Shown: positions 1 through 64,000 of the stretch, piece by piece
How positions within the stretch are numbered: position 1 is the first letter of the stretch
How the letters are laid out: each line of letters begins with the position of its first letter
Sequence record: MK962753.1
DNA: 64,000 nucleotides
Direction: 5' to 3' (one strand)
Source of the DNA: Shigella phage JK32
Notes under the pieces: generated by a model
Told to the model about the DNA's origin: nothing
What the model saw: the letters and a program-made list of their open reading frames with translations, nothing else
Databases searched by the model: none
Program-made: the position numbers and the translations under genes

Positions 1-162
1 CAGTTCTTCAATCATATCACGGTCGGGAATAATGTCAACCCCGACCTGCTTGAATACTGGTTTAAGTGTATACGGAATACCCAGATCATCCAGTAGCTTC
101 ATTGCACCAATACAACCATAACAATGATAAGCCTCTTTCGGTATACCGTATATCTCGATCAT
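1..162 (-). CDS. Glutaredoxin/thioredoxin-like protein (NrdC/NrdH family); N-terminal 54 codons only, remainder beyond window start
   Basis: Reverse translation MIEIYGIPKEAYHCYGCIGAMKLLDDLGIPYTLKPVF; CxxC (CYGC) motif; ATG at 160-162 overlaps stop of upstream ORF. Confidence 0.6.
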   Translation of the reverse strand, partial: MIEIYGIPKEAYHCYGCIGAMKLLDDLGIPYTLKPVFKQVGVDIIPDRDMIEEL

Positions 163-659
163 TTCTCAGCCTTTAATCTTTCTAGTTCTTCTTCCAGTTC
201 CTTGATCCGTTGGTCACGTTCAAAGTCACGCTGTAACTTAGTGGCGAATACTCGTTTAAACTGATTGTAATCATCGATTTTAAACACTTCTTCTTCGCCA
301 TAGCGACGTACAGAAACTTCGTAGTTGTTGAAGAATTGTTGCATCATTGCTTCGGATGACAGTTCTGCTGATACTACTTTAAAATATTGATCTTCTGTAG
401 GCGAAAACCAATTACAAGCATAAAGATAAACCTTTTCATTGTCTGGACACTGGTAAGCCTTACCATCGATTTCAATCACAGAAACATATTCAGGTATACT
501 AGATGAATCAATAGCTAAGACTTTAAACGCACGGTCCCCGATAAACTCGGAGATCACACGATTCGCATCACTGGTTGCAAATGCTTTACGCGCTTGTTCG
601 TTTTTCCACTTATAGGTCATACCAACAACAAACATATTACCAACCTCGCTCTTTACCAA
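159..659 (-). CDS. Hypothetical protein, member of GKTYxWK paralogue family with coiled-coil tail
   Basis: ORF track; motif MTYKWKNEQARKAF shared with neighbours; C-terminal ELEEELERLKAEK; start may be the internal ATG at 635. Confidence 0.6.
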   Translation of the reverse strand: MVKSEVGNMFVVGMTYKWKNEQARKAFATSDANRVISEFIGDRAFKVLAIDSSSIPEYVSVIEIDGKAYQCPDNEKVYLYACNWFSPTEDQYFKVVSAELSSEAMMQQFFNNYEVSVRRYGEEEVFKIDDYNQFKRVFATKLQRDFERDQRIKELEEELERLKAEK

Positions 660-1470
660 TCAAAAATTCAACTTCACGACGTTTAATGTCTTCTTGAAGG
701 TCTTTAATCTTCTGGCGATCTTGCATGATTTCATCCATCTTGTCAAGTGCCGCAATGAAATCATCGAAACGTTCAAAGGTTTTACCTTCATTTGCTTCGC
801 CAAATTTAACCATTGTCAGGCCGTAACGACTACTAAACAGACGTTTCAACTGTCCAACGACCTTAGAATCATCGTTCACCTTTTCTTCTGGTTCTTTCGC
901 TGTTTCAACTTCACGAAAATATTTTCGTTCAAGCCCAACAAACCACACAGCATCAACATCATCATCAACACCCGCCGAATGAGGATTAAATGTTCCACAA
1001 ACATTATCATTATTGACGTCGATCATAGTAACGAAACCAACAGAATCAACGGAAGATACCGTAAAAGTCTCATCTCCTATCCAATCAGCAATTTTACGGT
1101 TGATATTAGAACAGTGAGAAAACGTCACTTTTGCGTTTACATCCTTCCAAATATAAGTTTTACCAACTTCCCATTTAGGAGGAACTTCTTCAACTTCACG
1201 AAAGAATTTTATATCAAATGGACTAAACAAATATGTTGACGTCCAAATGTCTTTTCCTGTAGCCGTTTTCGCCGTATGATAAACACCGTCTAGCTCTATT
1301 GCATCAATCCAACCATTACCCTCGATCTCGATGATGGTAAATGGCTTGTCACCAATAGCTGCACTGATATCGCTGTTAAGTGGAGAAAGATCACCTGCTA
1401 CGTTAGTAATAAACTCAGTTTTAGCGTTTTCATCTTTCCAAGTGTAAGTTTTACCAATTTCCCATTTCAT
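637..1470 (-). CDS. Hypothetical protein, two tandem copies of the GKTYxWK domain
   Basis: MKWEIGKTYTWKD and PKWEVGKTYIWKD repeats within one ORF. Confidence 0.6.
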   Translation of the reverse strand: MKWEIGKTYTWKDENAKTEFITNVAGDLSPLNSDISAAIGDKPFTIIEIEGNGWIDAIELDGVYHTAKTATGKDIWTSTYLFSPFDIKFFREVEEVPPKWEVGKTYIWKDVNAKVTFSHCSNINRKIADWIGDETFTVSSVDSVGFVTMIDVNNDNVCGTFNPHSAGVDDDVDAVWFVGLERKYFREVETAKEPEEKVNDDSKVVGQLKRLFSSRYGLTMVKFGEANEGKTFERFDDFIAALDKMDEIMQDRQKIKDLQEDIKRREVEFLIGKERGW

Positions 1471-1482
1471 AATATATTCCCC

Positions 1483-1962
1483 TTAACCGATTTTATCAAG
1501 TTCGTTTAATGCTTTCTCTGCTTCCTGTATAGCTTGCACTCTTTCCGGCATTTTGTCAAGAAAATCTTTCAACTCTTCAAAACTGGAGATATGACGCAAG
1601 GCGTTAGCACCGATAGCCGCATGTGATTTGCATTCAAAGCGAATTTTATAATTATCCATCGCCAACTTGAGAAGGTCCATCAGTTTAGATTCTTCTGGAA
1701 TAATAATTTCTTCAAATCTGCTACGGTCATGATCCAGAAACCAACAAGATAGACCTACATCGGTTGAACTCATATAAGTTCCATCATGAAGATAAACAGA
1801 CCGCACGTATCCTTTTTTCGCATCAACCGACGCAACTTTAAACGGTAATCTCAGATATTTCAAATAATCAACATCATACCATTTAAAAAATTGGTTTGCA
1901 TCTTTTACATCTTTCCACGCATAGGTCTTACCAGCTTCCCATTTCATAATATCATCTCTCAT
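1483..1962 (-). CDS. Hypothetical protein, GKTYxWK paralogue family
   Basis: MKWEAGKTYAWKD N-terminus; alpha-helical C-terminal tail. Confidence 0.6.
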   Translation of the reverse strand: MRDDIMKWEAGKTYAWKDVKDANQFFKWYDVDYLKYLRLPFKVASVDAKKGYVRSVYLHDGTYMSSTDVGLSCWFLDHDRSRFEEIIIPEESKLMDLLKLAMDNYKIRFECKSHAAIGANALRHISSFEELKDFLDKMPERVQAIQEAEKALNELDKIG

Positions 1963-2506
1963 TTTTGATACGTGATTCTAATTGGATCATACGGTCGCGC
2001 GTTTGTTTGTATTCTCGGATAGCACCGATCCGGCTAGGCATACCATCCAGTACGCTCTTAATATCTTCTAGGGTAGTAATTTTGGCAATGCTATTATGTA
2101 ACCCCATCTTATCGATCAACTGAATGTCGTAGGCTTCCATAAGCAGACCCAGACGTTCTAATGTTAAATCCGGTTCTTGTTCTTTATCTTCTTCCTTTTC
2201 TTCCGGTTCTGGGATTTCTTTGTCAATAGTAGCTTCGGTAAAGAAACGACGCTCACCAGCCCAAAACCACACACCGGAAAAGCCAATAGGGGATTCTTTT
2301 AACGTCATAGAGTCGTAACCACTGCCGATAATAGTAATTTCTCTAACATCACCATCATCGTCAATGTCTTCTACCCTAAACGGGCGACCAGCCAACAAGT
2401 CCACAATACGTCTGTTAATAGACGACGAAAATTTAGTCAGTTCGGCTTTCGACGCTTCGCATTCAATCTTGTAAGTTTTACCAACTTCCCATTCCATAAT
2501 AATCAC
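1952..2506 (-). CDS. Hypothetical protein, GKTYxWK paralogue family
   Basis: MEWEVGKTYKIE N-terminus; acidic linker EPEEKEEDKEQEPD. Confidence 0.6.
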   Translation of the reverse strand: MIIMEWEVGKTYKIECEASKAELTKFSSSINRRIVDLLAGRPFRVEDIDDDGDVREITIIGSGYDSMTLKESPIGFSGVWFWAGERRFFTEATIDKEIPEPEEKEEDKEQEPDLTLERLGLLMEAYDIQLIDKMGLHNSIAKITTLEDIKSVLDGMPSRIGAIREYKQTRDRMIQLESRIKNER

Positions 2507-2507
2507 C

Positions 2508-3017
2508 TCAAATAATTTTCACTGGAATACTATTAACAATCTTGTATTGTACTTGATTGTCAGACCCCCGCCACGGCTTCTTCGTTGGCATATCTTTAAT
2601 ATAACGCCCATCGATGAACATGTCAACTGATTCTACAATTTTTCTTTGCTCATCATTCAATTGGTCAAGGGTATAACCGGACCATAGCCAAATATCTTTA
2701 TTTGGCATCCATGATTTTACCTCATCGATGATCCGCTGTACACCCTTTAAATTGCGTTTATACAGTGGATCACCACCTAAGAATGTTAGCCCCTGAATAA
2801 AATCAGGTCTAAGCAGATCCAGAATCAATCCCATTGTATCATCGGTGAATGGTTCCCCGTTCTTAGGATTGAGTAGGCTAGCATTAAAGCAACCATCACA
2901 TGCGTGTGAACATCCGGTAACGTAAAGGGAGACTCTCACTCCCTCACCGTTAACCATATCACAATCTTTAATATCGGCATAGCGTAGTTTGCCGTATGTA
3001 TCAGAACTCATATTCAA
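2508..3017 (-). CDS. nrdG: Anaerobic ribonucleotide reductase activating protein (radical SAM)
   Basis: CSHACDGC cluster (CxxxCxxC) near N-terminus; size 169 aa; downstream of nrdD on same strand. Confidence 0.9.
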   Translation of the reverse strand: MNMSSDTYGKLRYADIKDCDMVNGEGVRVSLYVTGCSHACDGCFNASLLNPKNGEPFTDDTMGLILDLLRPDFIQGLTFLGGDPLYKRNLKGVQRIIDEVKSWMPNKDIWLWSGYTLDQLNDEQRKIVESVDMFIDGRYIKDMPTKKPWRGSDNQVQYKIVNSIPVKII

Positions 3018-3153
3018 TTACCCCGAACTCGTTTACAATCTGCGCTTTATAGTAACCACCGCGAGATGCCAATAGATAAGCTGGGCTTAGGTATTCGTAT
3101 TCACGGATTTCTACTTGTGCGTTTTCAGTTTCCCAAATCAGTAAAGTCCACAT
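3001..3153 (-). CDS. Small hypothetical protein (about 50 aa)
   Basis: ATG immediately after conserved leader GGAGAATCAAA; track ORF 3001-3228 is probably over-extended. Confidence 0.4.
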   Translation of the reverse strand: MWTLLIWETENAQVEIREYEYLSPAYLLASRGGYYKAQIVNEFGVIEYEF

Positions 3154-3195
3154 ATTTGATTCTCCTGTAAAGTTGTATCTCGTCTTGATGAATAT

Positions 3196-3224
3196 AGTAT
3201 AGGGGATCTCGCGATCCCCGTCAA
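3196..3224 (-). promoter_or_regulatory. Sigma70-type early promoter (TTGACG-17-TATACT) with stem-loop in spacer
   Basis: Reverse strand reads TTGACG gggatcgcgagatcccc TATACT; followed by conserved leader and ATG at 3153. Confidence 0.55.
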
Positions 3225-3228
3225 GCAT

Positions 3229-3762
3229 TTATTTTAAATTTTTTCGAATGTATTCAGACCATTCTCTGCCAGTAAGTTCGGTCCCATTCTGGAAACTGAA
3301 ATATTCATACGGCATCGAGTCAAGATAAAACAGGATCATACATCGCGCCATATAATACCAATCACGATTAAAGTAAACTACGTTATCGCCAGTACCATCA
3401 ACCCCTTTATCATAACCATCGCGGGTACGGGCGACCCATTGAATAGTATCATTTTTCTCACGGATAGTAACAGGTTCCCAATATCCAGCACAGCCAGCAT
3501 GACCACACGAACAAGTAAGGAAATATTGACCTTTTGCTTTGTTGTCATCCCATTCACGATGAATTGGTTCGATTTCGTGAAACAGTGCCAAGCAATCATG
3601 ATTATGCAACACTGGCTTACCATCAATCAATGCATGGAATGTATGCAAACGACCAGTAGACAAATAGCTATCCTCACGCTCAACCAGTTCAATAGCAATC
3701 TTTTTAGCTCGTTCTTTGTGTCGTTGTGCTTTACGCTTACGGTTTAATGATTTCATACTCAC
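3229..3762 (-). CDS. Hypothetical Cys-rich protein between nrdD and nrdG
   Basis: ORF track; CSCGHAGCAGY cysteine cluster. Confidence 0.6.
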   Translation of the reverse strand: MSMKSLNRKRKAQRHKERAKKIAIELVEREDSYLSTGRLHTFHALIDGKPVLHNHDCLALFHEIEPIHREWDDNKAKGQYFLTCSCGHAGCAGYWEPVTIREKNDTIQWVARTRDGYDKGVDGTGDNVVYFNRDWYYMARCMILFYLDSMPYEYFSFQNGTELTGREWSEYIRKNLK

Positions 3763-3775
3763 CTCACAATTTCAA

Positions 3776-4309
3776 TTAGCAACGATACTGCACATTATCA
3801 AAATGAGAATGTACATTACCGATGGTATAGATCAAAAATCCCTCGTCCGGCGATTGCACCACAAATTGAGTAGGTCCAACTGCAACAACCTTAAACACAC
3901 GATCACTAACTTTGTGTTTAATCTCTGCGCCAACTTCCAAAGGAACAAATTTTACTGTGGAAAGTTCAATACCAAAACCATCATCATGCAAACGAATAGG
4001 TTTATTGTTATCGATCATTTTCACATATTCAAGATCATACAATTCGCGGGTGCTATCAGTGTAAACCAATACTGTATTGTTATGATAACGAATTACATAC
4101 ATGTTATGGTCATCATCAAGTACACATAAATTACGAATCGGTGTACCCTCTCCTTTTTTACTCCAACAGATATTAACCACATTACCTTGAATTGTGAATG
4201 GCTTAGACGTTCCGAAAGTCGCTAAAGTGCTTTCTCTCATCTGGACGGTTACGCGAGTCCCAATAGTCAGCGGCTTAAAATCATACCCATTAGTCAGTAC
4301 ACAAAACAT
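3776..4309 (-). CDS. Hypothetical protein
   Basis: ORF track 177 aa; preceded by own promoter. Confidence 0.6.
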   Translation of the reverse strand: MFCVLTNGYDFKPLTIGTRVTVQMRESTLATFGTSKPFTIQGNVVNICWSKKGEGTPIRNLCVLDDDHNMYVIRYHNNTVLVYTDSTRELYDLEYVKMIDNNKPIRLHDDGFGIELSTVKFVPLEVGAEIKHKVSDRVFKVVAVGPTQFVVQSPDEGFLIYTIGNVHSHFDNVQYRC

Positions 4310-4341
4310 AATGTTATCCTCTCTTTGTTTTCGATGTGAGC

Positions 4342-4369
4342 ATTATACATTAGCTAATCAGGTTGTCAA
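4342..4369 (-). promoter_or_regulatory. Sigma70-type early promoter (TTGACA-16-TATAAT)
   Basis: Reverse strand TTGACA acctgattagctaatg TATAAT upstream of ORF 3776-4309. Confidence 0.6.
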
Positions 4370-4371
4370 CA

Positions 4372-4407
4372 CCTAAAAACGAAAAAGCCGACCCTTTCGG
4401 ATCGGCT
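4372..4407 (-). terminator. Rho-independent terminator after nrdD
   Basis: Reverse strand stem agccgatccgaaagggtcggct followed by T-run. Confidence 0.6.
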
Positions 4408-4412
4408 AAAAA

Positions 4413-6275
4413 TTACATGTGCTTAACGCGGTTTACCATCTCAGAGTGTTTCCCGTGGTTAAATGGACGCAGATCAACAGACCCAAGATATCCACTAACG
4501 CGACGGATAACATTCATCTTTTCCAGATTGTCATTGCCGCAATCAGGACAAACAAAACCAAACTCGGTCGCTCTCATTTCCTTAGTAGATCCGCATACAT
4601 GACATACATCAGAAGGAGTATTAACACCGAAGTAGTGCAATTTATCCATTGCATAATCTACTACGGTTTCAAGCCCTTTCAGGTTGTTTTTCATGTCTGG
4701 GAACTCAACATAAGAGATCATACCACCGGACGCCAGCCAGTGATAATCTTTCTCAAAGTCGATTTTCTCAAACGGTGTGACTTTCCGGTCTACGTCAAGG
4801 TGGAATGAGTTGGTGTACCAGTCTTTATCGGTAGCACCCTTAACAATACCAAATTGCTCTCGGTCCAGTCGATTAAATCGATAGCAAAGGCTTTCGGCTG
4901 GCGTACCGTAAAGACTAAACCCAAGTCCGGTTTCGTCCTTCCATTTTTCAGTATAATGACGCAAGATCTTAAGAATATGTTTACCGTATCGCTGCGCTTC
5001 TTCCGAATCAAACGGATGAACACCAAACAGGACGCTCAATACTTCATGTAAACCAATATATCCAAGCGAGATACTAGCGCGACCATCTTTCAGCACTTCC
5101 AAAATTTCATCGTTTTGATGGATACGGAAAAATGCACCTTCTGTATACAGCACCGGAGCAACATTGGCTTTAGCCCCTTTTAAAGCGTCTACGCGACTCA
5201 TCAGCGCATCAAAGCAAATAGGCATACGATTAGCCAGCTCTTGTTCGAATAGCTCAATTCTGCGCATTACAGACGCTTTACCAGCACGACGCGCGGCAAT
5301 AAGAGCAATACGCGGAAGATTCAGAGTCACAACACCTAAGTTATTACGTCCGTCTAATACTTCTTCGCCTTTCTCATTATGCCACACACCCAGGAAGCTA
5401 CGACAACCCATCGGGCTAACCGGAACACTAGATCCAGTGATACTACGGTTATTCTTCGCAGAGATATAATCAGGGTAAAGACGCTTACTAGAACATTCCA
5501 ATGCAAGTTGCTTAATGTCGTAGTTCGGATCTTCCGGTTTAAGGTTTAATCCTTCTTCTAAGAACATCACCAGCTTAGGAAACACCGGAGTGATACCATC
5601 TTTACCTAAACCTTTAGTTCGAACGTTCAGGATCGCTTTCTGAATCAGTTTTTCTTCCCAGCTAGTACCCATACCAAAGGTTAAAGTCACAAAAGGCGTT
5701 TGACCATTGGTAGAGAACAAAGTGTTGATCTCATATTCCAACGCCTGATATCCGTCTAACGTTTCTTTTTCTGTCTTCTCTTGTGCATAGAGAGTATCAG
5801 CTTTGATTCCGTAGGTTTCGGCATCAGCAAGGTGTTTATGATATGTTTTCTCAACGTATGGCGCTAAAACCTGATCAATGTTTGCTATGGTAGTTCCGCC
5901 ATATTGATGACTTGCCACCTGTGCGATAATTTGAGCGGTTACAGCACATGCAACACCGATTGATTTCGGACTTTCGATTTGTGCACTACCCAATTTAAAA
6001 CCATTCTCTAACATGTCTTTGAGATTAACAAGACAGCAGTTAGTAAACGGCATAGCGGGTGCATAATCCATATCATGATAATGAATATCACCGTCTACAT
6101 GCGCTTTATAGATGTGCTCAGGTAACACGGTTTTAGCAATCTGTTTAGACACAGCGCCAGCAATCAGATCTCGACGTGTCGGGAATGTTCGCGCGTCTTT
6201 GTTCGCGTTCTCTTTGCTTACTTCGTTTTCTTTACCCGTTGCGATCTCTGTAATGTCTTTGATTAGTTTTTCCAT
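4413..6275 (-). CDS. nrdD: Anaerobic ribonucleoside-triphosphate reductase (glycyl radical enzyme), uninterrupted
   Basis: 620 aa; C-terminal Zn-ribbon CPDCG and glycyl radical motif RVSGYLG; close match to recalled T4 NrdD. Confidence 0.95.
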   Translation of the reverse strand: MEKLIKDITEIATGKENEVSKENANKDARTFPTRRDLIAGAVSKQIAKTVLPEHIYKAHVDGDIHYHDMDYAPAMPFTNCCLVNLKDMLENGFKLGSAQIESPKSIGVACAVTAQIIAQVASHQYGGTTIANIDQVLAPYVEKTYHKHLADAETYGIKADTLYAQEKTEKETLDGYQALEYEINTLFSTNGQTPFVTLTFGMGTSWEEKLIQKAILNVRTKGLGKDGITPVFPKLVMFLEEGLNLKPEDPNYDIKQLALECSSKRLYPDYISAKNNRSITGSSVPVSPMGCRSFLGVWHNEKGEEVLDGRNNLGVVTLNLPRIALIAARRAGKASVMRRIELFEQELANRMPICFDALMSRVDALKGAKANVAPVLYTEGAFFRIHQNDEILEVLKDGRASISLGYIGLHEVLSVLFGVHPFDSEEAQRYGKHILKILRHYTEKWKDETGLGFSLYGTPAESLCYRFNRLDREQFGIVKGATDKDWYTNSFHLDVDRKVTPFEKIDFEKDYHWLASGGMISYVEFPDMKNNLKGLETVVDYAMDKLHYFGVNTPSDVCHVCGSTKEMRATEFGFVCPDCGNDNLEKMNVIRRVSGYLGSVDLRPFNHGKHSEMVNRVKHM

Positions 6276-6287
6276 TGTATCACCTAT

Positions 6288-6310
6288 GAAAAAGCGGGAT
6301 TTCTCCCGCT
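6288..6310 (-). terminator. Rho-independent terminator
   Basis: Reverse strand agcgggagaaatcccgct followed by TTTTT. Confidence 0.5.
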
Positions 6311-6319
6311 CGTTGATAG

Positions 6320-6814
6320 TTATTTTACCAGTTCTGCTAATTCTTTTTCCGCCGCTTCCAGTTCAGCTTTCAGTTGTTTAATCTCTTGTCGCTTCTTATT
6401 AGCGGCTTCCTGCTTACTATTTCGGATAACCTGATCTAGATATGAATCCCACTCCTGAATATTTTTGATAATGTAACCGTCAACGTTCAGAACTTTAATA
6501 TTAAGAACTTCTTCCAGCTTACTTAAAGAACGTTGTGTTTCGGGGAAGAAATAGTCATATTCACCTCGGTCAAACCAGTAGCGTATGCCAGCTTTATCTA
6601 AACGACGATGCAATTCATCAAAATCTCTACCATCTTCGACGATGAGTTTGTCTACATCGCCATTACAGTTAACAGAGACTTTGAATCTAATATTATCAAC
6701 CCCACCAAAAACATCAATAAGGATAGTTCCTATCGTGTTATCCGCGCTTCCAGTATCCATAAAAGATTCTAGTTTTTCTTGATTAGTAACGTACCAAACA
6801 TCTTGTTTCCACAT
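6320..6814 (-). CDS. Hypothetical protein with coiled-coil tail, grouped with the GKTYxWK family by architecture
   Basis: ORF track; C-terminal KQLKAELEAAEKELAELVK. Confidence 0.55.
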   Translation of the reverse strand: MWKQDVWYVTNQEKLESFMDTGSADNTIGTILIDVFGGVDNIRFKVSVNCNGDVDKLIVEDGRDFDELHRRLDKAGIRYWFDRGEYDYFFPETQRSLSKLEEVLNIKVLNVDGYIIKNIQEWDSYLDQVIRNSKQEAANKKRQEIKQLKAELEAAEKELAELVK

Positions 6815-6844
6815 AATATAATCCTCTCGTTGTTAAGTGGGAGT

Positions 6845-6872
6845 ATTATAGCATACTCCCTTCGCATGTCAA
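6845..6872 (-). promoter_or_regulatory. Sigma70-type early promoter (TTGACA-16-TATAAT)
   Basis: Reverse strand TTGACA tgcgaagggagtatgc TATAAT; hairpin gggagta/tactccc overlaps -10. Confidence 0.6.
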
Positions 6873-8047
6873 GCACTAACTTTTTTCTTTACTGCTTTCA
6901 CCTTCTGGCGAATTGCTCGAATCTCTTCGATCTCTTTTTCAGTCTCTTTAACAATTTCTTTGCGATTCTGAATATCTGTATCGAGATTATCATCAAGTTT
7001 AGGCAGCATGTCAATCAAGAACTTTTTAAAGTCTTTCAGGTTTCTGATAACAGCACCTTCACCCATTACCGCCACCCCTACACCATCCGGCAGATCGCCA
7101 AACAGTTTAACCAGTTCAGACAGATGATCATGATCTTCTAGTGCTTCTTCCGGTTCAGATGGCAGTTCAACAAAGTTATAACGTTCATCATTGCTGATGA
7201 GGTGATACCAGCAAAGCCCGAATGATTTCGGTGTATATTCTACACCATCAATTTCAACCGAGTCAACACTTCCATAATCATCTACTTTAGTTACCTTAAA
7301 TCCTTGTCCCAGCTTTTGAACAATTTCAACAACATGACTTGATACAGTTTCAGCGGTAAACCAATATGGCAAATTATGCTGATTTGGCTTGTAGCGTTCA
7401 CCTACTTTAAATCTCTGACCAGCCGCTTGCATAGCATGAAATTGTTGTTTCGTGATTTCCGCGAAGTATTCAAATTCGCTACCATCAAACACACAAGCCC
7501 ATTGATCACAAAAACGATCTGCCTTGACGGTTTCACCTTTCGCGGTGATCATGGTAGCTGATCCGTGCAATTCTTCTTCAACTAAAAAGCCATATTCGAC
7601 AAAATCGACAAGTTTCATGGCTTCTTTGTGCTCTGGATCATGCTCTCCCCAGAATCGCTTAAATTCTTGCAAACCTTCCGGGGTAAACGAATAACATTTA
7701 CCTTTTTCAAAGTAAGTCGGCATTGCATCCTCTTTCTTGTTCATCGCTTCGTATGCCTCTTTTGAGATGCGTTTAAAGTATTTGCGCTCATTGTGCATAA
7801 TCATAGTAGACCAATAATAAACGATATCCTCAGCGGAATAAACTACATCTCCAGCTTCAATAGTAATAACATGACCGTGGTCATCTTTTTCTAATACTTT
7901 AAAGCCCTTTTCTACGATTTCAGCAACCCGAATATGACCACGGCGCGAAGCATCGGTCAGAATAATTGAATAGCGAGAAAAGTCTAGAAACTCATCTTTA
8001 CCGCCTTCACGGAATGCATAGTAATGACCTTCAAAGAATTTAGCCAT
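6869..8047 (-). CDS. Hypothetical protein with three tandem repeat domains and a coiled-coil tail
   Basis: Repeats FEGHYYAFREGG, FEKGKCYSFTPEG, FKVGERYKPNQ; KYFKRISKEAYEAM motif shared with 8103-8687. Confidence 0.6.
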   Translation of the reverse strand: MAKFFEGHYYAFREGGKDEFLDFSRYSIILTDASRRGHIRVAEIVEKGFKVLEKDDHGHVITIEAGDVVYSAEDIVYYWSTMIMHNERKYFKRISKEAYEAMNKKEDAMPTYFEKGKCYSFTPEGLQEFKRFWGEHDPEHKEAMKLVDFVEYGFLVEEELHGSATMITAKGETVKADRFCDQWACVFDGSEFEYFAEITKQQFHAMQAAGQRFKVGERYKPNQHNLPYWFTAETVSSHVVEIVQKLGQGFKVTKVDDYGSVDSVEIDGVEYTPKSFGLCWYHLISNDERYNFVELPSEPEEALEDHDHLSELVKLFGDLPDGVGVAVMGEGAVIRNLKDFKKFLIDMLPKLDDNLDTDIQNRKEIVKETEKEIEEIRAIRQKVKAVKKKVSA

Positions 8048-8077
8048 AATATAATCCTCTCGTTGTTAAGTGGGAGT

Positions 8078-8106
8078 ATCTTACTACTCCCGTTTCATCA
8101 TGTCAA
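8078..8106 (-). promoter_or_regulatory. Sigma70-type early promoter (TTGACA-17-TAAGAT)
   Basis: Reverse strand TTGACA tgatgaaacgggagtag TAAGAT; hairpin gggagta/tactccc. Confidence 0.5.
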
Positions 8107-8687
8107 GCGTTAAATGACTTTTGGATCTCTTTCAGTTCAGCTACTTTATCGGCGCTGAATTTAGCGTAGGTATCATGTCGAATAATTTCACTTTCAAGAA
8201 AGGTTTCCAGACGAGATCTATTTTCAATAAGGAACTCTTTCAGGTCTTCCGCGTTCTTGATAAAGATTTTATTGTCGGTAATGTCATCTTCAATCGCAAA
8301 GGAGATAGAGCGAACTTTACCAAACAAGTTAATCAGATCTTCCAGAGATTCTTCTTTCTTAACTGGTTTCATTTCTTCAAACTGCTTTTTAGTGATTCGT
8401 TTAAAGTATTTGCGCTCGCTTGCATCAATCATGATTGACGCGCCCTCATAATCATGAGTTTCTACCAAATACACTTTACCCATAACATTAACCGTCAGAA
8501 CTTTAAAGCCCTTGTGAAGCACACCATACAGGAACTTGTTATGTTGTGGATAGCGTTTAACAAATTCCTCTGCGGACTCAGCATTACGGAAAGTGTAATA
8601 ACGACCTCGTTCAAAAACAGCATCATTTGAAGACTTAGCCGGATACAATTTATACGTTTTCTGTACCATAATATAATCCTCTATCAT
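8103..8687 (-). CDS. Hypothetical protein, repeat family
   Basis: KYFKRITKKQFEEM motif; overlaps upstream ORF by 4 nt. Confidence 0.6.
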   Translation of the reverse strand: MIEDYIMVQKTYKLYPAKSSNDAVFERGRYYTFRNAESAEEFVKRYPQHNKFLYGVLHKGFKVLTVNVMGKVYLVETHDYEGASIMIDASERKYFKRITKKQFEEMKPVKKEESLEDLINLFGKVRSISFAIEDDITDNKIFIKNAEDLKEFLIENRSRLETFLESEIIRHDTYAKFSADKVAELKEIQKSFNA

Positions 8688-8956
8688 TTCACTAATTGAA
8701 CAGCACGAAACAGAATGCGGTCACACGGAAGCAGCATAAATTCCCAACGCGGTTCAAAGTCTTTAGCGGTATATGTTTTCCCATCAACCGAGATTTCACT
8801 TACATAACCAATAGGTGACACTTTAAGAACAGTAAATCCATTCTTGATGACTTCGTAGGTATCTTTCAATCCGTCGTAGTCATCCTCTAGGAAGTCTTTA
8901 CGTGCTTGCTCAGATTTAAAAACATAGGCCACACCGGATTTAAACATCTTACGCAT
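8684..8956 (-). CDS. Hypothetical protein, single repeat-domain member
   Basis: MRKMFKSGVAYVFKSEQARKDF resembles N-terminus of ORF 159-659; start placed after GGAGAATCAA leader. Confidence 0.55.
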   Translation of the reverse strand: MRKMFKSGVAYVFKSEQARKDFLEDDYDGLKDTYEVIKNGFTVLKVSPIGYVSEISVDGKTYTAKDFEPRWEFMLLPCDRILFRAVQLVK

Positions 8957-8987
8957 TGTTGATTCTCCTTCTTGATTAGATGGGAGT

Positions 8988-9016
8988 ATTTTATTACTCC
9001 CATTTCTTATTGTCAA
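8988..9016 (-). promoter_or_regulatory. Sigma70-type early promoter (TTGACA-17-TAAAAT)
   Basis: Reverse strand TTGACA ataagaaatgggagtaa TAAAAT. Confidence 0.5.
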
Positions 9017-9019
9017 CTA

Positions 9020-9493
9020 CTATCTTAATCTTTGTATAAATTGTTTCTTATACTTCTTCGTGATCTCTTCTCTTGTATCCGCGTCGCAGTAATCGAAACC
9101 TTCTGCGTCCATAATAGCAACCATCTCCGCGCGTGTCAAGCGTGAAAATCGTTTTACTTTATCAACAGCATATTGAGGATGTAAATGATTGTTGGTGTAG
9201 TCTCCTTTGATGTAATTAACATAGTTTGTAGCCCAAACAACGAAATCAGCACCTAAAGCACCAACACCAAACCGTTTAAAGTCTCCAGTCAACGATCCTT
9301 CTAGGCGGTTGCAACACGAATGAAGCAATCCCCTTACGCGGCCTTGCCCTTTCCCATCTAGATCGTGGTCGTGGTCAAGATGGTTTTTGCTCATATCCTC
9401 AAAAAGTGGCAATTGACAAAGGGGGCAATTGCCCCCCTGTTTTTCGAATAGTTCTTGTTTGTACTCTTTAGCACTCTTAGCAGTCAGTAACAT
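9020..9493 (-). CDS. 49: Recombination endonuclease VII (Holliday junction resolvase)
   Basis: MLLTAKSAKEYKQ...NHLDHDHDLDG...VRGLLHSCCN matches recalled T4 endo VII; start taken at MLLT after a GGAGGG Shine-Dalgarno. Confidence 0.85.
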   Translation of the reverse strand: MLLTAKSAKEYKQELFEKQGGNCPLCQLPLFEDMSKNHLDHDHDLDGKGQGRVRGLLHSCCNRLEGSLTGDFKRFGVGALGADFVVWATNYVNYIKGDYTNNHLHPQYAVDKVKRFSRLTRAEMVAIMDAEGFDYCDADTREEITKKYKKQFIQRLR

Positions 9494-9517
9494 AAATTCA
9501 CCCTCCAAAGAAGGTAT

Positions 9518-9799
9518 TTAACCATTAATCTTGTTTTTGACTACAAAGGATCGGAACTCATCAAAACCACCGATATAATCACCATTATAGAAAATCTGCG
9601 GCATGGTGGCAATAACTTCTACCCCTGCGCGATCCTGAATGTCGGCAATGATAGAATCAATCTTTACCGGACGACCGTTTTCGTCCACACCATCATTAAC
9701 CGGAATGTAGATGTAAGGGATCTTACGCGCTTCACAAAGGCGCTTTGCATTCTGGCAATACTTACAGTTGTAACCTTCAAAACCAAAAATTTCTACCAT
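9518..9799 (-). CDS. Glutaredoxin (NrdC/NrdH-like)
   Basis: MVEIFGFEGYNCKYCQNAKRL with CxxC; 93 aa; start after GAGGT Shine-Dalgarno. Confidence 0.75.
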   Translation of the reverse strand: MVEIFGFEGYNCKYCQNAKRLCEARKIPYIYIPVNDGVDENGRPVKIDSIIADIQDRAGVEVIATMPQIFYNGDYIGGFDEFRSFVVKNKING

Positions 9800-9807
9800 G
9801 TTATACC

Positions 9808-10620
9808 TCAATCTACGTTAGTTACATAAACTTCTTGTGTATCAGAAGACTTGCCACCTGAACGATCTAGACAATAGGTCTTATTCAACAGGACGCAGTT
9901 TAGATCATTCCGCTTGATAAAGTCAAGAAGATGATCATTTACCTTTCCCTTATGATGTGTGACATTACTGATACCAAACTGAAAACCACGCGCCATAATA
10001 GATTCTACCCACTGATAGAATTTAATCTCTTCCTCGTCACTCCAGAACTTATTATATTCCGCAGAAGTGATAAGGTACGGCGGGTCCAAATAAACGAAAT
10101 CACCTGGCAAGATCTCGATCTCGTCATATCGTCCAGAAGTAAAATTGATTCGACCGTCTTTGTTTTCATACTTAAAATTCAGGACACGCTCTACCGCGTT
10201 TTCGTTAAAAGTCCGGCGACCAAAATTAGCATTAAATTCACCCTTCCGGTTATGTCGGTTAATGTTGCTAAAACTGTGCTGAATCAGAACAAACAGAGAT
10301 AGCGGATCTGGATTCTCGTTATACTTCTTGCGGAATGCCATATAAGAATCTTTATCATCACGAGACAGACCATTCTCGGCAATAATACGCTTGATTGTCG
10401 AAACCGGATCAGGACACTCGTCAATCGCTTTGTAAGCGTCAATTAAGCGGTGATCATAGTCATTAGCCAGCACATCACCTTCAACATACAGAGACACGCT
10501 CAAACCGCCACAAAAGGCATCGACAAAGCGGTTATAGTGCTTAGGGAAATACTTACTGACACCAGGCAATAACTTTTCCTTATTGCCAGTATAGGGAATT
10601 AAACCTAATGCTTTCTTCAT
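9808..10620 (-). CDS. dam: DNA adenine methyltransferase
   Basis: YTGNK, FCGGLSVSL and DPPY motifs; collinear with recalled T4 Dam. Confidence 0.9.
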   Translation of the reverse strand: MKKALGLIPYTGNKEKLLPGVSKYFPKHYNRFVDAFCGGLSVSLYVEGDVLANDYDHRLIDAYKAIDECPDPVSTIKRIIAENGLSRDDKDSYMAFRKKYNENPDPLSLFVLIQHSFSNINRHNRKGEFNANFGRRTFNENAVERVLNFKYENKDGRINFTSGRYDEIEILPGDFVYLDPPYLITSAEYNKFWSDEEEIKFYQWVESIMARGFQFGISNVTHHKGKVNDHLLDFIKRNDLNCVLLNKTYCLDRSGGKSSDTQEVYVTNVD

Positions 10621-11051
10621 TATCCCTTCCTCAAATAAGTTCTTTCGGTTTCTACCAGTTCGAAAAATTCATCCCAATCACACGGAAAGTTGCAGTTTCC
10701 AAAATGGTCTTCGTTATAGAGTTCTTTACCGGATGGCAGCTTAATATCTGTTACAGTATACCAACCGCAACAATCGCAATCACCCTCAGCAACAGAAACC
10801 TTCGTAGGAATTTGCATCATTGCCAGATAGGTCGGTACGTCAGACTGTTCAAAGATCATGTAACCTTCATGGTCAAACGAGACAAAATTGTCATCACCCA
10901 AAAAAGGAATGTAATGGTCATAATCGGTTACAGGTTGACCGTGCAATTCCCACTCTACAATTTTAACATTACCGCTAAACTTGATACCCATAATTTCAAC
11001 AAGAAAATGAGTATCGTCAATGTAAATCTTACTAGGGGTTGGATAAACCAT
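10620..11051 (-). CDS. Hypothetical protein
   Basis: ORF track; Cys cluster CDCCGW and CNFPC. Confidence 0.5.
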   Translation of the reverse strand: MVYPTPSKIYIDDTHFLVEIMGIKFSGNVKIVEWELHGQPVTDYDHYIPFLGDDNFVSFDHEGYMIFEQSDVPTYLAMMQIPTKVSVAEGDCDCCGWYTVTDIKLPSGKELYNEDHFGNCNFPCDWDEFFELVETERTYLRKG

Positions 11052-11061
11052 TATATAATCC

Positions 11062-11358
11062 TCATATATCAGAGAATAGAATCTCTGTTAGCTTCACTGA
11101 CTGCTCTCTGAATGTTAGCGTATACTCGAAAGGAAAGTCAACACCTAATTTCAGAAGAGAATAGCCTACCGCCTCTTTATGCTTATCGGTTAGGGCAATC
11201 CTAACCAATTCCCGTTGAATCTCTTTAGGCGGTGAATGGATAGTAACACGGGTATCATGCAATGTCCAGTCACCATTTCGAATTAAGATTAACGGTTTAT
11301 CATCATTGAAGATCACCGACCCCTTTCCGGTCGGTGAGTGTTTTATACTAATCATCAA
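11062..11358 (-). CDS. Hypothetical protein
   Basis: ORF track, early-strand orientation. Confidence 0.45.
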   Translation of the reverse strand: MMISIKHSPTGKGSVIFNDDKPLILIRNGDWTLHDTRVTIHSPPKEIQRELVRIALTDKHKEAVGYSLLKLGVDFPFEYTLTFREQSVKLTEILFSDI

Positions 11359-11569
11359 ATTCTAAGAAATATTCTGGAACGATATACCCGTTAAAGTCAT
11401 TGCACTTATAAAAATGTGGTGCATTCAATGCTGGATGAGCGTTTGTAAACCGCACGTCAGCCAGAAACAGAACGTAATTAACAGGTCTGATACCGACAGA
11501 ATCAGGATCTAATCCCTTTTCTCTCAGTTCAGCCAGCGTTAAAACTCGTCCAGATCGTAACTTAGCCAT
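11348..11569 (-). CDS. Hypothetical protein
   Basis: ORF track, overlapping start/stop with neighbours. Confidence 0.45.
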   Translation of the reverse strand: MAKLRSGRVLTLAELREKGLDPDSVGIRPVNYVLFLADVRFTNAHPALNAPHFYKCNDFNGYIVPEYFLEFDD

Positions 11570-11855
11570 GATTTACCCCCAATTCATCAAGATTATGTCG
11601 CAGCATTTCAGAGTATTTTTCTACTTCCTTGATCTTAGTGTGGATCTCCACGATCTCATCTTCACTATCAGAAAGTTTAATGGCAATAGGGGTGCTGCTT
11701 TTACCCGCCTTGATCGCTTCTTTCAGTTCAACCAACATGTCCGCGTGTTTCAATAGTAATTCTTCACGTCGAACATAAGCGACGGTCAAAGCCTCATCAG
11801 CGATTTCTAAAGCATTTTCAGCGACACCAACAACCATTTTACGAGTAGACAGCAT
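11562..11855 (-). CDS. Hypothetical protein
   Basis: ORF track. Confidence 0.45.
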   Translation of the reverse strand: MLSTRKMVVGVAENALEIADEALTVAYVRREELLLKHADMLVELKEAIKAGKSSTPIAIKLSDSEDEIVEIHTKIKEVEKYSEMLRHNLDELGVNHG

Positions 11856-11869
11856 AAATTCACCTCACA

Positions 11870-12214
11870 TTATTTCACGTTAACGCCGTCATCAATCCAG
11901 CCGACGCTATTTGGTTTAACAGTTTTACCATAGGATGCATACTTAATCAAGCATGGTTTAACATCATTATCAAATCTTCCTAAACGTACTCCAAAATCAG
12001 GAATATCCATGTATGCGGCTTTATATCCCCATGTGCCATATTCAGAATCAATCTCAACCGGACGGCCTTTAAAAGCATACACTACACCGTGACGGTCAAC
12101 GATAACATAGCAATAGCCAGCCGGAAGATACACAGTTTCGCCGTAAACTTTAACTGGAGTAGCAGAAGAGATAAACATAATATAATCCTCACATCGTTCA
12201 TTTGATGCGGTCAT
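11870..12214 (-). CDS. Hypothetical protein
   Basis: ORF track; own promoter upstream. Confidence 0.5.
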   Translation of the reverse strand: MTASNERCEDYIMFISSATPVKVYGETVYLPAGYCYVIVDRHGVVYAFKGRPVEIDSEYGTWGYKAAYMDIPDFGVRLGRFDNDVKPCLIKYASYGKTVKPNSVGWIDDGVNVK

Positions 12215-12241
12215 TATATGATAACCGCATTTTCATGTCAA
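12213..12241 (-). promoter_or_regulatory. Sigma70-type early promoter (TTGACA-17-TATAAT)
   Basis: Reverse strand TTGACA tgaaaatgcggttatca TATAAT. Confidence 0.6.
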
Positions 12242-12247
12242 CAGTTT

Positions 12248-12622
12248 TTAAAAATCTTCTTCCGGTTTATATCGACCGTCATCGACTGGTTTTGGACTGA
12301 ATCCGGTATGTGTTCGCGGTTTAGCTTCCGGTTTGCCAGCAATCATCAAACCAAAACATTTCAATCCTTTATAGCACATAACAATATTAACCACTGTCCA
12401 CGTTATAGGCCATACGATTGCAGCAATACAAAATGCTCCTGTATCGACCTCTTTGGTGTCCTTGTCGAATCTGGCGTACAAGCAGAATACTAGATACGAG
12501 ATCATTGCACCCGTAGGCCAGATATAAAGCACATTAACAATATCTTGTGTTGTCACGTTATCCTCCTTACATGTCTTGCAGTGCATAAAAGCATTTTTCT
12601 TCGTAGTCATAGAAAATGTCAA
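12248..12622 (-). CDS. Hypothetical membrane protein; start uncertain (possibly GTG at 12556)
   Basis: Hydrophobic segments; track ORF overlaps upstream ORF by 56 nt. Confidence 0.4.
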   Translation of the reverse strand: MTFSMTTKKNAFMHCKTCKEDNVTTQDIVNVLYIWPTGAMISYLVFCLYARFDKDTKEVDTGAFCIAAIVWPITWTVVNIVMCYKGLKCFGLMIAGKPEAKPRTHTGFSPKPVDDGRYKPEEDF

Positions 12623-12845
12623 AGTATGCTTTTTCTACATACTCGCCATTGATCCAAGCGGCAGTAACAATCAGAGTGGTCCAGTTAGATCCGCTCTCAA
12701 CGGTAAAGGTTTTAATACCCAGCTTCGCTGCTAAGTCGAACGCAAACCGGACGCAACCACGGCAGGAAGTGATATTGGAAGTTTTGATTTTAAAGCCACC
12801 GCGAGTTTTAGAAATTTCTACTTTAGCGAAAGACAGGTTGCTCAT
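12567..12845 (-). CDS. Hypothetical protein
   Basis: ORF track; ATG directly after GGAGAATCAAA leader. Confidence 0.55.
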   Translation of the reverse strand: MSNLSFAKVEISKTRGGFKIKTSNITSCRGCVRFAFDLAAKLGIKTFTVESGSNWTTLIVTAAWINGEYVEKAYFDIFYDYEEKCFYALQDM

Positions 12846-12887
12846 TTTGATTCTCCTTAAGAAAGTGTGTTTCGTTTTGATGTGTGT

Positions 12888-12916
12888 AGTATAGGGGATC
12901 GGTGATCCCCTGTCAA
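12888..12916 (-). promoter_or_regulatory. Sigma70-type early promoter (TTGACA-17-TATACT) with hairpin in spacer
   Basis: Reverse strand TTGACA ggggatcaccgatcccc TATACT. Confidence 0.55.
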
Positions 12917-12925
12917 CAACTTTTT

Positions 12926-13255
12926 TTATGAGTTTAGTGAATTAACTACTACATCAAAATGATGTACAGAGTACACCTTATTAAACACATACTCATCGTG
13001 TTTAGGAATAGCCCCTAATCGCTCTATTTCGCTCGCTAACACGATAAACCGTTTATCCGGTGCATTTACCTTATATGCTTCAACAACGCACGGGAAACGC
13101 GTTTCAGAGAGTTCTGGATAGTTTTCTGAATCCATCAGGACAATGAATACCCTGTTACATTGATTGTAGAATCCTGTTTTTGATTTCATCAAGTTTTCTT
13201 CTCTGTACAATTCGTGCAATCTTCCTTTCATGATTTCGTTGGTTCTTGTCTTCAC
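12926..13255 (-). CDS. Hypothetical protein; start uncertain
   Basis: ORF track; overlaps 13155-13496 in another frame. Confidence 0.4.
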   Translation of the reverse strand: MKTRTNEIMKGRLHELYREENLMKSKTGFYNQCNRVFIVLMDSENYPELSETRFPCVVEAYKVNAPDKRFIVLASEIERLGAIPKHDEYVFNKVYSVHHFDVVVNSLNS

Positions 13256-13496
13256 AGTTTACCCACTCAACAAGATCTTTACCTAACTCGAAAGCCCATT
13301 CTCGGTCTTGCTTTACGTTTTGTAGGTATGGACTTTCTGACACTCTACGAAGTGATGTTGTCGTAACAAGAATGATCCCCGGAATGGTCGGATGTTCCTT
13401 TCCATATACAATAGGACGCGAGTCACTATCAATACCTTGTAAGAAGGTGTATCCTGAATCACTTAGAATCATATACTTTTTCATTTCACACATCAC
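13155..13496 (-). CDS. Hypothetical protein
   Basis: ORF track. Confidence 0.45.
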   Translation of the reverse strand: MMCEMKKYMILSDSGYTFLQGIDSDSRPIVYGKEHPTIPGIILVTTTSLRRVSESPYLQNVKQDREWAFELGKDLVEWVNCEDKNQRNHERKIARIVQRRKLDEIKNRILQSM

Positions 13497-13750
13497 AGTT
13501 TCCTCAACCAGTTATTAAAGCGAGCAAACCATGATGCTTTTCGTGCTTCTTTTACTTTATGTGCACGTAAACTACTGAAACACCATTCATAATCATCACT
13601 GAAACATGATTCAACAGGAACACCCGCATTTCGTAGTTCTCTGGTCTTTATCATGAATCCTTGACATAAGGGGCGACCTTCAACAATGATAGGAAGTTTA
13701 ACTTTTTCCATGAAAGTATACCCAGCACGGTCAATAATTTCAATTTTCAT
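13493..13750 (-). CDS. Hypothetical protein
   Basis: ORF track; 4-nt overlap coupling. Confidence 0.45.
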   Translation of the reverse strand: MKIEIIDRAGYTFMEKVKLPIIVEGRPLCQGFMIKTRELRNAGVPVESCFSDDYEWCFSSLRAHKVKEARKASWFARFNNWLRKL

Positions 13751-13995
13751 TTTACATTATCTCCATAGATCTTTCCATCAATATCAATTTCACCAGCGCG
13801 AACATCTAGGATAAGATGCGGTAGGTGTATGCAGTTTTCCCACCCTACGCGCTTCATTTCTGAAACAGTGACGTAAGCCCACCCGTTCGCTGTAATAAAG
13901 TCTACTTCAACCTTGAGAGGAAAGCAAGACTTTTCTATGTCTTCGAATCCGATAATGTGTTTTGTCGTTGAATATGGAATATATCCGATGATCAT
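13747..13995 (-). CDS. Hypothetical protein
   Basis: ORF track; 4-nt overlap coupling. Confidence 0.45.
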   Translation of the reverse strand: MIIGYIPYSTTKHIIGFEDIEKSCFPLKVEVDFITANGWAYVTVSEMKRVGWENCIHLPHLILDVRAGEIDIDGKIYGDNVK

Positions 13996-14453
13996 TTTGT
14001 GATCTCCTTATACTCAACACACCATAAGCGGGTAGCCCATGATAAACGCTCATAACGCTGGCAGAAATCGGACCATAGATATTGTGTACCGTCTTGCATG
14101 GTTGAAATATGCGTTTTCTCACCTACTTTCACGAAAGAAGTATTCGATTTTGTGATCTCGACCGGAGTATATCCGAAAGCTGGTTCCAAGTCAACATCTG
14201 AACTAAATGCTAATTTAACAGAATTTGTTTTTCTGACCGCTGTCCGGTTTCCTTCTGGGTATAGCACAGCAGGTTTAGCGCCTAAGCGGATAAACTCAGT
14301 GTTTTTAATGAACAGAATATCATGATAACCGTCATATTCCGACACTTCCATAGTAACAGGAAAATCGACATGTTCTAAACCTGGTAGATCTCGCATATCA
14401 TGAAATGTAGCCATCAACTTTTTCATCTTGTATTCCTCACTCTTCTGTTTCAT
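13992..14453 (-). CDS. Hypothetical protein
   Basis: ORF track 153 aa. Confidence 0.5.
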   Translation of the reverse strand: MKQKSEEYKMKKLMATFHDMRDLPGLEHVDFPVTMEVSEYDGYHDILFIKNTEFIRLGAKPAVLYPEGNRTAVRKTNSVKLAFSSDVDLEPAFGYTPVEITKSNTSFVKVGEKTHISTMQDGTQYLWSDFCQRYERLSWATRLWCVEYKEITK

Positions 14454-14673
14454 TTCTTTTATATGGTACTATAACAGGATTAATACAGCAAGCACCAATT
14501 ACGTTATGAGCACCACAATTTAAGCATTTATAATCATGGAACTTATTAAGGAATCGACCAAACTCATAACCGACTAGCGCCGCATGTACTTGAGTCTCGA
14601 TCTCATCCATATCAGCCAATGTTTTAACCTTCATAGTATAATCCTCAAACGGTAGTTTTGCGAAGATGGTCAT
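14437..14673 (-). CDS. Hypothetical Cys-rich protein
   Basis: CLNCGAHNVIGACC cluster. Confidence 0.45.
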   Translation of the reverse strand: MTIFAKLPFEDYTMKVKTLADMDEIETQVHAALVGYEFGRFLNKFHDYKCLNCGAHNVIGACCINPVIVPYKRNETEE

Positions 14674-14935
14674 TACATGCTTTTAATGCATCAGTCGCGG
14701 TGTCATAGCGAGTATTATCATAGCACCAGTAACCATCGGTCAACTGATAAATCAATCCATCCCTTTTAGCTTCGATGAAAGATAACTCTTTGAAAGTTTC
14801 TACTTTCTTTGCTGATACTCCACGGTCACGGCGCTTATAGAGTTTAGCTAAAATGCGTTCAGCTTGTTCCTCTTTATCACCAGACAGATCCCAAATAATG
14901 TTGCGGATATGTTTGATTAATTGTTCAGTGGTCAT
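14645..14935 (-). CDS. Hypothetical protein
   Basis: ORF track; ATG after conserved leader. Confidence 0.5.
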   Translation of the reverse strand: MTTEQLIKHIRNIIWDLSGDKEEQAERILAKLYKRRDRGVSAKKVETFKELSFIEAKRDGLIYQLTDGYWCYDNTRYDTATDALKACNDHLRKTTV

Positions 14936-14964
14936 CTTTGATTCTCCTTAGTTGGTATGTGTGC

Positions 14965-14992
14965 ATTATAGCACTATGATTTTCATTGTCAA
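14965..14992 (-). promoter_or_regulatory. Sigma70-type early promoter (TTGACA-16-TATAAT)
   Basis: Reverse strand TTGACA atgaaaatcatagtgc TATAAT. Confidence 0.6.
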
Positions 14993-15002
14993 CAACTAAA
15001 AA

Positions 15003-15030
15003 CAAAAAAGGCTACCCCGAAGGATAGCCC
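15003..15030 (-). terminator. Rho-independent terminator after Gly-rich gene
   Basis: Hairpin ggctaccccgaaggatagcc with flanking A/T runs. Confidence 0.55.
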
Positions 15031-15036
15031 ATAAAA

Positions 15037-15816
15037 TTACACGCGAGCACCGTAGATCGTGCCTACTTTATCCCAGCGAGGGGCATTGCCAGTAACAGCC
15101 TTACCAGCCGCTCCGCCATTATATTCCGACCCCTGTCCACGGATATTACATTTACCACCAGCACCACCAGCATCACCACCGTTACCGCCATTATATACAC
15201 CGTTGACAGACCCCTTACCTGGCGCGGAAATAGTACCAGCAGTAGCACCCCGTTCCATATTAGCAGACCCACCGGCAGCACCAAATGGACGACCGCCACC
15301 TCCACCAAAAGTCAATTTCATTTGTGAAAAAGGAGAATAATACCCGCCGCCACCGCCGCCACCACCGCCGCAAATAGCGCCGTTATTTGTGATGCGTAAG
15401 CGTGTGCCTATACCGTTGTTAATTGCATTACCACCAGCACCACCAGCGGAGTTATTGCCACCATTACCACCACGCCCCCAAACATGAACACCTGCGTTAA
15501 TGATCAATGTTACATATTCGTTTGTTAACGAGCTAGGGAAGTCAAGACAAGGAACGCCAGTAGATTGGGAAACAATATTACCTGTGATAGTAATTACTAC
15601 CGGAGTAGATCCTTGTGCTTTCATCCAGTTAATAAGAGTGTCTTTATTGTAAGAGTTACTAGCGCCAATGCTATAATGAATCTCTTTAGAGCGTCCGACC
15701 ATCGCCGACATATACGCCGGACGACCTAAGCGAACAGCTTGCATTGCGGCGCTCATCCACCGTTGACCAGTCTCGGACACAGCCGATGATCCGACCCAAC
15801 CTGCTTTAATTGCCAT
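15037..15816 (-). CDS. Glycine-rich protein with poly-Gly tract
   Basis: 259 aa; GGNGG and GGAGG repeats and a G9 run; N-terminal beta-rich domain. Confidence 0.6.
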   Translation of the reverse strand: MAIKAGWVGSSAVSETGQRWMSAAMQAVRLGRPAYMSAMVGRSKEIHYSIGASNSYNKDTLINWMKAQGSTPVVITITGNIVSQSTGVPCLDFPSSLTNEYVTLIINAGVHVWGRGGNGGNNSAGGAGGNAINNGIGTRLRITNNGAICGGGGGGGGGYYSPFSQMKLTFGGGGGRPFGAAGGSANMERGATAGTISAPGKGSVNGVYNGGNGGDAGGAGGKCNIRGQGSEYNGGAAGKAVTGNAPRWDKVGTIYGARV

Positions 15817-15870
15817 AAAGTTTCCTCACAAGAAAAGCCCCAATTAAGGGGCATTGATTAATAATATTAC

Positions 15871-16092
15871 TTAGATGACCTCTGCTTCACCATTCAGGAA
15901 GAAAGACCATGTTTTGTTAGGATAGCGAAGCGCCCATGATTCAGCAGTTTTAACACCAGCTTCGAACAATTGACGGCTGGTTACTTTAGCCATACCATCT
16001 TCGATGGCAACGTTTTCAATAATCATCGGGTACTTAGCGCCACGCATGAAACCGAAGCCAGCGGAAGATTTGATAATTTTAACAGTTGCCAT
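15871..16092 (-). CDS. Hypothetical protein
   Basis: ORF track 73 aa; ATG after conserved leader. Confidence 0.5.
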   Translation of the reverse strand: MATVKIIKSSAGFGFMRGAKYPMIIENVAIEDGMAKVTSRQLFEAGVKTAESWALRYPNKTWSFFLNGEAEVI

Positions 16093-16133
16093 TTTTGATT
16101 CTCCTAGAAAGTGTATCTCGTTTCGATGGGTGT

Positions 16134-16162
16134 ATTATGCAATAACACCGGATCGCTGTCAA
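16134..16162 (-). promoter_or_regulatory. Sigma70-type early promoter (TTGACA-17-CATAAT)
   Basis: Reverse strand TTGACA gcgatccggtgttattg CATAAT plus conserved leader. Confidence 0.6.
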
Positions 16163-16180
16163 CACTTTCTAAGAAAAATT

Positions 16181-16465
16181 TTAAATTAATCGAATATAGC
16201 CCAGAATTTCAGCACTTTTAGCCAGTCCTAAAACTTCCCATTCAATGTCGCCGTAGTCATAATTTGCAACCATCAACTGACCATTTTTCATGCAGCATTC
16301 ATGAGAGAAAATTTGCCCCGCATAAACTACGATCGTAATAAACTTTCCTGATTCTGGCGGTATGGAAGACAAAGCGACCATATGACCATTCAATTTAGTC
16401 ACCAGTGATGGAACAATAAAATTCGGGCTTACCTGAATGTCGTTAAATTCGTTTGTGTCTTTCAT
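16181..16465 (-). CDS. Hypothetical protein
   Basis: ORF track. Confidence 0.45.
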   Translation of the reverse strand: MKDTNEFNDIQVSPNFIVPSLVTKLNGHMVALSSIPPESGKFITIVVYAGQIFSHECCMKNGQLMVANYDYGDIEWEVLGLAKSAEILGYIRLI

Positions 16466-16812
16466 GCCAGACCTCGCAAAACACTAATAGCATAATCATG
16501 CTGGTTATTCATAATATCAATTGCATTGTGATAACGAGCTAAACCGTCAAGGATAAATTCTTGTTTATCCTGTTTTAGCTTAGTATCACGCGCAGCCATA
16601 AGAGCATCGAGAACAGGTCCAAAGTGATTATCTAATTCATCTTCGGTTGCAATGTTTCCTATTGCCTCGTCGATCCGTGATTCTAATGCTTGCTTTTCGT
16701 TGATCACTTGCTGGGTATATTCCAACACATCAAGAATATCGCGGGTAACGTCGCCATGATAAGGTATTCCCGCATGAAGATGATCAATTAATCGCTGAAT
16801 ATCAATGTTCAA
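16462..16812 (-). CDS. Hypothetical protein
   Basis: ORF track. Confidence 0.45.
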   Translation of the reverse strand: MNIDIQRLIDHLHAGIPYHGDVTRDILDVLEYTQQVINEKQALESRIDEAIGNIATEDELDNHFGPVLDALMAARDTKLKQDKQEFILDGLARYHNAIDIMNNQHDYAISVLRGLA

Positions 16813-17147
16813 TTGTAACCCTCCTCTGAAAGCACATCCCAGATCGTTGCATCAAGGTGCATTAAATTCCACATAATAGAGTCATAACTACCGAAGCCAG
16901 AAGTAAAAATTACATCACACTGGCGATAGGTCTTATGAAAATCGGTGGCTGTATCTGCATCAATAGGCATATCGTCACCGGAAAGCACCAGACATTTAAG
17001 AATCATAACTCTGTTAGCCGTTGGCGCTTGCTTAGTCTTTTCAGCATATTTTTCGATGATCCGTTTTGCCTTTTCTTCTTTGATACGTCCAGACCAAATC
17101 CGGTTTCGGTATTGATTCATAATAATTTCAATCACATCATTTTGCAT
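16809..17147 (-). CDS. Hypothetical protein
   Basis: ORF track. Confidence 0.45.
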   Translation of the reverse strand: MQNDVIEIIMNQYRNRIWSGRIKEEKAKRIIEKYAEKTKQAPTANRVMILKCLVLSGDDMPIDADTATDFHKTYRQCDVIFTSGFGSYDSIMWNLMHLDATIWDVLSEEGYN

Positions 17148-17346
17148 TCTTCACGGTCTCCATAATTGTTTTGTAAGCCAGTTTAAGATGATCACCGAAA
17201 AACTTTGCAGTGTTACCCTTCGGATCGCGGAGCATGGTTTCTACGATCTCATCGGCAGTAACAATTTCTCCTTTCTTTGCTGCATGTCCTACCATATACT
17301 TCAAAGTTTCTTCGGAAGCAAGTGCTGCGGCTACTGGATTAATCAT
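17137..17346 (-). CDS. Hypothetical protein
   Basis: ORF track; ATG after conserved leader. Confidence 0.5.
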   Translation of the reverse strand: MINPVAAALASEETLKYMVGHAAKKGEIVTADEIVETMLRDPKGNTAKFFGDHLKLAYKTIMETVKNAK

Positions 17347-17375
17347 TTTGATTCTCCTTTGTTGTCGATGTGTGC

Positions 17376-17404
17376 ATTATGCTATACCCTATTCCGGTTG
17401 TCAA
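17376..17404 (-). promoter_or_regulatory. Sigma70-type early promoter (TTGACA-17-CATAAT)
   Basis: Reverse strand TTGACA accggaatagggtatag CATAAT. Confidence 0.6.
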
Positions 17405-17416
17405 CACCTAAAAACG

Positions 17417-17444
17417 AAAAAAGCCACCCTTTCGGATGGCTTTT
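17417..17444 (-). terminator. Rho-independent terminator
   Basis: Hairpin agccaccctttcggatggct flanked by A/T runs. Confidence 0.55.
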
Positions 17445-17450
17445 GATTAA

Positions 17451-19589
17451 TTAAGGATTTCGGCCAGGGTAATGCTTAAATCGACCGTAACCAGTTTCAA
17501 TGCTCATATCTCGTTGACGCACAATCGCCCAATAACCGTTGCAGGAATCTTGAAGATATAGATCCTTACCTTTTAGGAACTCATTAAAAATAGTGATCTG
17601 CCAATCATAATAGACCGCATCAGCAAGACTACCCATCCAACCGTGCGGATCTTCCATCAGTTCGACAAGTTCATCAATTACCCAATATGGACAAGGGCTA
17701 AATTTACCCTTACTAAAATCGCTGAACATAGTAACGATCTTGACTTCCGGTCGAGGCTGATCGGGAATATCTGGACGTTTGTTAACTACGACTTGCACAT
17801 ATTTTGTGTAGCCTACAATTTCACCTTCATCTAAGTTAGTGTTATTGTTTTTGTCGGCAAATGCAACAAATTTGTAAACACCAGAATCGTTTAATGTTGC
17901 ATTAGCTTTACGATATACCGGAACACTGGAATCTGCAATAGGTAATTTAATACCACTTTTACTAAATTCATAGGTCGGCACATAGTTAGATGGCGGTTTA
18001 ATCATGGTTGCTTCCAGCACCAACGGATCACCCTCAGTAATTTGCACCGGATGCGGACCGTCAAATTCCATATTAGGAATTACTTCAACTTTATAGGTTG
18101 CACGTCCTGCAATATCATATCCGGTATGCGCACTATGAGGATCTCGGCTAGGGCTATCGCGATATTCATGAGACCAGATACCATTATGTTCTTTATCCGC
18201 CGCATCAGTAATCTTATATTCTTTCGTTTCAATCGGCAATTCTGTTACAAGAACATCGTTTTTCAAAATTGCTAACGAACGAGTTTGAGTCGGGTCATTA
18301 CTTGCTGGCGGTTCTGGATCAACAATTTTAATAACAATAGGTTCCCCAACCTCAATACCGCTATAATCATGCTCGACGTCATAGATATCTAACATACGGC
18401 GATCATAAAATAATGGGCGAGAAGTTGGAGTTCTCTGCGGATCATCATCACGCGCAGGAGCTACCAACAATTGCAGGGCTACACTATTATCATATTGCAA
18501 TTTCTCAAGACTAATACGGTCATAACCAGGATCACCATATTTCTTGCTTTGTAATTGCGTACCACCTAACATCCACGTAAAGTAGACATTATTTGTTAAT
18601 AAACCATAATGTCGGTTCCATGAATTATCAACAGGGGAAACTGGCATATCAATACTAACAGAAGACCCAGAAGGATAACGAAATTCAATAGCAGAAAAAT
18701 CTCGGCTAAAAAATTCGTTTTCCTTGACGTTAACGCGGAATCGATGGCGCTGACCATCCAGATACGATTCACTACTACCAGGACCATTTTCAACCTTATA
18801 GGAACGAATACAAGCGACATAATCACCTGCATCTGCTTCGGTAGCATGTTTCGTCACATATAAAGTTTTATTCTTTGATTCATAAACCAAAGTACCATCG
18901 CCACGTTCCAGACGATAACGAACTATGGTATGTTCAGCGTCATTTGGGGCATCGTCTTCTACAGTATAATAGGCAGGTGCATATTTTTGTACATTGAATA
19001 CAGCTAAATTTTCTCGAATTGTTGCTGTAAACGGATATACAAATTTAACATCACCTGTTTCGTCGCTTAATTCCATTCGATAAAGACCGGAAAATTCAGG
19101 CCATGCGAATTTTGCAATTTTAAATTCACGATGATCCAATCCCAAATCACCATCCACGGAATCAACTAGACCATTATTATAATACAAGTCAACAGAGATA
19201 TTAGCAGGAATATTACTACGAAAAACAATTTTCGCTTTAAGTTCATCACCAATATTAAATGATGTCGGAGGATATACATGTTCAACATATGGATTATCAA
19301 ATAACTTAAATGTAAAGTTTTCCGTGCCAATATCGATAGAATCACCACTAAATGATGTGTCGCCTAGCGCATAACCTCGAACGTTTACAGACCATCCGGT
19401 AACATCGTCTTCTTTAACGGAATCCAATGTAAATGTCGGAGAGGCACTTGTTGCTATAATCTGGTCATTTTTCTTCCAGACATAACCTTTTTTCGGTTTT
19501 GTTGAATCAGGGCTTTCATCAACAATACAGCAGCTAAAATCGTGCGGCATCCAAATCATATTATTGACCGTGGTGTTTACTACTGCCAT
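17451..19589 (-). CDS. Large multi-domain protein with Ig-like repeats and a distinct C-terminal domain
   Basis: 712 aa; Ig-like motifs DAGDYVACI and DSGVYKFVA; no recognisable catalytic motif. Confidence 0.65.
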   Translation of the reverse strand: MAVVNTTVNNMIWMPHDFSCCIVDESPDSTKPKKGYVWKKNDQIIATSASPTFTLDSVKEDDVTGWSVNVRGYALGDTSFSGDSIDIGTENFTFKLFDNPYVEHVYPPTSFNIGDELKAKIVFRSNIPANISVDLYYNNGLVDSVDGDLGLDHREFKIAKFAWPEFSGLYRMELSDETGDVKFVYPFTATIRENLAVFNVQKYAPAYYTVEDDAPNDAEHTIVRYRLERGDGTLVYESKNKTLYVTKHATEADAGDYVACIRSYKVENGPGSSESYLDGQRHRFRVNVKENEFFSRDFSAIEFRYPSGSSVSIDMPVSPVDNSWNRHYGLLTNNVYFTWMLGGTQLQSKKYGDPGYDRISLEKLQYDNSVALQLLVAPARDDDPQRTPTSRPLFYDRRMLDIYDVEHDYSGIEVGEPIVIKIVDPEPPASNDPTQTRSLAILKNDVLVTELPIETKEYKITDAADKEHNGIWSHEYRDSPSRDPHSAHTGYDIAGRATYKVEVIPNMEFDGPHPVQITEGDPLVLEATMIKPPSNYVPTYEFSKSGIKLPIADSSVPVYRKANATLNDSGVYKFVAFADKNNNTNLDEGEIVGYTKYVQVVVNKRPDIPDQPRPEVKIVTMFSDFSKGKFSPCPYWVIDELVELMEDPHGWMGSLADAVYYDWQITIFNEFLKGKDLYLQDSCNGYWAIVRQRDMSIETGYGRFKHYPGRNP

Positions 19590-19610
19590 GAATCCTCCTT
19601 ATAACTGAAA

Positions 19611-20057
19611 TTAAGCCAGTCGAGTGAGTTTATAAATGGTTTTAAAGCATAGAACTTTGATATCGTCTAAAACGCTCTGCAACGAGCTATCAACATCATT
19701 ATAAATCTCACTAGCCATTTGCGTTAACTCTTGCAAATAGGCAATTTCGCTAATCTCCTTGCGGACGACCAACGTTGGCTGATACCGACCAGTGATCCCA
19801 ATATTGGTTTCTGTGAAATTATCAACCAATTCTTGCATTTCAAGATAGAACTCTTCTAGAGCCTTATGTTTTGAATAAGACCCAGGTCCAGTTACCCCAA
19901 AATGCGCAGAATGCATATAAGTAACGCTCATTAGGCATTCACCAATAAAGCGGTCTACTTTATTAGCTTTTCCTTCCTCGGAAGTCTGCCTAAATTCACT
20001 GAATTTCATTATATCGATTCTCCATTTTATTAAGCACAATAAATTGATTTGCGGCAT
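19611..20057 (-). CDS. Hypothetical protein (rI.-1 position); start uncertain
   Basis: ORF track; internal MKFSEF possible true start. Confidence 0.45.
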   Translation of the reverse strand: MPQINLLCLIKWRIDIMKFSEFRQTSEEGKANKVDRFIGECLMSVTYMHSAHFGVTGPGSYSKHKALEEFYLEMQELVDNFTETNIGITGRYQPTLVVRKEISEIAYLQELTQMASEIYNDVDSSLQSVLDDIKVLCFKTIYKLTRLA

Positions 20058-20295
20058 ACTCTCCCATCATGAAACAATGTTTAGCATCCATACATTTACT
20101 ACGTGCGTATGTTTTCATTATGTGGTCATGAAATTTTTGACTTGTCTCCACCGATGGTTGTATTTTGTTTATATACACGATCATAGCACCGTCGAAGTAA
20201 TCAGTAAAGTCACCAACAGGACATTGATCGGCACTTACGCTACCAACTGCCATAACGCATATACCCGCAACGAGTGTTTTACGAATAAATGACAT
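19996..20295 (-). CDS. rI: Periplasmic lysis-inhibition regulator RI-like (antiholin)
   Basis: Signal peptide; similarity to recalled T4 RI; adjacent to tk as in T4. Confidence 0.6.
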   Translation of the reverse strand: MSFIRKTLVAGICVMAVGSVSADQCPVGDFTDYFDGAMIVYINKIQPSVETSQKFHDHIMKTYARSKCMDAKHCFMMGEYAANQFIVLNKMENRYNEIQ

Positions 20296-20356
20296 AAGTC
20301 ATTCCCCCAGATTAAAAATTTCAAGTATATTTATAATCTGGGGATATATTTACGCC

Positions 20357-20953
20357 TTAGTGGATAGATCCATCAATAAAATGTTTACGACAAACAGAAA
20401 CATATTTATCCTCTGCACCAACTTCTATTTGAGCACCATCGCGAATAACATTACCATCTTTATCTACGCGAAGGACCATAGTCGCTTTCTTGCCACAATG
20501 ACAAATACCCTTCATTTCGACCAGTTTATCAGCCAATGCCATTAATGCCGCAGATCCTTCAAATAGATTGCCCTGAAAGTCAGTGCGAAGGCCATAACAC
20601 AAAACAGGGATATTGGCATCATCAACCAGTGCACATAAGCCTAAAACATGTTCTTTAGTCATAAATTGGGCTTCATCTACAAATACAGCATCTGGACGCC
20701 AGCGATCCGGTCTACGCTTACCGAGTGATTCACGATAAACCAAGTCGAAAAGATCATCAGATTTAGTGAATGTGATCGCTGGAGCACTTAGACCAATTCG
20801 GGAAACAACTTCACTTTCTGAATCTCGATTATCAATCGCTGGTTTAAGAATTAATACTCGCATATCACGTTCGGTATAGTTATAAGCACTTTGTAATAAG
20901 GAAGTAGACTTACCAGCGTTCATAGATGCATAGTAGAAGTATAGTTGTGCCAT
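20357..20953 (-). CDS. tk: Thymidine kinase
   Basis: P-loop MNAGKS, VDEAQF, YGLRTDF, CHCGKKA zinc motif; collinear with recalled T4 Tk. Confidence 0.9.
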   Translation of the reverse strand: MAQLYFYYASMNAGKSTSLLQSAYNYTERDMRVLILKPAIDNRDSESEVVSRIGLSAPAITFTKSDDLFDLVYRESLGKRRPDRWRPDAVFVDEAQFMTKEHVLGLCALVDDANIPVLCYGLRTDFQGNLFEGSAALMALADKLVEMKGICHCGKKATMVLRVDKDGNVIRDGAQIEVGAEDKYVSVCRKHFIDGSIH

Positions 20954-21246
20954 TAATTAATCTCCAAAAATCCAGAAAGACCTAAACCAACATAAACCCA
21001 GATACAAAGGAAAAAGAAGCAAACACCCATAGCAAAGATAAATCCGCGTAGTGTCTTTGGATAACCTACCCAATATTCCCGACCATCTTCTAACCGGATC
21101 AGTCTATTGCCTTGAGAGTCCATATCAATTACAACATGTTTATTTCTGGATTGTAACAGATATTGCTTGACAATCTCAATACCCGCCATAATAACAATAA
21201 CGAAATTAAAAGTCCACATAACAAGGTTAATGATAGTCTCAAGCAT
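20953..21246 (-). CDS. Small membrane protein
   Basis: Two hydrophobic helices. Confidence 0.5.
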   Translation of the reverse strand: MLETIINLVMWTFNFVIVIMAGIEIVKQYLLQSRNKHVVIDMDSQGNRLIRLEDGREYWVGYPKTLRGFIFAMGVCFFFLCIWVYVGLGLSGFLEIN

Positions 21247-21481
21247 TTTCTATCACCTCCACCCAATCAGGCGTTTCCTGAAATACTCCTTCGCCTTCGT
21301 GGTGGATGCATCCTTTATTGCTACAATACATCCACCAATCCCACATTCCCCACGGTAAACGCTGCATATCGTCGTTACAGCAAGTGAAGACAATAGGCCA
21401 ACCACATCTACCACAACGGCAGTTTTCCTTCATGTGAGCGGTATTAGGCTTCTTCATAGATGACTCCAATATAATCGACAT
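21239..21481 (-). CDS. Cys-rich small protein
   Basis: CRCGRCGW and CCNDD cysteine clusters. Confidence 0.45.
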   Translation of the reverse strand: MSIILESSMKKPNTAHMKENCRCGRCGWPIVFTCCNDDMQRLPWGMWDWWMYCSNKGCIHHEGEGVFQETPDWVEVIENA

Positions 21482-21684
21482 TTACATTTAGGGCAATGCG
21501 GTTCTTTAATATAATACCCGTCTGTCTTTGGAACACTAACAGGAGCGGTTTTTATATTGTATTCAGTGAAACAGCGAAAACAAGTTACGTTTTCTACAGA
21601 CTGACGTTTCACCCAATCACCGGAATATAGATCATTTTTATTTGTCATATTCAACCACCACAATATTGATATCTGGAGTAGCAA
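21454..21684 (-). CDS. Zinc-ribbon small protein
   Basis: CFRC ... CPKCKC. Confidence 0.45.
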   Translation of the reverse strand: MLLQISILWWLNMTNKNDLYSGDWVKRQSVENVTCFRCFTEYNIKTAPVSVPKTDGYYIKEPHCPKCKCRLYWSHL

Positions 21685-22093
21685 TATTAATGATCTCTTC
21701 TACACATTCCCACTCAAGGCCACCGATACCGCAACCGATTTTAGGAATATAGAAAGGCTGTATAGCACCTTCAAAAACATCATTGATAGTCTCAAATCCT
21801 TTCAGGATAGCACCATATTCAGCATTTGGACCAGGCCGGAATTGGGTATAGAGATTCACCCCGCACCAGTTATAACCATTAACTTGATGCGTCCAGACAC
21901 TAAACCCACCCAGCTTTTCTACCTTACCGCGAGAAGTTTGCTTGTCAATTTCTAACGCTTGCGGGAACTCTTTCGCGATCTTTGCAGCAATACCAGCGCC
22001 CATAGTATGAAAACAATTACAACCATGAATTAAATGACCGTTTCCTTGTTTAAACAGGGCGATGAGATCGCCCTTTACAGTATCAATAATCAT
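21638..22093 (-). CDS. Macrodomain protein, TARG1/OARD1-like ADP-ribose hydrolase
   Basis: VKGDL...HGCNCFHTMGAGIA...PKIGCGIGGLEWE aligns with recalled OARD1 motifs. Confidence 0.7.
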   Translation of the reverse strand: MIIDTVKGDLIALFKQGNGHLIHGCNCFHTMGAGIAAKIAKEFPQALEIDKQTSRGKVEKLGGFSVWTHQVNGYNWCGVNLYTQFRPGPNAEYGAILKGFETINDVFEGAIQPFYIPKIGCGIGGLEWECVEEIINIATPDINIVVVEYDK

Positions 22094-22108
22094 AATATAA
22101 ACCTCTCA

Positions 22109-22468
22109 TTAGTCACGGGATGACAACCCAGCCATAAAACGGCTTAACAGTGTGTCGCGATAAGCAAAGCACAATTGCTTATCAGGGGCAGTATCACACA
22201 GGTTGCGTTTTGTTTTAGCAAAGCTGGCAATACTAAGATCCCATGCTCGATTTTTTCGTTTTTCGTCTCGACCTTGTTTGTATGCTTCGTCGAGTTCAAG
22301 TGCGATAAAATCGCTACACATGTTATCATTATCACAGAAGGTTTTAATGATCTTTTTGTTGATCTCAAATCCTTTGTATTCGAACTTTGGATAAGGGCGC
22401 TCATTACTAGCAAGCGCACCAGCCGAGAACATCATAGCAATCATAGCAATTATTGTCAACTTTTTCAT
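22109..22468 (-). CDS. Secreted/periplasmic hypothetical protein
   Basis: N-terminal signal peptide MKKLTIIAMIAMMFSAGALA; four Cys. Confidence 0.5.
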   Translation of the reverse strand: MKKLTIIAMIAMMFSAGALASNERPYPKFEYKGFEINKKIIKTFCDNDNMCSDFIALELDEAYKQGRDEKRKNRAWDLSIASFAKTKRNLCDTAPDKQLCFAYRDTLLSRFMAGLSSRD

Positions 22469-22475
22469 ATATTCC

Positions 22476-23066
22476 TCAATAGCGTTTAGTTTTAAGAATG
22501 CCTTTACTCTTTAGATGGTTAGCCTTTTTTAGTACGTCATCAGCATAACCCAATCCGGCTTTATAGTTCCATCCAGCATTGTAAGAAGCTAGCGCGAGTC
22601 GGATATTACCGTTTCGAACATCCAGCCAGTATGCTAACTCATCCATCGCGTAGAATGCAGAAACCTCGCGATTCATGATAAAGTTGATAGTCTGGCGATC
22701 ACTCATTTTAACACCGCGCTTTGCATTTTTCGCTTTCACCGTTTTAAGGTAATTTTGAAATAATCCATAAGCATGATGATTTTTCTTTGGTGCTAAGTTT
22801 GCACCCGCGCTTGATTCTTGCCATGCGATACCCGCCATGATGTGACCTAAACCCTTTCCGTTATAGCGAATATTCGGATGGTCATGTTTCAACTTACCGC
22901 TTTTCTCGAATTGTTCGCCGTATTGATAGGCGAAATGTAAATTATCTAGTTGGTGTGCTGTAAAGTTGTCTATCGGCGCTTTTTTGATCGGTGCGCTAGT
23001 CGATGCGTGTGTAGCACCAACGGCTAGTGACAGACTCAATACTATCGCTTTTAGAACTTTTAACAT
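22476..23066 (-). CDS. Secreted lytic transglycosylase (SLT domain)
   Basis: Signal peptide; SLT motifs AGIAWQESS, YGLFQ, SYNAGW. Confidence 0.75.
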   Translation of the reverse strand: MLKVLKAIVLSLSLAVGATHASTSAPIKKAPIDNFTAHQLDNLHFAYQYGEQFEKSGKLKHDHPNIRYNGKGLGHIMAGIAWQESSAGANLAPKKNHHAYGLFQNYLKTVKAKNAKRGVKMSDRQTINFIMNREVSAFYAMDELAYWLDVRNGNIRLALASYNAGWNYKAGLGYADDVLKKANHLKSKGILKTKRY

Positions 23067-23100
23067 TAATTTCTCCTGTTTGGTTTAACTTTCTGATTCC

Positions 23101-23129
23101 ATAATATAGCCCTATCACCAGAAAGTCAA
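23101..23129 (-). promoter_or_regulatory. Sigma70-type promoter (TTGACT-17-TATTAT)
   Basis: Reverse strand TTGACT ttctggtgatagggcta TATTAT upstream of SLT gene. Confidence 0.45.
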
Positions 23130-23151
23130 GCATTAATTTAACCAATTTCCA

Positions 23152-23574
23152 TTATTGGTCCACTTTCAAAACAACAGCCGACATTTTACCCGCCAGTCGT
23201 TTTGGATTCTCTATAATCATTCGACAGCATAGACCGTGATATGGCTTACCGTCTTCAATTAGGTCTACTGTCATCCCGATCCACATGTTACCGTCAGTAA
23301 TTTCTAATCGATTAGGTCGGTCTTCCATTTTCAGGAAGTCGAAGATCTCCGGCAAACGAGTCTCTACCTTATTGAATAGTTCCATTGTCTTATGTTCATC
23401 AATATGACGGTCGGTTAATCTGTCGATCATATGCGGACTAAAGCGAATGAAAATATACTCACCGTAACCATCATTCAAGCACTTTTCTTTGATCTGCGCA
23501 TTGGTTTTGCGCATTTCGGTTTCGAAGAATCTACGCAGCTTACTACGGCGAACGTGTACATTAATTGTTTCCAT
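23152..23574 (-). CDS. regB: RegB endoribonuclease
   Basis: METINVHVRRSKLRRFFETE...RLEITDGNMW...CRMIIENPKRLAGK collinear with recalled T4 RegB; track ORF over-extended to 23646. Confidence 0.8.
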   Translation of the reverse strand: METINVHVRRSKLRRFFETEMRKTNAQIKEKCLNDGYGEYIFIRFSPHMIDRLTDRHIDEHKTMELFNKVETRLPEIFDFLKMEDRPNRLEITDGNMWIGMTVDLIEDGKPYHGLCCRMIIENPKRLAGKMSAVVLKVDQ

Positions 23575-23575
23575 T

Positions 23576-23914
23576 TTATTCTCCTTTCTTAAACAAATTG
23601 CGAAGCCAGTATACAAACGGGATTTCTTTAAACTTGAACTTGTCAATAGTTAATTCTTTAGTAGCAAGATGAATACCATAAGCATCATGTGTCACGATAT
23701 GCCATTTTCTATAGTCCAAATGTGAACAACCGTCTGAATCTAGGTTAATAATAGTTTCTCGCTCACTAGGATTGTTTTTCCACAATTTTGTAATCGGATC
23801 ACACATAATTCGACCTAGCGTACCATGAATAATCTCACAACGGTAAAGTTTTCCGGCAGTGATATAGGCACACCCGTCATAGTCGGTATAAACAAACACT
23901 TCTTTAACACTCAT
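23576..23914 (-). CDS. Hypothetical protein, member of a tandem triplet paralogue family
   Basis: ITAGKLYRCE...DSDGCSHLDYRKWHIV pattern shared with next two ORFs. Confidence 0.5.
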   Translation of the reverse strand: MSVKEVFVYTDYDGCAYITAGKLYRCEIIHGTLGRIMCDPITKLWKNNPSERETIINLDSDGCSHLDYRKWHIVTHDAYGIHLATKELTIDKFKFKEIPFVYWLRNLFKKGE

Positions 23915-23946
23915 TTTTAATACTCCTTTGTTGTGTCGATGGGGGT

Positions 23947-23975
23947 ATATTACTACCCCCGATCATGGGTGTCAA
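23947..23975 (-). promoter_or_regulatory. Sigma70-type early promoter (TTGACA-17-TAATAT)
   Basis: Reverse strand TTGACA cccatgatcgggggtag TAATAT; hairpin gggggta/taccccc. Confidence 0.5.
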
Positions 23976-24236
23976 CTACTTTTTCAAGAATTTTTTAATT
24001 GCGTTCCAAAGACCTTTATTCTCAGGCTGTTTTGGTTCTTCGATCAGTGTCCACGGACGGTCGTCAAGATATGCACAGCTTTTCAGAGAAATAAAAAGTT
24101 TGTATCCTTTATCATCTTTGATGTAACCGTAGGTAGACATTCTTTCATCTGGCGTAAACTTATACAGTTTATTTGGGGTGATGTAAGATCTACTACTATA
24201 AGGTGTCATTACATATTTCATGGTACTAACTCCCAT
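23976..24236 (-). CDS. Hypothetical protein, triplet paralogue
   Basis: ITPNKLYKFTP...GYIKDDKGYKLFISL. Confidence 0.5.
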   Translation of the reverse strand: MGVSTMKYVMTPYSSRSYITPNKLYKFTPDERMSTYGYIKDDKGYKLFISLKSCAYLDDRPWTLIEEPKQPENKGLWNAIKKFLKK

Positions 24237-24412
24237 TTATCACCGCGAAGATGAGAACATCCACCATCAAGAAGGATCGTAATACGAAACCCCGCATCAT
24301 CTTCAATATACCCGATAGTCGGTGGATGTTCGTCGTCTCGTGCCGGGGTAAAATCATACATCTTACCAGGCGTAATATCTTGTCCTTTATTGCTATTGGT
24401 ATAAACTTGCAT
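24218..24412 (-). CDS. Hypothetical protein, triplet paralogue
   Basis: ITPGKMYDFTP...GYIEDDAGFRITILLDGGCSHL. Confidence 0.5.
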   Translation of the reverse strand: MQVYTNSNKGQDITPGKMYDFTPARDDEHPPTIGYIEDDAGFRITILLDGGCSHLRGDKWELVP

Positions 24413-24433
24413 TTTCTTAATCTCCTATATTAA

Positions 24434-25132
24434 CTAACCACGGGTATAGTGTTCCAGAACAACTGTCAGATGAATATATTCTAATAGATCTTTCCAAAAG
24501 TCAACATCTGGTTCTTCCGGCATACCGTTTTTCTTTGCCTCTTCACGCGCGAGTTTAACACGTTCGTAGAGATCTTTCAATTCTTCCCGCACATTATCAA
24601 ATGTTCTTTCTCCTAACTTACACGCTAAAATAGAAGAACGTCGCGCGAGCGGGAATTGTAGATCACCAGTTTGATAGATTTCAAGTAGCTGATAACCAAC
24701 ACGCAGAGCATGAGAAAGATCTTTCCAGTTACTGAAATATTTTTCAGATTTGACTACCTGCTTTTTGAGATAACCAGACAAACCCCACATACCAACATGA
24801 TAGAATTTATCGCGATGTGTTCGGATGTATTCCCATTCTCTGGAGGATTCAATCAACATGTTACTAGGCGCGTGCACCATATCAATAGCGCCGATATCAC
24901 CTTTACATGCCAGATTGATAAACCGTTTTAGACTGAACATATTAACATCAATATCGTCTTTGGTGTTCTTGATACCTTGACCGCTAGTGCTTTGGTCATA
25001 GTGTTCTTTCATCGATCCTAAGATAATTTCTTTCGCAGTCGGAACAAAGATACCACGATAATCTTTATCTGAATTTTCAGTATCAAGACCGTATAAGTGA
25101 GATCCGAAGACCATTTTAACCATTGTATGCAT
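24434..25132 (-). CDS. Predicted nucleotidyltransferase (Pol-beta superfamily)
   Basis: FGSHLYGLDTENSDKDYRGIF fits GS-x(9-13)-DxD signature. Confidence 0.6.
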   Translation of the reverse strand: MHTMVKMVFGSHLYGLDTENSDKDYRGIFVPTAKEIILGSMKEHYDQSTSGQGIKNTKDDIDVNMFSLKRFINLACKGDIGAIDMVHAPSNMLIESSREWEYIRTHRDKFYHVGMWGLSGYLKKQVVKSEKYFSNWKDLSHALRVGYQLLEIYQTGDLQFPLARRSSILACKLGERTFDNVREELKDLYERVKLAREEAKKNGMPEEPDVDFWKDLLEYIHLTVVLEHYTRG

Positions 25133-25150
25133 AATTAAACCCTCATGTTA

Positions 25151-25744
25151 TTAAACGTATTCAGCAACAACATTATGTTTAAAATTACCGCTCATTTTTG
25201 GATTTGGATTTTTCAATCGACTATGTATTAAATTTTTGTTGTATCCGGTTGCTTTAGACGCTTCGCCAATACTTTGATAAACAACACCATTAACACGAAT
25301 CGGACGAGACTTATTAAACAGTTTATTCAATCCGGCATCATATGCATGGTTTTGGTTTTCTTGTCTCGTTGCGATCTCAAGATTCCAAACACAATTACAA
25401 GATTTTACCCCACTTTTATGATTAATTTCAAGCCCTTCACAATCACCTATAAAGTGTTCAGCGACTAGTCTATGAATATAGCGATATTTCTTAGTTTCCC
25501 CGTCATGCAAGCATACATTATAATAACCATCACCAGCGCGTTTAGGTCGGAGTAGTTTACCTTTAACACGTTTTATAGTAGGGAACTCACCAAATTGATT
25601 TCGCTGGACAAACGAAATCTCGCGGTCTAATGAACGGATTCGACCATAGTTAGACACTTGATAAAAACTTTCATAGCCTTTAATTGGCTTCCATATCTCA
25701 GGGATTTCTACACCATCAATAACAACAAGTTTAAATTCTTCCAT
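25151..25744 (-). CDS. HNH homing endonuclease (NUMOD4 + HNH)
   Basis: YQVSNYGRIRS (NUMOD4-like); HRLVAEHF ... INHKSG ... NLEIATRQEN (HNH). Confidence 0.75.
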   Translation of the reverse strand: MEEFKLVVIDGVEIPEIWKPIKGYESFYQVSNYGRIRSLDREISFVQRNQFGEFPTIKRVKGKLLRPKRAGDGYYNVCLHDGETKKYRYIHRLVAEHFIGDCEGLEINHKSGVKSCNCVWNLEIATRQENQNHAYDAGLNKLFNKSRPIRVNGVVYQSIGEASKATGYNKNLIHSRLKNPNPKMSGNFKHNVVAEYV

Positions 25745-25756
25745 ATTTCACCTCAT

Positions 25757-25789
25757 AAAAAAATAAAGCCAACCCTTTCGGATTGGCTT
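25757..25789 (-). terminator. Rho-independent terminator after grcA-like gene
   Basis: Hairpin agccaaccctttcggattggct with flanking A/T runs. Confidence 0.55.
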
Positions 25790-25794
25790 GTCGA

Positions 25795-26208
25795 TTACAT
25801 AGATTCCGTAAAGGTACGGGTGATGATATCAAGTTGTTGTTCGCGTGTCAAGGCGTTGAATCGGGTAGCATAACCACTGATTCTAATAGTCAGTTGTGGG
25901 TATTTTTCAGGATTTTCTAACGCATCAAGAAGAGTTTCCCGACGCAGCACGTTCGCGTTGAGATGATGACCAGCGTTACTATTTACCCCGTTATCAATTG
26001 CTACAGGACGGAAGCTAGTTGTGTGTAGTGCCAGCGAATCGACGTCTTCTGCGGTGATCACATGGTCTTCTGCGAAAGTTTTACTAACAATTACTTTAGC
26101 GCCGATCAGTGCTTTCGGTTCGGATACCAGAATCATAGGCGCGAAATGTCCACCGATAATAGTACCTTTATGCTCACCTTTCATGATTTGAATTGCTTTA
26201 AATTCCAT
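25795..26208 (-). CDS. grcA: Autonomous glycyl radical cofactor (GrcA/YfiD-like)
   Basis: [56 protein letters not shown] is near-collinear with recalled E. coli GrcA C-terminus. Confidence 0.85.
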
Positions 26209-26343
26209 AATTCACCTCTTATAGATCAGGACGTTCGTCATTAACTTTTCCAACCAAAACCCCATAGAGTTTATCAGGTTGGACTTTACGATTCTTATTG
26301 ATTGTAGCACGGAATCGACGAGCTACGCTATCTTTATTTTTCA

Positions 26344-26835
26344 TTAGTTGATACCTAAGCCAATGAAAATAGGTTGGTCTTCTACATTACCCATTCCAAC
26401 ACTACGTCGATTTAACTCTAAAAACTGCAATACGCTGTCAGTAAATCCGCGCATGGTAGTATCTAGGATAAAGATTGTTTTGTCAAGCCGACGACCTCGC
26501 CATGTAATCGGATTCAGGAAAGTTCGGATCGACGTACAATCTACATTTGAAATATTGACATTTTCACCACGACCGCGATCTCGGATCGTTTTGACATGTT
26601 CCCGCGTTGTCGAAACGATAAAGACACTATAGCCTTTTCGCGTATAATGGTCATATAACTTGATTGTAGCGTCTGTATGCCCTGTTTGACGCCCTAAATT
26701 GATTGAGACGATGGAATCTAGGTCATCAGCAAAATTGCGTCGCTTACGGCGTTCTATGATGCCATCTACGGCAGAAACACATGCAGCATAAATCAAATCT
26801 TTACTTTCTAATTTTACATCAATATTCATTGTCAA
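26344..26835 (-). CDS. Hypothetical protein
   Basis: ORF track 163 aa; degenerate P-loop-like GRQTGHT. Confidence 0.5.
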   Translation of the reverse strand: MTMNIDVKLESKDLIYAACVSAVDGIIERRKRRNFADDLDSIVSINLGRQTGHTDATIKLYDHYTRKGYSVFIVSTTREHVKTIRDRGRGENVNISNVDCTSIRTFLNPITWRGRRLDKTIFILDTTMRGFTDSVLQFLELNRRSVGMGNVEDQPIFIGLGIN

Positions 26836-26891
26836 GTCTCCAGTGAACGGGGAGAGATCCTTAGATTGTCTCCCCGTTGATGGTTAATATT

Positions 26892-27467
26892 TTATTTTGG
26901 ATCTGGGAAATTCAATAGAGCATATTCTCCATAAAATTTCCTAGCTGCATTATCATAAGCGATTGCAGCTTCGATTTCTGTGTCATATTGTCCAAGAACA
27001 TGTCTTTGTAGGTTGACCATTATACTAGCTCTCCATTTCTTACGCAAATCCTTCCTGTTACACTTACTAACACCCTTATACACACTAGAAAACTTTTTAG
27101 ACTTCTTCTTTCTATTATGTTGATTTTGCGCGTCGGTTGCCTCCCTAAGATTTGGAGGATTGTTATTAGCAGGATTACCGTCAATATGATCAATTAATCT
27201 AACTTGCGTCCCATGTTCTAGAAACCAAACAACCCTATGCACGAATAGATGAACTCTAGGAAGACCGTCATCTCTACTATGCCAAAATCTAAGATGACCA
27301 TCTTTATTTGTTCTGACTTTAACTAAATCGCCGTGTTTATATCTACTCCCTAATGGTCGTCCTTTGATAGCTTTACTATCGACTCTATAATATAAGATAC
27401 CCTCTATATGAGCATATCTAAGTTTTATCTCGTTTTGTAGGGATTCATCCCAATATTTAAAGGTCAT
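26892..27467 (-). CDS. HNH homing endonuclease with AP2-type DNA-binding domain
   Basis: IDHIDGNPANNNPPNLREAT...NQHN (HNH); C-terminal YKGVS...WRASI...AAIAYDNAA (AP2-like). Confidence 0.75.
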   Translation of the reverse strand: MTFKYWDESLQNEIKLRYAHIEGILYYRVDSKAIKGRPLGSRYKHGDLVKVRTNKDGHLRFWHSRDDGLPRVHLFVHRVVWFLEHGTQVRLIDHIDGNPANNNPPNLREATDAQNQHNRKKKSKKFSSVYKGVSKCNRKDLRKKWRASIMVNLQRHVLGQYDTEIEAAIAYDNAARKFYGEYALLNFPDPK

Positions 27468-27481
27468 TTTATAATCCTCAC

Positions 27482-27510
27482 AAAGCCAGCGATTAAGCTG
27501 GCTTTATTTT
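27482..27510. terminator. Hairpin terminator-like element between HEG and endolysin
   Basis: aaagccagcgattaagctggcttt followed by ATTTT. Confidence 0.4.
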
Positions 27511-27512
27511 AG

Positions 27513-27902
27513 TTATACCGGGTCTGGATATACCTTTTTATCGAGTTCCATATGCGGTCCGTCTTTAAAAGTAACCCAATCAACACCGCAGATAACAGGA
27601 ACACCCAATTCTCGACCAGCTTGTTTAAATGCATCAGCGATCATGCGGTAATATTTCATGTTCCATGTATCCTTATCTTTAGGATACGCTACAACGTCAA
27701 CCGCGAAACCGTGAAGATGACGAGATTTCATAGTCTTAGATTTACCTTCCGCAACATATTTCTTTTGCGTTTCTAGACTACGCACACCTTCCGTAATACC
27801 AAAATCGACCGGAGTCAGTTCTAATGCACGATGAACGACTTTTACTAGGTCTGGATGTACACCAACAAGCCGATCTTTGCTTCTTTGAGATAATTTAAAC
27901 AT
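27513..27902 (-). CDS. Peptidoglycan peptidase (M15 family), probable endolysin
   Basis: Zn-binding pattern around SRHLHGFAVDV and GPHMEL; 129 aa; sits at the e-gene position. Confidence 0.7.
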   Translation of the reverse strand: MFKLSQRSKDRLVGVHPDLVKVVHRALELTPVDFGITEGVRSLETQKKYVAEGKSKTMKSRHLHGFAVDVVAYPKDKDTWNMKYYRMIADAFKQAGRELGVPVICGVDWVTFKDGPHMELDKKVYPDPV

Positions 27903-27930
27903 TATTCACCCCCTTTGTGAGTGATAATAT

Positions 27931-28122
27931 TTAGATTCCGGTGATCCTGCATAGAGTTCTTGTATTAGCACCAATCAGGATCGCATTAACGACAACCATT
28001 CCCCAATCAACCCACTGATTATTATAAATGCTAAACCCGTTTGCAAGACCAAATACAAGCATTCCGGTACACATACTCAGAGCAATAATCAACATCACGG
28101 TAAAACCAAATGCAAATCTCAT
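27931..28122 (-). CDS. Small membrane protein
   Basis: Two TM helices. Confidence 0.45.
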   Translation of the reverse strand: MRFAFGFTVMLIIALSMCTGMLVFGLANGFSIYNNQWVDWGMVVVNAILIGANTRTLCRITGI

Positions 28123-28123
28123 A

Positions 28124-28390
28124 TTATTTTCCTTTTCTCTGTTTACGTTTATAAAAGTAATACATTACCTCATCGCGTCCGGTGATCCAACATGCTAGGG
28201 CAGTAAACAGGTTTACAATTCCCAACACACCTACGGATGCGGCGCTGTCAACAGACATAGGAACAGTAAAGGCCATAGCTAACATAGCAACGCCACAAAT
28301 GACATTAAGCACCATTATAATAAGACCGAAGAAAACCATTGTCAATCCTCCCAAATAAGAAAACCAACAATCACGCCAGTGATAAGACAT
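28124..28390 (-). CDS. Small membrane protein
   Basis: Hydrophobic, basic C-terminus. Confidence 0.45.
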   Translation of the reverse strand: MSYHWRDCWFSYLGGLTMVFFGLIIMVLNVICGVAMLAMAFTVPMSVDSAASVGVLGIVNLFTALACWITGRDEVMYYFYKRKQRKGK

Positions 28391-28533
28391 GATGCACCAC
28401 TAATCAGACAACCCGCGCCAAGCGATTCCCACCAGATCAGGGAAGCGACAATAACACCGAATCCCCAGACTACCGCAATCACAACATAGGCAAAGATCGC
28501 CCAAAACATATATTTGTTCATAATAAACCCCAT
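28342..28533 (-). CDS. Small membrane protein
   Basis: Two TM helices. Confidence 0.4.
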   Translation of the reverse strand: MGFIMNKYMFWAIFAYVVIAVVWGFGVIVASLIWWESLGAGCLISGASCLITGVIVGFLIWED

Positions 28534-28706
28534 TCACCAAACAAATAAGAAAAAAGCCATATCAACAGAAACGAGGCAATTGATCCGGCAAGCAAAATGA
28601 TATTAGAGAATCCGCTGTTTATCCAGTCGATCAAACAGAATACACCAGTATAGAAGCATAATCCCATTACAAAGCATACTATAAGCAACCATAGATAAAA
28701 CGCCAT
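28518..28706 (-). CDS. Small membrane protein (5' end lies inside the duplicated segment)
   Basis: MAFYLWLLIVCFVMGLCFYTG...; start codon copy repeated at 28970-28972. Confidence 0.45.
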   Translation of the reverse strand: MAFYLWLLIVCFVMGLCFYTGVFCLIDWINSGFSNIILLAGSIASFLLIWLFSYLFGEWGLL

Positions 28707-29123
28707 AGAAAGCCCTCTAGTGAGCTAATTTAGTGCGGGTAGTACATTACCCTACCCGCATTGTTAATCATCGCAGAGCGTGTTCTAGAACGATTCCACA
28801 CCAACCGCTAACCACACCCAAACACACAGCAACAAGCAGATTCATTCGGTCTTTTGAGCAAAATGATATTAGAGAATCCGCTGTTTATCCAGTCGATCAA
28901 ACAGAATACACCAGTATAGAAGCATAATCCCATTACAAAGCATACTATAAGCAACCATAGATAAAACGCCATAGAAAGCCCTCTAGTGAGCTAATTTAGT
29001 GCGGGTAGTACATTACCCTACCCGCATTGTTAATCATCGCAGAGCGTGTTCTAGAACGATTCCACACCAACCGCTAACCACACCCAAACACACAGCAACA
29101 AGCAGATTCATTCGGTCTTTTGG
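28592..29123. repeat. Perfect tandem direct duplication, 2 x 266 bp
   Basis: 28592-28857 reads identically to 28858-29123 by eye; contains hairpin gcgggtag/ctacccgc. Confidence 0.85.
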
Positions 29124-29194
29124 AATCATCGCAAACAGAACAACACCCACACAGAAAGCCATCACCATTGAAGTTAACATTTGTTCAACCATTA

Positions 29195-29533
29195 TCACAC
29201 CTTTAAAGTCATAGACGCATAAACATTAATGCCAGGCCAGTTAGGATCGCAATTATACTCAACATCCCACAAATAAAGCGGTTTAGATGTATCAGCCAAG
29301 TTTTTAAAATCTTCTACCCACATTTCAATGCTATATGATGGATAAACTAGGCTGTCATATCCTCCGTAACGTTGGCCTACTGGTCGGTCAGTAAAAACTA
29401 CCTCAAGATCCGGTAATTCTTTTTCAAGGATAACCGCCAGCGCATAAATCAGACGGTCTTCCTTGTTACGCTGCCGAAGGACCGTTGTCAGTTGGTTTTT
29501 CTGGTTCACTAGCAAGCACCTCCACATTTTCAC
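29195..29533 (-). CDS. Hypothetical protein; start uncertain
   Basis: ORF track. Confidence 0.4.
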   Translation of the reverse strand: MKMWRCLLVNQKNQLTTVLRQRNKEDRLIYALAVILEKELPDLEVVFTDRPVGQRYGGYDSLVYPSYSIEMWVEDFKNLADTSKPLYLWDVEYNCDPNWPGINVYASMTLKV

Positions 29534-29786
29534 AGAATGAAATTTTCACAGACACAATTTTACCATAAGTGAAGAATGAATATACATTATCGAGATATTC
29601 AACGTCACCTACAATCACATCAAACTGCGGATCAGCAACCGCCGCAACATATTCTACCAGTTCATCAAGAGAATGCAACTTAATTTCATCAATTCGGCTG
29701 TATTTGGTTGCATCTTTAATTTTAAAACCACGTTCTTTCAGTTTGTCAATCAGAATTTCACGCGGAGTTTCAAACAGTTTGCTCAT
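29466..29786 (-). CDS. Hypothetical protein
   Basis: ORF track. Confidence 0.45.
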   Translation of the reverse strand: MSKLFETPREILIDKLKERGFKIKDATKYSRIDEIKLHSLDELVEYVAAVADPQFDVIVGDVEYLDNVYSFFTYGKIVSVKISFCENVEVLASEPEKPTDNGPSAA

Positions 29787-29807
29787 AATATAATCCTCAC
29801 ATTAAAT

Positions 29808-30008
29808 CTAAAATTTGTTAACGACGAATTGCATAATTAGACTAATCACAAACATTGCAAACCAAGTATAAATGCAACAGATAAAAGCTACATACAATTC
29901 AATCTGGTCAGAGAATACACCGGGTAAAAGCATTAGCAAAATAACAACAGTAAAGACGCTAGCGATACCCGCAACAAAACCAATATCATTTTTACTAATC
30001 GTCATCAA
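29808..30008 (-). CDS. Small membrane protein
   Basis: Hydrophobic helices. Confidence 0.45.
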   Translation of the reverse strand: MMTISKNDIGFVAGIASVFTVVILLMLLPGVFSDQIELYVAFICCIYTWFAMFVISLIMQFVVNKF

Positions 30009-30202
30009 GTCACCGTTTTGTAAAGAAACACAATAAAATCCAAGACAAGAAAGACAGTGTAAATGATCATCGTCAAGACAGTAAACACTGTCAGATTTTC
30101 ATCGTTAGTTAATTCATAGTCGCCCATCCATACAATAACAAGATATAGCATTGAAAGAATGGAAGCACCTACGAAGTTAAAAACATATTCTTGAGCGTCA
30201 TA

Positions 30203-30385
30203 TTAACAACCATCGCGGCTTAAGTCAACAGCAATTGCATACAGCATAATGAATATGCTAGCAGATCCGAGAATCAATGCACCCTCACATTTTGAAACTC
30301 GCTCATCAAAATGTAACATTATCCATCCGAGGATGTTAAAGGCGCAGACCGCGCCTATGTTCGCTAACCAATTAATCTTTTTCAT
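30203..30385 (-). CDS. Small membrane protein
   Basis: Hydrophobic helices. Confidence 0.4.
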   Translation of the reverse strand: MKKINWLANIGAVCAFNILGWIMLHFDERVSKCEGALILGSASIFIMLYAIAVDLSRDGC

Positions 30386-30393
30386 AATATACC

Positions 30394-30720
30394 TTAGAAA
30401 GAAACAGTTTTCAAGAAATCCAGATTTTTAGTACCGAAAACAGAAAAGTAGTGTTTTCCTTTTTCGGTTTTAGAGAAAGCGATTGTCTTCTCTACATGGT
30501 GACGGAAGCCAGACAGACGATCACCCAAGTCAAGGCGGCAAGCGTAAGTAGTGCCGTTTTCGAAAGTAACCTCGATTTGAGTTTTGTCATATTCGCTTTC
30601 ATAGGCTTTTGCTGCCGCGTCCTTTGCTTTACGCTCGAAGTCTTCGAAGTGGAATACTTCGTTTGCGTTAGCGAATACAGAAGATTCAGAGAAGATAACT
30701 TTAACAGATACTGGTTTCAT
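30394..30720 (-). CDS. Hypothetical protein
   Basis: ORF track; ATG after conserved leader. Confidence 0.55.
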   Translation of the reverse strand: MKPVSVKVIFSESSVFANANEVFHFEDFERKAKDAAAKAYESEYDKTQIEVTFENGTTYACRLDLGDRLSGFRHHVEKTIAFSKTEKGKHYFSVFGTKNLDFLKTVSF

Positions 30721-30762
30721 TTTGATACTCCTTAGTAGTTCGTGTTTCGTTTCGATGGGTGT

Positions 30763-30791
30763 ATTATGCTATACACCCTCTCGCGTGTCAA
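30763..30791 (-). promoter_or_regulatory. Sigma70-type early promoter (TTGACA-17-CATAAT)
   Basis: Reverse strand TTGACA cgcgagagggtgtatag CATAAT. Confidence 0.6.
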
Positions 30792-30799
30792 CAACTTTT

Positions 30800-30988
30800 T
30801 TAGTCTTTTTTCATAATTTCTAGAGCAGTTTCTACCGCACCTTTCCAACCTTCCCACATAATGGACATAGTAATGAAGTTAAAGCACCCGCAGAAATCAA
30901 CCTTTTTAGAGATAAACCATTCTACAAACGCTTCGCTCATACCATGCTCTTTAGCGGATTCGCGTAATTGTTCAATTTGGTCTTCCAT
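30800..30988 (-). CDS. Hypothetical protein
   Basis: ORF track. Confidence 0.45.
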   Translation of the reverse strand: MEDQIEQLRESAKEHGMSEAFVEWFISKKVDFCGCFNFITMSIMWEGWKGAVETALEIMKKD

Positions 30989-30997
30989 AGTATCACC

Positions 30998-31249
30998 TCA
31001 ACATTTAACGTTATTCAAACGATTTTGAAAGTACATATAGCAAGCATAATTTTGCTTTGGTTGTACCGTGTCAGATAGACACGCTTTTACAGCCTCGCGG
31101 TCCGATGGATCTACACCCTCAGCCTTAAGTAATGCTAAAATCTGGTTATAGCGTACTCTTAGTTGTACTAATGGTTTCTCTCCCATATTACACCCCTTAC
31201 AGTTGATCAGCGATGTATGCGGTGCAAGCGCGGAGTTTTGCCATAGCAC
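30998..31249 (-). CDS. Hypothetical protein
   Basis: ORF track. Confidence 0.4.
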   Translation of the reverse strand: MLWQNSALAPHTSLINCKGCNMGEKPLVQLRVRYNQILALLKAEGVDPSDREAVKACLSDTVQPKQNYACYMYFQNRLNNVKC

Positions 31250-31424
31250 CGCCTTTCATGTCACTAGCACCGACAATGTTCATGATCTCTAAGCGATCCG
31301 CTGGATTTAAGCGGGTAGCCCAGATCTGATTAGCCAGTTCCAGTTTACCCATTTGAGGTTCAATTTCTAACATTTCACGCTCAAAGTCGATGATTTCTTT
31401 TGCTGCTTCTTTAAAGTTGATCAT
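31197..31424 (-). CDS. Hypothetical protein
   Basis: ORF track; ATG after conserved leader. Confidence 0.5.
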   Translation of the reverse strand: MINFKEAAKEIIDFEREMLEIEPQMGKLELANQIWATRLNPADRLEIMNIVGASDMKGGAMAKLRACTAYIADQL

Positions 31425-31453
31425 TTTGATTCTCCCGTTTCGTTGATGGTTGT

Positions 31454-31482
31454 ATTGTAGGGGAGTTATACTCCCCTGTCAA
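31454..31482 (-). promoter_or_regulatory. Sigma70-type early promoter (TTGACA-17-TACAAT) with hairpin in spacer
   Basis: Reverse strand TTGACA ggggagtataactcccc TACAAT. Confidence 0.5.
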
Positions 31483-31491
31483 CACTTTTTA

Positions 31492-31677
31492 TCAGAAATA
31501 TGCGATATAGTTTGCCAGTCCTACAGAGTCATCATTCGGCATTGCTTTTACTGCTAGTTCAAACCCTGCTTCAACTTTCTGTTTAGCGGATTCTTCGTTA
31601 TAACCCCAGATTACCAGAATAGCTACTACGTTTTCTTTGCTTACTGCTTTCAGTGCTTTAGTGATGCGACGTGCCAT
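31492..31677 (-). CDS. Hypothetical protein
   Basis: ORF track; ATG after conserved leader. Confidence 0.5.
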   Translation of the reverse strand: MARRITKALKAVSKENVVAILVIWGYNEESAKQKVEAGFELAVKAMPNDDSVGLANYIAYF

Positions 31678-31723
31678 AATTTGATTCTCCTAGTTAGAAA
31701 GTGTGTTTCGTTTCGATGGGGGT

Positions 31724-31752
31724 ATTATGCTATAGGCGTGATCTGGTGTCAA
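31724..31752 (-). promoter_or_regulatory. Sigma70-type early promoter (TTGACA-17-CATAAT)
   Basis: Reverse strand TTGACA ccagatcacgcctatag CATAAT. Confidence 0.6.
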
Positions 31753-31780
31753 CAACTTTTTTAAAAAAATTTAGGCAATA

Positions 31781-31806
31781 AAAAAAGCCACTCCGAAGAG
31801 TGGCTT
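31781..31806 (-). terminator. Rho-independent terminator
   Basis: Hairpin agccactccgaagagtggct flanked by A7 and T-rich runs. Confidence 0.6.
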
Positions 31807-31954
31807 ATAGGGAAGGTAGCGAATCTTCCTTGTCTCCAACCTGCTAGCGGCCTAGCAAGTGAATGCTTTAGCGTACCGGGTCACCCCATACGCTGTAATA
31901 AATGCGGCTAGGTGACGTCCAAATCATTCTAACCGCGCTGTCTTTAGTTCACTA
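31807..31954 (-). ncRNA. Candidate structured non-coding RNA (about 150 nt, no ORF)
   Basis: Coding-free GC-richer island with nested inverted repeats (gtcacc...ggtgac; gctagcggcctagc), ending in a strong terminator. Confidence 0.25.
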
Positions 31955-32173
31955 TTATTTATATCGCTTTCTCTCGCGACGTTTTTGATCTTCTTCCTTG
32001 ATAGAGTCAAATGCATCAAAAAGACACATGAGACTGATAATGAACATAACCGTATTTTCTACGATATCCCACGTCTTCGCATCAGTACAGATCCCCCAAA
32101 CGGTAAGAAATGCAAATAGTGCAGAAGAGATCACAAGCATGATACTTGCTAAGATATAAAAAGTCATTTTCAT
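31955..32173 (-). CDS. Small membrane protein
   Basis: Hydrophobic helices. Confidence 0.45.
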   Translation of the reverse strand: MKMTFYILASIMLVISSALFAFLTVWGICTDAKTWDIVENTVMFIISLMCLFDAFDSIKEEDQKRRERKRYK

Positions 32174-32364
32174 GGTTTTACCTCAATTTTTCGATATTCA
32201 TCACACATCCACGCAGTAAGCAAGAATCCCAGCACATAAGCAACAAAATACGTTAATGCTTCTTCTGGTTTCGTGCTATGTATCATCAGTAAACCAGCGA
32301 GAAAGGTCTTAACAATTACATTTAAAATAATTAGCCACGCAAATAATTTCATCGTTTGCCCCAT
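32170..32364 (-). CDS. Small membrane protein
   Basis: Hydrophobic helices; 4-nt overlap coupling. Confidence 0.45.
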   Translation of the reverse strand: MGQTMKLFAWLIILNVIVKTFLAGLLMIHSTKPEEALTYFVAYVLGFLLTAWMCDEYRKIEVKP

Positions 32365-32588
32365 TTCGGTCGAGCCTTTTCAAACTTATACATTCCGTAA
32401 CAATCTCGAATCATCCACGTAACAAGAGCACCAGTCAACACAGACAATACACAGAAGAAGTAAAACGGTCCGGTTGCATTATCAACATGAGCAAGCCATG
32501 TAAAGAAAACACATGCAAGGAACGTGAAGAACATCATAAAGCACAAGAAAGCAAAATATTTTATACTACTCATAGCGCCACCATACAA
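32349..32588 (-). CDS. Small membrane protein
   Basis: Hydrophobic helices. Confidence 0.45.
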   Translation of the reverse strand: MYGGAMSSIKYFAFLCFMMFFTFLACVFFTWLAHVDNATGPFYFFCVLSVLTGALVTWMIRDCYGMYKFEKARPKWGKR

Positions 32589-32676
32589 CAGATCACAAGA
32601 AACCCCAACGCAATAAGAATTTCATCAAATTTAGTGAACTCCGGTCCACCTATCAACATCATTCGTTCCTGTTCAT

Positions 32677-32874
32677 TCATAGATCACAGAGCCATCTGAA
32701 AGCACCACATAAAGCGAGCAGAATACTAGGTATAAACGAGACTAAAACAAGACTACAAAAATCATCTAAGGTAACGCCGGAATAGCTACCTACTGTAACA
32801 ACACCGATTATCAGACACAGAAAGAAAACAAATGCAACCAGAAACAAAGTATTGCTAAACAGTTTAGTGATCAT
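32677..32874 (-). CDS. Small membrane protein (start refined to MITKLF)
   Basis: Track ORF 32677-32919 overlaps its neighbour; internal ATG at 32874 removes the overlap. Confidence 0.4.
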   Translation of the reverse strand: MITKLFSNTLFLVAFVFFLCLIIGVVTVGSYSGVTLDDFCSLVLVSFIPSILLALCGAFRWLCDL

Positions 32875-33067
32875 TAGACACCCCACGACGATCAATTTCA
32901 AAAACTTTTTTATCATCAACGAAGCATGTCACAACTGCCTCGTTGACTTCCGCAAATTGTTGTGTTACCCACTTAAGGTCAGAGCGAAACAATGTTCTAT
33001 TAATAACAAATGTTTTACCGCTCTTATCCTTACCCATAAATTTTGCTTTAACCATATCCAATTCCAT
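32864..33067 (-). CDS. Hypothetical protein
   Basis: ORF track. Confidence 0.45.
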   Translation of the reverse strand: MELDMVKAKFMGKDKSGKTFVINRTLFRSDLKWVTQQFAEVNEAVVTCFVDDKKVFEIDRRGVSNDH

Positions 33068-33068
33068 A

Positions 33069-33235
33069 TTATCACCTTATTTGCTAATCGCTAAACCCAA
33101 TCCGAAGAGAGCACCCGATGCTACAGTATACCCGAAAGTTTCAAAGGCAGTAAAGATATCTAAGCCGCCAGCTAACAGAGTTGCAGTAAACAGAGTACCA
33201 GCTACGAAAATAAAAGTTTTACCGATAAATTTCAT
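33069..33235 (-). CDS. Small membrane protein (about 52 aa), absent from ORF track
   Basis: ATG directly after GGAGAATCAAA leader; translation MKFIGKTFIFVAGTLFTATLLAGG. Confidence 0.35.
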
Positions 33236-33266
33236 TTTGATTCTCCTTTCGTTTGTTTGTGGGGGT

Positions 33267-33295
33267 ATCTTACTACCCCCGTTTCATGTTGTCAA
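33267..33295 (-). promoter_or_regulatory. Sigma70-type early promoter (TTGACA-17-TAAGAT)
   Basis: Reverse strand TTGACA acatgaaacgggggtag TAAGAT; hairpin gggggta/taccccc. Confidence 0.5.
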
Positions 33296-33301
33296 CTATT
33301 T

Positions 33302-33680
33302 TTAAGAATATTTTACTTCGTCTACAATGTCTTTCATGACATTGATTTCCATTCCGGTCAGAACACGTTGGAACATGTGCTGCACATACGCTTTCAGGTA
33401 TTCATTTGATGGCTTACTATCGAAAGTCTTTTTAGTGTAGTAGTCATCACCGAAAGCTACTGTAATTACATTTTCGTCGTCGTTCCAAGCGATATAAGCA
33501 AATTTGCCGTTATCCCAGAAGCGAGCACTAATTGCTACTTTTGTTGAATCGAATCCTACTTCGCTGTGAGATTCAAGAACTACTTGTGTGCCAGTTTCTT
33601 TATGAATGTAGTAGCGGGATACTAAGTCAAAGTTACGGGTGTAGTGACATTCGAATTTATCTTTAAACATCATCATTTTG
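33302..33680 (-). CDS. Hypothetical protein (start at MMMFKDKF after conserved leader)
   Basis: Track ORF 33302-33745 trimmed to ATG following GGAGAATCAAA. Confidence 0.5.
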
Positions 33681-33713
33681 ATTCTCCTAAGTGTGTTTCG
33701 TTTCGATATGTGC

Positions 33714-33742
33714 ATTATGCTATAGTCGTTTATGGTTGTCAA
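33714..33742 (-). promoter_or_regulatory. Sigma70-type early promoter (TTGACA-17-CATAAT)
   Basis: Reverse strand TTGACA accataaacgactatag CATAAT. Confidence 0.6.
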
Positions 33743-33753
33743 CACCTAAAAAC

Positions 33754-33780
33754 AAAAAAACCCCGAAAAATTTTCGGGGT
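33754..33780 (-). terminator. Rho-independent terminator after 57B
   Basis: Reverse strand hairpin ccccgaaaatttttcgggg followed by T7. Confidence 0.65.
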
Positions 33781-33786
33781 ATAAAA

Positions 33787-34257
33787 TTACAGTTTGGTCG
33801 TCCACTCCAGGTCTAGATCTTCGACATACTCATGAGATCGGACAATCTCTAAATCGAACTCTAGGTCAGTGCCAAATTTACGCGCACCAACATCATAAGA
33901 AAGCGTGATATGCGGTACATATTCAGGATAATCCCACGTCGCACCTAAAGCAGTTCCGATATCGTGTCTGAATTGCATGTAGTCGCTTTCAAATGCCAGC
34001 ACAAGCGCATTAGTACCGGATTGAGTTTCAAACACTTTCAGATGGCATAGAGAGCCTAAAAACTTTTCACCCTCTTCTGGGATAAACGGAACATAGACAC
34101 GAGAATATAAGATAGTGCTATGCAGTTTATCACGAGGAACGGCATTAGGCAGATCGTAGAACTCCTGCAATTTTTCAATGCGGTCTAGTGTATCCTCAGT
34201 GAATTTAACAGCCGCATATGTACCTTTAACGGATTCTCGAAACGGGGTCATAATCAA
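33787..34257 (-). CDS. 57B: 2H-phosphoesterase-like protein at the gene 57B position (Acb1-like anti-CBASS candidate)
   Basis: Two H-x-T/S-x motifs (LHSTIL, PHITLSY); position immediately before 57A-1-3-2-4 as in T4. Confidence 0.6.
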   Translation of the reverse strand: MIMTPFRESVKGTYAAVKFTEDTLDRIEKLQEFYDLPNAVPRDKLHSTILYSRVYVPFIPEEGEKFLGSLCHLKVFETQSGTNALVLAFESDYMQFRHDIGTALGATWDYPEYVPHITLSYDVGARKFGTDLEFDLEIVRSHEYVEDLDLEWTTKL

Positions 34258-34520
34258 GCCTCCGTGATCAGTTCTACTTCCTCTTTATCGTCTTCCACTG
34301 CTTCGTCTTTAGGGAGAAGTGCTTTTACTTCTTCGACAATAGCATCAAGGGAAACAGTGCCGTTTTCGTCTGGCTGAATACCCAGAATGCGTACCAGTTC
34401 CATCAATACACGCTCACGATCTTTCAGTTGGCCTTCTAAGAATGCGGCCTTTTCTTGAGTGTCAAACAGACGTACTTTCAGGACATTAATCATTTGTTCA
34501 TGCTGATTGGACATATTCAC
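34254..34520 (-). CDS. 57A: Tail fibre assembly chaperone gp57A
   Basis: 88 aa acidic coiled-coil protein; position before gene 1. Confidence 0.65.
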   Translation of the reverse strand: MNMSNQHEQMINVLKVRLFDTQEKAAFLEGQLKDRERVLMELVRILGIQPDENGTVSLDAIVEEVKALLPKDEAVEDDKEEVELITEA

Positions 34521-34546
34521 ATCTCCTACTTGTTGATAACTTTTTA

Positions 34547-35203
34547 TTAAATGTTCGCGAGAATCGCGCTTTCAAATTCTTCTAATGTACCATTATTTAT
34601 GATAATGGTTTCACCGTCAATAGGCAAAATTCCTTTTTCGGTGGAGTGAGTCGATACAATACCAGTATCACGCTGAATATGCAACACCTTAGCACCCATA
34701 GCACGCACGAGAGCAATTTCAATAGGCTGACGCACATCAACCACTACAAAATAACCTTCTTCATTTTTGCGCTTCATAAACTCATTCACGAAGAGATTAC
34801 ACCAATAAAGCGGATTGATCAAGTTAACCATTATATCAGTACCGAGAGTGGTTAACATGAGACGAATAGACCAGACGTTATTATGTTTTTCGCCGATCTC
34901 ATTAACAACCTTGTAAATCTCAGCCAGACGATCACAAGTAAAGGAACTACCGCCATACTTCGAATCTAGCATAAGCAGACACTGAATAAACCACTTATGC
35001 GCGGTATAGGTATCAATACCTAGATCGGCTTCTCTGTCACGCCCTAACCCGTCAAAGTCAAGATAAGTCAGACCTAAGTCTGGTTGACATTCGCACAATA
35101 TTTCTTTGATCGGTGCTGCCAGTTGATAACTATGTCCATCAATGATTAACGCGGCAGTGTCTTTTCCTACTCGCTTTTTACCACAAAGTGCAATCAATTT
35201 CAT
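34547..35203 (-). CDS. 1: Deoxynucleoside monophosphate kinase
   Basis: P-loop CGKKRVGKDT; collinear with recalled T4 gp1; synteny. Confidence 0.85.
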   Translation of the reverse strand: MKLIALCGKKRVGKDTAALIIDGHSYQLAAPIKEILCECQPDLGLTYLDFDGLGRDREADLGIDTYTAHKWFIQCLLMLDSKYGGSSFTCDRLAEIYKVVNEIGEKHNNVWSIRLMLTTLGTDIMVNLINPLYWCNLFVNEFMKRKNEEGYFVVVDVRQPIEIALVRAMGAKVLHIQRDTGIVSTHSTEKGILPIDGETIIINNGTLEEFESAILANI

Positions 35204-35218
35204 TATATAAGCCTCTTA

Positions 35219-35809
35219 TTACTTTCTAAAAGCAGGGTGCATAGCTTTAATACCTTCCACTCGCTGACGATCCGCCGCCTGAATTGCAGGGCGAGGAACG
35301 ATCAGTTGACCATCACGTTCAATGCTCATTGTTTTAAATGGAAGAATTGCAGTACATACCAGAGATTCATGCATATCATCGGTGTATGTTAACTCAAGTT
35401 CCCCCAATTGTGAACACCAACAACCATAAAAGTTAAAGGTGCATACAATATTGCGGCGTTCATTGTCCATCATGTGAACTTGAACGGCTTCCGGCATTGA
35501 ATCCTTCCACGCAGTGGAGTTACCGTTATTGTAGTCTACTATAGAAAGCATCCATGTGTAAAGGTTTAGATAGCTTTCCAAATGCTCATCAACGATAAAC
35601 CGGACTACCAACGGGTCAAACTCTACATGACTAGACGGATAATCAGCAACCGCCAAACCATATTGACCAGCAACTTGCTTAGTCGGTGGAATGGTTATAG
35701 CCGGAAGTGTAACACCTTGACAGTTTAAAGTAAAGCCTTTTGTTAGTTGACCATCTGGAATGGCAATCTGCCAGTTGCTAGGGTTAGCATAGTTAAAGAG
35801 ATTAGACAT
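35219..35809 (-). CDS. 3: Tail completion / sheath stabiliser protein gp3 (by synteny)
   Basis: Located between gene 1 and gene 2 as in T4; 196 aa. Confidence 0.65.
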   Translation of the reverse strand: MSNLFNYANPSNWQIAIPDGQLTKGFTLNCQGVTLPAITIPPTKQVAGQYGLAVADYPSSHVEFDPLVVRFIVDEHLESYLNLYTWMLSIVDYNNGNSTAWKDSMPEAVQVHMMDNERRNIVCTFNFYGCWCSQLGELELTYTDDMHESLVCTAILPFKTMSIERDGQLIVPRPAIQAADRQRVEGIKAMHPAFRK

Positions 35810-35999
35810 TACTGATTCCTCAAATGAAAATATTTATTAACAATTGTCGCTTTGCGACGTGCCGGAGGCACTGACTACTTTTTAACCGAAACAAATTTTT
35901 TATTATTCTAAAGATCTTTCTTCGTTTTGGTTATGTTTTAACCAATAACTATATTTTTATACAGTAATAAATAAAACGGGTACTATACGAGGACTTCTT

Positions 36000-36254
36000 A
36001 TGACAGAAGACATTTTGTTAAAACTCTATGATCGTTTGGATAACGAATTAGCAACATTGCGGGGTGAAGTTCTCTATTTGTCTAAATGCAATACAGATCT
36101 GCTTAAGCAGATTGCAGAAAGGGATGATCAAATAAAATCCCTTTCTGGTGCATTACGTGATCGCGACAAGGCATTAGAGATTTTACAGCGTGTTACCAAT
36201 AAGGAAGAATTAAAAGACTTCTTACATGGTTATGCTCATGCTATCGATCTATAA
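36000..36254 (+). CDS. Hypothetical coiled-coil protein inserted between genes 3 and 2
   Basis: ATG preceded by GAGGA; 84 aa alpha-helical; opposite strand to neighbours. Confidence 0.45.
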   Translation: MTEDILLKLYDRLDNELATLRGEVLYLSKCNTDLLKQIAERDDQIKSLSGALRDRDKALEILQRVTNKEELKDFLHGYAHAIDL

Positions 36255-36255
36255 T

Positions 36256-36283
36256 AAAAAAGCCCGTCATTGACGGGCTTAAT
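36256..36283. terminator. Bidirectional hairpin terminator between convergent genes
   Basis: aaaaaagcccgtcattgacgggctt. Confidence 0.55.
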
Positions 36284-36293
36284 TGTATGTAGT

Positions 36294-37121
36294 TTAAAAC
36301 AGTTTCCAGACTTTTCGAGCGTCGTATTTCTTGCCTTTTGACATAAACTGATAAACGGGCATCATTATGATATTGTGCCAGTCCTTCGGGGCGATCTCGA
36401 TCATCTTGGTTTGGATGTGTCCTGGTAAGTATGCTTTAATCATGTGGTCGCTTCCACGCATACCTTTTACATCGCTCCATTTGATTTTTAAGCGCGTTTT
36501 ATTGCTTAGGGTAGGTGTAGTAGCATATTGCTTTAAAAGTGCCTCTAAGAACTGTTGACGAGCTTTAGGTGGGGCATAGTGCAAGTTCAAGCCTAGCATA
36601 ATCGTATTACCCGCTTTACTCTTCCCTTCCCCTAGACAGATAATCAAAGGAAATCGATCGTAGAAAGGCAAAGAATCCTTATATTTTGGGTCATATGCAT
36701 AGGTATAGATCCGACCTACTTGTGGTTTTACTACCTGATGGCCTTTTACTCCCGCCTTAATAGTCTTCATAAACCATTCTTGCGATTTCTCTTTAGGCCG
36801 ACTCACTTTAGCCGTTTTGGTAAGAGACGCACGAAAATCATTAATAAGCATCATTGCTCGTTGTTGCTTGTTTAATCCTTTTGGGCTTTTACCCTTTAAC
36901 CGTGCAATCTCAATTGCTTGTTTAATCTCTCCTGAATAACGAGACATACTCTTAGTGAATGTTGTATAGGGTATTCCTTTTTCTTGAGCAAAGGCTTTAG
37001 CTGTCATGCCTTTGGCTTTTGCTTTAGAGAACTCTACGCCCAGATCAATCCACTGTTTAGCCTTTCTTTGTTGTGGCGTTTGCTTAACGTCTTCTTCTGT
37101 GATTATTTCAAATACGCTCAT
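36294..37121 (-). CDS. 2: DNA end protector protein gp2
   Basis: 275 aa vs T4 gp2 274 aa; synteny. Confidence 0.8.
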   Translation of the reverse strand: MSVFEIITEEDVKQTPQQRKAKQWIDLGVEFSKAKAKGMTAKAFAQEKGIPYTTFTKSMSRYSGEIKQAIEIARLKGKSPKGLNKQQRAMMLINDFRASLTKTAKVSRPKEKSQEWFMKTIKAGVKGHQVVKPQVGRIYTYAYDPKYKDSLPFYDRFPLIICLGEGKSKAGNTIMLGLNLHYAPPKARQQFLEALLKQYATTPTLSNKTRLKIKWSDVKGMRGSDHMIKAYLPGHIQTKMIEIAPKDWHNIIMMPVYQFMSKGKKYDARKVWKLF

Positions 37122-37132
37122 AATATTATCCT

Positions 37133-37609
37133 CTATTTGTTAAGCCCTTTAAAACCGAATACTTTCTTTAATGCATGTTCGGTTATGATCTTAAACTCCA
37201 TGTTATGCTTTTGGCATAAATCAACCGCAGCTTTCCATTTTTCTGTGTTCACTGTGTAGGTGTAACACTCTTGCATATATCTTTGCTTAGTCTTAGTGGT
37301 TATTCTTTTTGGCTTTTGTGGTGGTATTGTCTCTTTTGCTGGTTTTACTTCCCATAAAAACTCTTTGCCATCTACAAACTTCACCCAAAAATCCATATGA
37401 TATTTTCTGGATCGTTTATCTGCGCTAGACCAGTAAGGTATAATCACACATTCAGAGTTCCATTTAGCCACGCTAGGACTACGATCCAAAAATTTCATTA
37501 TGTGCAACTCCCAGCTTGACCGATACGTGATCTTGTGCAAGTTATTCCCTTTGTACTTCTCAGGATTTTCCGGCTTATACTTGCCCTTGTAAGTGTTAGA
37601 TCCTCCCAT
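37133..37609 (-). CDS. 4: Head completion protein gp4 (nuclease-like fold)
   Basis: YKGKYKPENPEKYKGN...RSSWEL...MDFWVKF...EVKP pattern as in recalled T4 gp4; synteny. Confidence 0.8.
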   Translation of the reverse strand: MGGSNTYKGKYKPENPEKYKGNNLHKITYRSSWELHIMKFLDRSPSVAKWNSECVIIPYWSSADKRSRKYHMDFWVKFVDGKEFLWEVKPAKETIPPQKPKRITTKTKQRYMQECYTYTVNTEKWKAAVDLCQKHNMEFKIITEHALKKVFGFKGLNK

Positions 37610-37624
37610 TTTAGCACCCTTTAT

Positions 37625-37632
37625 TATAAATA
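37625..37632 (+). promoter_or_regulatory. T4-type late promoter TATAAATA upstream of gene 53
   Basis: Exact TATAAATA 33 nt before ATG of gene 53. Confidence 0.6.
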
Positions 37633-37664
37633 CATAATACTATTTATCAATTGAGGGTGCTAAA

Positions 37665-38219
37665 ATGCTCTTTTCTTTCTTCCCTGCCATTGAATACAAC
37701 GGCAAGATGATTACTGACATTGTGCGCAATTACCGCGCATATTTCAATGCAATAATTTCTGATTATAACATACAAACATATTACATTCAAGGTAGTCCAC
37801 GACCGGAACAAGTTGCATATGAAGTATACGGAAACCAACAACTTTACTGGATCTTGCTGATGCTTAATGACGTATACGATCCGTTCCATGACTGGATCAC
37901 CGATCAAGAGACAGCATATGAATCAGCCGAACAACGATATGCAAATGTAGGAGGAAATCAAGTATTATACCACGTTGATATTGACGGAAACAAGTATTGG
38001 AATCTTACCGAATATCCGAAAGGATCAAGCAATTGGTATGATAAAGGGGATATTCATCACCGTTATTTGCAGTTTCAGGGTGCATTATCGGCAGTAGACA
38101 CACTGGAAGATGCGATCCTCCGTAATGAGGAACGACGCAAGATCAAGATCATAGATCCTACACAAATTAAACAATTTATTAACGCATTCATTCGAGAAAT
38201 GGAAAAGGCTGATGTGTAA
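37665..38219 (+). CDS. 53: Baseplate wedge protein gp53
   Basis: MLFSFFPAIEY...YYIQGSPRPEQ...QLYWILLMLNDVYDP collinear with recalled T4 gp53. Confidence 0.9.
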   Translation: MLFSFFPAIEYNGKMITDIVRNYRAYFNAIISDYNIQTYYIQGSPRPEQVAYEVYGNQQLYWILLMLNDVYDPFHDWITDQETAYESAEQRYANVGGNQVLYHVDIDGNKYWNLTEYPKGSSNWYDKGDIHHRYLQFQGALSAVDTLEDAILRNEERRKIKIIDPTQIKQFINAFIREMEKADV

Positions 38220-38230
38220 GGTGATTAATT

Positions 38231-40030
38231 ATGCTAATGTTTAATAACTCCGTTAAATGGTTTACCGGAATTGTAGAAAACAGGGAAGACCCATTAATGC
38301 TGGGGCGCGTTCAGGTTAGGATTCATGGTATACATCCTTCGCTATCCGCACATGGTGACATTCAAGGTCTTCCAACCGAAGATCTATTATGGATCACGCC
38401 AGTACAAGATATTACAAGCGCGGCGATCTCCGGTATAGGTCAAAGCCCTACTGGTATTGTTGAAGGTTCAATGGTATTTGGTTTGGCTTTAGATGAACGT
38501 TATTTAAACTGCGTTATTCTGGGTACTATTGCCGGACAATATACAGAGAAACCACTCACTACAGAGGGTTTTTGCGACCCTTCTGGTGCATATCCTCGTT
38601 ATATTGGTAATGATGTTAATATTCTTGCTCGTGGCGGTATTAACCCAGAAACCGGACAAACAACAAAACCTGATAGTGTCTATATTCGAGATGAAAACAC
38701 TGGAGTTGCAGTAAATCCAGACGACGAGCCATTAGACCAAATTCCGGTTGATGATAATCCTGATTTTACAATAGAAAAAATGCTGCGGGGCGATGAGGGA
38801 TATCGCGAGAAATGGTATCTTGATTCAGAAGGATATCCGACAATAGGCATCGGGCATTTGATCATTTATAAGAAAACCAGTGATCTTGGTATTATCAATA
38901 ATGAACTTTCTAAGCTGGTAGGGCGTGAAGTTACAAACGGAAGACTTACCGCCGAAGAAGTTAGTAAAGTATTTGCCGACGATATAGAAAAGACTCGTCG
39001 TGATATGCGCAAACATCCACGAATTGCACCTGTCTATAATAAATGTAATGCCTCACGTCGTATGGCATTAGAAAATATGGCGTTTCAAATGGGTGTTGGT
39101 GGATTGGGTAAATTTAAGAATAGTCTTGCTGCGATGTTAGCGGAAGAATGGAAACAAGCCTATGATGGATTACGTCAATCGGTATGGGCTAACCAAACTC
39201 CAGGACGCTCCAGTCGTGTTTCTAAAATTATTTTAACTGGTAACTTAGAATCATATGGCGTAATTGCTCCAAAGAAAGAGGAATCAATTTCGGATGATCC
39301 GCGAGCACGTTTAAGAAATGCCCGTATTGCTGCCTATAAGACGCAGAGAGCAGAAGAAGACCCAGAAGCACCGTTTACCCCACAAGACACACGAATCATG
39401 TTTAAAGAGCCTAAGAGTTCGTATTCTGCGAGGTATCCTTATAACCATGTGTACGAGTCAGAGAGCGGTCATATTATCGAGATTGATGATACTCCTTCTC
39501 ATGAGCGATATCATCGTAAACATCCTTCTGGTACATTTGAAGAAACCAGACCGGACGGAACGAGGGTAGAAAAGATTGAAGGCGATGATTATCTGATCGT
39601 TAAACAAGGCCGGAAAGTAAACGTTAAAGGCAATCTGCAAGTTGTTGTTGAAGGTGACGCGCAAGTTTATTATATGGGTAATGTGATGCAAACCGTTGAT
39701 GGTAACGTCACTGAATTTATTCGTGGCAATGTTAATCAGACCGTTGAAGGTACTGCTAACATGCATGTTGTCGGTGATGTTATCGCACAGCTTGACGCTA
39801 ATTTGACGGCTAATGTCAAAGGTAATGCTGAATTAATGATCGAGGGTAACACTACAGAGACAATTAAAGGTAACTATGATTTAACCGTTGAGGGTAATTT
39901 TAATATGACCGTCAATGGCACTAAATCAGATCAGGTTAATGGTGACTGGTCCCGTAATTGTGGTGCAAGCGTTAAAGATATTGCATCTGGTACAGTTAAA
40001 ATTGATGGTAGCCGTATTGATCTTGGGTGA
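38231..40030 (+). CDS. 5: Baseplate hub and tail lysozyme gp5
   Basis: OB-fold N-terminus, lysozyme core DEGYREKWYLDSEGYPTIGIGH, C-terminal VxGxxxx beta-helix repeats. Confidence 0.9.
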   Translation: MLMFNNSVKWFTGIVENREDPLMLGRVQVRIHGIHPSLSAHGDIQGLPTEDLLWITPVQDITSAAISGIGQSPTGIVEGSMVFGLALDERYLNCVILGTIAGQYTEKPLTTEGFCDPSGAYPRYIGNDVNILARGGINPETGQTTKPDSVYIRDENTGVAVNPDDEPLDQIPVDDNPDFTIEKMLRGDEGYREKWYLDSEGYPTIGIGHLIIYKKTSDLGIINNELSKLVGREVTNGRLTAEEVSKVFADDIEKTRRDMRKHPRIAPVYNKCNASRRMALENMAFQMGVGGLGKFKNSLAAMLAEEWKQAYDGLRQSVWANQTPGRSSRVSKIILTGNLESYGVIAPKKEESISDDPRARLRNARIAAYKTQRAEEDPEAPFTPQDTRIMFKEPKSSYSARYPYNHVYESESGHIIEIDDTPSHERYHRKHPSGTFEETRPDGTRVEKIEGDDYLIVKQGRKVNVKGNLQVVVEGDAQVYYMGNVMQTVDGNVTEFIRGNVNQTVEGTANMHVVGDVIAQLDANLTANVKGNAELMIEGNTTETIKGNYDLTVEGNFNMTVNGTKSDQVNGDWSRNCGASVKDIASGTVKIDGSRIDLG

Positions 40031-40038
40031 GGTAACTA

Positions 40039-40605
40039 ATGGTTGAAATTCTTCCGATGAGTTCAAAATTGGAGGATATCAGCGAGCGAGAAATCTTTGA
40101 GGTGGTGTTCTCTTATAAAGCAACGCCACCGGATGCAAATACCACATACACGATTAAAGAGTTTAAGATCAGCGAGTATCGCCCTAATAAGGGCGTTACC
40201 GTTGAAGAAACTAAAATATCTGGTGAGTATCTGGATAGTTTTTCGCTTGGCGCGGATTCTCTTAAATATATAACGAAAGATCGAATTAAAAAATCTGCCG
40301 GAAGTTTTGATGATTTACCAGATCCAACTACCGCAGATCTATATTATTTTAACGCTCCTACACGTCTACAGGAGGTTTATACTTATAAAGTAACCCTAAC
40401 CTATATCCAATCTGTTTCAGAGTCTTCTGGTGGTTCCGGTGAAGGAAATAGTGGTGGTTCCAATAGCCGAGAGGGTGCTGGTGAAACTAATCCGCCTCCG
40501 GTAGTAACCGAGCACACAATAGAGAAAGTTTATACTCAAACCGTTTTTGGAAATTGGGACGTGTGGGCGCAGCAACTAAGAGATTATGTACATAGGGGTG
40601 TTTAA
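40039..40605 (+). CDS. 5.1: Baseplate-associated protein gp5.1 (by position)
   Basis: Position between 5 and 5.4; 188 aa. Confidence 0.6.
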
Positions 40606-40898
40606 TGGCTGGATTATCCTACGATAAAGCTAAAACTACAGGGCACGGAAACTACCAACCTACGGTAATTAATGCAACTCAATCTAAGGTATTTGTTGAG
40701 GGTATCCCTGTATTAGTCGAAGGAGACCCAATTACACCACACACAAAAACAACAAAGCCTTATGATACACACGGGGGAACTACGGTCGCCAGTACCCCGA
40801 AAGTATTTGTTACCGGAAAGAAAGCAATTCAAATGGCAGATCGTATTAGCTGTGGCGATACCGTCGCTATGGCATCACCGAAGGTATTCATAAAATGA
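40605..40898 (+). CDS. 5.4: PAAR-repeat spike tip protein gp5.4
   Basis: 97 aa; Pro/Thr/Gly-rich beta pattern; same size and position as T4 gp5.4. Confidence 0.75.
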
Positions 40899-42799
40899 CA
40901 AAGCAAAAGATTACACAAATTCCTGATATTTTTAATGCTGCTACATTCGATGAAATTAAAAGCGCATTAACAGACTGGATGAGAAACCAGGAAGAATTTA
41001 AAGATTTTGATTTTAATGGTGCTGGTATTAACGTATTGATGGACTTGCTCGCATATAATACCCTTTATATTCAGCAATTTGCCAACGCCGCGCTATATGA
41101 ATCTTTTATCAGAACGGCAATTAAGCGTAGTTCAGTTGTTCAAGCCGCGCAAGATTTAGGATATTTGCCAGCAAGTAAAACTAGTGCATCAACTACAATT
41201 ATGTTGCACGTATCACATCCGCGAAATCCGGCAAGTATTCGAATCCCACGAGGAACTAAATTTATTGCAAGTGTGGATCGTCAGACTTCTTACCCATTTG
41301 TTACTACAGAAGACGTTGTGAGCGTTTTAGGTTCAAATGGTTTATATACGCCTATGTTAAAAGTTGCACAAGGTCGTATTGTTAGAACAGAAATGTTATT
41401 TGATCCGAAGAAACAAATTCTGATCCGTGATCCTGATATTGACCGCGCTCAGGTTAAATTGTGGGTGGATGGTGCTGAATGGAAAGACTGGACGCGAGAA
41501 AGTATTGTTAATGCAACTGGCGCTAGTAATATTTTCTATATGCGTGAAACCGTAGACGGTCATACAGAAATCTTCTTTGGTGAAGGTGAATCAACTTTAT
41601 CTGCTGCTGGCGGTGCACTGGAAGCAAATTATATTGGTGGACTTAAGCCGTCAACTGGTGCTAATATCGTTATCGAATATATTAGCACTAAAGGCGCGGA
41701 AGCTAACGGATCTGTCAATTTCACATACGCGGATACCCTTGCATCTATCTCTATTGTTAAAATTATTGAGAATCCGACAAATGACCGTGATTATGTAGGT
41801 GCTGATGGTGGCGGTGATCCTGAATCAATCGAACGTATTCGTGAACTTGCTCCGGTAATGCGTGAATCTCAGCGTCGTTGTGTAACTGCTTCCGACTATG
41901 AGGCTTTTGTTTCCAGCCGATTTGGTAGTATTGTTCAGGCGGTACAATGTTTCACCGATCGAGAAAAACCAGGTTATGCTTTTGTTGCTGTTAAGCCTAA
42001 ATCTGGCTTGCGCTTGACAACTGTTCAAAAAGAAGATATGCGGGATTATCTGGCAAAATATAATCTTGCTCCTATCACGCCGAGCATCATTGACCCTAAC
42101 TATCTGTATATTAAACAGAATATTAAAGTTTCCTATTCAATCAATGACTTGTCAGAATCAGAGCAGTGGTTGCGCGGTGCGGTTATTGATCAGATTGATG
42201 CATATTATACCGACGAAGTGGAAATTTTTAACCAGACCTTTAGTAAGTCTAAAATGCTTGCGCGTATTGACAAAGCTGATGTATCTGTGATAGGTTCTAG
42301 TGCAGAAATCGAGATGGTTCGAGAGATCGACAACTTCTATAAAGCACCGATGGCGGGAATCAAGTTTTTAAACCAGTATAAGAGCGGAATCAAGTCTAGT
42401 TCATTCAACTTCGAAAAGGACGACAAGCAATATCCGATCCATTATGTAAGTACAGAAATGAACAAAGAATCCGGTTTAGCTAAATTGCTGGTTGGACCTT
42501 TCCCCGTTGGTTCTACAATCGCTTTACCGCATTATTCCGGCACTGATTTTGATAAAGAGGTTATCGACGGTGCGGACCTATACTTTGAGGTTGGAGAGGT
42601 TCAGCATTATGAAGACCTTATTTCATGGGATCTGGGTAAACTGAATATCAATAGCGATCGCTTTACTGGTTCATATATTGAGTTGACAGCTAAACCGATT
42701 GCTGATAACATCTTTACTAAAGACGGTTCTTTGATCGTGTTTGAAAACGATCTCCGTCCTCAGTACACAACTATTAGTCTGGAGGCAATTGCTCAATGA
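40895..42799 (+). CDS. 6: Baseplate wedge protein gp6
   Basis: Collinear with recalled T4 gp6 ([28 protein letters not shown]). Confidence 0.9.
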
Positions 42800-45700
42800 T
42801 TAAAGCGCCTAGTGTAACTAGCTTGACAATAGAAAAATTGTCTGCTAATCAGGCGTATATCACATGGGATGACGTAGGCGAAAACTTCTTTTATTTTGTG
42901 GAGTTAGCCGAAACCAGGACACGAGACGGGGAGATCATCCCCGTCGATGAGTTAAGCTGGGTAAACCTGGGATATACTGCCGATCAAAACTGGTTTGAGG
43001 ACAAAAACCTTTTTCCAGAATATTATTACAAGTTTCGTGTAGCAGTAGCCGCAGAAGGATTTGAACAAAGTAAATGGATTGAAACAGAAGAGTTTCAGAC
43101 ATTTAAAACAAACGCATATAATTTTTCTATGATGCGAGAGTTCAACCTTGCAAACGAGTTTATAAAGGAAAAATTTACATACGATAATAGAGAGTATGTA
43201 AAGTTTAATACCGACCTGATTCAAGCATCATTGATGAAGGAAGATTTTGTCTTTAGTCCTGAATATGCAAACATGACAAATATCTCAAACTACATTGTAG
43301 TTGATGAGAACTTTCATGAAATACAGGACCACATAGAAAAAGTCTGTACGGACATAAACCGCACAATGTTAGCGGAAATGAACGGTGTTTTGTACCTTTT
43401 CGAACGGTTCCAGCCGATCGTGAAAGTGTCAAATGATAAAGGTCAATCATGGAAAGCATACAAGGCTTTTAATGATCGTGTAGGCAATCCGGTTTCCCGT
43501 ACATGCGTTTATCAGTCTAAAACCACTACTTACGTTTTAGGATATGACCGAATCTTTTACGGACGACAAGCGAGCGATACTCGATGGAGCGCGGACGATG
43601 TTCGATTTAGTGATGATACGATCACTTTTGCAAAGGTCGGTGACGAAAACGATTTAGGCTTTGACGTTGAGGTCTTTGGTGTATTTTCCAGATTAACAGG
43701 TGATACCACAAAATACGCCGAAGCTATGGCGTGTAGTGATGACTATTTGTGGGTTGGTGCTAAAGATGTTATTCGCCGGATTCGTCTTAAGAATACTCCT
43801 GTTGATACCGTACAGGGTTCGCCTACGTTTGGAGAAAAAATATTCGATCCTGATGTTATCCGAGTAACAGGAAATGATAAAGCTGTCATTCAGAAAATGG
43901 ATGTGATCGACGGTAAATTGCTTGTATTTGTTACGGGTGAAGTTAAACAGCGTTATCAAGATCCAACTAAACCAGAAAACGTTGTTCCGTCAGATGATGC
44001 GGGTGTATACTTAATAGGGAGTGATGGTCTGTCTTTTCAGAGAGTATTTGGCAACACTCCGCAGGAAAGGGAATATATTCAGCATGGGTTCAGTAATATG
44101 TCAACCAATGGTGATGAGGTGTTCATAAGCCATTATAATCATCACTTCGAAAGCATTTTACCTGATCCAGAAACTGCCGAGAAATATGAATTGGGCGAAG
44201 CTGTAAAATATTCTCAGGAGCCAACTTATCTAACTGATAAGAAAATACATCAAACTACTTTCAGAGCAAGTTATGATGATTTGCGTATTTGGGAGTTAGG
44301 ACCGCAAGCGTATTATAACGAGGCTGATTATACATGGATGCGTCGAAACGGTGTCCGTGTGTGGATCACAAATGATAATCGCCCGTTGGTTGTTTATCCA
44401 GAGGTTATCTATACTCAAGAAGTTGATACGTCTGGCATTCTTGACCAAAATAGGGTCAACCGAGAAGTTTATGATAAAGGGACCGTGACCTGTTATCTTA
44501 ACAATGTTAAATTTGAAGGATTCAAACAATATGCATCCGGTGTAATGTTCCATAAAAACACGGGAGAGATCATAGGATTCTATCAATTTAATTATCGTGT
44601 TCGTGATCAGGTTGGTGTATATTGGAAACCTACAAATGTAGCATTTGTTGCCGAATTGCAAAATCAGGTTCGAGAGGTTCCCTGGGTTCCGGTTCACTAC
44701 GATCGAGAGCAAGATCCAGATTTGCGACCTTTACTGAATAAGATGACACCGGATAGCTTTTTACTTGAGAACGAAAATTTCAGAAAATTCTCTGAATATT
44801 ATCTGCAATTCTTAAGTGATGGTTCAGGAACATATTATAATAAACTAAAAAATCTGATTAAAAACAAATATCCACGCGAGCAAGATGCATATGAGTATCT
44901 TTGGTCAGAGATGAACAAACGAAACATCTATGCAGATAAAAACAAGCGAGATGCGGTAGTAAGATTCTTTGAATCCCGCAAATCAGATTTTTATTCCACT
45001 AAGGGCGTGGAGGCTTCTTATAAGTTCTTGTTTAAGTTACTTTATAATGAAGATGTGGAAATTGAGGTTGAATCACAAGCCGGACTAGAGTATGATATTG
45101 TTGTTAGTTCAACGAACATTGACGAGGATATCGTAGGTCGCACGATTTATACTCCAACCGGACGGGCTAACGTGACGTATCTTGAAAGGGAATATGAAGG
45201 TGGTCGCCTACGCTGGCGAGTAACCATTCATAACCTGATCGGGCGGTTCGAAGAAGGTCAAGTGATCAAATCAGAGAAAACAGCGTTTGAAGGGATGATC
45301 CTTGTTGGTGTACGTGGTAAAGAGTTGTTGAGTAGTTCAATCGACTATATCAACCGCTCACGAAGCCAATACACCATGAAGATTAAAAGTGCATTGCCAG
45401 TTTCGCGCTATGCAAATGATGTAATGCGATTTGTTCATCCTGTCGGCTTTGGGTTTATCGGTGTTACCCTGCTTACGATGTTCATTAACAGCGGGTTAAG
45501 CATGAAACACACAGAGACGATAATTCAATCTCTGAAAAATTATAAGTTTGACAGCGGATTGCCTAGCGTGTATCCTGATCGGGTGGCAGACCTTGACGTT
45601 GACGGAAACATTAAGAAAGACCCGCTTACCGGAAAAGCATTATATTTGACTTCACCTTTAATTGGTGATGAATTTCCGGTTCCTCCTGAATATGATCAGG

Positions 45701-45882
45701 AGAACAGCGAATTGTTCCACGGACTTAAAGCAAGCGAACGAAGATTTGCAATGAGTCCACTGTTTGACCAGTCGGCGGTAACATTCTCTATGTTCCGTGA
45801 ACTTGTAGATAAACGGTTGAAGGATAATATAGGGAATCCACGCGATCCGAAGAATCCTACACAGAGGAAAATTAATGGCTAA
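42796..45882 (+). CDS. 7: Baseplate wedge protein gp7
   Basis: 1028 aa vs T4 gp7 1032 aa; synteny. Confidence 0.85.
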   Translation: MIKAPSVTSLTIEKLSANQAYITWDDVGENFFYFVELAETRTRDGEIIPVDELSWVNLGYTADQNWFEDKNLFPEYYYKFRVAVAAEGFEQSKWIETEEFQTFKTNAYNFSMMREFNLANEFIKEKFTYDNREYVKFNTDLIQASLMKEDFVFSPEYANMTNISNYIVVDENFHEIQDHIEKVCTDINRTMLAEMNGVLYLFERFQPIVKVSNDKGQSWKAYKAFNDRVGNPVSRTCVYQSKTTTYVLGYDRIFYGRQASDTRWSADDVRFSDDTITFAKVGDENDLGFDVEVFGVFSRLTGDTTKYAEAMACSDDYLWVGAKDVIRRIRLKNTPVDTVQGSPTFGEKIFDPDVIRVTGNDKAVIQKMDVIDGKLLVFVTGEVKQRYQDPTKPENVVPSDDAGVYLIGSDGLSFQRVFGNTPQEREYIQHGFSNMSTNGDEVFISHYNHHFESILPDPETAEKYELGEAVKYSQEPTYLTDKKIHQTTFRASYDDLRIWELGPQAYYNEADYTWMRRNGVRVWITNDNRPLVVYPEVIYTQEVDTSGILDQNRVNREVYDKGTVTCYLNNVKFEGFKQYASGVMFHKNTGEIIGFYQFNYRVRDQVGVYWKPTNVAFVAELQNQVREVPWVPVHYDREQDPDLRPLLNKMTPDSFLLENENFRKFSEYYLQFLSDGSGTYYNKLKNLIKNKYPREQDAYEYLWSEMNKRNIYADKNKRDAVVRFFESRKSDFYSTKGVEASYKFLFKLLYNEDVEIEVESQAGLEYDIVVSSTNIDEDIVGRTIYTPTGRANVTYLEREYEGGRLRWRVTIHNLIGRFEEGQVIKSEKTAFEGMILVGVRGKELLSSSIDYINRSRSQYTMKIKSALPVSRYANDVMRFVHPVGFGFIGVTLLTMFINSGLSMKHTETIIQSLKNYKFDSGLPSVYPDRVADLDVDGNIKKDPLTGKALYLTSPLIGDEFPVPPEYDQENSELFHGLKASERRFAMSPLFDQSAVTFSMFRELVDKRLKDNIGNPRDPKNPTQRKING

Positions 45883-46870
45883 TGAAAATAGTGTGATCTA
45901 TCGCTCAATCATTACTAGTAAATTCAGAACGGAAAAACTTCTGAATTTCTATAATTCTGTAGGCGATGGGGCAAATCAAATTACAATTTATGGAACGTTT
46001 GGACGTTCGGAGCCGTGGTCAGAAAACGAAAAAGAGGTGGGCTTTGCCCCACCTTATCCGACCGATTCAACGGCTGGCGTTGTTGATATGTGGACCCATA
46101 TGATGGGGGCGGTTAAGATTAATAAATCACTTCTTGATGCGGTTATCCCCCGTAAAGATTGGGGTGATACCGGACAGGATAACCCGCGCACATTCTTTAT
46201 CAATGACATTGTTGTTGTAAACTCAGCACCATATAACAGAACTGATGTTGGTAGTGGTTGGATGGTGTATCGAGTGACAGATGTTCCCGATCGCGGTTAT
46301 TGTTCTATTTCAAGCATTGACGCTAAAGTAGAGTGTTTGAAATTGGGTGGAAAATGGACACCTACGCATGAATCAATCGCGCCACCAGTAGGGAAAGGCG
46401 ATTCTATTGATATGGGTGACGGATATCGTTGGGAATATTTGTACACAATTCCGCCTGATGCGGCGATCAACCGTTGCACCAACGAGCATATTGTTGTGCC
46501 GTTCCCTGATGAACTGCGACAAGATCCGGCGCGTTGGGGCTATGACAATGTGATCACCTGGTATAATGACTATAATCTGCTTTATCGGCTGAAAGTAGTA
46601 ACTTTGCGTTTTCAGGCTTATATGGATTCCGCACAATTCCCAACGTCAGCGTTAGTGGGTAATACTGGCTTCCGTCAGTTAAGCATTATCCTTAACCCAT
46701 TGGAAAAGAAAGCACGCCCTAGCGATCCAGACGTTAAAGCGGTTAAAGATAAGTACCGTCCGCAAGACTTAGAGCCGCACTCAGGCGAAATGATCTACAT
46801 GGAAAACCGACAACCTATCGTTCGGTCATTAGATCAAACAGAACTTGTTTCTGTATTGTTTGAGTTCTAA
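45875..46870 (+). CDS. 8: Baseplate wedge protein gp8
   Basis: 331 aa vs T4 gp8 334 aa; synteny. Confidence 0.85.
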   Translation: MANENSVIYRSIITSKFRTEKLLNFYNSVGDGANQITIYGTFGRSEPWSENEKEVGFAPPYPTDSTAGVVDMWTHMMGAVKINKSLLDAVIPRKDWGDTGQDNPRTFFINDIVVVNSAPYNRTDVGSGWMVYRVTDVPDRGYCSISSIDAKVECLKLGGKWTPTHESIAPPVGKGDSIDMGDGYRWEYLYTIPPDAAINRCTNEHIVVPFPDELRQDPARWGYDNVITWYNDYNLLYRLKVVTLRFQAYMDSAQFPTSALVGNTGFRQLSIILNPLEKKARPSDPDVKAVKDKYRPQDLEPHSGEMIYMENRQPIVRSLDQTELVSVLFEF

Positions 46871-46882
46871 GTGTATGATTTA

Positions 46883-46910
46883 AAAGCCAATTCGAGAGAG
46901 TTGGCTTTTT
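46883..46910 (+). terminator. Rho-independent terminator after gene 8
   Basis: Hairpin gccaattcgagagagttggc followed by TTTTT. Confidence 0.65.
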
Positions 46911-46922
46911 CTATTTTGGGTG

Positions 46923-46950
46923 TTGACAATCTCATTTGGTAAGGTATAAT
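46923..46950 (+). promoter_or_regulatory. Consensus sigma70 promoter (TTGACA-16-TATAAT) inside the late baseplate cluster
   Basis: gTTGACAatctcatttggtaaggTATAATa, 30 nt upstream of ORF 46980. Confidence 0.65.
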
Positions 46951-46979
46951 ACACACATCTAAACAACGGAGGATAAATT

Positions 46980-47237
46980 ATGGCACGTCGTAAATTTACA
47001 GATAATTGTGAAGCAATTCAGGTATCCCCTTGCGGCTGGGATGTTATCGCAAACGGTGAGAAGATCGGGGAACTCATCGATCATACTCATTCATCACTAG
47101 CCGATTACACCGATGAACTATGGGAGGGTATTAATTGCGCTAACGTAACTAAACGATTCAAGACTATTGATGAGGCTATACATTTTGTGTATAATCCAAC
47201 TTTCGGTATGTGGAGTGATAGAAAATGGCACGCGTAA
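46980..47237 (+). CDS. Hypothetical protein, first gene of inserted module
   Basis: GGAGG Shine-Dalgarno; MARRK start; 85 aa. Confidence 0.55.
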   Translation: MARRKFTDNCEAIQVSPCGWDVIANGEKIGELIDHTHSSLADYTDELWEGINCANVTKRFKTIDEAIHFVYNPTFGMWSDRKWHA

Positions 47238-47557
47238 ATATTAAACTGCATTACACAATGAATAAAGCTAAGTTTCCAATGCAAAAGCATTACTATGGTC
47301 TACGTGCACAAGATCCTAAACTCTATGGTACTCATTGGTTTTGTAAACATGATAACCAATGGCACACATACGAAGAAATGCACGAGATGATGAAACAGGG
47401 TATTGAATTTAGTTATTCTAATTATGACCATCGTATAACTTGCATTCGAAAATTGAAGCGATGGATTCGTAAGAATCCGCAATTTAAAAACTTTGTGTTC
47501 TTTATGTCTCATGTTTATTTGGGTCATAGCGTTACCGTAACAGCAAAGGTTAAATAA
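47225..47557 (+). CDS. Hypothetical protein, second gene of inserted module
   Basis: MARVN start; overlaps upstream ORF by 13 nt. Confidence 0.55.
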   Translation: MARVNIKLHYTMNKAKFPMQKHYYGLRAQDPKLYGTHWFCKHDNQWHTYEEMHEMMKQGIEFSYSNYDHRITCIRKLKRWIRKNPQFKNFVFFMSHVYLGHSVTVTAKVK

Positions 47558-48396
47558 TGGCACGACTTTCCAAACAAGAACAAAAATTACACGACCGGGC
47601 AATGGAGCTAATCAATTCAGATCGTCCATTGACATATGAAGAAAAAGATTTTTGCTATAATAACTATCAGGGAGATGGTCTAGGTGGTTCTGGTGCATTC
47701 TTTACCCCAGAAGGGCTTGCATGGGATTTTACCATTGATGCACATTGTACCGGAAAAGTATTAGACCTGTGTGCTGGGATCGGTCGTTTATCTTTCTGTA
47801 TGTTGCATCGTTGTAAGCCAGAAAAGATCGTATGTGTCGAACTCAATCCAGAATTTGCGCGGATCGGTAAACGACTATTGCCGGAAGCAGAATGGATCAC
47901 CAGCGATGTATTCGAATTTGAATCAAACGAAAAATTTGATGTTGTAATTAGCAATCCACCTTTCGGGAAAATCAATACTACCGACACAAAGGATGTATTT
48001 GAGTACACTGGCGGCGAATTTGAATTTAAGGTTATGACATTAGGCCAGAAGTTTGCCGATGTTGGTTATTTTATTGTTCCTTCCGGTTCCGCTGGTTTTT
48101 CCTATTCCGGTAGACCTTATTATGACGGGACCATGAAGTCTAATAAATATCTAAAATGGAGCAAACAAACTGGTTTGGTGACTTATGCCGGATGTGGGAT
48201 CGATACATCAATCTATCGCGATGAATGGCATAGTACCAACGTTTTAACAGAAGTGGTTGAGGTTCGGTATTACGAGAAAGAAGCCGTAGAATCTCCTAAA
48301 TCGCGTCCTAACGAACAAATAGAAGAAAGTAAGGAGATTACCTTACCAAAACAGGAAAGCGAGTCTGGGACGCTCTCAGATTTGTTTGACATTTAA
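47557..48396 (+). CDS. SAM-dependent methyltransferase (N6-adenine DNA MTase-like, NPPF)
   Basis: Motif I VLDLCAGIGRLS and motif IV VISNPPFGK; TAATG stop/start coupling; Ser/Glu-rich tail. Confidence 0.65.
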   Translation: MARLSKQEQKLHDRAMELINSDRPLTYEEKDFCYNNYQGDGLGGSGAFFTPEGLAWDFTIDAHCTGKVLDLCAGIGRLSFCMLHRCKPEKIVCVELNPEFARIGKRLLPEAEWITSDVFEFESNEKFDVVISNPPFGKINTTDTKDVFEYTGGEFEFKVMTLGQKFADVGYFIVPSGSAGFSYSGRPYYDGTMKSNKYLKWSKQTGLVTYAGCGIDTSIYRDEWHSTNVLTEVVEVRYYEKEAVESPKSRPNEQIEESKEITLPKQESESGTLSDLFDI

Positions 48397-48400
48397 TTAT

Positions 48401-48426
48401 AAGCCGTCCTTGTGGGCGGCTTTTTT
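48401..48426 (+). terminator. Rho-independent terminator after methyltransferase module
   Basis: Hairpin agccgtccttgtgggcggct followed by T6. Confidence 0.6.
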
Positions 48427-48436
48427 GTATGTATTT

Positions 48437-48444
48437 TATAAATA
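48437..48444 (+). promoter_or_regulatory. T4-type late promoter TATAAATA upstream of gene 9
   Basis: Exact TATAAATA 28 nt before ATG of gene 9. Confidence 0.6.
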
Positions 48445-48471
48445 ATACATCATAACATGAGGAATTAAACA

Positions 48472-49326
48472 ATGGCACAAGTTCCAAAGAAAAGAATAGA
48501 CACGGGTACTGTCGGCAATCCATCGACTGGCGATATCTTATATGATGGCGGTAATAAAATTAACGATAACTTTGATTCAATATATGACGCATTTGCTGAT
48601 CAGCGGTTTAAAGACGTAGACCACGGTGTAGGAAGAATGGTTATTCATGCAACCGGATACTATCAGAAGCATCCACGTCAAAGCTACGCTGGTTCCGCTG
48701 TTGAGATTGGGAGTCTACACGATATCGATACAACTCAAGGCGCACTTATTGCTATTCTACCTAAAGCAAAGGTTGGCGAGGGTGTTGTATTCATAAATAG
48801 TAACGGTAGCCTTTCAACGACGACACCGCTCAATATTCGAACTCAAGCAGGTGATTCTATTAGCGGGTATTCCGGTGATGCTACAATAACACAACCATTT
48901 TCAAAAGTCACTGTTTGGTGTACTGCCGTTGAAGGTAGTCGCGTAACATGGCGATTGGGTATCGAAAGTATGTTTACCGATACAACAACGCCATTAGATA
49001 AAACAGTTAACGTAACTGGAGTAGCAACAAACGTTGCTATTGCCGCAAAAACAGAATACGTTTCCATCAAATTATTAACTACCGCTAGCAATACATCCGG
49101 TTCAAAAATGCGTTCAAGTGAAACGCTACTGATGATTGATTCTAAAGCCGGAAAAGTTTATGCGACGGAATATGCAGTTTTGCAGAAGACAGAAGATGAA
49201 CTATACACGGTTCGTTATTTCATCGGTTCCGGCGATAAAGTATATGCAGAGTATAAGGCTACTGGCGAAAATATTCGTTTGGCAGTTAAAGCCGTAGACA
49301 CTATTAAAATCGGGGTTGCTACATGA
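48472..49326 (+). CDS. 9: Baseplate wedge / long-tail-fibre socket protein gp9
   Basis: 284 aa vs T4 gp9 288 aa; synteny. Confidence 0.8.
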   Translation: MAQVPKKRIDTGTVGNPSTGDILYDGGNKINDNFDSIYDAFADQRFKDVDHGVGRMVIHATGYYQKHPRQSYAGSAVEIGSLHDIDTTQGALIAILPKAKVGEGVVFINSNGSLSTTTPLNIRTQAGDSISGYSGDATITQPFSKVTVWCTAVEGSRVTWRLGIESMFTDTTTPLDKTVNVTGVATNVAIAAKTEYVSIKLLTTASNTSGSKMRSSETLLMIDSKAGKVYATEYAVLQKTEDELYTVRYFIGSGDKVYAEYKATGENIRLAVKAVDTIKIGVAT

Positions 49327-51125
49327 AACAATTAATTAATATCGGTAACGTTGTTGATGACGGTACAGGTGATTATCTAAGAAAAGGTGGTCAAAAGATT
49401 AATGACAACTTTTCTGAACTTTACACTAAGCTGGGGGATGGTGATATCCCTCATGCATCCGGCGCGTGGAAAACTCACACACAACCAGTATTAAAACCAA
49501 ATTTTGGTGATGCATGGGCGATTAATACAACGAACAACGCTGTTTCTGTTGAATTGCCTAAAGGAAGCGCGAGTGATTACAATAAAACAATTAAACTTCG
49601 TGATGTTTGGCGCTCATGGGCTGCACATAACGTAACATTGAAGCCAGCACAAGGTGATACCATTAAGGGATCTCCAATCGACCGTGAGTTGTATAAAGAT
49701 TTCATGGATGTTGAATTGGTTTATTGTGCGCCTGGACGTTGGGAATATGTCGAAAATAAACGAGTAGATACTATCACCACTTCCGATTTAAGCACAGTCG
49801 CTAAGGAAGTTTATATTGCAACCGAAGGACAAACAGACTTCCCCAATGTGTTTGGTTCCAATACTTACAATATTCGAAATGTTGAAGTGTATTATCGCGG
49901 TAACTTGCTTTATTATGGCAAGGATTTAACCGATGATTCTAACTATGGTTCAATCGGTGAAAACGGTGATATTGTTCCGCTGGACGGTAAAAGCATTAAA
50001 TTACGCTTCCCTTGTTCGGCTGGTGATACCATTCAAATCATCACTTATATGGACGGTATCGCATCCTTCCGGTCAAGCTATATTACTCATACAATCCGCG
50101 TTTATGAAACAGGAATGACCACTTTGGAATCCATCCCCGGTGAAGTTTGGGTTGGTGAACTAGCTAATAAGAAAGAATTTACTAATGCTGAATTAGGCGT
50201 AAGTAAGCGAGATCTTATTAATCCAAATTCATTTGAATTGCTGATCAACGGCACACAAATGATTAAAGCGGGTGATGCGGATTTACCTTCCTTTATTTGT
50301 GAAGGTGCTGACGGCGAAACAGAAGAAACTTGTGTACTTGCTGGCGGTCAATGGGTGGAATCTGGGGAAGATTATTCATTGATGTTCGACGAAAACAGCG
50401 TGGTGACTGGTATTAAATTATCTAAAGCACTAGATAACCGAGATACTATCACAATTCGCTGGTTTAATAATGATATCGGAACATTAATGGAATGGGACGG
50501 TGTAGGCGGTATTAAAGAAAAAGCAGATAAAATCTATCTTAATAACGAAGATGAAGTTACTCTGACAAATCGAATTGAATATACCGATTTCCAGAATCCA
50601 AGCCAAGCGACTAAACGCCCAATGGAAGATTATACAGGTCGTGTGATGGATATCTATTCCATATTCGATATTTTCTATCCTATAGGCACAATTTATGAAA
50701 ATGCGCATAACCCAGCTAACCCAGCGACCTATATGGGAGTTGGTACATGGGTACGTTATGCAGAAAAAGAATTTTTAGTTGGTTGGTCTTCTGACGCAAG
50801 CGATCAAAACTTCGCACTAAACAACAACGATCTTGATACACATGGTCAACCTACACACACCGCAGGTGGTAACGGTGGTGATGTTGCATACCAGATCAAG
50901 AAAAATATGATTCCTGAATTACAGAGCGACGATCGAGTTCTTGTAAAAGATGATAACGGAAATATTATTATTGGTGGTTGTCAGGTAGACCCTGATGCAG
51001 TAGGTCCAGCGTTTACCAAATATCGCGAAGATAATGTTAAAGTTAATCAGGGAAATACCGATCCATCAATGATTGGTATTCTTCCTCCATACAGAACTGT
51101 CTATCGTTGGCTAAGGGTAGGTTAA
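49323..51125 (+). CDS. 10: Baseplate wedge protein gp10
   Basis: 600 aa vs T4 gp10 602 aa; synteny. Confidence 0.85.
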   Translation: MKQLINIGNVVDDGTGDYLRKGGQKINDNFSELYTKLGDGDIPHASGAWKTHTQPVLKPNFGDAWAINTTNNAVSVELPKGSASDYNKTIKLRDVWRSWAAHNVTLKPAQGDTIKGSPIDRELYKDFMDVELVYCAPGRWEYVENKRVDTITTSDLSTVAKEVYIATEGQTDFPNVFGSNTYNIRNVEVYYRGNLLYYGKDLTDDSNYGSIGENGDIVPLDGKSIKLRFPCSAGDTIQIITYMDGIASFRSSYITHTIRVYETGMTTLESIPGEVWVGELANKKEFTNAELGVSKRDLINPNSFELLINGTQMIKAGDADLPSFICEGADGETEETCVLAGGQWVESGEDYSLMFDENSVVTGIKLSKALDNRDTITIRWFNNDIGTLMEWDGVGGIKEKADKIYLNNEDEVTLTNRIEYTDFQNPSQATKRPMEDYTGRVMDIYSIFDIFYPIGTIYENAHNPANPATYMGVGTWVRYAEKEFLVGWSSDASDQNFALNNNDLDTHGQPTHTAGGNGGDVAYQIKKNMIPELQSDDRVLVKDDNGNIIIGGCQVDPDAVGPAFTKYREDNVKVNQGNTDPSMIGILPPYRTVYRWLRVG

Positions 51126-51126
51126 T

Positions 51127-51771
51127 ATGATTTCGAAAACACGTTCAAAAGCTAGTGTATTTTCCAGCGATGCGGCGTTTATTTCATACGATCCAGGATC
51201 GAAAGATCCTGTTATCGGTGGTTCTCGTCCTATTGGTGGTGTTAATGTCGATCAATCAAGAAAAGGTTCCTATGTAAACAACGTTCAATCTGCAATTGAT
51301 GACCTTTATTCATTGTCAATGATCCGAATTGGTGACGTTTTAGTAACAACAAATTCAACTGCACCACAATCGGCAGGGCAAATTGAAACATTAACATTTG
51401 CAGGAAGTGTTAATAATCAACATAACCCAGAAGCAAAGAAAGTATTAATTGATGTTTTGGGTTATCCATTTATTGTTGATGTTGGGTCTTCCGGCGTTTC
51501 TTTATGTGAGAAAGTAACGGAAAAATTTACCGAACTAATGAATAAAAACATTATGTTCAAAGAAGTAAAAAGAAAAGGAAGTAGCAACGATCAATTAGAA
51601 ATTCATTATATCGATTCTCTTGAACATCCACCAACCGATATTAACAAGTACGGAATTACAATCACAGGAAATGTTGATTCCCCTGCTCGTGTTGGTTATG
51701 GTTCATGGTCTCGCATGGGTACAGAAGAGAAATTTGGAACTACCCTATATTATTTCAAACGTATTGCATAA
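51127..51771 (+). CDS. 11: Baseplate wedge protein gp11
   Basis: 214 aa vs T4 gp11 219 aa; synteny. Confidence 0.8.
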   Translation: MISKTRSKASVFSSDAAFISYDPGSKDPVIGGSRPIGGVNVDQSRKGSYVNNVQSAIDDLYSLSMIRIGDVLVTTNSTAPQSAGQIETLTFAGSVNNQHNPEAKKVLIDVLGYPFIVDVGSSGVSLCEKVTEKFTELMNKNIMFKEVKRKGSSNDQLEIHYIDSLEHPPTDINKYGITITGNVDSPARVGYGSWSRMGTEEKFGTTLYYFKRIA

Positions 51772-51782
51772 GGTGATGTATA

Positions 51783-53183
51783 ATGGCAAACAATACTATT
51801 AACCATGTAAAAGACGATGCTCAATACGTCAAGTTTAACCCTGTAAATGATTGGCCTCAAAGCATTACCAACGTACAAGCGGCTTTAGCCGCTATTAACG
51901 GCTTTGCCGTAAATGGATTACCGGACGCTACGGAAGATACAGCCGGGATCGCTGCAATCGCAACTCAGGAAGAAGTAAACGACGGTACAGTAGACAATAA
52001 GATCGTGACTCCAAAAACACTGGCGGTTAAAAAGTCACGTCCAGATGCCACAAAAGAAGTAAAGGGTATCACCCGATTTGCCACGATGGAAGAATCGCTG
52101 CAAGAGAGCAACGAGAACATGGCAATTGGTCCAGACACACTAAACCATTACTTCACCACTAAAAAGGCGTCAGAGAGCGTTCAGGGGACTATTAAGATAT
52201 GTTCTCTTGAGGCAGCAAAGATTGGCAGTGATGACACAATGGCAGTAACACCGAAAAAGATGCACACTGCCATTGCACAGATTGTACCCGGATTAATTCC
52301 AGATCAAAACACAGCAACCGAAAGCGCACAGGGTTTAGTTCAGTTAGCAACCAATGCGCAAGTTTTACAAGGCCAGATTCGAGAAGGTTTTGCAATTAGC
52401 CCTTATGCATTTGCAAATGCTCGCGCCAATGAGAATCAGGCGGGTACTGTTAAGATCGCCAGCCAGTCACAGATGAATGCTGGTTCAGATGATACTGTAG
52501 TTGTTTCTGCTAAGAAGTTTGCAAGCACTAAGGCAACAACGTCTCAATACGGTATTGTTAAACTACGAGACACCGTAGGAAGTGAGGCTAACGCTGCACT
52601 ATCAGCAAATGCTAAGGTTCTTCCTAGCACTGGCGGTACGGTAAGCGGAAACGTCTATAAAGGTTCTAACTCAGACGGCAACCAGTTTGTTACTAAAAAT
52701 GAATTAGCGAGTCACGCAATGCCAATTGGTGGTATTATCCTTTCTGGATTCAATGCTGATCGCGGTGACTTTCTGATCTGTAATGGTCGTTCACTGAATA
52801 AAAATCAATATCCGCAATTATTTTCTGCGATTGGTTATACCTTTGGTGGTTCAGGTAACAATTTTAACCTTCCTGATATGCGCGGTTTAGTTGCTCGTGG
52901 TTGCGATCATGGAAGAAACTTTGATCCATGCCGTCGATTTGGTTCTTATCAAGAAGACGCAATGCAGAGAATTACTGGTAAATTCCCTGTAGCTGACCGC
53001 TGGCGCGGTTGGTATGGTGGCGCATTTACTGCACAGCGCGGTCAATGGAGCACGAACTATAAAAACGGTGGGGGTGATGATTGGGGTTCTACTGTTAACT
53101 TTGACTCAGGAAGATCCGTAAGAACGGCTAACGAGACTCGCGTCAAGAGTCTGGCATTAAACTACATCATAAGGGTGCGCTAA
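51783..53183 (+). CDS. 12: Short tail fibre protein gp12
   Basis: Repetitive fibre region then C-terminal collar/receptor-binding domain; synteny. Confidence 0.8.
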   Translation: MANNTINHVKDDAQYVKFNPVNDWPQSITNVQAALAAINGFAVNGLPDATEDTAGIAAIATQEEVNDGTVDNKIVTPKTLAVKKSRPDATKEVKGITRFATMEESLQESNENMAIGPDTLNHYFTTKKASESVQGTIKICSLEAAKIGSDDTMAVTPKKMHTAIAQIVPGLIPDQNTATESAQGLVQLATNAQVLQGQIREGFAISPYAFANARANENQAGTVKIASQSQMNAGSDDTVVVSAKKFASTKATTSQYGIVKLRDTVGSEANAALSANAKVLPSTGGTVSGNVYKGSNSDGNQFVTKNELASHAMPIGGIILSGFNADRGDFLICNGRSLNKNQYPQLFSAIGYTFGGSGNNFNLPDMRGLVARGCDHGRNFDPCRRFGSYQEDAMQRITGKFPVADRWRGWYGGAFTAQRGQWSTNYKNGGGDDWGSTVNFDSGRSVRTANETRVKSLALNYIIRVR

Positions 53184-54952
53184 TGATTGAACAATTAAAC
53201 ATTCGTAACATTCCTAACGTTGATGGTGTACCGGGCGAAGGCCAACACTCAATCATGTGGATGAAAAATGGTGAATGTTTAAGCGCAGCAACTACCCAGA
53301 CTGGTCATGACGGTACGCTTAACCGCGTACCTTATGCTATTCAGGAAAACGTTGTTCGCTTAGACGAAAACGCTAAAACAACTAAGACAAAAATTAATGA
53401 GATCGTAACTGCCGTTAATGACATTAAAACGACTTTAGGTGCAATCGGTGACGGTAGCGTTATTGATATTGTAAACCAAACAATCGAACATGTCAATGCA
53501 GTCGAGGAAAACTTAGGAGAAACCGCAAGAACTCTCCAGACTGCCGTAACTGGTCTGGAAGGTGTTCAAATCAAGATCGGTGTTCGTCCAGCAGCAGATC
53601 CGAGCACACGAACGATCTATGATGATATTTCCTTCATTAAACAGGAGATGGGTGCATATCCGGGATTTAACATCAACGGACAGCCGGAAGCAGATAACTC
53701 CGGTTCTGGTATGAAATATCGTTTAATGCAGAATACAGCAGCATTAAACAACCACGGTCAACGAATCTCCCAATTAGAAAGCGATTGGCAAGATTCTGAT
53801 GTGGGCGATCTGACCGAGAAGGTAAACAAATTTCGTAGCGAACTAGGCGACACTTCCCTAGCCACACAGGATAATGTTTATCTTCGCTTGCGTACCAATA
53901 CCCGCAATATTGCTAACTTATCAAATGAAGTCTTAGAAGTCAAGAAAGCAATTTTATTCGATGCGGTTCCTGATATCGGGACGAAAGTAACAAACCTTAC
54001 TGCAAACTTTGACCGTTTAGACAGTGAAGTCAACGGCGTAGATTCTGGTATTCGTCCGCGACTGACGGCAATCGAAAATAAAATTGGCAATCCTCAAGCC
54101 GCAGGAAGTCTTGATTATCGTTTAACTAATCAGGAACGAGAATTTAATGACCTGAAAGTTACAGTTGGTGTTAGTGGCGCAGATGGCCTACGCGGTGAAG
54201 TTGCACGGTTGACTAACCAGATCGGGACCGACGTTGATCGTCATACTATCGCCGGACGAATCAAGATTATCGAAAACACACAAGGCCGTTTAGAAGCAAG
54301 TGTCCAGGACATTGAGCAAATGGTAGGCAATGCGCAATCCGGTATTGTCGCTGGTGTGATGAAACTGTCAACTGATATGTATGGTGATCCACAAGGCGCT
54401 GATCAGTTTACTCAAGATGGTATTGTGAAAACTGTCAAGGCGATCCAAAAATCTGATGCTGGTAAAGTCTCCGATGTTCCTGATGATGGGTATCATTATC
54501 TGCGTAAACACGGTGAATGGGTACAAGTGGCATATGCGGCGGGGGCATTCAAAAACACTACCGATATTACACTAGAACTTGATGCACAAGACACATACAA
54601 GGGTATTCCTTTGACGGACATGACCGCAGAAGTTCCGGTACGTCAGATGGTTAAAAGCGATTCGCTGGTTACTGTACAGGATAAAGGTTTATTCCGTTGT
54701 GTATTCCGCACATCGATTCACGCACAGCATAATGCTACCTTCGTGGTCGGTATTTTCAAAAACGGGCAAATTGTGCACGAGGTAAGAAATGGTCATTATG
54801 GAACTGATGAATTAATTAGCTATTCTACCAGTGCTTTCCTAAATATTGAAAAGGGCGACCGGATCGATATTCGTATTAAGGGTGTATCCGAAGAAGCATT
54901 AGCGCAACCGCTACAAATTAAAGAGTTCCTCTTTGGAATTTCTCCGGTATAA
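53183..54952 (+). CDS. wac: Fibritin (whiskers) with extra C-terminal domain
   Basis: Long coiled-coil; foldon-like GYHYLRKHGEWVQV followed by about 130 extra residues. Confidence 0.8.
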   Translation: MIEQLNIRNIPNVDGVPGEGQHSIMWMKNGECLSAATTQTGHDGTLNRVPYAIQENVVRLDENAKTTKTKINEIVTAVNDIKTTLGAIGDGSVIDIVNQTIEHVNAVEENLGETARTLQTAVTGLEGVQIKIGVRPAADPSTRTIYDDISFIKQEMGAYPGFNINGQPEADNSGSGMKYRLMQNTAALNNHGQRISQLESDWQDSDVGDLTEKVNKFRSELGDTSLATQDNVYLRLRTNTRNIANLSNEVLEVKKAILFDAVPDIGTKVTNLTANFDRLDSEVNGVDSGIRPRLTAIENKIGNPQAAGSLDYRLTNQEREFNDLKVTVGVSGADGLRGEVARLTNQIGTDVDRHTIAGRIKIIENTQGRLEASVQDIEQMVGNAQSGIVAGVMKLSTDMYGDPQGADQFTQDGIVKTVKAIQKSDAGKVSDVPDDGYHYLRKHGEWVQVAYAAGAFKNTTDITLELDAQDTYKGIPLTDMTAEVPVRQMVKSDSLVTVQDKGLFRCVFRTSIHAQHNATFVVGIFKNGQIVHEVRNGHYGTDELISYSTSAFLNIEKGDRIDIRIKGVSEEALAQPLQIKEFLFGISPV

Positions 54953-54958
54953 GAAATT

Positions 54959-54980
54959 AAAGGGGCGTTAAGCCCCTTTT
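54959..54980 (+). terminator. Rho-independent terminator after wac
   Basis: Hairpin aggggcgttaagcccct followed by TTTT. Confidence 0.65.
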
Positions 54981-54998
54981 CCGTTTATAGGTGATATT

Positions 54999-55931
54999 AT
55001 GTCAGGATATGTAACCAATAACCCAAGAGAATTAAAAGACGCTATTCTGCGTCGTTTAGGCGCACCAGTAATTAACGTAGAAGTCACAGAAGACCAGATT
55101 TACGATTGTATTCAGAGAGCACTAGAACTCTATGGGGAATATCATTTCGATGGTGTGAATAAAGGATATAAAGTATTTCGTGTTAGTGCAGAGCAAGCGC
55201 AACACGGGGTATTTGATTTAAGCGACTCTGGGGTATTCGCAGTAACTAAAATTATTCGAACAAACGTAGGTAGCGCGGCTACGATGGATGGTACTGCCGT
55301 TTATCCGTGGTTTACTGACTTTCTGTTGGGTTTAGCGGGTGTAAATGGCGGTTTAGGATCTGGCTGTAGTAAATTTTATGGTCCAAATGCAATGGGCGGT
55401 GATCTGGGATATTTCGAACAGCTTATGAGCTATCGCGCAACTATGCAAAACATGCTTAATCCTCTTCCCGATTACTGGTATAACAGCGCAAACGGACAAC
55501 TTAAGATCACTGGTAATTTTCGAGAAGGTGATCTCATTGTAGTTGAATTGTATGTTAAAAGCTATGTAGACGTTCCTGATATGATAGGAGCGGTCGCTGG
55601 CTATGCTCATGCTGGAGGATGCTCTACCGCTGGCGGAATTAGTGCTGTTTATGATAACCCAACCGCAGGATTGAGCGGGATTTCGGCAGGAATGGGACCA
55701 ATTAGAGAAAACAAACAGGGTGCATATAATAACCGTTGGGTGAAAGATATGGCTACCGCCTTCACTAAGGAGGTTTGGGGGTCAATCATGGCTAAACATC
55801 AAGGTCTGCAATTACCCGGCGGTGTCACTGTTGATGGTATACGAATCATTGAAGAAGCACGCGCCGACATTGAGAAATTGCGACAAGAATTAGAATTATT
55901 AGATCCTCCGTTCGGCATCCTCATGATTTGA
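54999..55931 (+). CDS. 13: Neck protein gp13
   Basis: 310 aa vs T4 gp13 309 aa; synteny. Confidence 0.85.
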
Positions 55932-55967
55932 TTTATTGGGGGAGTATTCCCCCATTTGGAGTAACAT

Positions 55968-56708
55968 ATGTTTAACAACACTCTTTTTGCTCGCCTTGAA
56001 TCGCAAAAGGATTATGAGAATACACGACAAACAGAGATTCTTAATCCTTATGTGAACTTTCACAAATATACAAATACTCAGACGTTAGCCGACGTTATGG
56101 TCGCCGAAGCTATTCAGATGCGAGGTGTAGAATTATATTACATCCCTCGTGAATTTGTCAAACCAGATATGATATTTGGCGAGGATGTTCAAAGCAAATT
56201 TACTAAAGCATGGAAATTTGCGGCTTATATTAACTCATTTGATGGGTATGAAGGAGCGGGTAACTTCTTCTCTAGTTTCGGTTATCAAGCCAATGATGAA
56301 CTAACTTTTACGGTTAACCCCAACCTATTCAAGCATCAAGTAGATGATCAAGAGCCAAAATCAGGTGACTTGATTTATATTCCAATGAGTAATGATCTCT
56401 TTGAAATCAATTACGTCGAGCCATATCAGCCGTTTTTTCAGGCTGGCAAAAATGCCATGCGTAAAATTATTGCAGAGAAATTCGTGTATAGCGGTGAGGA
56501 ATTGCGACCAGAATTACAACGCAATGAGGGAATTAATGTTGATGAGTTTGCGGATCTGGATCTTGCACCGATCACTAATCTGGATGGGTTAACGGATATC
56601 AACTTAGATCAGTACAAAGAAGATAAGCAATTCAGAAGCGAAGGACAAGATTTTATTGACCCATTTGATCCTATTAATGGCAAGGGTTCACCTTTCGCCG
56701 ATTTTTGA
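55968..56708 (+). CDS. 14: Neck protein gp14
   Basis: 246 aa; synteny. Confidence 0.8.
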
Positions 56709-57568
56709 TAAATACTCATAAACAAGGGGGTCAAATGTTCGGTTGGCACTATAATTCGTCAATTAGACGGTATATTGTATTGCTGGGTAATTTATTCTCC
56801 GGCGTACAAATTAAAAGGGTGCGCAGTGACGGTGAGCGTTTTATTAAAGTTCCTATCACCTACGCAAAGAAAGAAAAATTCATGATGAGTCTGGACAAAT
56901 ATAACAATATCTCAAGTGAGGAAGACGTAGCAAAGGTAGAAACTATTTTACCTCGTATGTGTCTTTCTTTGATTGATATGACATACGCCCAGAACTTTAA
57001 AACCAATATTGCAAATAAGACAGTACCAAAATATACAGCGGATGGAATCAGGAGCGTAACACAATATAATCCTGTACCATATAAGTTTACTTTCGAGTTG
57101 GGGATTTATACGCGTAACGAAGATGATATGTTTCAGATAATTGAACAGATTCTTCCTTACTTCCAGCCTCATTTTAACTGTAAGATTAAAGAACTACACG
57201 GTAATGATGTATGGATTGATCGAGATATTCAGGTCACAATTAGTTCTATTACTCCAGATGAACAGGTAGGCGAAGATAAGTTTTCTCGTCGTCGTCTTGA
57301 GTGGACCATTATGTTTGAGTTCATCGGGTTTATCTATCCTCCAGCTACCGACGTTAAGGGGGAAATCAGAACGATTTATCTTGATTTTCATGCTAATTCT
57401 CGTGAATTAAATCCTAGCGGTAATTTTGAATCTGTGGATCACGAGGTCGTTAAACGTGATGTTGAGCAAGAAGATTGGGACGGAACTATCAAAGAATCAT
57501 ATTCTAGTGATATTCCAATACCAGTTGCACCAACTCCACCGGGTCCACGTATTGTAAGAGAATTTTAA
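56705..57568 (+). CDS. 15: Tail sheath stabiliser / tail terminator gp15
   Basis: 287 aa; synteny. Confidence 0.8.
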
Positions 57569-57581
57569 GAGGTAAATTATT

Positions 57582-61190
<3,609 letters not shown>

Positions 61191-61221
61191 CGATAATGCA
61201 TAAAAAGATGAGGAAATTCTA

Positions 61222-63219
61222 ATGACTCTATTATCACCGGGTTTCGAAACGAAAGAAACTACTCTCTCCACTACCATTGTGCAATCTGCGACTGGTCGCG
61301 CGGCACTGGTGGGTAAATTCCAATGGGGTCCAGCTTTCCAGATTGTTCAAGTAACTAATGAAGTTGAATTAGTTAATAAATTTGGTCAGCCGGATAATAA
61401 CACCGCAGACTATTTCATGAGCGGGGCTAACTTCCTCCAGTATGGCAATGATCTGCGTGTTGTTCGTGTATTGAATACAGAAAAAGCGAAAAACTCCACC
61501 ACTCTCGCGGGTAACGTTGCATTTGAAATTACCAACGAAGGTTCCAACTATAAAGTTGGTGACGTAATTAAAGTAAAATATAAAAACTCAGAAATTGAAA
61601 CAGGCGGTAAAGTTACTAAAGTAAGCACCGAAGGTAAAGTTAAGGGAATCTTTATTCCGACTGGTAAGCTGATCGCACACGCTAAAGCTGTTGGTACTTA
61701 CCCAGAAGTAAACGGATATACCGTAGAAATCACTTCCGGTACGGGTAACTCTTCGGCATCTATTACTATTTCCAGCATTGTGACAGATTCCGGCTTGCTG
61801 TTAACCGACCTAGAAACTTCTCGCTCTAATATCACTAATCAGACTTTCTTGACCAAGCTGAAAAAATATGATATGCCAGCGGTGAGCGCAATCTATGCAG
61901 GTGAGATCGGAAACTCTCTGGAAGTTGAAATCCTTTCCCGTAGTGCATTTACTGGAACTGCTCCGAATCTGACCATGTATCCTTACGGTGGCGAACGTAC
62001 CGCTGCACGCAATCTGGTGGCATACGGTCCGCAGAATGATAACCAGTACGCATTTATTGTACGTCGTGATGGCGTTATGGTAGAATCCTTTGTACTATCC
62101 ACCGTAAAAGGTGATAAGGATGTTTACGGCAATTCCATTTATATGGATGATTTCTTTGCTCGTGGCGCAAGTCAGTACATCTACGCAACCGCTCAAGGCT
62201 GGGTGGATGGGTTTAGTGGCATCATCTCTCTTGCGGGTGGTCTGTCTGCTAATGAAGCATCCACCAACGACCATCAAAATGACCCGTTTATCGGTGCGAT
62301 GATGCAAGGTTGGGATTTGTTCGCTGAACGTGAAACTATCCACGTAAACCTGCTTATTGCGGGTGCTTGCGCTGGTGAAGGTGATAACTTCTCTACCGTA
62401 CAGAAATATGCTGTTTCCATCGGTGATGAGCGTCAGGATTGCTTAGTGATGGTTTCTCCGCCACGTAGCACCGTTGTTAATATTCCGGTCACTACCGCAA
62501 TTGATAACCTGATCCACTGGCGCGAAGGTAGCAACAACTACTCAGACAACAACATGAACATTAATACCACTTACGCGGTTATTGATGGTAACTACAAATA
62601 TCAGTATGACAAATATAACGATGTAAACCGTTGGGTTCCGTTGGCTGCTGATATTGCTGGCTTGTGTGCTCGTACTGATGCTGTATCCCAGCCGTGGATG
62701 AGTCCGGCAGGTTATAACCGTGGTCAGATCATGAACGTGGTTAAACTGGCAATTGAGCCTCGCAAGGCGCACCGTGACCGTCTGTATCAGGCCGCAATTA
62801 ACCCGGTAATCGGTGCTGGTGGTGAAGGTTTTATCCTGATGGGTGATAAAACCGCTACGACTGTTCCTAGCCCGTTTGACCGAATTAACGTTCGTCGTCT
62901 GTTTAACATGCTGAAAAAGAATATCGGTGATTCAAGCAAATACAAACTGTTTGAAAACAATGATAACTTTACTCGCGCTTCCTTCCGTATGGAGGTTTCG
63001 CAATATCTCAGCACGATTCGCTCTCTGGGTGGCATTTATGACTTCCGAGTACAATGCGACACCACAAATAACACGCCAGATGTAATTGATCGTAACGAAT
63101 TTGTTGCTAGCATGTTCATCAAACCAGCAAAATCGATCAACTATATCATGCTCAATTTCACTGCTGTTGCAACTGGTGCTGATTTTGACGAAATTATCGG
63201 TCCGGCTAACCAGGCATAA
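61222..63219 (+). CDS. 18: Tail sheath protein gp18
   Basis: 665 aa vs T4 gp18 659 aa; synteny. Confidence 0.9.
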   Translation: MTLLSPGFETKETTLSTTIVQSATGRAALVGKFQWGPAFQIVQVTNEVELVNKFGQPDNNTADYFMSGANFLQYGNDLRVVRVLNTEKAKNSTTLAGNVAFEITNEGSNYKVGDVIKVKYKNSEIETGGKVTKVSTEGKVKGIFIPTGKLIAHAKAVGTYPEVNGYTVEITSGTGNSSASITISSIVTDSGLLLTDLETSRSNITNQTFLTKLKKYDMPAVSAIYAGEIGNSLEVEILSRSAFTGTAPNLTMYPYGGERTAARNLVAYGPQNDNQYAFIVRRDGVMVESFVLSTVKGDKDVYGNSIYMDDFFARGASQYIYATAQGWVDGFSGIISLAGGLSANEASTNDHQNDPFIGAMMQGWDLFAERETIHVNLLIAGACAGEGDNFSTVQKYAVSIGDERQDCLVMVSPPRSTVVNIPVTTAIDNLIHWREGSNNYSDNNMNINTTYAVIDGNYKYQYDKYNDVNRWVPLAADIAGLCARTDAVSQPWMSPAGYNRGQIMNVVKLAIEPRKAHRDRLYQAAINPVIGAGGEGFILMGDKTATTVPSPFDRINVRRLFNMLKKNIGDSSKYKLFENNDNFTRASFRMEVSQYLSTIRSLGGIYDFRVQCDTTNNTPDVIDRNEFVASMFIKPAKSINYIMLNFTAVATGADFDEIIGPANQA

Positions 63220-63252
63220 TCAGTAAATTAGCATAGATTAAAAGTTAAATCA

Positions 63253-63273
63253 AGCGGGGAGAAGTTCCCCGCT
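63253..63273 (+). promoter_or_regulatory. Intercistronic RNA hairpin between genes 18 and 19
   Basis: agcggggagaagttccccgct, no T-run; same stem as the hairpin after gene 19. Confidence 0.4.
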
Positions 63274-63292
63274 CTATTAAGGAATATCAATT

Positions 63293-63787
63293 ATGGCACT
63301 CGATTTGAATGATATTACACGCGGTTTCGAGTCTGGCGATTTTGCTCGTCCTAACCTGTTTGAAGTTGAGATCCCATATCTGGGGCAAAACTTTAAGCTG
63401 ATGTGTAAGGCTGCTACTGTCCCGGCTGCTACCGTAGAAAAAATCGCTGTAGGTTATCAAAACCGTAAAATTAACATCGCTGGCGACCGTGTATACGACG
63501 ACTGGACCATCACTGTATTCAACGATGACGCACACAAGATCCGTGATGCTATCGTTGCATGGAGCGATCAGACACATGGCACTGGTTCGGCGATCACGGG
63601 TGCAACTCCGGCACAATATAAGAAACAAGCTATTGTTCGTCAACTTAACCGTAACACCGAAGCATCAAGCGAAAAAACATTGTACGGTATTTTCCCGCTT
63701 AATGTCGGTGAAGTTACTCTCGATTGGGATCAAAACAACGAAGTTGAAACCTTCGAGGTTACTTTCGCTATCGATTGGGTAGAATAA
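63293..63787 (+). CDS. 19: Tail tube protein gp19
   Basis: 164 aa vs T4 gp19 163 aa; synteny. Confidence 0.9.
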   Translation: MALDLNDITRGFESGDFARPNLFEVEIPYLGQNFKLMCKAATVPAATVEKIAVGYQNRKINIAGDRVYDDWTITVFNDDAHKIRDAIVAWSDQTHGTGSAITGATPAQYKKQAIVRQLNRNTEASSEKTLYGIFPLNVGEVTLDWDQNNEVETFEVTFAIDWVE

Positions 63788-63797
63788 ATATATTATC

Positions 63798-63818
63798 ACG
63801 CGGGGATTATTCCCCGCT
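63798..63818 (+). promoter_or_regulatory. Intercistronic RNA hairpin between genes 19 and 20
   Basis: cgcggggattattccccgc; same gcgggga/tccccgc stem as 63253-63273. Confidence 0.4.
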
Positions 63819-63843
63819 TAATATCTCCCAATCGAGGTGAATA

Positions 63844-64000
63844 ATGTTTAATAGATTAAAGATGCTTGCGCGTTGGGCGGATTTCGACAACGACAAATAC
63901 GAAGAACAAATTAAAGCAAAAGCGGAATCTATCGCTGCACCAAATAACAGTGATGGTGCTACGGAAGTAGAAATAAACGATAATACCCCCGCTAGTGCAT
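63844..64000 (+). CDS. 20: Portal vertex protein gp20, N-terminal part (continues beyond window)
   Basis: MFNRLKMLARWADFDNDKYEEQ resembles recalled T4 gp20 N-terminus; synteny. Confidence 0.75.
   Translation, partial: MFNRLKMLARWADFDNDKYEEQIKAKAESIAAPNNSDGATEVEINDNTPASA

What the first reader, a model, noticed from the sequence alone, without database searches (positions are those of the whole stretch)
23152..23574. regB coexists with GGAG-containing conserved early leaders
Seen in sequence: the phage encodes RegB, and the repeated early leader carries GGAG in its Shine-Dalgarno (GGAGAATCAAA). Established knowledge: RegB cleaves early mRNAs at GGAG in ribosome-binding sites. Inference: a built-in shut-off for the whole family of cassette-driven early genes.
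Basis: partly seen in the sequence, partly recalled or inferred. Interest (0 to 1): 0.25.

Follow-up and report, generated by a model that had tools for sequence, protein, structure and literature searches.

The report
Phage RegB nuclease and its leaders
This RB49-like coliphage carries the known RegB RNA-cutting enzyme, and the near-identical ribosome-binding sites behind its repeated early promoters look like RegB cutting sites, which extends a known T4 shut-off mechanism and is not a new one.

Summary
Window 23152-23574 (-) encodes a RegB endoribonuclease: Pfam PF10715 E=1.9e-48, and T4 RegB (2hx6) is the only significant sequence and fold match. The window comes from a Krischvirus (RB49-like) phage. 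GGAGAATCAAA occurs 9 times exactly and 3 more times with one mismatch (about 2 expected). Every copy sits in Shine-Dalgarno position on the early (-) strand. Eleven of the 12 lie behind sigma70-type PeSL promoter cassettes; the twelfth is regB's own site.

The 11-mer matches 10 of 11 positions of the experimentally defined RegB/S1 target GGAGRAYARAA. Six efficiently cut T4 sites checked here score 10-11. High-scoring sites are concentrated at promoter-proximal cistrons (10/13 versus 1/22, p=1.5e-5). However, position 8 is C where A is strongly preferred, and no cleavage data exist for these leaders. "Whole family" overstates the case: 4 of 17 cassettes and most internal cistrons use a GAGG-type site instead.

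It is identical to the known T4 30.7 site, which implies autoregulation as in T4 and RB49. RegB, its RB49 orthologue and PeSL cassettes are all published; only the explicit link between them appears undiscussed. Low-to-moderate interest.

The parts
23152..23574 (-). regB, a 140-aa RegB endoribonuclease; orthologue of RB49 regB and 100% identical to RegB of phage Brandy
23574..23584 (-). regB's own Shine-Dalgarno / RegB-S1 target GGAGAATAAAA. It scores 11/11 and is the only perfect site in the window. Its last A is the A of the ATG. It overlaps the last codons and stop of the upstream ORF.
   Evidence: It is the same 11-mer as the cleaved T4 30.7 site. RB49 has GGATAATAAAA at this place.
23576..23914 (-). 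112-aa ORF (RB49 ORF095c homologue), the first cistron of the two-gene transcription unit that contains regB; its SD 11-mer is GGAGTATTAAA at 23916-23926 (9/11)
23947..23975 (-). PeSL-type early promoter (TTGACA-17-TAATAT) with stem-loop GGGGGTAGTAATATACCCCC over the -10 box; drives ORF095c-like gene plus regB
   Evidence: The homologous promoter is annotated in GEC-3S.
23101..23129 (-). Next sigma70-like promoter (TTGACT-17-TATTAT), downstream of regB and ahead of vs.1; it marks the end of the regB unit
   Evidence: The homologous promoter is annotated in GEC-3S.
3155..3165 (-). Leader 11-mer GGAGAATCAAA (10/11) behind promoter 3196-3224; 50-aa ORF 3001-3153
8958..8968 (-). Leader 11-mer GGAGAATCAAC (9/11) behind promoter 8988-9016; 90-aa ORF
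12846..12856 (-). Leader 11-mer GGAGAATCAAA (10/11) behind promoter 12888-12916; 92-aa ORF
14937..14947 (-). Leader 11-mer GGAGAATCAAA (10/11) behind promoter 14965-14992; 96-aa ORF
16094..16104 (-). Leader 11-mer GGAGAATCAAA (10/11) behind promoter 16134-16162; 73-aa ORF
17347..17357 (-). Leader 11-mer GGAGAATCAAA (10/11) behind promoter 17376-17404; 69-aa ORF
30721..30731 (-). Leader 11-mer GGAGTATCAAA (9/11) behind promoter 30763-30791; 108-aa ORF
31425..31435 (-). Leader 11-mer GGAGAATCAAA (10/11) behind promoter 31454-31482; 75-aa ORF
31680..31690 (-). Leader 11-mer GGAGAATCAAA (10/11) behind promoter 31724-31752; 61-aa ORF
33236..33246 (-). Leader 11-mer GGAGAATCAAA (10/11) behind promoter 33267-33295; 52-aa ORF
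33677..33687 (-). Leader 11-mer GGAGAATCAAA (10/11) behind promoter 33714-33742; 124-aa ORF
46968..46978 (+). Leader 11-mer GGAGGATAAAT (10/11) behind a consensus sigma70 promoter (46923-46950) embedded in the late baseplate gene cluster; 85-aa ORF
4311..12190 (-). The four exceptions: cassettes whose SD is GAGG-type and not RegB-like, at 4311-4321, 6816-6826, 8049-8059 and 12180-12190 (GAGGATTATAT / GAGGATAACAT)

Best explanation
The window comes from an RB49-like (Krischvirus) T4-type coliphage. Positions 23152-23574 (-) encode its RegB, a small RelE/YoeB-like endoribonuclease. In T4 and RB49, RegB cuts between G and A of GGAG/GGAU in single-stranded 11-nt sites (GGAGRAYARAA), and the A-rich tail of the site is read by host ribosomal protein S1.

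Shown here: the gene, its fold, conserved E19/H48/R52, and its synteny with vs.1, vs and tk.

Very likely (inferred from sequence identity to proven sites): RegB cuts its own ribosome-binding site and so limits its own synthesis. That site is GGAGAATAAAA, the T4 optimum.

Likely but untested: the stereotyped translation-initiation region GGAGAAUCAAA(A)AUG is at once a strong S1-dependent ribosome-binding site and a RegB/S1 target. It follows about three quarters of the repeated sigma70 early promoter cassettes (PeSLs). On this reading the first cistron of each cassette-driven transcript, mostly a 50-125-aa ORFan, is translated hard immediately after infection. It is then inactivated once RegB accumulates. 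The 5'-OH fragment would be fed to RNase G/E after phosphorylation by phage PNK (pseT is present in RB49), as in the T4 pathway.

Internal cistrons and a minority of cassettes use a different, non-target site (GAGGAUUAUAUU). They would escape direct inactivation.
For: RegB identity:
- Pfam E=1.9e-48; PDB 2hx6 E=6.5e-26.
- AlphaFold plus Foldseek find only T4 RegB.
- E19, H48 and R52 are conserved.
- RB49 annotation and synteny agree.
- RB49 RegB is reported to cleave its own SD in vivo (PMC3014915).

Target definition: an 11-nt single-stranded site, GGAGRAYARAA, with T4 optimum GGAGAAUAAAA (PMC1702504).

Calibration on T4 sequence: the efficiently cut sites motB, motA, regB, 30.7, motB.2 and 55.2 score 10-11/11. 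Resistant denV and gene 1 score 9 and 8.

In the window:
- regB's own SD is 11/11 and is the only perfect site.
- Nine leaders are GGAGAATCAAA (10/11).
- 14 GGAG sites score >=10/11, against 3.2 expected.
- Among SD-positioned GGAG sites, >=10/11 occurs in 10/13 promoter-proximal sites against 1/22 others; the one exception is regB itself. Fisher p=1.5e-5.

RB49 whole genome: 22 exact copies, all in SD position and 20 behind a promoter.

Variation among 38 RB49 cassette copies obeys the RegB/S1 rules, except at position 8:
- position 5: A/G/T, never C
- position 6: A in 33/38
- position 7: pyrimidine in 35/38
- positions 9 and 10: A in 32/38 each
- position 11: A in 30/38

The tail carries 1.1-1.2 bits per position, against 0.27-0.37 bits in the leader upstream.

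The motif persists in metagenomic relatives whose RegB is only 57-64% identical. Leaders are weakly structured (MFE -1 to -8 kcal/mol; 11-mer mostly unpaired). pseT, modB and srd are present in RB49.
Against: - No cleavage data exist for these leaders in anything I could read.
- Position 8 is C in the main motif, whereas A at positions 6, 8 and 11 is the most conserved part of the tail in T4 and in SELEX, and C is 'almost completely excluded' from the tails of cut T4 RNAs.
- Among the ten T4 sites checked here (the full list of 26 cleaved sites, Durand Fig. 3A, could not be read), the only two with C8 are nrdC.8 (moderately cut) and gene 1 (very weakly cut), and both carry further mismatches. 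The host, and hence S1, is the same E. coli, so a lineage-specific S1 preference cannot be invoked.
- RB49 RegB is only 42% identical to T4 RegB. It lacks H68 (N in the window), one of the 'two histidines' needed for full T4 activity.
- A second, equally stereotyped site that is not a RegB target (GAGGATTATATTATG, 15 copies with up to 2 mismatches) shows that this phage homogenises ribosome-binding sites for other reasons.
- PeSL crossovers map between the SD/ATG and the -10 box (PMC2839356), so homology there may be kept by recombination.
Confidence: 0.6

Rival explanations
1. Optimised translation start only. GGAGAAUCAAA(A)AUG is conserved because it is a very strong ribosome-binding site for burst expression of early genes. 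It combines (U)AAGGAG pairing to 16S rRNA, a 7-8-nt A-rich unstructured spacer and an S1-friendly leader. RegB cuts these C8 leaders poorly or not at all. In this phage RegB would act mainly on its own mRNA and a few other sites.
For: - C at position 8 departs from one of the most conserved positions of the RegB/S1 site.
- T4 gene 1, which has C8, is almost resistant.
- Many leaders extend the SD to AAGGAG or UAAGGAG, with optimal 7-9-nt spacing.
- A second stereotyped, non-RegB site (GAGGATTATATTATG) is conserved just as strongly.
- regB's own site carries A8, not C8, in all 11 Krischvirus sequences examined, i.e. the window plus ten relatives. This suggests the A/C difference matters.
Against: - If escape from RegB were selected, dropping GGAG (as the GAGG class does) would be simpler.
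- The tail follows the RegB/S1 rules at 6 of 7 positions, including the unusual pyrimidine at position 7.
- T4 sites with one tail mismatch (regB with C10, motA with U6, motB with U5) are efficiently cut.
- nrdC.8 has C8 plus two further mismatches and is still moderately cut.
Confidence: 0.27
2. Recombination homology. The leader, including the 11-mer, is kept identical mainly because PeSL cassettes are substrates for homologous recombination and gene conversion that shuffle ORFans. Resemblance to a RegB site is then a by-product of descent from one ancestral cassette.
For: - PeSL mini-circle junctions map between the SD/ATG and the -10 box (PMC2839356).
- Whole leaders, not just the 11-mer, recur in distant relatives, e.g. 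CATAGAAACGAAACACACTT...GGAGAATCAAA in L032.
- Two cassettes (6872 and 8106) share an identical 25 nt before the ATG.
Against: - Within the cassettes the 7-nt tail is much more conserved (1.1-1.2 bits) than the adjoining leader (0.27-0.37 bits) or the first codons (0.3-0.4 bits).
- An 11-nt block is too short to serve as recombination homology by itself.
- Leader length varies from 22 to 39 nt while the 11-mer and its distance to the ATG stay fixed.
Confidence: 0.1
3. Chance co-occurrence. regB and GGAG-type Shine-Dalgarno sequences coexist simply because GGAG is a common SD, with no specific relationship.
For: GGAG is a generic SD core. 35 ORFs in the window have a GGAG in SD position.
Against: - Shuffles give about 2 matches against 12 observed.
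- Exact copies: 9 observed against 0.04 expected.
- High RegB/S1 scores are restricted to promoter-proximal sites, p=1.5e-5.
- Late-gene and internal SDs are mostly GAGG, AAGG or AGGA.
Confidence: 0.03

Closest known systems
RegB endoribonuclease of phage RB49 (and of T4; PDB 2hx6)
   Same: Orthologous gene in the same place (ORF095c - regB - vs.1 - vs - tk.4 ... tk). About 95% DNA identity to RB49 over this region, 42% protein identity to T4 RegB, the same fold, and E19/H48/R52 conserved. Its own SD is a RegB site.
   Different: The window's regB SD is GGAGAATAAAA. RB49 and most sampled Krischviruses have GGATAATAAAA; the G variant is shared with Brandy and SSG23. H68 of T4 is N in the window (N, R or T across the clade).
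T4 RegB/S1 target sites (GGAGRAYARAA; T4 optimum GGAGAAUAAAA; Durand et al. 2006)
   Same: An 11-nt, unstructured, intergenic site in the translation-initiation region of early transcripts. It has GGAG at the 5' end, A at positions 6, 9, 10 and 11, and a pyrimidine at position 7.
   Different: Position 8 is C in the dominant Krischvirus leader. The sites are almost identical copies (22 exact in RB49), whereas T4 has a degenerate family of 26. They sit at a fixed place in a repeated promoter cassette.
PeSL cassettes (promoter-early stem-loops) of RB49/phi1 (Arbiol et al. 2010; Comeau et al. 2014)
   Same: A sigma70 consensus promoter, a G+C stem-loop between or over the -35/-10 boxes, then SD and ATG, flanking small ORFans in hyperplastic regions.
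   Different: The two PeSL papers treat the SD only as an alignment anchor. Neither contains the terms RegB or GGAG. The reading of the SD block as a RegB/S1 site is added here.
RelE/YoeB-type ribosome-associated mRNA endonuclease toxins
   Same: According to the literature RegB shares their fold and acts on mRNA at the ribosome (PMC3014915). A weak Foldseek hit to a toxin-antitoxin toxin (5ceg_B, E=0.21) is the next match after RegB.
   Different: There is no significant sequence or fold score to them here. No antitoxin gene is evident. Specificity is for GGAG plus an S1-read tail, not for A-site codons.

Membership tests
RegB endoribonuclease (Pfam PF10715) | Sequence match to the family profile above the curated threshold | tested here: met
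   164.7 bits against a cut-off of 27, E=1.9e-48, covering profile positions 4-148 of 148.
RegB endoribonuclease (Pfam PF10715) | Similarity to the solved T4 RegB structure (sequence and fold) | tested here: met
   phmmer against 2hx6_A gives E=6.5e-26. The AlphaFold model (pLDDT 89) against 2hx6 gives Foldseek E=1.6e-8, prob 1.00, TM 0.69/0.64; it is the only hit with E<=0.001.
RegB endoribonuclease (Pfam PF10715) | Catalytic and functional residues of T4 RegB: E19, H48, R52, H68. R52L and H48A are known inactivating mutants; 'two histidines' are required for full activity. | tested here: inconclusive
   E19, H48 and R52 are conserved in every homologue that covers those positions. H68 is N in the window and N, R or T in the whole RB49-like clade. 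RB49 RegB is nevertheless reported active in vivo (PMC3014915).
RegB endoribonuclease (Pfam PF10715) | Conserved genomic neighbourhood (regB next to vs.1 and vs, near tk) in an early transcription unit | tested here: met
   RB49 and T4 annotations. The window ORFs downstream are vs.1-like (SLT domain) and upstream is a sigma70 promoter.
RegB endoribonuclease (Pfam PF10715) | Own ribosome-binding site is a GGAG/GGAU RegB site (autoregulation) | tested here: met
   The window has GGAGAATAAAA, 11/11. 23 of 26 IMG/VR regB loci have GGAG or GGAT plus an A-rich tail. Cleavage itself was not tested.
RegB endoribonuclease (Pfam PF10715) | S1-stimulated cleavage between G and A of GGAG in single-stranded RNA | not testable with these tools
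   Needs enzyme assays or in vivo RNA end mapping.
RegB/S1 target site (11 nt, GGAGRAYARAA) | Invariant GGA at the 5' end and G (rarely U) at position 4 | tested here: met
   All 12 leader copies, and the + strand copy at 46968, start with GGAG.
RegB/S1 target site (11 nt, GGAGRAYARAA) | A-rich 7-nt tail: no C at positions 5, 6 and 9; A at 6, 10 and 11; pyrimidine at 7 | tested here: met
   GGAGAATCAAA fits all of these. Among 38 RB49 copies: position 5 is never C, position 6 is A in 33, position 7 is a pyrimidine in 35, positions 9 and 10 are A in 32 each, and position 11 is A in 30.
RegB/S1 target site (11 nt, GGAGRAYARAA) | A at position 8 (one of the three most conserved tail positions) | tested here: not met
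   C in 9 of the 12 motif matches in the window, in 11 of the 15 automatically called GGAG-type cassettes in the window, and in 29/38 RB49 copies. It is met only in regB's own site and a few variants.
RegB/S1 target site (11 nt, GGAGRAYARAA) | Site is single-stranded | tested here: inconclusive
   Predicted leaders are weakly folded (MFE -1.3 to -7.9 kcal/mol over 60-80 nt). Mean unpaired probability of the 11-mer is 0.32-0.87. Prediction only.
RegB/S1 target site (11 nt, GGAGRAYARAA) | Located in an intergenic translation-initiation region of an early transcript | tested here: met
   The sites lie 22-39 nt downstream of predicted starts of sigma70 promoters and 6-9 nt before the ATG. The promoters are classed as early by Arbiol 2010.
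RegB/S1 target site (11 nt, GGAGRAYARAA) | regB-dependent cleavage in vivo | not testable with these tools
   No data found. Piesiniene 2004, which tested RB49 RegB, is not in the held library.
PeSL cassette (Arbiol 2010) | Sigma70-consensus early promoter | tested here: met
   17 cassettes of the form TTGAC[AG]-N16/17-TAnAAT-like.
PeSL cassette (Arbiol 2010) | G+C stem-loop between or over the -35/-10 boxes | tested here: met
   Visible directly in the sequence. Examples: GGGGATCaccGATCCCC (12916), GGGGATCgcgaGATCCCC (3224), GGGGAGTataACTCCCC (31482), GGGGGtagtaatataCCCCC (23975).
PeSL cassette (Arbiol 2010) | SD and ATG of a downstream, usually small, ORFan at the 3' end | tested here: met
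   ORFs of 50-124 aa behind the GGAG-type cassettes. The RB49 homologues are annotated as hypothetical proteins.

The most novel reading that the evidence does not exclude
The PeSL cassette is a complete mobile expression module. Besides a terminator, a consensus early promoter and a strong ribosome-binding site, it carries a built-in RegB/S1 cleavage site. Any ORFan shuffled in by PeSL recombination would then automatically receive 'burst then shut-off' kinetics. On this reading the C8 variant of the site (GGAGAAUCAAA) is cut more slowly than regB's own perfect A8 site. RegB would throttle itself first and clear the ORFan messages afterwards.
Probability: 0.35. Interest if true: 0.45.

Novelty: new member of a known kind. 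Interest (0 to 1): 0.27.

Why it matters
If the leaders are cut, about 20-35 early transcripts per Krischvirus genome would share one nearly invariant RegB site. That would be a much cleaner natural regulon than T4's 26 degenerate sites. It would be a convenient system for dissecting how S1 reads the 7-nt tail, for example A8 against C8. It would also explain how horizontally shuffled ORFans can be expressed strongly yet transiently. In practical terms it bears on annotating early genes and on predicting expression timing in therapeutic RB49-like phages. If the leaders are not cut, the finding reduces to a correctly annotated regB plus a stereotyped ribosome-binding site.

Tried and rejected
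- Rfam scan and tRNA scan of the whole window found nothing. The leader is not a known RNA family.
- Piesiniene 2004 (RB49 RegB activity), Saida 2003 (the two histidines) and Desplats 2002 (RB49 genome) are not in the held library. RB49 RegB activity is therefore cited second-hand from PMC3014915 and PMC1702504. Figure 3A of Durand 2006, which lists the RB49 sites and the full set of 26 cleaved T4 sites, is not readable.
- A pattern scan of IMG/VR for the regB SD polymorphism found only one Krischvirus contig. I sampled GenBank relatives one by one instead.
It was rerun without that sequence.
- I considered a gene on the + strand across regB. Only 40-54-aa ORFs without ribosome-binding sites are present, so this was rejected.
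- I considered that other T4-type clades might share the stereotyped 11-mer. They do not; their GGAG SDs near regB are diverse.
- I considered depletion of RegB-like sites inside sense-strand coding sequence. The count is 0 observed against about 1.3 expected, which is not informative.
- I considered a control group of PeSL-bearing phages that lack regB (for example the KVP40/nt-1 group). This was not run, because the absence of regB there could not be established cheaply.
Full report
**What the window is.** The region around the finding is 95-96% identical to 58 Krischvirus (RB49-like, T4-type) coliphage genomes and identical to none. Genes run on the minus strand up to about 37.6 kb (early region) and on the plus strand beyond that (late structural genes). 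GC skew and the RB49 annotation both show this.

**Check of the observation: regB.** The ORF at 23152..23574 (-), 140 aa, matches the finding's coordinates exactly.
- It matches Pfam REGB_T4 at E=1.9e-48.
- It matches the T4 RegB chain 2hx6 at E=6.5e-26.
- An AlphaFold model (pLDDT 89, pTM 0.83) has T4 RegB as its only significant PDB fold match (E=1.6e-8, TM 0.69/0.64).
- In an alignment with T4 RegB and seven metagenomic homologues, E19, H48 and R52 are conserved wherever those positions are covered. H68 is replaced (N, R or T) throughout the RB49-like clade.
- The protein is 100% identical to RegB of phage Brandy. regB homologues occur in 1136 phage records.
- Neighbours are as in RB49 and T4: vs.1, vs, tk.4 and tk lie downstream.

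**Check of the observation: the leader motif.** GGAGAATCAAA with up to 1 mismatch occurs 12 times, all on the minus strand. Shuffles give 1.98 +/- 1.31. Nine copies are exact, against 0.04 expected. Each copy is in Shine-Dalgarno position, 6-9 nt before an ATG. The finding's coordinates, however, cover only regB and not the leaders.

**Anatomy of the cassettes.** I located 17 cassettes of the form A/T-rich tract, TTGAC[AG], N16/17 (often a perfect G+C hairpin), TAnAAT, a 22-39-nt C/A-rich leader, SD, then ATG.
- These are the PeSLs (promoter-early stem-loops) described for RB49 and phi1. That work demonstrated promoter and terminator activity and recombination between cassettes (PMC2839356; PMC4122927).
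- Thirteen of the 17 have a GGAG-type SD: nine GGAGAATCAAA, plus one each of GGAGAATCAAC, GGAGTATCAAA, GGAGTATTAAA and GGAGGATAAAT.
- Four have GAGAGGATTATATT or GAGAGGATAACATT.
- The GGAG-type cassettes precede small ORFans of 50-124 aa.
- Internal cistrons mostly use a second stereotyped site, GAGGATTATATTATG: 15 copies with up to 2 mismatches, against 0.27 expected.

**Comparison with the experimentally defined RegB target.** Durand et al. 2006 showed the following.
- With S1, the T4 RegB site is 11 nt of single-stranded RNA with consensus GGAGRAYARAA and T4 optimum GGAGAAUAAAA.
- RegB itself recognises GGA, and S1 reads the tail.
- A at positions 6, 8 and 11 is the most conserved part of the tail.
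- C is almost excluded from the tails of cut T4 RNAs.

The Krischvirus leader GGAGAAUCAAA is exactly 11 nt of conserved sequence and fits 10 of 11 positions. The single misfit is C at position 8.

| Behaviour | Gene | Site | Score |
|---|---|---|---|
| Efficiently cut | motB | GGAGUAUAAAA | 10 |
| Efficiently cut | motA | GGAGAUUAGAA | 10 |
| Efficiently cut | regB | GGAGAAUAACA | 10 |
| Efficiently cut | 30.7 | GGAGAAUAAAA | 11 |
| Efficiently cut | motB.2 and 55.2 | GGAUAAUAAAA | 10 (tail 7/7) |
| Moderately cut | nrdC.8 | GGAGGAACACA | 8 |
| Moderately cut | 47.1 | GGAGUUUGAUA | 7 |
| Resistant / very weak | denV | GGAGAACACUA | 9 |
| Resistant / very weak | gene 1 | GGAGAAACACA | 8 |

A single tail mismatch is therefore compatible with efficient cleavage. 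Among these ten sites, the only two with C8 (nrdC.8 and gene 1) both carry two further mismatches, so none of them isolates the effect of C8. The full list of 26 cleaved T4 sites (Durand Fig. 3A) could not be read.

**Specificity within the window.**
- Of 204 GGAG occurrences on both strands, 14 score >=10/11, against 3.2 expected from composition.
- Eleven of those 14 are sense-strand SD sites.
- Among SD-positioned GGAG sites, 10 of 13 promoter-proximal sites score >=10, against 1 of 22 others (Fisher p=1.5e-5).
- The single exception is regB's own site.
- The only high-scoring SD in the late, plus-strand half (46968, GGAGGATAAAT) also lies behind a consensus sigma70 promoter.
- Late and internal genes mostly use GAGG, AAGG or AGGA.

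**regB's own site.** The 11 nt ending at the regB ATG are GGAGAATAAAA.
- This is the only 11/11 site in the window. It is the same 11-mer as the T4 30.7 site used as a standard RegB substrate.
- RB49 has GGATAATAAAA there, identical to the two cleaved T4 GGAU sites. That agrees with the review statement that RB49's regB SD is GGAU and is cut in vivo.
- Of ten relatives examined (eight sampled GenBank genomes, RB49 and an ECD7-like IMG/VR contig), two (Brandy, SSG23) share the window's G and eight have T.
- The tail AATAAAA is invariant in all of them. The polymorphic position is the one position where RegB tolerates G or U.
- In 23 of 26 diverse regB loci from IMG/VR, the regB SD is GGAG or GGAT with an A-rich tail.
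- Autoregulation is thus strongly predicted.

**Wider evidence on the leader.**
- In the complete RB49 genome there are 22 exact copies of GGAGAATCAAA. All are in SD position and on the early strand, and 20 lie behind a TTGACA promoter; 0.11 copies are expected.
- Of 57 automatically detected promoter-SD-ORF cassettes in RB49, 38 are GGAG-type.
- Position by position, their variation follows the RegB/S1 rules except at position 8 (C 29, A 4, T 4, G 1): position 5 is A/G/T and never C, position 6 is A in 33/38, position 7 is a pyrimidine in 35/38, positions 9 and 10 are A in 32/38 each, and position 11 is A in 30/38.
- The tail carries 1.1-1.2 bits per position, against 0.27-0.37 in the 30 nt upstream and 0.3-0.4 in the first codons.
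- In metagenomic relatives whose RegB is only 57-64% identical, PeSL-like cassettes persist. They again carry GGAGAATCAAA, GGAGAATAAAA, GGAGTATAAAA or GGAGTATCAAA.
- Other T4-type clades do not show a stereotyped 11-mer.
- Predicted leaders are weakly structured.
- RB49 encodes pseT (PNK), which in T4 converts RegB's 5'-OH ends into RNase G/E substrates.

**Most likely mechanism.**
- Shown: the phage encodes a bona fide RegB.
- Very likely: RegB limits its own synthesis by cutting its perfect SD site.
- Likely (about 0.6): the GGAGAAUCAAA block is a dual-purpose element. It is a strong, S1-assisted ribosome-binding site that RegB/S1 also recognises. The first cistron of most cassette-driven early transcripts would then be inactivated soon after infection, and decay of the rest would proceed through PNK and RNase G/E as in T4.
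- Inferred, not shown: cleavage at these leaders, its efficiency given C8, and propagation of decay to downstream cistrons.

**Rivals.**
1. The block is only an optimised translation start, and C8 makes it a poor RegB substrate (0.27).
2. It is kept by PeSL recombination or gene conversion (0.1). The much higher conservation of the 11-mer than of its flanks, and the variable leader length, argue against this.
3. Coincidence (0.03).

These are not fully exclusive. Because S1 reads the same tail for translation and for RegB activation, good early ribosome-binding sites are intrinsically good RegB sites.

**Novelty.** RegB, its distribution, RB49 RegB activity, the 11-nt target and PeSLs are all published. 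The two PeSL papers do not contain the terms RegB or GGAG, and only two held papers mention RegB and RB49 together. The explicit link between the PeSL SD block and the RegB/S1 site therefore seems not to have been drawn. It is a direct extension of the T4 paradigm, not a new kind of system. I classify it as a new member of a known kind, with interest about 0.27.

Noticed in passing
window, 15 sites, e.g. 6812-6826, 8045-8059, 8667-8681, 12176-12190, 29784-29798 (-): A second stereotyped translation-initiation region, GAGGATTATATTATG: 5 exact copies and 15 with up to 2 mismatches, against 0.27 expected. It is used mainly by internal cistrons and by 4 of the 17 promoter cassettes. It is not RegB-like. 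Why a phage keeps two near-invariant classes of ribosome-binding site is unexplained.
   Followed up: partly
window 23576-23914, 23976-24236, 24218-24412 (-): Three small ORFs immediately upstream of regB are tandem paralogues sharing an ITPxKxY...GYIxDD...C.HL...W motif (BLASTP E=3e-13 and 7e-6). They have no Pfam hit and unknown function. The last one is co-transcribed with regB.
   Followed up: partly
window 23581 (position 4 of the regB SD 11-mer): G/T polymorphism among Krischviruses. The window, Brandy and SSG23 have GGAG. RB49, Phi1, JSE, FL20, MIZ4, KFS-EC, GEC-3S and an ECD7-like contig have GGAT. The change also moves the stop codon of the upstream ORF (112 against 111 aa). The A-rich tail is invariant.
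   Followed up: yes
window regB, residue 68 of T4 numbering (codon near 23374): T4 RegB H68, one of the 'two histidines' needed for full activity, is Asn in the window and Asn, Arg or Thr in all RB49-like homologues. E19, H48 and R52 are conserved.
   Followed up: partly
window 46923-46978 (+): A perfect sigma70 promoter (TTGACA-16-TATAAT) with a PeSL-like leader and GGAGGATAAAT sits inside the late baseplate gene cluster, between gp8 and gp9 homologues. It drives an 85-aa ORF and forms an early-type cassette on the late strand.
   Followed up: partly
window leaders, e.g. 33688-33712, 12857-12886, 31691-31722 (-); L032 11511-11590: The C/A-rich leader upstream of the 11-mer (CATCGAAACGAAACACACTTTCT...) recurs in many cassettes and even in a distant metagenomic relative whose RegB is 57% identical. 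It might be a translational enhancer or S1-binding platform. This was not analysed further.
   Followed up: no
window 6816-6872 and 8049-8106 (-): Two cassettes share an identical 25 nt before the ATG (cacttaacaacgagaggattatatt) and similar GGGAGT...ACTCCC hairpins. This is consistent with recent duplication or conversion of a cassette.
   Followed up: no
window 27467-27477 (-): GGATTATAAAA in SD position before a 191-aa ORF is the only GGAU site in the window, apart from the regB locus variants, whose tail matches 6/7. It is a possible additional RegB (GGAU-type) site.
   Followed up: no

Follow-up and report, generated by a model that had tools for sequence, protein, structure and literature searches.

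Three small genes upstream of regB in an RB49-like phage as probable diverged copies of one beta-barrel domain

Introduction

In phage T4, the slot between regB and vs.6 holds three small genes, vs.3, vs.4 and vs.5, and the anti-CBASS sponge protein Acb2 has been described as similar to T4 Vs.4 (PMC10419184, review). The DNA analysed here, a stretch of 64,000 nt (hereafter, the window), belongs to a Krischvirus, an RB49-like T4-type coliphage, and carries three consecutive small ORFs upstream of regB, the products of which are referred to as P1, P2 and P3. According to the original prediction, these ORFs form a paralogous triplet diversifying by duplication in the region where T4 carries small vs.x genes, and they possibly encode small-molecule- or nucleic-acid-binding proteins. 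The locus raises the question of whether the three genes are copies of one gene and whether their position indicates what they do. Paralogous ORFans are expected in the hyperplastic region of a T4-type phage and, taken alone, bear on no open question. If the triplet were pursued, at least 176 protein clusters for which there is no Pfam or NCBIfam model could be named as a family and assigned a confident fold and a domain boundary.

Gene organisation and paralogy

As predicted, three consecutive ORFs were found on the minus strand upstream of regB. P3 (24218..24412, minus strand; 64 aa) is followed by P2 (23976..24221, minus strand) and P1 (23576..23914, minus strand; 112 aa). The gene upstream of P3, at a distance of 21 nt, encodes an nrdC.11-like nucleotidyltransferase of the RlaP family (24434..25132, minus strand). 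The gene downstream of P1 encodes the endoribonuclease RegB (23152..23574, minus strand), which was recognised by annotations in related phages and by PF10715 on its orthologue. A GrcA-like glycyl-radical gene, the homologue of T4 vs.6, is located further upstream of the triplet (25795-26208, minus strand), and vs.1, vs and a macro-domain gene are located beyond regB, further downstream.

A ribosome-binding site containing GGAG was present ahead of each of the three genes; in the case of P3, this is the Shine-Dalgarno sequence TAGGAGA, 9 nt upstream. The predicted sizes of 112 and 64 aa were retained for P1 and P3, but the predicted size of P2, 86 aa, was revised. The P2 ORF as listed spans 23976-24236, and its sixth codon is an ATG at 24221, which overlaps the P3 stop codon as ATGA and has GGAG 8 nt upstream. 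Because of this overlap and GGAG sequence, and because P2 is annotated in its 81-aa form in GEC-3S and is matched by the phrog_15978 profile (E=5e-43) from residue 6 of the longer reading, P2 most likely starts at ATG 24221 and comprises 81 aa, in preference to the 86-aa reading with its start at 24236. At the other end of the triplet, a single nucleotide separates the P1 stop codon TAA from the ATG of regB, and AAGGAG (23581..23586, minus strand), which serves regB as a Shine-Dalgarno sequence and was read directly from the DNA, lies inside the last P1 codons, within K-G-E. In G2248 (L015 1801-2136) and in 011D4, the orthologue of P1 bears the label 'putative endoribonuclease RegB'; since P1 has no similarity to RegB, this label seems to have been carried over from the adjacent gene.

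A lack of significant pairwise similarity had been named beforehand as the outcome that would speak against duplication. In BLASTP comparisons, the similarity was significant for every pair: P2 and P3 were 45% identical over 51 aa (E=3e-13), and P1 was 33-34% identical to P2 (E=7e-6) and to P3 (E=9e-6). All three proteins also matched an independent profile, phrog_6261 (E=5e-37 for P1, 3e-5 for P2 and 2e-29 for P3). The claim of duplication thus held, and that of a common motif held in part. The motif was complete only in P2 and P3; P1 kept IT.GK.Y, C.HL and the Trp but carried an insertion in place of F.P...GYI.DD.G. Exactly three copies of the domain, P1, P2 and P3, were detected by the family HMM in the 64-kb window. 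It is very probable that P1, P2 and P3 are products of real protein-coding genes and are three diverged paralogues of one beta-barrel domain of ~60 residues, belonging to the widespread PHROG 6261/15978 family of uncharacterised phage proteins.

The three copies differ in what is added to the domain. P3 is the bare domain, with an acidic pI of 4.6, and represents the canonical form of the family. P2 consists of the domain and a basic amphipathic C-terminal tail, EEPKQPENKGLWNAIKKFLKK, and has a pI of 9.5. In P1 (pI 7.7), the domain contains an insertion of ~10 residues and is followed by a basic C-terminal extension of 36 aa.

The triplet was found to be a regular part of the genomes of RB49 relatives. 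The region 23100-25200 matched 58 phage records with 90-99% nucleotide identity, all of them RB49 relatives, and the 2.1-kb region with the triplet was present in 58/58 of these Krischvirus records. When the family consensus was used in tblastn, three family matches per genome were obtained in nearly all sampled records; a relative from a gut metagenome likewise carried the region.

The wider family

An exhaustive HMMER search of 1.84 billion cluster representatives (E<=1e-3) yielded a family of 176 representatives of 50%-identity clusters, to which P1, P2 and P3 were all linked. Most members were stand-alone proteins of 58-75 aa. An earlier word-indexed search had retrieved close relatives only, and a second word-indexed homologue search provided few additions. 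The consensus of the family is MKVKTDY.GC.YITAGK.YEV...GYI.DD.GD.I.I.L..CAHL.G..WEVVE. Among 80 aligned family members, 74 matched phrog_6261 and 69 matched phrog_15978, and no function is assigned to either profile. P1 and P3 matched phrog_6261 end to end, and the best match of P2 was phrog_15978; the two profiles represent the same family as the triplet, which PHROGs splits in two.

Other resources gave no match to the family. In Pfam at E<=1, no match was obtained for P1 and P2, and P3 gave only a match at 0.23 to the unrelated MGP3_C. Neither Pfam nor NCBIfam provided a meaningful model for P1-P3 or for the distant and fused family members tested, and none of the PADLOC defence models matched P1-P3 or five other family members. 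A profile search of PDB sequences returned noise (E>=0.12), and no match came from a search of the literature with the locus tags of RB49, the protein accessions and the PHROG numbers. The top match of the exhaustive search, P0023 (5033 aa, 42 stretches), was rejected as an artefact, being an unrelated repeat protein of giant size whose match is confined to profile positions 38-62. In two database proteins, P0021 and P0017, the first 28-36 residues of P1 were joined to unrelated sequence, which in P0021 continues as MraZ-like (PF02381); these are probably chimeric or frameshifted metagenome assemblies.

The family was detected by tblastn with the consensus in 133 phage records, which comprised Krischvirus, Vibrio phages of ~138 kb and Drexlerviridae, and a scan with a 13-sequence alignment found 8 viral loci. 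No family locus was found in GTDB genomes by a pattern-based scan that needs near-exact peptide matches and is therefore weak evidence for absence from bacteria. Everywhere it was examined, the family gene sat among runs of small unannotated genes, and on one contig, such a run lay beside RecT, SSB and DUF3310. In its contexts elsewhere, the family was invariably surrounded by arrayed small genes of early or accessory type.

Multiplication of the domain was also seen outside the triplet. Two adjacent copies were present in each of the loci L005 and L008, and in Drexlerviridae, a short member was directly followed by a longer one with an N-terminal domain (BFVD A0A4Y5NU81). In P0029, P0030 and P0034, the domain occurred two or three times within a single chain. 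In a PHROG scan, the C-terminal partner regions of other family members matched only PHROG families of unknown function. In five of these proteins (P0041, P0049, P0063, P0095 and P0112), the domain was fused to a C-terminal region that recurs among them, carries the motif TWGEMTDAEKGALLLA and corresponds to phrog_13152 (unknown function). Judging from these sequences, the phrog_13152 region is a second uncharacterised phage domain repeatedly paired with the family.

Predicted structure

The structure of P3 was modelled with AF2 from the 80-sequence alignment, with a mean pLDDT of 96.4 and a pTM of 0.82. The model contains strands at residues 2-4, 18-22, 33-37, 43-47 and 61-63 and a 3-10 turn at residues 53-55. 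The P3-type domain is thus predicted to be a small beta-barrel with SH3-like topology. In the P1 model (overall pLDDT 75.5), the core was confident and the insertion (residues 41-50) and the tail (residues 77-112) were poor.

A Foldseek search of the PDB with the model gave nothing below E=0.68, and no solved structures resembled the model beyond generic SH3 domains; structural matches in BFVD were uncharacterised phage proteins only. None of the profiles of the SH3 families defined by sequence (Pfam SH3_1 to SH3_n and bacterial SH3) matched. One further small barrel was considered as a possible family member and rejected. Gp54 of phage Bas11 (PDB 9axb), a six-stranded barrel whose native function is unknown, acts as a trigger of the defence protein CapRelSJ46 (PMC11578894). 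Gp54 shows only 6% identity and a different strand count, and in PaulSarasin, a phage related to Bas11, the family member is bas09_0082, a different gene from Gp54. Gp54 was therefore treated as an analogue only.

In the 80-sequence alignment, Y19 and W60 were invariant, and T14, K17, I36, D39, G41 and L55 were strongly conserved. Three loops were variable, namely the first one, that at 23-32 and the distal one. As mapped from the SH3 topology rather than from measured distances, the conserved positions would mostly belong to the core, to turns or to the 3-10 helix.

Expression and allele replacement

The spacer between P2 and P1 (23941..23975, minus strand) contains a composite element, which was found by a promoter scan and a motif search. 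It consists of a sigma-70 promoter (TTGACA at 23975-23970, a 17-nt spacer and TAATAT at 23952-23947, minus strand) and a GGGGGTA/TACCCCC stem-loop at 23960-23941 that overlaps the promoter. The promoter is also annotated in GEC-3S. In RB49 and phi1, a class of elements termed PeSLs, in which TTGACA-N17-TATAAT is combined with a Gn-loop-Cn stem, has been described and proposed to mediate ORFan shuffling (PMC2839356; PMC4122927). The element at 23975-23941 combines a near-consensus promoter with a Gn/Cn stem-loop, is intergenic and lies in a variable region, and in these features, it matches the PeSL class. The locus resembles the ORFan cassettes of RB49 and phi1 (Arbiol et al. 2010; Comeau et al. 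2014) in that a promoter with a G5-loop-C5 stem stands beside small genes that differ between near-identical phages. Unlike those cassettes, which are flanked by PeSLs, the triplet has only one PeSL, and on its downstream side, the P1 cassette is bordered within the P1 coding sequence and not at a second PeSL. Neither regB nor the triplet locus is mentioned in the searched text of the two PeSL papers.

Four such PeSL-like elements were found in the window by motif search. The other three, at ~12916, ~31482 and ~33295 (minus strand), share the pattern TTGACA-N17-TA...T overlapping a G4-5/C4-5 stem-loop, and the stem-loop at ~33295 is almost the same as that in the P2/P1 spacer.

The promoter scan found no strong promoter between nrdC.11 and P3. 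P3 and P2, translationally coupled through ATGA, would thus follow nrdC.11 in expression, and P1 would be expressed, apparently together with regB, from its own early sigma-70 promoter inside the PeSL. These arrangements suggest that P1-P3 are produced early.

The variability of the triplet was studied by comparing the window with six related genomes. The flanking proteins NrdC.11, RegB, Vs.1, Vs and Macro were 96-99.6% identical to those of the window (97-99% for RegB), and the corresponding identities were 94-97% for P1, 69-78% for P2 and 81-98% for P3. In addition, a replacement allele of P1 (103 aa) with only 41% identity was found in the same slot and in the same gene order on Krischvirus contigs from Hadza gut metagenomes. 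In a 60-nt profile of nucleotide identity, the P2 core (~24240-24060) showed 68-81% identity in all three comparisons, and the P1 region (~23940-23650) showed 35-53% identity with the metagenome relative only. For this relative, identity was back to 96% over the last ~21 codons of P1 and regB, and the borders were sharp. The sequence encoded by the last 21 codons of P1 (23579-23641, minus strand), KFKFKEIPFVYWLRNLFKKGE, was identical in the 112-aa allele and the 41%-identical 103-aa allele. This tail is either functionally fixed or held by the translation-initiation region of regB, in which case it marks the recombination border.

The dN/dS ratios were 0.12 for P1, 0.16 for P2 and 0.26 for P3 versus 0.03 for regB and nrdC.11. 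The triplet is therefore constrained, but less tightly than its neighbours. Classical positive selection was rejected because dN/dS was below 0.7 in every pair and 0.12-0.26 overall. The dS between the P2 allele of the window and the others was 0.7-1.6, far above that of the flanks, which indicates that the P2 of the window is probably an old allele brought in by recombination. Diversification by duplication, as originally proposed, was thus borne out insofar as the genes are diverged duplicates. However, dN/dS was well below 1, and the present variation arises mainly from the swapping of old alleles by recombination. We consider it probable that change at the locus comes from recombination, by which cassettes adjacent to the PeSL are replaced, and not from point-mutational positive selection, and the locus would provide a clean example of such replacement beside a PeSL.

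Several other observations concern the triplet and its surroundings. On a metagenome scaffold (L026 45-296), an 83-aa chimera, P0004, combines the N-terminus of P3 with the C-terminus of P2, joined at GYI.DD, and is followed by P1 and regB. It could result from unequal crossing-over between paralogues or from assembly collapse, and it was not counted as proof of crossing-over because it lies 45 nt from the contig end and was seen in a single sample. Between nrdC.11 and the GrcA-like gene, the window contains an HNH homing endonuclease gene (25151-25744, minus strand), which is absent from this site in GEC-3S, G2248 and KMB43 and is 96% identical in FL04. In JSE and the gut-metagenome relative, this site is occupied by another HNH gene, with 26-28% identity. 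Occupation of one site by such different HNH genes suggests independent invasions. The GrcA-like gene, which is 51% identical to that of T4, is another variable spot, with 80-88% identity among Krischviruses versus 97-99% for its neighbours.

Possible functions

Ordinary though well defined, the three accessory genes belong to a large uncharacterised family. On balance, the findings are best explained if P1-P3 are diverged copies of a domain that serve as early accessory binding modules in a recombination hot spot, and this explanation is favoured, if not strongly. As to the mode of action, we tentatively propose that the proteins are non-enzymatic and non-essential and act as stand-alone modules that bind host or phage macromolecules. 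This proposal was reached by elimination and by analogy with other small phage early proteins. A target is indicated neither by an annotated homologue nor by a conserved neighbour or a fusion to a domain of known function.

With such binding modules, T14, K17, Y19, I36, DD.G, C52.H54L and W60 would build the barrel, the turns and the 3-10 helix. Target specificity would be set by the loops that vary between paralogues and alleles, namely the RT-like, n-Src-like and distal ones. The copies would have been sub- or neo-functionalised, P3 as the acidic domain alone, P2 through its basic amphipathic tail and P1 through its loop insertion and 36-aa tail. A precedent for such action of the acidic family members may be provided by CarS, the antirepressor of Myxococcus, an SH3-like protein that is likewise small and acidic and acts solely through binding to another protein; the likeness to CarS is an analogy only. 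With three paralogues that differ in charge and tails, discrete allele classes and a tractable coliphage, the triplet would be a convenient natural experiment.

A bolder form of the binding proposal, considered less probable, is that the family is a new class of counter-defence or host-takeover binders. Its members would be minimal SH3-like barrels that block a host sensor or enzyme, kept in several copies that are either adjacent or joined in a single chain, and entire alleles would be exchanged by recombination to track variable targets in the host. If this were true, each of the three Krischvirus copies would be directed at a target of its own, and together they would take over the function of the vs.3-vs.5 block of T4.

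It is unlikely that the proteins are RNA-binding helpers of RegB or of early mRNA processing, with P1, and perhaps P2, binding RNA or ribosomal protein S1 and modulating the cleavage by RegB at GGAG. Such a role would be consistent with the direct joining of P1 to regB, the Shine-Dalgarno sequence of which lies within P1 codons, with the retention of the same 21 C-terminal residues and junction by the 41%-identical P1 allele, and with the basic character of P2 and of both tails. However, conservation of the P1 C-terminus is equally explained by a constraint on regB translation initiation together with the position of the recombination breakpoint. Moreover, the family occurs in Drexlerviridae and Vibrio phages that have no annotated regB in the context, and the T4 regions searched (1-90 kb and 148-169 kb) contain regB but no family member (best E 0.42). 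Finally, most of the family is acidic (the median pI is 4.64, and 72% of the values are below 5), and this acidity argues against general nucleic-acid binding, which thus seems disfavoured.

It is also doubtful, and slightly more so, that the proteins are anti-defence sponges, that is, oligomers that sequester immune signalling nucleotides as Acb2, Tad1 and Tad2 do. This possibility is suggested by the shared slot. The predicted position was confirmed, since the Krischvirus triplet, between nrdC.11/vs.6 and regB, fills the slot that corresponds to that of vs.3, vs.4 and vs.5, likewise three small early genes between vs.6/GrcA and regB. The small size of the proteins, their apparently early expression and the mosaic accessory locus with allele swapping would also suit sponges. 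However, the relation to Acb2 or other sponges received no support from BLASTP, hhalign or Pfam. In BLASTP of P1-P3 against T4 Vs.3, Vs.4 and Vs.5, nothing was found below E=1 (the best match, to Vs.4, had E=1.1 over 8 residues), and hhalign of the 80-sequence family profile against Vs.4 gave a probability of 0.5%. Homologues of vs.3, vs.4 and vs.5 were not found in the window by tblastn at E<=1e-2. On these results, the correspondence between T4 and Krischvirus is positional only, as expected in a hyperplastic region. For Tad2-type sponges, which we take to be DUF2829 proteins, no Pfam domain match was obtained in P1 or P2 at E<=1, and none that was relevant was obtained in P3. The only solved structures like the model, generic SH3 domains, do not favour a sponge either. 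A common position in a hyperplastic region is not evidence of a common function, since such regions collect unrelated ORFans (PMC2839356). A tempting inference is thereby corrected: these genes are not Acb2-like merely because they occupy the slot that Acb2 has in T4.

It is very improbable that the family is one of small proteins that bind metal or have a redox or catalytic activity through Cys-x-His, in some members with an additional Cys of the RT-like loop. In the 80-sequence alignment, Cys52 was present in 93% and His54 in 85% of members, and this near-invariance could mean metal binding or catalysis instead of a structural role; an extra Cys in the first (RT-like) loop was found in about one-third of members, including P1. 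However, Tyr replaces the His in the P2 of the window, P2 and P3 have no loop Cys, and the potential ligands number at most three and are not conserved together. A barrel of 60 residues without a partner to form a pocket is an unlikely enzyme. An enzymatic role is thus unconvincing because the proteins are too small and the Cys/His positions too variable.

The reading of the ORFs as chance ORFs or decaying pseudogenes that yield no protein, which their shortness, their 'hypothetical protein' labels and a truncated P3 in one genome might suggest, is effectively already refuted by the dN/dS values, the good Shine-Dalgarno sequences and ATGA coupling, the retention of the region by all 58 matching genomes, the many distant homologues found in the exhaustive family search and the AF2 confidence of 96. 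The truncated P3 is that of FL04 (L017 1376-1501), where it is annotated as a 41-aa ORF and the tblastn match is in two pieces; this split may be due to a frameshift or a sequencing error.

Follow-up and report, generated by a model that had tools for sequence, protein, structure and literature searches.

The nrdC.11 gene of phage JK32

We analysed a 64,000-nt stretch of DNA from Shigella phage JK32 (MK962753.1; hereafter the window). An ORF on its minus strand, which starts with ATG and is preceded by a Shine-Dalgarno-like sequence, encodes a 232-aa protein (Table 1). Both the ORF and the GS...DxD peptide within it lie exactly where the original prediction had placed them. Sequence comparison identifies the gene as the Krischvirus ortholog of T4 nrdC.11. 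In a BLASTP comparison with T4 NrdC.11 the protein gave E=1e-50 and ~47% identity over the aligned residues, and over both domains its closest similarity is to the T4 NrdC.11 group. Pfam assigns it to RlaP (PF10127, "RNA repair pathway DNA polymerase beta family") with 52.9 bits against a gathering cut-off of 23 (E=5.6e-14); residues 7-191 match profile positions 24-198 of 249, and RlaP is the sole Pfam family found at E<=1. The protein also matches PHROG 388, 'nucleotidyltransferase' (E=1e-78). Searches with the same protein returned zero family matches from NCBIfam and nothing meaningful from PADLOC.

Table 1. Features of the nrdC.11 locus in the JK32 window.
Feature	Position	Strand	Basis or remark
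nrdC.11 ortholog, RlaP-family (PF10127) Pol-beta nucleotidyltransferase, 232 aa	24434..25132	(-)	ORF, stop codon included
Shine-Dalgarno-like GAGGG (ribosome-binding site)	25140..25144	(-)	7 nt 5' of ATG, read from sequence
hG[GS]...DxD motif, residues 9-29 (FGSHLYGLDTENSDKDYRGIF): G10, S11, D22, D24	25046..25108	(-)	Alignments
NTKDDIDV, residues 56-63, with third catalytic carboxylate D62	24944..24967	(-)	D62 at beta-strand start; alignment and model
N-terminal minimal NTase alpha/beta domain, residues 1-96	24845..25132	(-)	AF2 model
C-terminal all-helical (HEPN/KNTase-C-like) domain, residues 98-230, with invariant K137 and R144	24443..24841	(-)	
Junction S129-N135, where T4 and most relatives have ~100 extra residues	24728..24748	(-)	Alignment gaps
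Free-standing NUMOD4+HNH_3 homing endonuclease, directly upstream and separate from the enzyme	25151..25744	(-)	Pfam
Terminator-like hairpin between vs.6 and the HNH/nrdC.11 pair	25766..25789	(-)	Consensus scan: 10-bp stem and T-run; pattern match only
vs.6 / GrcA-like 'autonomous glycyl radical cofactor', stand-alone, 137 aa	25795-26208	(-)	Pfam Gly_radical
HNH_3+AP2 endonuclease	26892..27467	(-)	Pfam

Relatives of the protein are abundant, with 3,553 retrieved at E<=1e-3 from 1.84 billion representative proteins. At the DNA level the gene region is 94-96% identical to 58 genomes of Krischvirus, the T4-type coliphages that include RB49, JSE and phi1, and the window belongs to this group. A protein at least 95% identical is found in 58 Krischvirus records. 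Phage UPWr_E1 encodes a 100% identical protein. The JSE protein is 99% identical, differing at 2 of 232 residues, and its gene carries the RefSeq name "nrdC.11, nucleotidyltransferase"; the RefSeq product of T4 nrdC.11 is also 'nucleotidyltransferase' (NP_049709). Because 14 of the 16 codons that differ from JSE are synonymous and 2 are non-synonymous, the comparison indicates that nrdC.11 is under purifying selection. The original prediction had placed the gene in an 'accessory region'. This description fits to the extent that a T4 deletion of nrdC.11-mobD.3 still grows under laboratory conditions (PMC9825161), but nrdC.11 counts among the ORFs that T4-like phages conserve (PMC1524935), and a relative spanning at least 80% of the 232-aa protein occurs in 1,558 phage records.

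[quoted passage not shown] 2006, PMC1524935). The gene is already known, in that it is named in RefSeq, an identical protein has been deposited and a predicted role has been published. It was reportedly placed in the RlaP family in 2016. Because the nucleotidyltransferase has been recognised since 2006 and the RlaP membership since 2016, and because the gene has its RefSeq name, the discovery value of the assignment is small. Many GenBank phage records label nrdC.11 'thioredoxin' or 'glutaredoxin', and one labels it 'putative HNH homing endonuclease'. Since Pfam finds the RlaP domain alone, the thioredoxin and glutaredoxin labels apparently reflect spread of the name from nrdC, and we flag this as a widespread mis-annotation in deposited phage genomes.

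Catalytic site, fold and short form

We aligned the protein with 17 close relatives (alignment A1); alignment A2 added Bacillaceae homologues and four canonical bacterial RlaPs. These RlaPs share 13-16% identity with the query, and one scores 221 bits on the Pfam RlaP model. Residues G10, S11, D22, D24, D59, D60, D62 and D84 are invariant in A1. G10, S11, G15, S21, D22, D62, K137 and R144 are invariant in A2, where D24 and D60 are conserved at >=90%, and G10, S11, D22 and D24 are all invariant in alignment A3. On these alignments G10, S11, D22, D24 and D62 are the hG[GS]...DxD...D set of Pol-beta nucleotidyltransferases, and the catalytic elements that mark an RlaP (hG[GS], DxD and a strictly conserved third Asp) are all present. 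In A2 the second catalytic Asp is replaced by Asn in P0142, a short-form relative of 258 aa (SDTNY versus SDxDY), which may be an inactive or altered variant.

An AF2 model built from an 18-sequence alignment (pLDDT 89.6, pTM 0.86) places strands at residues 2-9, 24-30, 44-48, 62-67 and 93-96, which together with helices give the Pol-beta topology. In the PfRlaP crystal structure, an NTase domain and a helical domain form a cleft, and the C-terminal helix packs back on the NTase (PMC12776372). For the 232-aa protein, AF2 secondary structure alone gives alpha/beta residues 1-96 and then helices over 98-230. A Foldseek search of the PDB was headed by ANT(4')/KNTase and the Hailong NTase HalB (E ~1e-4, TM ~0.4), and LinB, AAD(9), MNT and HEPN chains were also among the nearest solved folds. 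This likeness to solved structures is at the level of the fold (Z <=9.4, TM ~0.4, identity 7-14%), and searches of the PDB by sequence and by profile gave spurious matches only and no relative of the protein. Like the JK32 protein, ANT(4') and HalB consist of a minimal Pol-beta NTase followed by a helical domain, with the DxD equivalently placed. They have no family-level sequence match to it, however, and they carry out other reactions, the acceptor being an aminoglycoside for ANT and the activity of HalB being de novo oligo-dA synthesis.

The original prediction had called the protein a Pol-beta-type nucleotidyltransferase and had named catalytic Asp residues that are not conserved on alignment as the finding that would speak against the call. 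That objection fails, because G10-S11, D22, D24 and D62 are conserved even in comparison with RlaPs of only ~13% identity. The call itself is borne out by the family HMM match, by conservation of GS...DxD and the third Asp in deep alignments, and by the AF2 model, which is confident and finds its closest solved structures exclusively among Pol-beta NTases that have a helical C-terminal domain. We consider it very probable that the 232-aa protein is an active RlaP-type nucleotidyltransferase.

T4 NrdC.11 shares the catalytic and helical-domain invariant residues with the JK32 protein. However, it is 336 aa long, and the pairwise alignment contains a gap of ~106 residues; the 16 long forms in the alignment leave a gap in the same way. 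The T4-type insert is modelled as a folded alpha/beta module (residues ~135-235), and this ~100-aa insertion, which in the orthologous group separates the NTase-proximal helices from the WK..SHA.R helix, is absent from the JK32 protein. Among the 150 best representatives from the 1.84 billion proteins searched, most have 300-350 aa and align in two separate stretches; lengths of 231-258 aa occur in just a handful. The Pfam match of T4-type proteins ends at profile position 142, at the start of the extra segment, whereas short forms match in a single continuous stretch (positions 23-229 for P0002 and those given above for the JK32 protein). Measured against the RlaP family consensus, the extra segment is therefore an insertion, and the architecture of the short form is the canonical one. 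When the T4-type model was used as the query in fold searches, the hits were again NTases and HEPN chains, and none of them identified the insert module.

Neighbour-joining trees were built on shared columns and rooted with Bacillaceae and planctomycete homologues. The JK32-type protein and P0002, which is 57% identical, were nested inside the long forms in 100/100 bootstraps, and the short protein P0152 was placed elsewhere in the tree. Because short forms are nested within long forms, secondary loss is the most economical reading; the trees suggest that the module was lost more than once, although neighbour joining and the choice of root are weak for this question. The metagenomic contig that encodes P0002 has the same gene order (endolysin, vs.8, vs.6, NUMOD4-HNH, RlaP), and the short form is therefore stable in a wider Krischvirus-like lineage. 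The module loss in Krischvirus is a modest variant and not a discovery, but because the JK32 protein is missing a ~100-aa module found in nearly all close relatives, its substrate range may differ from theirs.

Genomic neighbourhood and RNA-repair partners

JK32 nrdC.11 sits between the vs.6 glycyl-radical gene and regB, inside the vs/regB cluster, where it is surrounded by RNA-metabolism genes (regB, vs and the tk.4 macro domain). In contrast, T4 nrdC.11 sits between mobD and nrdC.10, and this distal position in the nrdC cluster is not matched in JK32. The homing endonuclease genes that the original prediction had noted beside the ORF are indeed there, and Pfam identifies two of them (Table 1). 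In both JK32 and T4, nrdC.11 follows immediately on the gene of a free-standing HNH homing endonuclease, but the JK32 upstream endonuclease is unrelated to MobD. The same slot is occupied by mobD in T4 and by an HNH protein of only 28% identity in JSE, and some Krischvirus genomes have no endonuclease there; the slot looks like a recurrent homing target beside a conserved gene. For comparison, the slot extends over positions 8148-8678 in locus L001 and 8430-9209 in locus L087. A mobile mobD-nrdC.11 cassette was considered and rejected, as the upstream HNH protein is not MobD (E=0.044) and the JSE endonuclease in the slot has so little identity to it.

Directly downstream of nrdC.11 are three tandem, paralogous small ORFs, all on the minus strand, at 24218-24412, 23976-24236 and 23576-23914. 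They encode proteins of 64, 86 and 112 aa (pairwise BLASTP E=3e-13 and 9e-6) with the common pattern GK(L/M)Y ... C(S/A)(H/Y)L ... W; their families are PHROGs 6261 and 15978, neither of which has a known function. Because a promoter scan found 20 sites against 17.2 expected from shuffles, with no enrichment, we do not claim a promoter. Elsewhere in the window, a perfect (100%) tandem duplication of 266 nt occupies positions 28591-28856 and 28857-29122 and copies the first part of a small membrane-protein ORF (28518-28706 and 28808-28972). The 1101-nt stretch that contains it (28300-29400) corresponds to 835 nt, with a single copy, in JSE, G5211, phiS and other relatives, and the duplication is therefore either private to the JK32 genome or an assembly artefact.

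No tRNA genes were found in the 64-kb window, and no RNA ligase or polynucleotide kinase lies beside nrdC.11 in it. JSE encodes both pseT (Pnk) and rnlA (Rnl1), ~78 kb from nrdC.11; rnlB (Rnl2) is not annotated at the T4-equivalent position in that phage. With tblastn at >=95% identity, NrdC.11, RnlA and PseT were each found in 58 records, which are the same Krischvirus set, and this set includes UPWr_E1 and pEJ01, the closest relatives of the window. Because its closest relatives carry both genes, JK32 itself can be taken with near certainty to encode the two classical tRNA-repair enzymes of T4.

We also collected 80 bacterial loci encoding relatives of the protein, clustered the flanking ORFs and confirmed their families by Pfam. 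Near the NrdC.11-like gene, RtcB was found in 8 of the 80 loci, Ro60 (TROVE + vWA) in 6, a second, canonical RlaP in 11 (immediately downstream in 9), a CCA/poly(A)-polymerase-type enzyme in 4 and an HD-domain protein in 5, and only 24 of the 80 loci have any of these recurrent neighbour families. Arrays of Ro60, RtcB, an NrdC.11-like gene and RlaP are present in four loci (L031, L032, L033 and L037). The published association with RNA repair is thus reproduced for the NrdC.11 branch specifically. In L010, L026, L031-L033, L037, L046, L072 and L073 a long-form NrdC.11-type gene is followed at once by a canonical RlaP, often behind Ro60 and RtcB. Operons with two different RlaP paralogues suggest that the two have divided, or non-redundant, roles. 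Distant homologues in mycobacteriophage JoeDirt and Bacillus phage BMBsp2 have no RNA-repair neighbours.

Predicted role in tRNA repair

The biochemistry of RlaP comes from two Pseudomonas enzymes described in a December 2025 preprint (PMC12776372). These enzymes extend an RNA 3'-OH by one or two NMPs or dNMPs, prefer Mn2+ and are inactive on DNA and protein (PMC12776372). On a tRNA mimic they act on the nicked anticodon end in preference to the acceptor end, and in total E. coli RNA they label rRNA, full-length tRNA and tRNA fragments with any NTP (PMC12776372). RlaP partly restores aminoacylation of a tRNA without one anticodon-loop nucleotide; because addition is untemplated and shows little NTP specificity, most repaired tRNAs would carry a wrong base, as the authors themselves remark (PMC12776372). 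RlaP has been proposed as an antidote to "smart" ribotoxins such as RloC (PMC12776372), a nuclease that excises the wobble nucleotide and that its discoverers predicted would defeat phage repair by Pnk and Rnl1 (PMC2610378). In jumbo phages, RlaP has been predicted to restore lost nucleotides before ligation (Iyer et al. 2021, PMC7824862).

The JK32 protein resembles the bacterial RlaPs of P. fluorescens and P. aeruginosa, which are encoded in RtcB-RlaP-RtcA operons (PMC12776372), in its Pfam family, its canonical length, its GS/DxD/D set, the Lys and Arg of the helical domain and, in the AF2 model, the order of an NTase followed by a helical domain. It differs in sequence (~13% identity to the canonical bacterial RlaPs aligned here) and in that its gene is not in a ligase operon. 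A further difference concerns the ligase. RtcB requires a 3'-phosphate, a mismatch with the RlaP product that the authors concede (PMC12776372), whereas the phage partner would be Rnl1, a 5'-P/3'-OH ligase that matches this product directly. The end chemistry is coherent in the phage setting, because Pnk yields the 3'-OH that RlaP needs and the 3'-OH of the RlaP product can be sealed directly by Rnl1.

Because of this coherent end chemistry, and because of the published predictions for RloC and RlaP, we adopt gap-filling in tRNA repair against nucleotide-excising nucleases such as RloC as the role of NrdC.11, a reading to which we give slightly better than an even chance and which we infer from RlaP family biochemistry and genomic context. 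In the predicted pathway, a host anticodon nuclease would cut a tRNA, and "smart" ones such as RloC would also trim the wobble nucleotide. Pnk (pseT) would then turn the 2',3'-cyclic or 3'-phosphate into a 3'-OH and phosphorylate the 5' end, NrdC.11 would refill the missing nucleotide or nucleotides, and Rnl1 (rnlA) would seal the break. Within NrdC.11, D22, D24 and D62 would hold two divalent metal ions, probably Mn2+, that activate the 3'-OH of an RNA bound in the cleft between the NTase and helical domains, and in an untemplated reaction the enzyme would transfer one or two NMPs, drawn from NTPs. The original prediction had guessed at a nucleic-acid target and a part in counter-defence. Vague as it was, this guess agrees with the RNA 3'-OH extension in RNA repair presumed for the family, which for the phage protein would be an extrapolation. 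However, some findings speak against the repair role. The gene is not adjacent to an RNA ligase, with pseT and rnlA ~78 kb off in JSE, and the characterised RlaPs belong to a different sequence cluster, canonical bacterial RlaPs being ~13% identical to the JK32 protein. In the published SSN, T4 NrdC.11 falls in RlaP cluster 5 and the characterised enzymes in cluster 1a (PMC12776372). Also weighing against the repair role are the laboratory viability of the T4 deletion, the lack of RNA-repair neighbours around the JoeDirt and BMBsp2 homologues, the wrong bases expected from untemplated addition, the missing ~100-aa module and the restriction of the recurrent neighbour families to 24 of the 80 bacterial loci.

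The same chemistry could serve RNA 3'-end tailing, in which, for example, short non-templated tails single out host or phage RNAs to be degraded or stabilised, or the 3' ends of tRNAs are touched up. Such a role would suit the broad labelling of rRNA, full-length tRNA and fragments with any NTP, as well as a gene that lies among regB, vs and the tk.4 macro domain and not beside a ligase. We nevertheless consider tailing unlikely, as RlaPs in vitro prefer the nicked-anticodon end to the acceptor end, their stop after one or two nucleotides suits gap filling better, and bacterial relatives cluster with the RtcB and Ro60 repair genes. CCA-adding enzymes and the poly(A) polymerase head (PF01743) are likewise template-independent Pol-beta NTases acting on RNA 3' ends, but the JK32 protein is much smaller, has no PF01743 match and lacks the body, neck and tail domains with which a CCA-adding enzyme measures out CCA. 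Nucleotidylation of a small molecule or protein, in the manner of aminoglycoside and lincosamide NTases, or AMPylation that silences HEPN RNase toxins as by an MNT antitoxin, is brought to mind by the HEPN-like C-terminal domain and by the closest solved folds, which include ANT(4')/KNTase, LinB, AAD(9), MNT and HEPN chains. This is very unlikely given that the likeness is confined to the fold (TM ~0.4), that Pfam gives RlaP alone and not NTP_transf_2 or KNTase_C, that searches of the PDB with the sequence or a profile detect no related chain, and that the RlaPs studied left E. coli proteins unlabelled. As for an MNT-HEPN toxin-antitoxin pair, NTase and helical domain are here parts of one protein, and its gene has no HEPN toxin gene next to it.

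Synthesis of free short oligonucleotides, like the oligodeoxyadenylate of Hailong HalB, could provide a decoy or signal that interferes with host defence. HalB (9dbh) shares only 12% identity with the JK32 protein over 141 residues and went undetected by sequence or profile. No HalA partner is found among the neighbours (an HNH endonuclease and small ORFs of PHROGs of unknown function), and there was no match to a PADLOC defence family, although PADLOC 2023 may predate Hailong. With family biochemistry consisting of RNA 3'-OH primer extension and not de novo synthesis, and with RNA repair as the bacterial context, we regard HalB-like synthesis as extremely unlikely. It is just as improbable that nrdC.11 is a decaying remnant, an enzyme inactivated by loss of the ~100-aa module whose ORF persists without function. 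The insert is indeed absent relative to T4 and most relatives, and the short form is nested in the long forms in all bootstraps of the neighbour-joining trees. Yet all catalytic and helical-domain invariant residues are kept, synonymous codon differences from JSE far outnumber non-synonymous ones, 58 genomes and the 57%-identical P0002 retain the short form, and a single continuous Pfam stretch and a confident AF2 fold give it the canonical RlaP architecture. Decay is the best excluded of the rivals because of these intact catalytic residues, the purifying selection, the conservation in 58 genomes and the canonical architecture. A broader departure from the gap-filling role would be that NrdC.11-type proteins are a functionally distinct RlaP branch whose Krischvirus copy, stripped of its module and perhaps changed in recognition, has a non-repair function as a HalB-like oligonucleotide maker or a tailing enzyme that disarms host defence; we think this very doubtful.

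Under the gap-filling role, nrdC.11 bears on a question that dates from 2008, namely whether phages can reverse the 'unrepairable' lesion left by wobble-excising nucleases such as RloC. As a naturally minimal NrdC.11 in a phage with Pnk and Rnl1, the JK32 enzyme would be a convenient test protein for the question of the RloC lesion.

Follow-up and report, generated by a model that had tools for sequence, protein, structure and literature searches.

Small stand-alone glycyl radical proteins have been described in Escherichia coli (GrcA/YfiD) and in phage T4 (Y06I, which we take to be the product of vs.6). According to the account of Wagner et al. (2001) given in PMC8683613, both YfiD and Y06I are activated by PFL-AE and restore oxygen-cleaved PFL in vitro. 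The T4 homing endonucleases SegF, SegG and MobE are encoded between genes, cleave in a flanking conserved gene and are associated with co-conversion (PMC2988022), and Petrov et al. (2010, PMC2993671) have tallied putative HNH-AP2 homing endonuclease genes for phages including RB49 and JSE. In addition, RB49-type phages shuffle cassettes via promoter-early stem-loop (PeSL) elements, whose stem-loops have the form GGGG...CCCC (PMC2839356).

The window, i.e., the whole 64-kb stretch of DNA that was analysed, belongs to an RB49-like (Krischvirus) T4-type coliphage. In the nucleotide search, Krischvirus genomes were the best matches to a 3.6-kb locus query, for example pEJ01 (97.5% identity, 100% coverage), and 58 records matched. 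The four ORFs of the original prediction were recovered at the same coordinates, and all features of the locus given below lie on the minus strand. We consider it likely that the vs.6-vs.8 locus of this phage combines a GrcA-type spare-part protein with two unrelated homing endonuclease genes (HEG-A and HEG-B), which entered independently of each other by intronless homing.

As originally predicted, the ORF at 25795-26208 (vs.6) encodes a GrcA/YfiD-type autonomous glycyl radical ('spare-part') protein of 137 aa. It matched Pfam Gly_radical (6e-15, 56.1 bits; cut-off 22.2) and phrog_1209 (1.2e-46). In the solved-structure search, GrcA (6owr; E=1.6e-27, 99 bits) was followed by the C-terminus of PflB (E=6.9e-25, 91 bits; residues 77-137 aligned to 699-759), and the next glycyl radical enzymes reached 1.7e-9 only, the best matches all being PFL-class. 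The likeness had been placed in the C-terminal half of the protein. It is real there, with 44/61 of the last 61 residues identical to GrcA and 45/61 identical to PflB, but the GrcA alignment extends over residues 37-137 (GrcA 29-127), indicating that homology spans most of the protein. Judged by sequence comparison, this ORF is a full-length GrcA homologue, with a similarity far above chance. Its scores against three NCBIfam models were below the cut-offs (TIGR04365, 113.7 bits versus 170, missing the equivalog threshold for GrcA; GrcA3, 97.5 versus 158; GrcA2, 87.4 versus 145) because the N-terminal part is divergent. The RISGYATRF motif is present, and its radical glycine, Gly112 (codon 25873-25875), is invariant in 13/13 Krischvirus alleles, T4-type vs.6, GrcA and PflB. 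The loop around it reads RISGYAT here and RVSGYAV in the host GrcA, the V-to-I and V-to-T changes being conservative.

The name vs.6 is used in Phi1, JSE and RB49, and homologues are encoded in about 1,580 phage records, many of which label them GrcA. The label 'HNH homing endonuclease' on the vs.6 gene of ZCEC14 was rejected as a mis-annotation, the gene being a normal 363-nt vs.6. Over the last 62 residues, the T4-type vs.6 protein, annotated as GrcA, matches E. coli GrcA at every position, and the Phi1 allele agrees with GrcA at 56/61 of the last 61. The allele of this phage differs from the host GrcA at 17/61 C-terminal positions, two of which adjoin the radical glycine, so that its recognition by PflA and its fit to PflB are assumed.

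By analogy with T4 Y06I and E. coli GrcA, we infer that the vs.6 protein would rescue host PflB during infection. The host PflA would install the radical on Gly112, and the radicalised protein would then dock onto PflB whose radical domain had been cut off by oxygen and restore the conversion of pyruvate to acetyl-CoA and formate. Fermentative energy metabolism might thereby be kept running in infection under the microaerobic conditions of the gut.

Alternatively, vs.6 might be a spare radical domain for the phage's own NrdD, activated by the phage NrdG, instead of serving host PflB. The same window indeed encodes NrdD (4413-6275; PF13597, 8.4e-176) and a NrdG-type activase (2508-3017; Fer4_12, 2.4e-43), as had been noted. 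A 2006 genome paper suggested a role in nucleotide metabolism for vs.6 on the strength of the shared Pfam domain (PMC1524935), and reviews allow that other glycyl radical enzymes might have spare parts too (PMC8683613). Nevertheless, we regard this function as very unlikely. A BLASTP comparison of vs.6 with the NrdD of the window gave no significant similarity (best E=0.098), the shared residues being limited to an R-x-SGY pentapeptide, whereas GrcA and PflB share 72-74% of residues with the vs.6 radical domain. Moreover, PFL and PFL-AE were the in vitro partners of T4 Y06I, as recounted in PMC8683613, and vs.6 and nrdD/nrdG are about 20 kb apart (~19.5 kb for NrdD and ~22.8 kb for NrdG), which places both of the latter outside the vs.6 locus. 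The anaerobic-metabolism module originally proposed for vs.6 with NrdD and NrdG did not hold up; all that links them is their relation to glycyl radicals and their presence in one phage.

Host PflB is thus kept as the probable partner of vs.6, and two further ORFs complete the block. A conserved 41-aa ORF between vs.8 and vs.6 (26219-26344; phrog_13848, 3.3e-30) is annotated at the same position in Phi1, JSE, pEJ01 and the other relatives examined. The 163-aa ORF at 26344-26835, described as unknown in the original prediction, belongs to no Pfam family and is a homologue of vs.8 (phrog_1488, 3.9e-37), as the gene is named in Phi1 and JSE. Its true start is likely the ATG at 26829. It carries a Walker-A-like motif, GRQTGHT in this phage corresponding to GRQSGKST of the T4-type protein. 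No significant match of vs.8 was found in Pfam, NCBIfam or the PDB sequences, and a six-member profile gave sub-threshold hits only, to P-loop NTPases (terminase ATPase and SRP54, E 0.26-0.7). An exhaustive search of 1.84 billion proteins found relatives in 5 representative clusters, and a word-index search found 3 close ones. AlphaFold2 modelling of vs.8 reached a mean pLDDT of 42.9, too low for the model to be used.

The flanking genes proved to be of the HNH homing-endonuclease type, as proposed. HEG-A (25151-25744, 197 aa) is a free-standing NUMOD4-HNH gene in the vs.6/nrdC.11 spacer (site A), with matches to NUMOD4 (1.8e-18), HNH_3 (2.5e-10) and phrog_59 (1.2e-40). HEG-B (26892-27467, 191 aa) is a free-standing HNH-AP2 gene in the endolysin/vs.8 spacer, with matches to HNH_3 (2.6e-10), phrog_99 (1.4e-43) and AP2 (2.1e-5, 25.2 bits, under Pfam's 33.3-bit cut-off). 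Neither ORF is interrupted in this phage, the HNH motif being complete in each, and both insertions are precise and intergenic, leaving the adjoining genes and terminators intact. That of HEG-A has the vs.6 terminator on one side and the nrdC.11 start on the other. The conserved downstream flank of site A is a nrdC.11-type nucleotidyltransferase gene (24434-25132; Pfam RlaP, 5.6e-14; phrog_388, 1e-78), annotated as nrdC.11 in Phi1 and JSE and 95-100% identical across relatives as far as the HEG-A junction.

Among the 58 related records, 8, MIZ4 among them, carry HEG-A (95.5-98.3% nucleotide identity), and the vs.6/nrdC.11 spacer is contiguous, with no endonuclease gene, in 45. Site A has three kinds of occupants, namely HEG-A, a JSE-type 176-aa gene and a phiS variant with 75% protein identity to the JSE type. 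The next-best relatives of HEG-A, 41-44% identical, were found in phages of Oenococcus, Lactococcus and Bacillus. HEG-B is present in 13/58 records, at 99-100% nucleotide identity in genomes whose backbone is 93-98% identical, and absent from 45/58. Its paralogues (44-49% identical) occupy other loci in Krischvirus and Klebsiella T4-like phages. The pEJ01 copy is split into two ORFs by a frameshift, suggesting that some HEG-B copies are decaying.

These distributions bear on the possibility of a composite mobile module, in which vs.6, the 41-aa ORF and vs.8 form a cassette carried by both bracketing endonucleases together. HEG-A and HEG-B do bracket the block (25151-27467), they are the sole HNH-type genes among the 160 ORFs of the window, and any site-A endonuclease gene and HEG-B co-occurred slightly more often than expected (odds ratio 4.7, p=0.05; p=0.10 without a duplicate record). 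However, vs.6, the 41-aa ORF and vs.8 hold the same position in 58/58 Krischvirus records, with endonuclease genes present or absent, and 32 of these records as tallied from the hit tables, for example Phi1, have neither endonuclease gene. Identity across the interior, from vs.8 through the 41-aa ORF to the 5' half of vs.6, is 93-100% with or without them, and the vs.8-to-vs.6 order is common to Krischvirus and to T4-type phages, where it reads vs.8-vs.7-vs.6. Furthermore, HEG-A and HEG-B occur together in only 2/58 records (Fisher p=1.0), so that the two endonuclease genes do not travel as a pair. On these comparative data the composite module appears largely refuted, and we hold it to be extremely improbable. 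Of the original proposal that the endonucleases moved a module, the vs.6-vs.8 cassette falls away, whereas the 3' half of vs.6, with the radical domain, apparently moves along with the endonuclease gene downstream.

Independent entry of the two genes remains the preferred reading, and each of them is associated with sharp divergence at the 3' end of the gene just upstream. In the allele comparison, the tract linked to HEG-A covers the 3' ~210 nt of vs.6 (25795-26004), including the glycyl radical domain. Codons 1-55 differ from all relatives by 0.6-1.8% of nucleotides, whereas codons 56-137 differ from the Phi1 and JSE alleles by ~33%, with 28-32 codons silently changed and 22-26 amino-acid changes. 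Between alleles, the radical domain showed a dN of 0.23-0.25 and saturated dS, indicating purifying selection. Krischvirus holds at least five vs.6 alleles, 20-35% apart in nucleotide sequence, and the 3' allele of this phage (at least 80% nucleotide identity) is confined to the 8 HEG-A genomes. A diverged 3' allele was found in 13/13 records with site A occupied versus 3/45 with site A empty (Fisher p=1.8e-10, related genomes being treated as independent and phylogeny uncorrected in our Fisher tests of endonuclease-allele association). Three site-A-empty records carry the JSE-type allele without an endonuclease gene. Nested partial JSE-type tracts occur in empty-site genomes, reaching ~nt 283 in kvi, ~nt 298 in G2248 and the gene end in FL15. 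As to the source of the HEG-A-linked allele, recent capture from the host was rejected (69% DNA identity to E. coli pflB, with none closer in 5,426 E. coli genomes), and phage records other than the 8 HEG-A genomes reached about 73% nucleotide identity at most.

The corresponding tract at HEG-B is the last ~80 nt (27513-27593) of the endolysin gene (27513-27902; Peptidase_M15_4, Pfam 4.8e-8; phrog_465, 5.5e-63). Among nine genomes compared, endolysin nt 1-300 differ by 0-3.3%, whereas nt 301-390 differ by 34-36% between genomes with and without HEG-B and by 0-1 nt among those with it. A third endonuclease-gene difference from Phi1 is ORF130.1 of that phage, which is absent from the window at 36287/36303, abutting a diverged patch at 36291-37591.

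The linked diverged ends fit intronless homing with co-conversion, a known mechanism. HEG-A and HEG-B would each have entered its spacer independently. In a co-infection, the endonuclease would cut the genome lacking its gene, and repair of the break from the carrier genome would copy the gene plus adjacent DNA. In this way the gene just upstream of each endonuclease gene would acquire a foreign, strongly diverged 3' end that stays linked to it, and this diverged end probably also protects the carrier from its own enzyme. The linkage is what was observed; from it, cleavage and homing by the two enzymes are inferred.

Three stem-loops were predicted at the locus, and they are mutually dissimilar. 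Directly after the vs.6 stop lies an intrinsic terminator (25766-25789; fold -16.7 kcal/mol, z=-2.98), a hairpin with a T-run consisting of a 10-bp stem plus TATTTTTTTA. The Shine-Dalgarno sequence and start codon of HEG-A come after it, and G37-3 and G5211 have a terminator annotated at the corresponding place. Upstream of vs.8, a GGGGAGA...TCTCCCC stem-loop (26848-26885; fold -21.0 kcal/mol, z=-4.19) is kept in 9/9 aligned genomes, with HEG-B present or absent. The third stem-loop, after the endolysin stop (27482-27505; fold -17.2 kcal/mol, z=-4.97), lies within the HEG-B cassette, a segment missing from Phi1, MIZ4, G37-3 and 011D4. Sigma-70-like promoter matches at the locus were not enriched (16 versus 13.0 +/- 3.6 in shuffled sequence). 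The T4 late promoter consensus TATAAATA was absent from the locus and no more frequent in the window than in shuffled sequence.

Such elements, together with the mosaic nature of these genomes, raise the question of whether the endonuclease genes are simply carried along, passively or as dead copies, their presence or absence and the diverged ends having arisen from homologous or PeSL-mediated shuffling and not from homing. Fourteen hyper-divergent patches were found against Phi1 in 48 kb, most without an endonuclease gene nearby, and cassette shuffling by PeSL elements is documented for RB49-type phages. There is also a GGGG...CCCC stem-loop between HEG-B and vs.8, some genomes with an empty site A have hybrid vs.6 alleles, and one HEG-B copy is frameshifted. 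However, the upstream junctions fall in the coding parts of vs.6 (nt ~205-250) and of the endolysin gene (nt ~310) and not at the stem-loops, and diverged alleles mark every occupied site A and few empty ones. Moreover, 3/3 endonuclease-gene differences from Phi1 abut a diverged patch though the patches make up ~7% of the sequence, HEG-B is near-identical across diverged backbones, and neither ORF has decayed in this phage. We therefore think it unlikely that the genes are mere passengers, although general mosaic recombination could contribute to the diverged gene ends.

Intronless homing being favoured, a further step would be that the radical-domain region of vs.6 is itself the homing target, each event swapping in a foreign, cleavage-resistant version, so that the endonuclease genes would drive allelic diversity. 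We put this forward tentatively, as possible rather than probable. The partial tracts of kvi, G2248 and FL15 might then represent aborted homing, in which the recipient was immunised without transfer of the endonuclease gene. To our knowledge, vs.6, the GrcA homologue, has not previously been reported as a homing target. If true, the variety of alleles of a metabolic 'spare-part' protein would be the work of selfish endonucleases.

The arrangement is of an ordinary, documented kind, a known phage GrcA gene with endonuclease genes in the adjoining spacers, and it has little significance beyond correct annotation: the ORF should be labelled vs.6, with a spare-part protein like GrcA as its product, and the two flanking genes as free-standing homing endonuclease genes. 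The only detail added is the linkage of each endonuclease gene to the diverged gene end upstream, which illustrates how the ends of conserved genes may be remodelled by homing endonucleases next to them. The locus might also illustrate how T4-type coliphages would sustain host fermentative metabolism under microaerobic conditions. Additionally, the vs.6 alleles, 44-56/61 identical to the host GrcA and all apparently under purifying selection, form a ready set of variants for the residues recognised by PflA and PflB, which could be useful.

Compared with the described spare-part proteins, the vs.6 product resembles T4 Y06I and E. coli GrcA/YfiD (6OWR, NMR) in being a small stand-alone protein of ~14-15 kDa. 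GrcA is collinear with its residues 37-137, the radical glycine lies in R-[VI]-S-G-Y-A in both, and the vs.8 ... vs.6 neighbourhood is the same in T4-type phages. Unlike those proteins, it has an N-terminal part of ~36 residues specific to Krischvirus, and its radical domain has diverged further from GrcA (44/61) than the T4-type protein, which is identical over the last 62 residues.

Compared with PeSL cassettes of RB49 and Phi1 (Arbiol et al. 2010), the locus likewise has stable bordering stem-loops and a variable genome part, and the stem-loop upstream of vs.8 resembles that of a PeSL cassette. Unlike in such cassettes, the upstream junctions are inside coding sequence, the cargo encodes its own nuclease, and no pair of repeated PeSLs surrounds HEG-A or HEG-B.

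The T4 homing endonuclease genes provide closer parallels. Like SegF, SegG and MobE, HEG-A and HEG-B are located between conserved genes and occur sporadically among close relatives, and a linked diverged flank in the adjacent conserved gene, such as co-conversion after cutting at a distance would leave, is found here at vs.6 and endolysin. Both also resemble free-standing T4 homing endonucleases in fusing an HNH nuclease core to a separate DNA-binding module. HEG-A differs from the T4 examples in lacking close relatives among T4-like phages, and the outside sequences most like it (41-44%) come from phages of Gram-positive hosts; T4 MobD adjoins nrdC.11, as site A does here. For HEG-B, the HNH-AP2 gene of JSE (Petrov et al. 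2010, PMC2993671) has the same HNH-plus-AP2 architecture, with 99.5% protein identity and 100% nucleotide identity over the first 570/576 bases. HEG-B shows no material difference from the HNH-AP2 genes of RB16, RB43, RB49 and JSE, to which the linked divergence of the endolysin 3' end is an added observation.

All genes between 24.4 and 27.9 kb of the window lie on the minus strand. Listed in the direction of transcription, these are an M15-family endolysin gene (27902-27513), an HNH plus AP2 endonuclease ORF of 191 aa (HEG-B, 27467-26892), the 163-aa ORF vs.8 (26835-26344), a 41-aa ORF (26344-26219), the 137-aa glycyl-radical ORF vs.6 (26208-25795), a NUMOD4-HNH endonuclease ORF of 197 aa (HEG-A, 25744-25151) and the nucleotidyltransferase gene nrdC.11 (25132-24434). 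The domain assignments (endolysin, HEG-B, vs.6, HEG-A and nrdC.11) are those of Pfam and PHROGs, and the names vs.8, vs.6 and nrdC.11 were taken from Krischvirus relatives. The 3.6-kb segment matched 58 phage records, all from the genus Krischvirus (RB49/Phi1/JSE-like T4-type coliphages), and the closest was vB_ESM-pEJ01 (97.5% identity over the full query). The coordinates, domain calls and RISGYATRF motif of the original prediction were all correct on re-examination, confirming a GrcA-type ORF between two endonuclease genes. Arrangements of this kind were already known, and near-identical sequences are publicly available.

The radical glycine of vs.6 is residue 112 (codon 25873-25875). Among all solved structures, the top match was E. 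coli GrcA (6owr, E=1.6e-27; residues 37-137 against 29-127), followed by the C-terminus of the pyruvate formate-lyase (PFL) PflB (E=6.9e-25; 77-137 against 699-759), and the remaining glycyl radical enzymes reached 1.7e-9 or worse. The last 61 residues share 44 identities with GrcA and 45 with PflB, whereas similarity to the phage's own NrdD (4413-6275) was not significant (lowest E 0.098). This comparison clearly places vs.6, as a predicted protein, in the PFL/GrcA class; the GrcA-type reading thus held, and the proposed tie of the locus to NrdD and NrdG was not supported. Against the NCBIfam equivalog model for GrcA, vs.6 scored 113.7 bits and fell short of the 170-bit cut-off for membership, because its N-terminal third is lineage-specific. 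The extent of host GrcA mimicry is strikingly different between phage genera: in the T4-type phage ime09 (L009 3002-3364), the last 62 residues of vs.6 are identical to E. coli GrcA, and Krischvirus alleles match it at 44-56 of the last 61.

The local order vs.8-vs.7-vs.6 is common to T4-type phages, whose vs.6 carries the annotation "autonomous glycyl radical cofactor GrcA". The product of T4 vs.6 is presumably Y06I, and this annotation is consistent with that. The vs.6 of phage ZCEC14 (L010 2002-2364), a normal GrcA-like gene of 363 nt, is mislabelled 'HNH homing endonuclease'. According to the accounts of Wagner et al. 2001 in PMC8683613, a work also cited in PMC13450708, PFL activase installs a glycyl radical on T4 Y06I and on E. 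coli YfiD/GrcA, and both proteins reactivate oxygen-cleaved PFL. As early as 2006, vs.6 of T4-like phages, RB49 among them, was described as matching Gly_radical (PMC1524935). By tblastn, 1,580 phage records encode a homologue, and many of these are labelled GrcA; the records come from T4-like, Klebsiella T4-like and T5-like Salmonella phages, among others. Given these earlier reports and this distribution, phage genes for a GrcA homologue count as known and widespread.

The product of vs.8 is a member of phrog_1488, a small family confined to phages that has five representative clusters in a set of 1.84 billion proteins. Alignment of the family shows a Walker-A-like motif that reads GRQSGKST in T4-type vs.8 (L009 3698-4237) and GRQTGHT in the window, with histidine in place of the lysine in Krischvirus; next comes a hydrophobic strand (IFILD) whose last residue is Asp. 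All P-loop NTPase matches in profile searches were sub-threshold, and the structure model was unusable (pLDDT 42.9). Nothing beyond conserved adjacency links vs.8 mechanistically to vs.6.

Of the 58 records, 8 contain HEG-A DNA (95.5-98.3% identity) and 13 contain HEG-B (99-100%). They occurred together only in pEJ01 and FL04 and were not associated across the records (Fisher p=1.0); for any occupant of the vs.6/nrdC.11 spacer (site A) against HEG-B, p was 0.05-0.10. The pEJ01 copy of HEG-B (L001 3997-4571), split in annotation into ORFs of 129 and 447 nt and matching in two pieces, is probably frameshifted and decaying, whereas the window's copy is intact. The empty spacer of Phi1, used as query, was contiguous in 45 records. 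Four others carry at site A an unrelated JSE-type HNH gene (176 aa, 28% identical to HEG-A), and phiS carries a variant whose protein is 75% identical to the JSE type. Both insertions are precise: HEG-A separates the vs.6 terminator hairpin (25789-25766) from the nrdC.11 start, and HEG-B is bordered by a hairpin that follows the endolysin stop and by a GGGG...CCCC stem-loop preceding vs.8. HNH-AP2 homing endonuclease genes of RB49 and JSE, and their uneven spread among close relatives, were tabulated in 2010 (PMC2993671). Across all nine aligned genomes, whatever their endonuclease status, identity is 93-100% over vs.8, the 41-aa ORF and the 5' half of vs.6. Therefore, HEG-A and HEG-B are independent, sporadic insertions, and the vs.6-vs.8 block is core syntenic DNA that its neighbours do not carry as a cassette, contrary to the proposal of a module moved by the flanking endonucleases.

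The sole observation beyond annotation is the linkage of each endonuclease gene to sharp divergence at the 3' end of its directly upstream neighbour. Codons 1-55 of vs.6 differ by 0.6-1.8% of nucleotides between any two genomes, and codons 56-137 of the window's allele are about 33% divergent from those of Phi1 and JSE, with 28-32 silently changed codons, 22-26 amino-acid changes, dN of 0.23-0.25 and saturated dS. This radical-domain segment falls into at least five allele classes (Phi1 type, JSE type, phiS, HEG-A and a HEG-A variant in G37-3 and FL04), all with the glycine loop intact. A diverged allele was found in 13/13 records with site A occupied versus 3/45 with it empty (Fisher p=1.8e-10, records treated without correction for relatedness). 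Empty-site genomes contain nested JSE-type tracts with a common 5' boundary near nt 249; the tract of kvi stops at about nt 283 and that of G2248 at about nt 298, and that of FL15 runs to the gene end. Outside its eight carriers, no phage record exceeded about 73% nucleotide identity to the HEG-A-linked allele; for E. coli pflB the identity is 69%. Similarly, nt 1-300 of the endolysin gene differ by 0-3.3% among nine genomes, whereas nt 301-390 differ by 34-36% between genomes with and without HEG-B and by 0-1 nucleotide among those with it.

The HEG-A-linked 3' end also contains a near-consensus sigma-70 match (25823-25851, minus strand; TTGACA, 17 nt, TATCAT, extended -10 TG; 11/12 positions, by consensus match only), oriented through the vs.6 terminator towards HEG-A. 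By our reading of the alignment, the Phi1 and JSE alleles match more poorly there; sigma-70-type matches were not enriched over shuffled sequence. Transcriptionally upstream of the endolysin gene, a cluster of small membrane-protein ORFs contains a perfect 266-bp tandem duplication (28591-28856 and 28857-29122, 100% identical), either recent or an assembly artefact, through which the first 39 codons of ORF 28518-28706 recur in ORF 28808-28972. A 1.9-kb stretch (17656-19575) has no counterpart at the collinear Phi1 position; a 712-aa ORF without a Pfam match (17451-19589, minus strand) lies mostly within it.

Diverged gene ends could also reflect general genome mosaicism or cassette exchange at promoter/stem-loop (PeSL) elements, by which RB49-type phages shuffle cassettes (PMC2839356). 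The genome is generally mosaic: between the window and Phi1, 14 patches fall below 75% identity in 48 kb, most with no endonuclease gene nearby. However, the upstream junctions at this locus lie within coding sequence and not at stem-loops, which is evidence against PeSL exchange being the only cause. One such patch (36291-37591, 60-73% identity) adjoins the point (36287/36303) at which the window is without ORF130.1, an annotated 1,032-nt endonuclease gene beside gene 2 of Phi1 (L015 36926-37957), a third case of an endonuclease gene with a diverged flank.

Intronless homing would be expected to produce such a linkage of diverged ends to endonuclease genes, and from this pattern we infer homing itself. 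The endonuclease would cut within the adjacent conserved gene of a recipient, and repair would co-convert the interval from the cut to the endonuclease gene. Whether the radical-domain half of vs.6 is itself the homing target is rather doubtful; if so, selfish endonucleases would drive the allele turnover of vs.6, which would be of modest interest. Cleavage in a neighbouring gene with co-conversion is established for SegF, SegG and MobE of T4 (PMC2988022), and the present locus resembles these systems in pairing an endonuclease gene with a diverged flank in an adjacent conserved gene.
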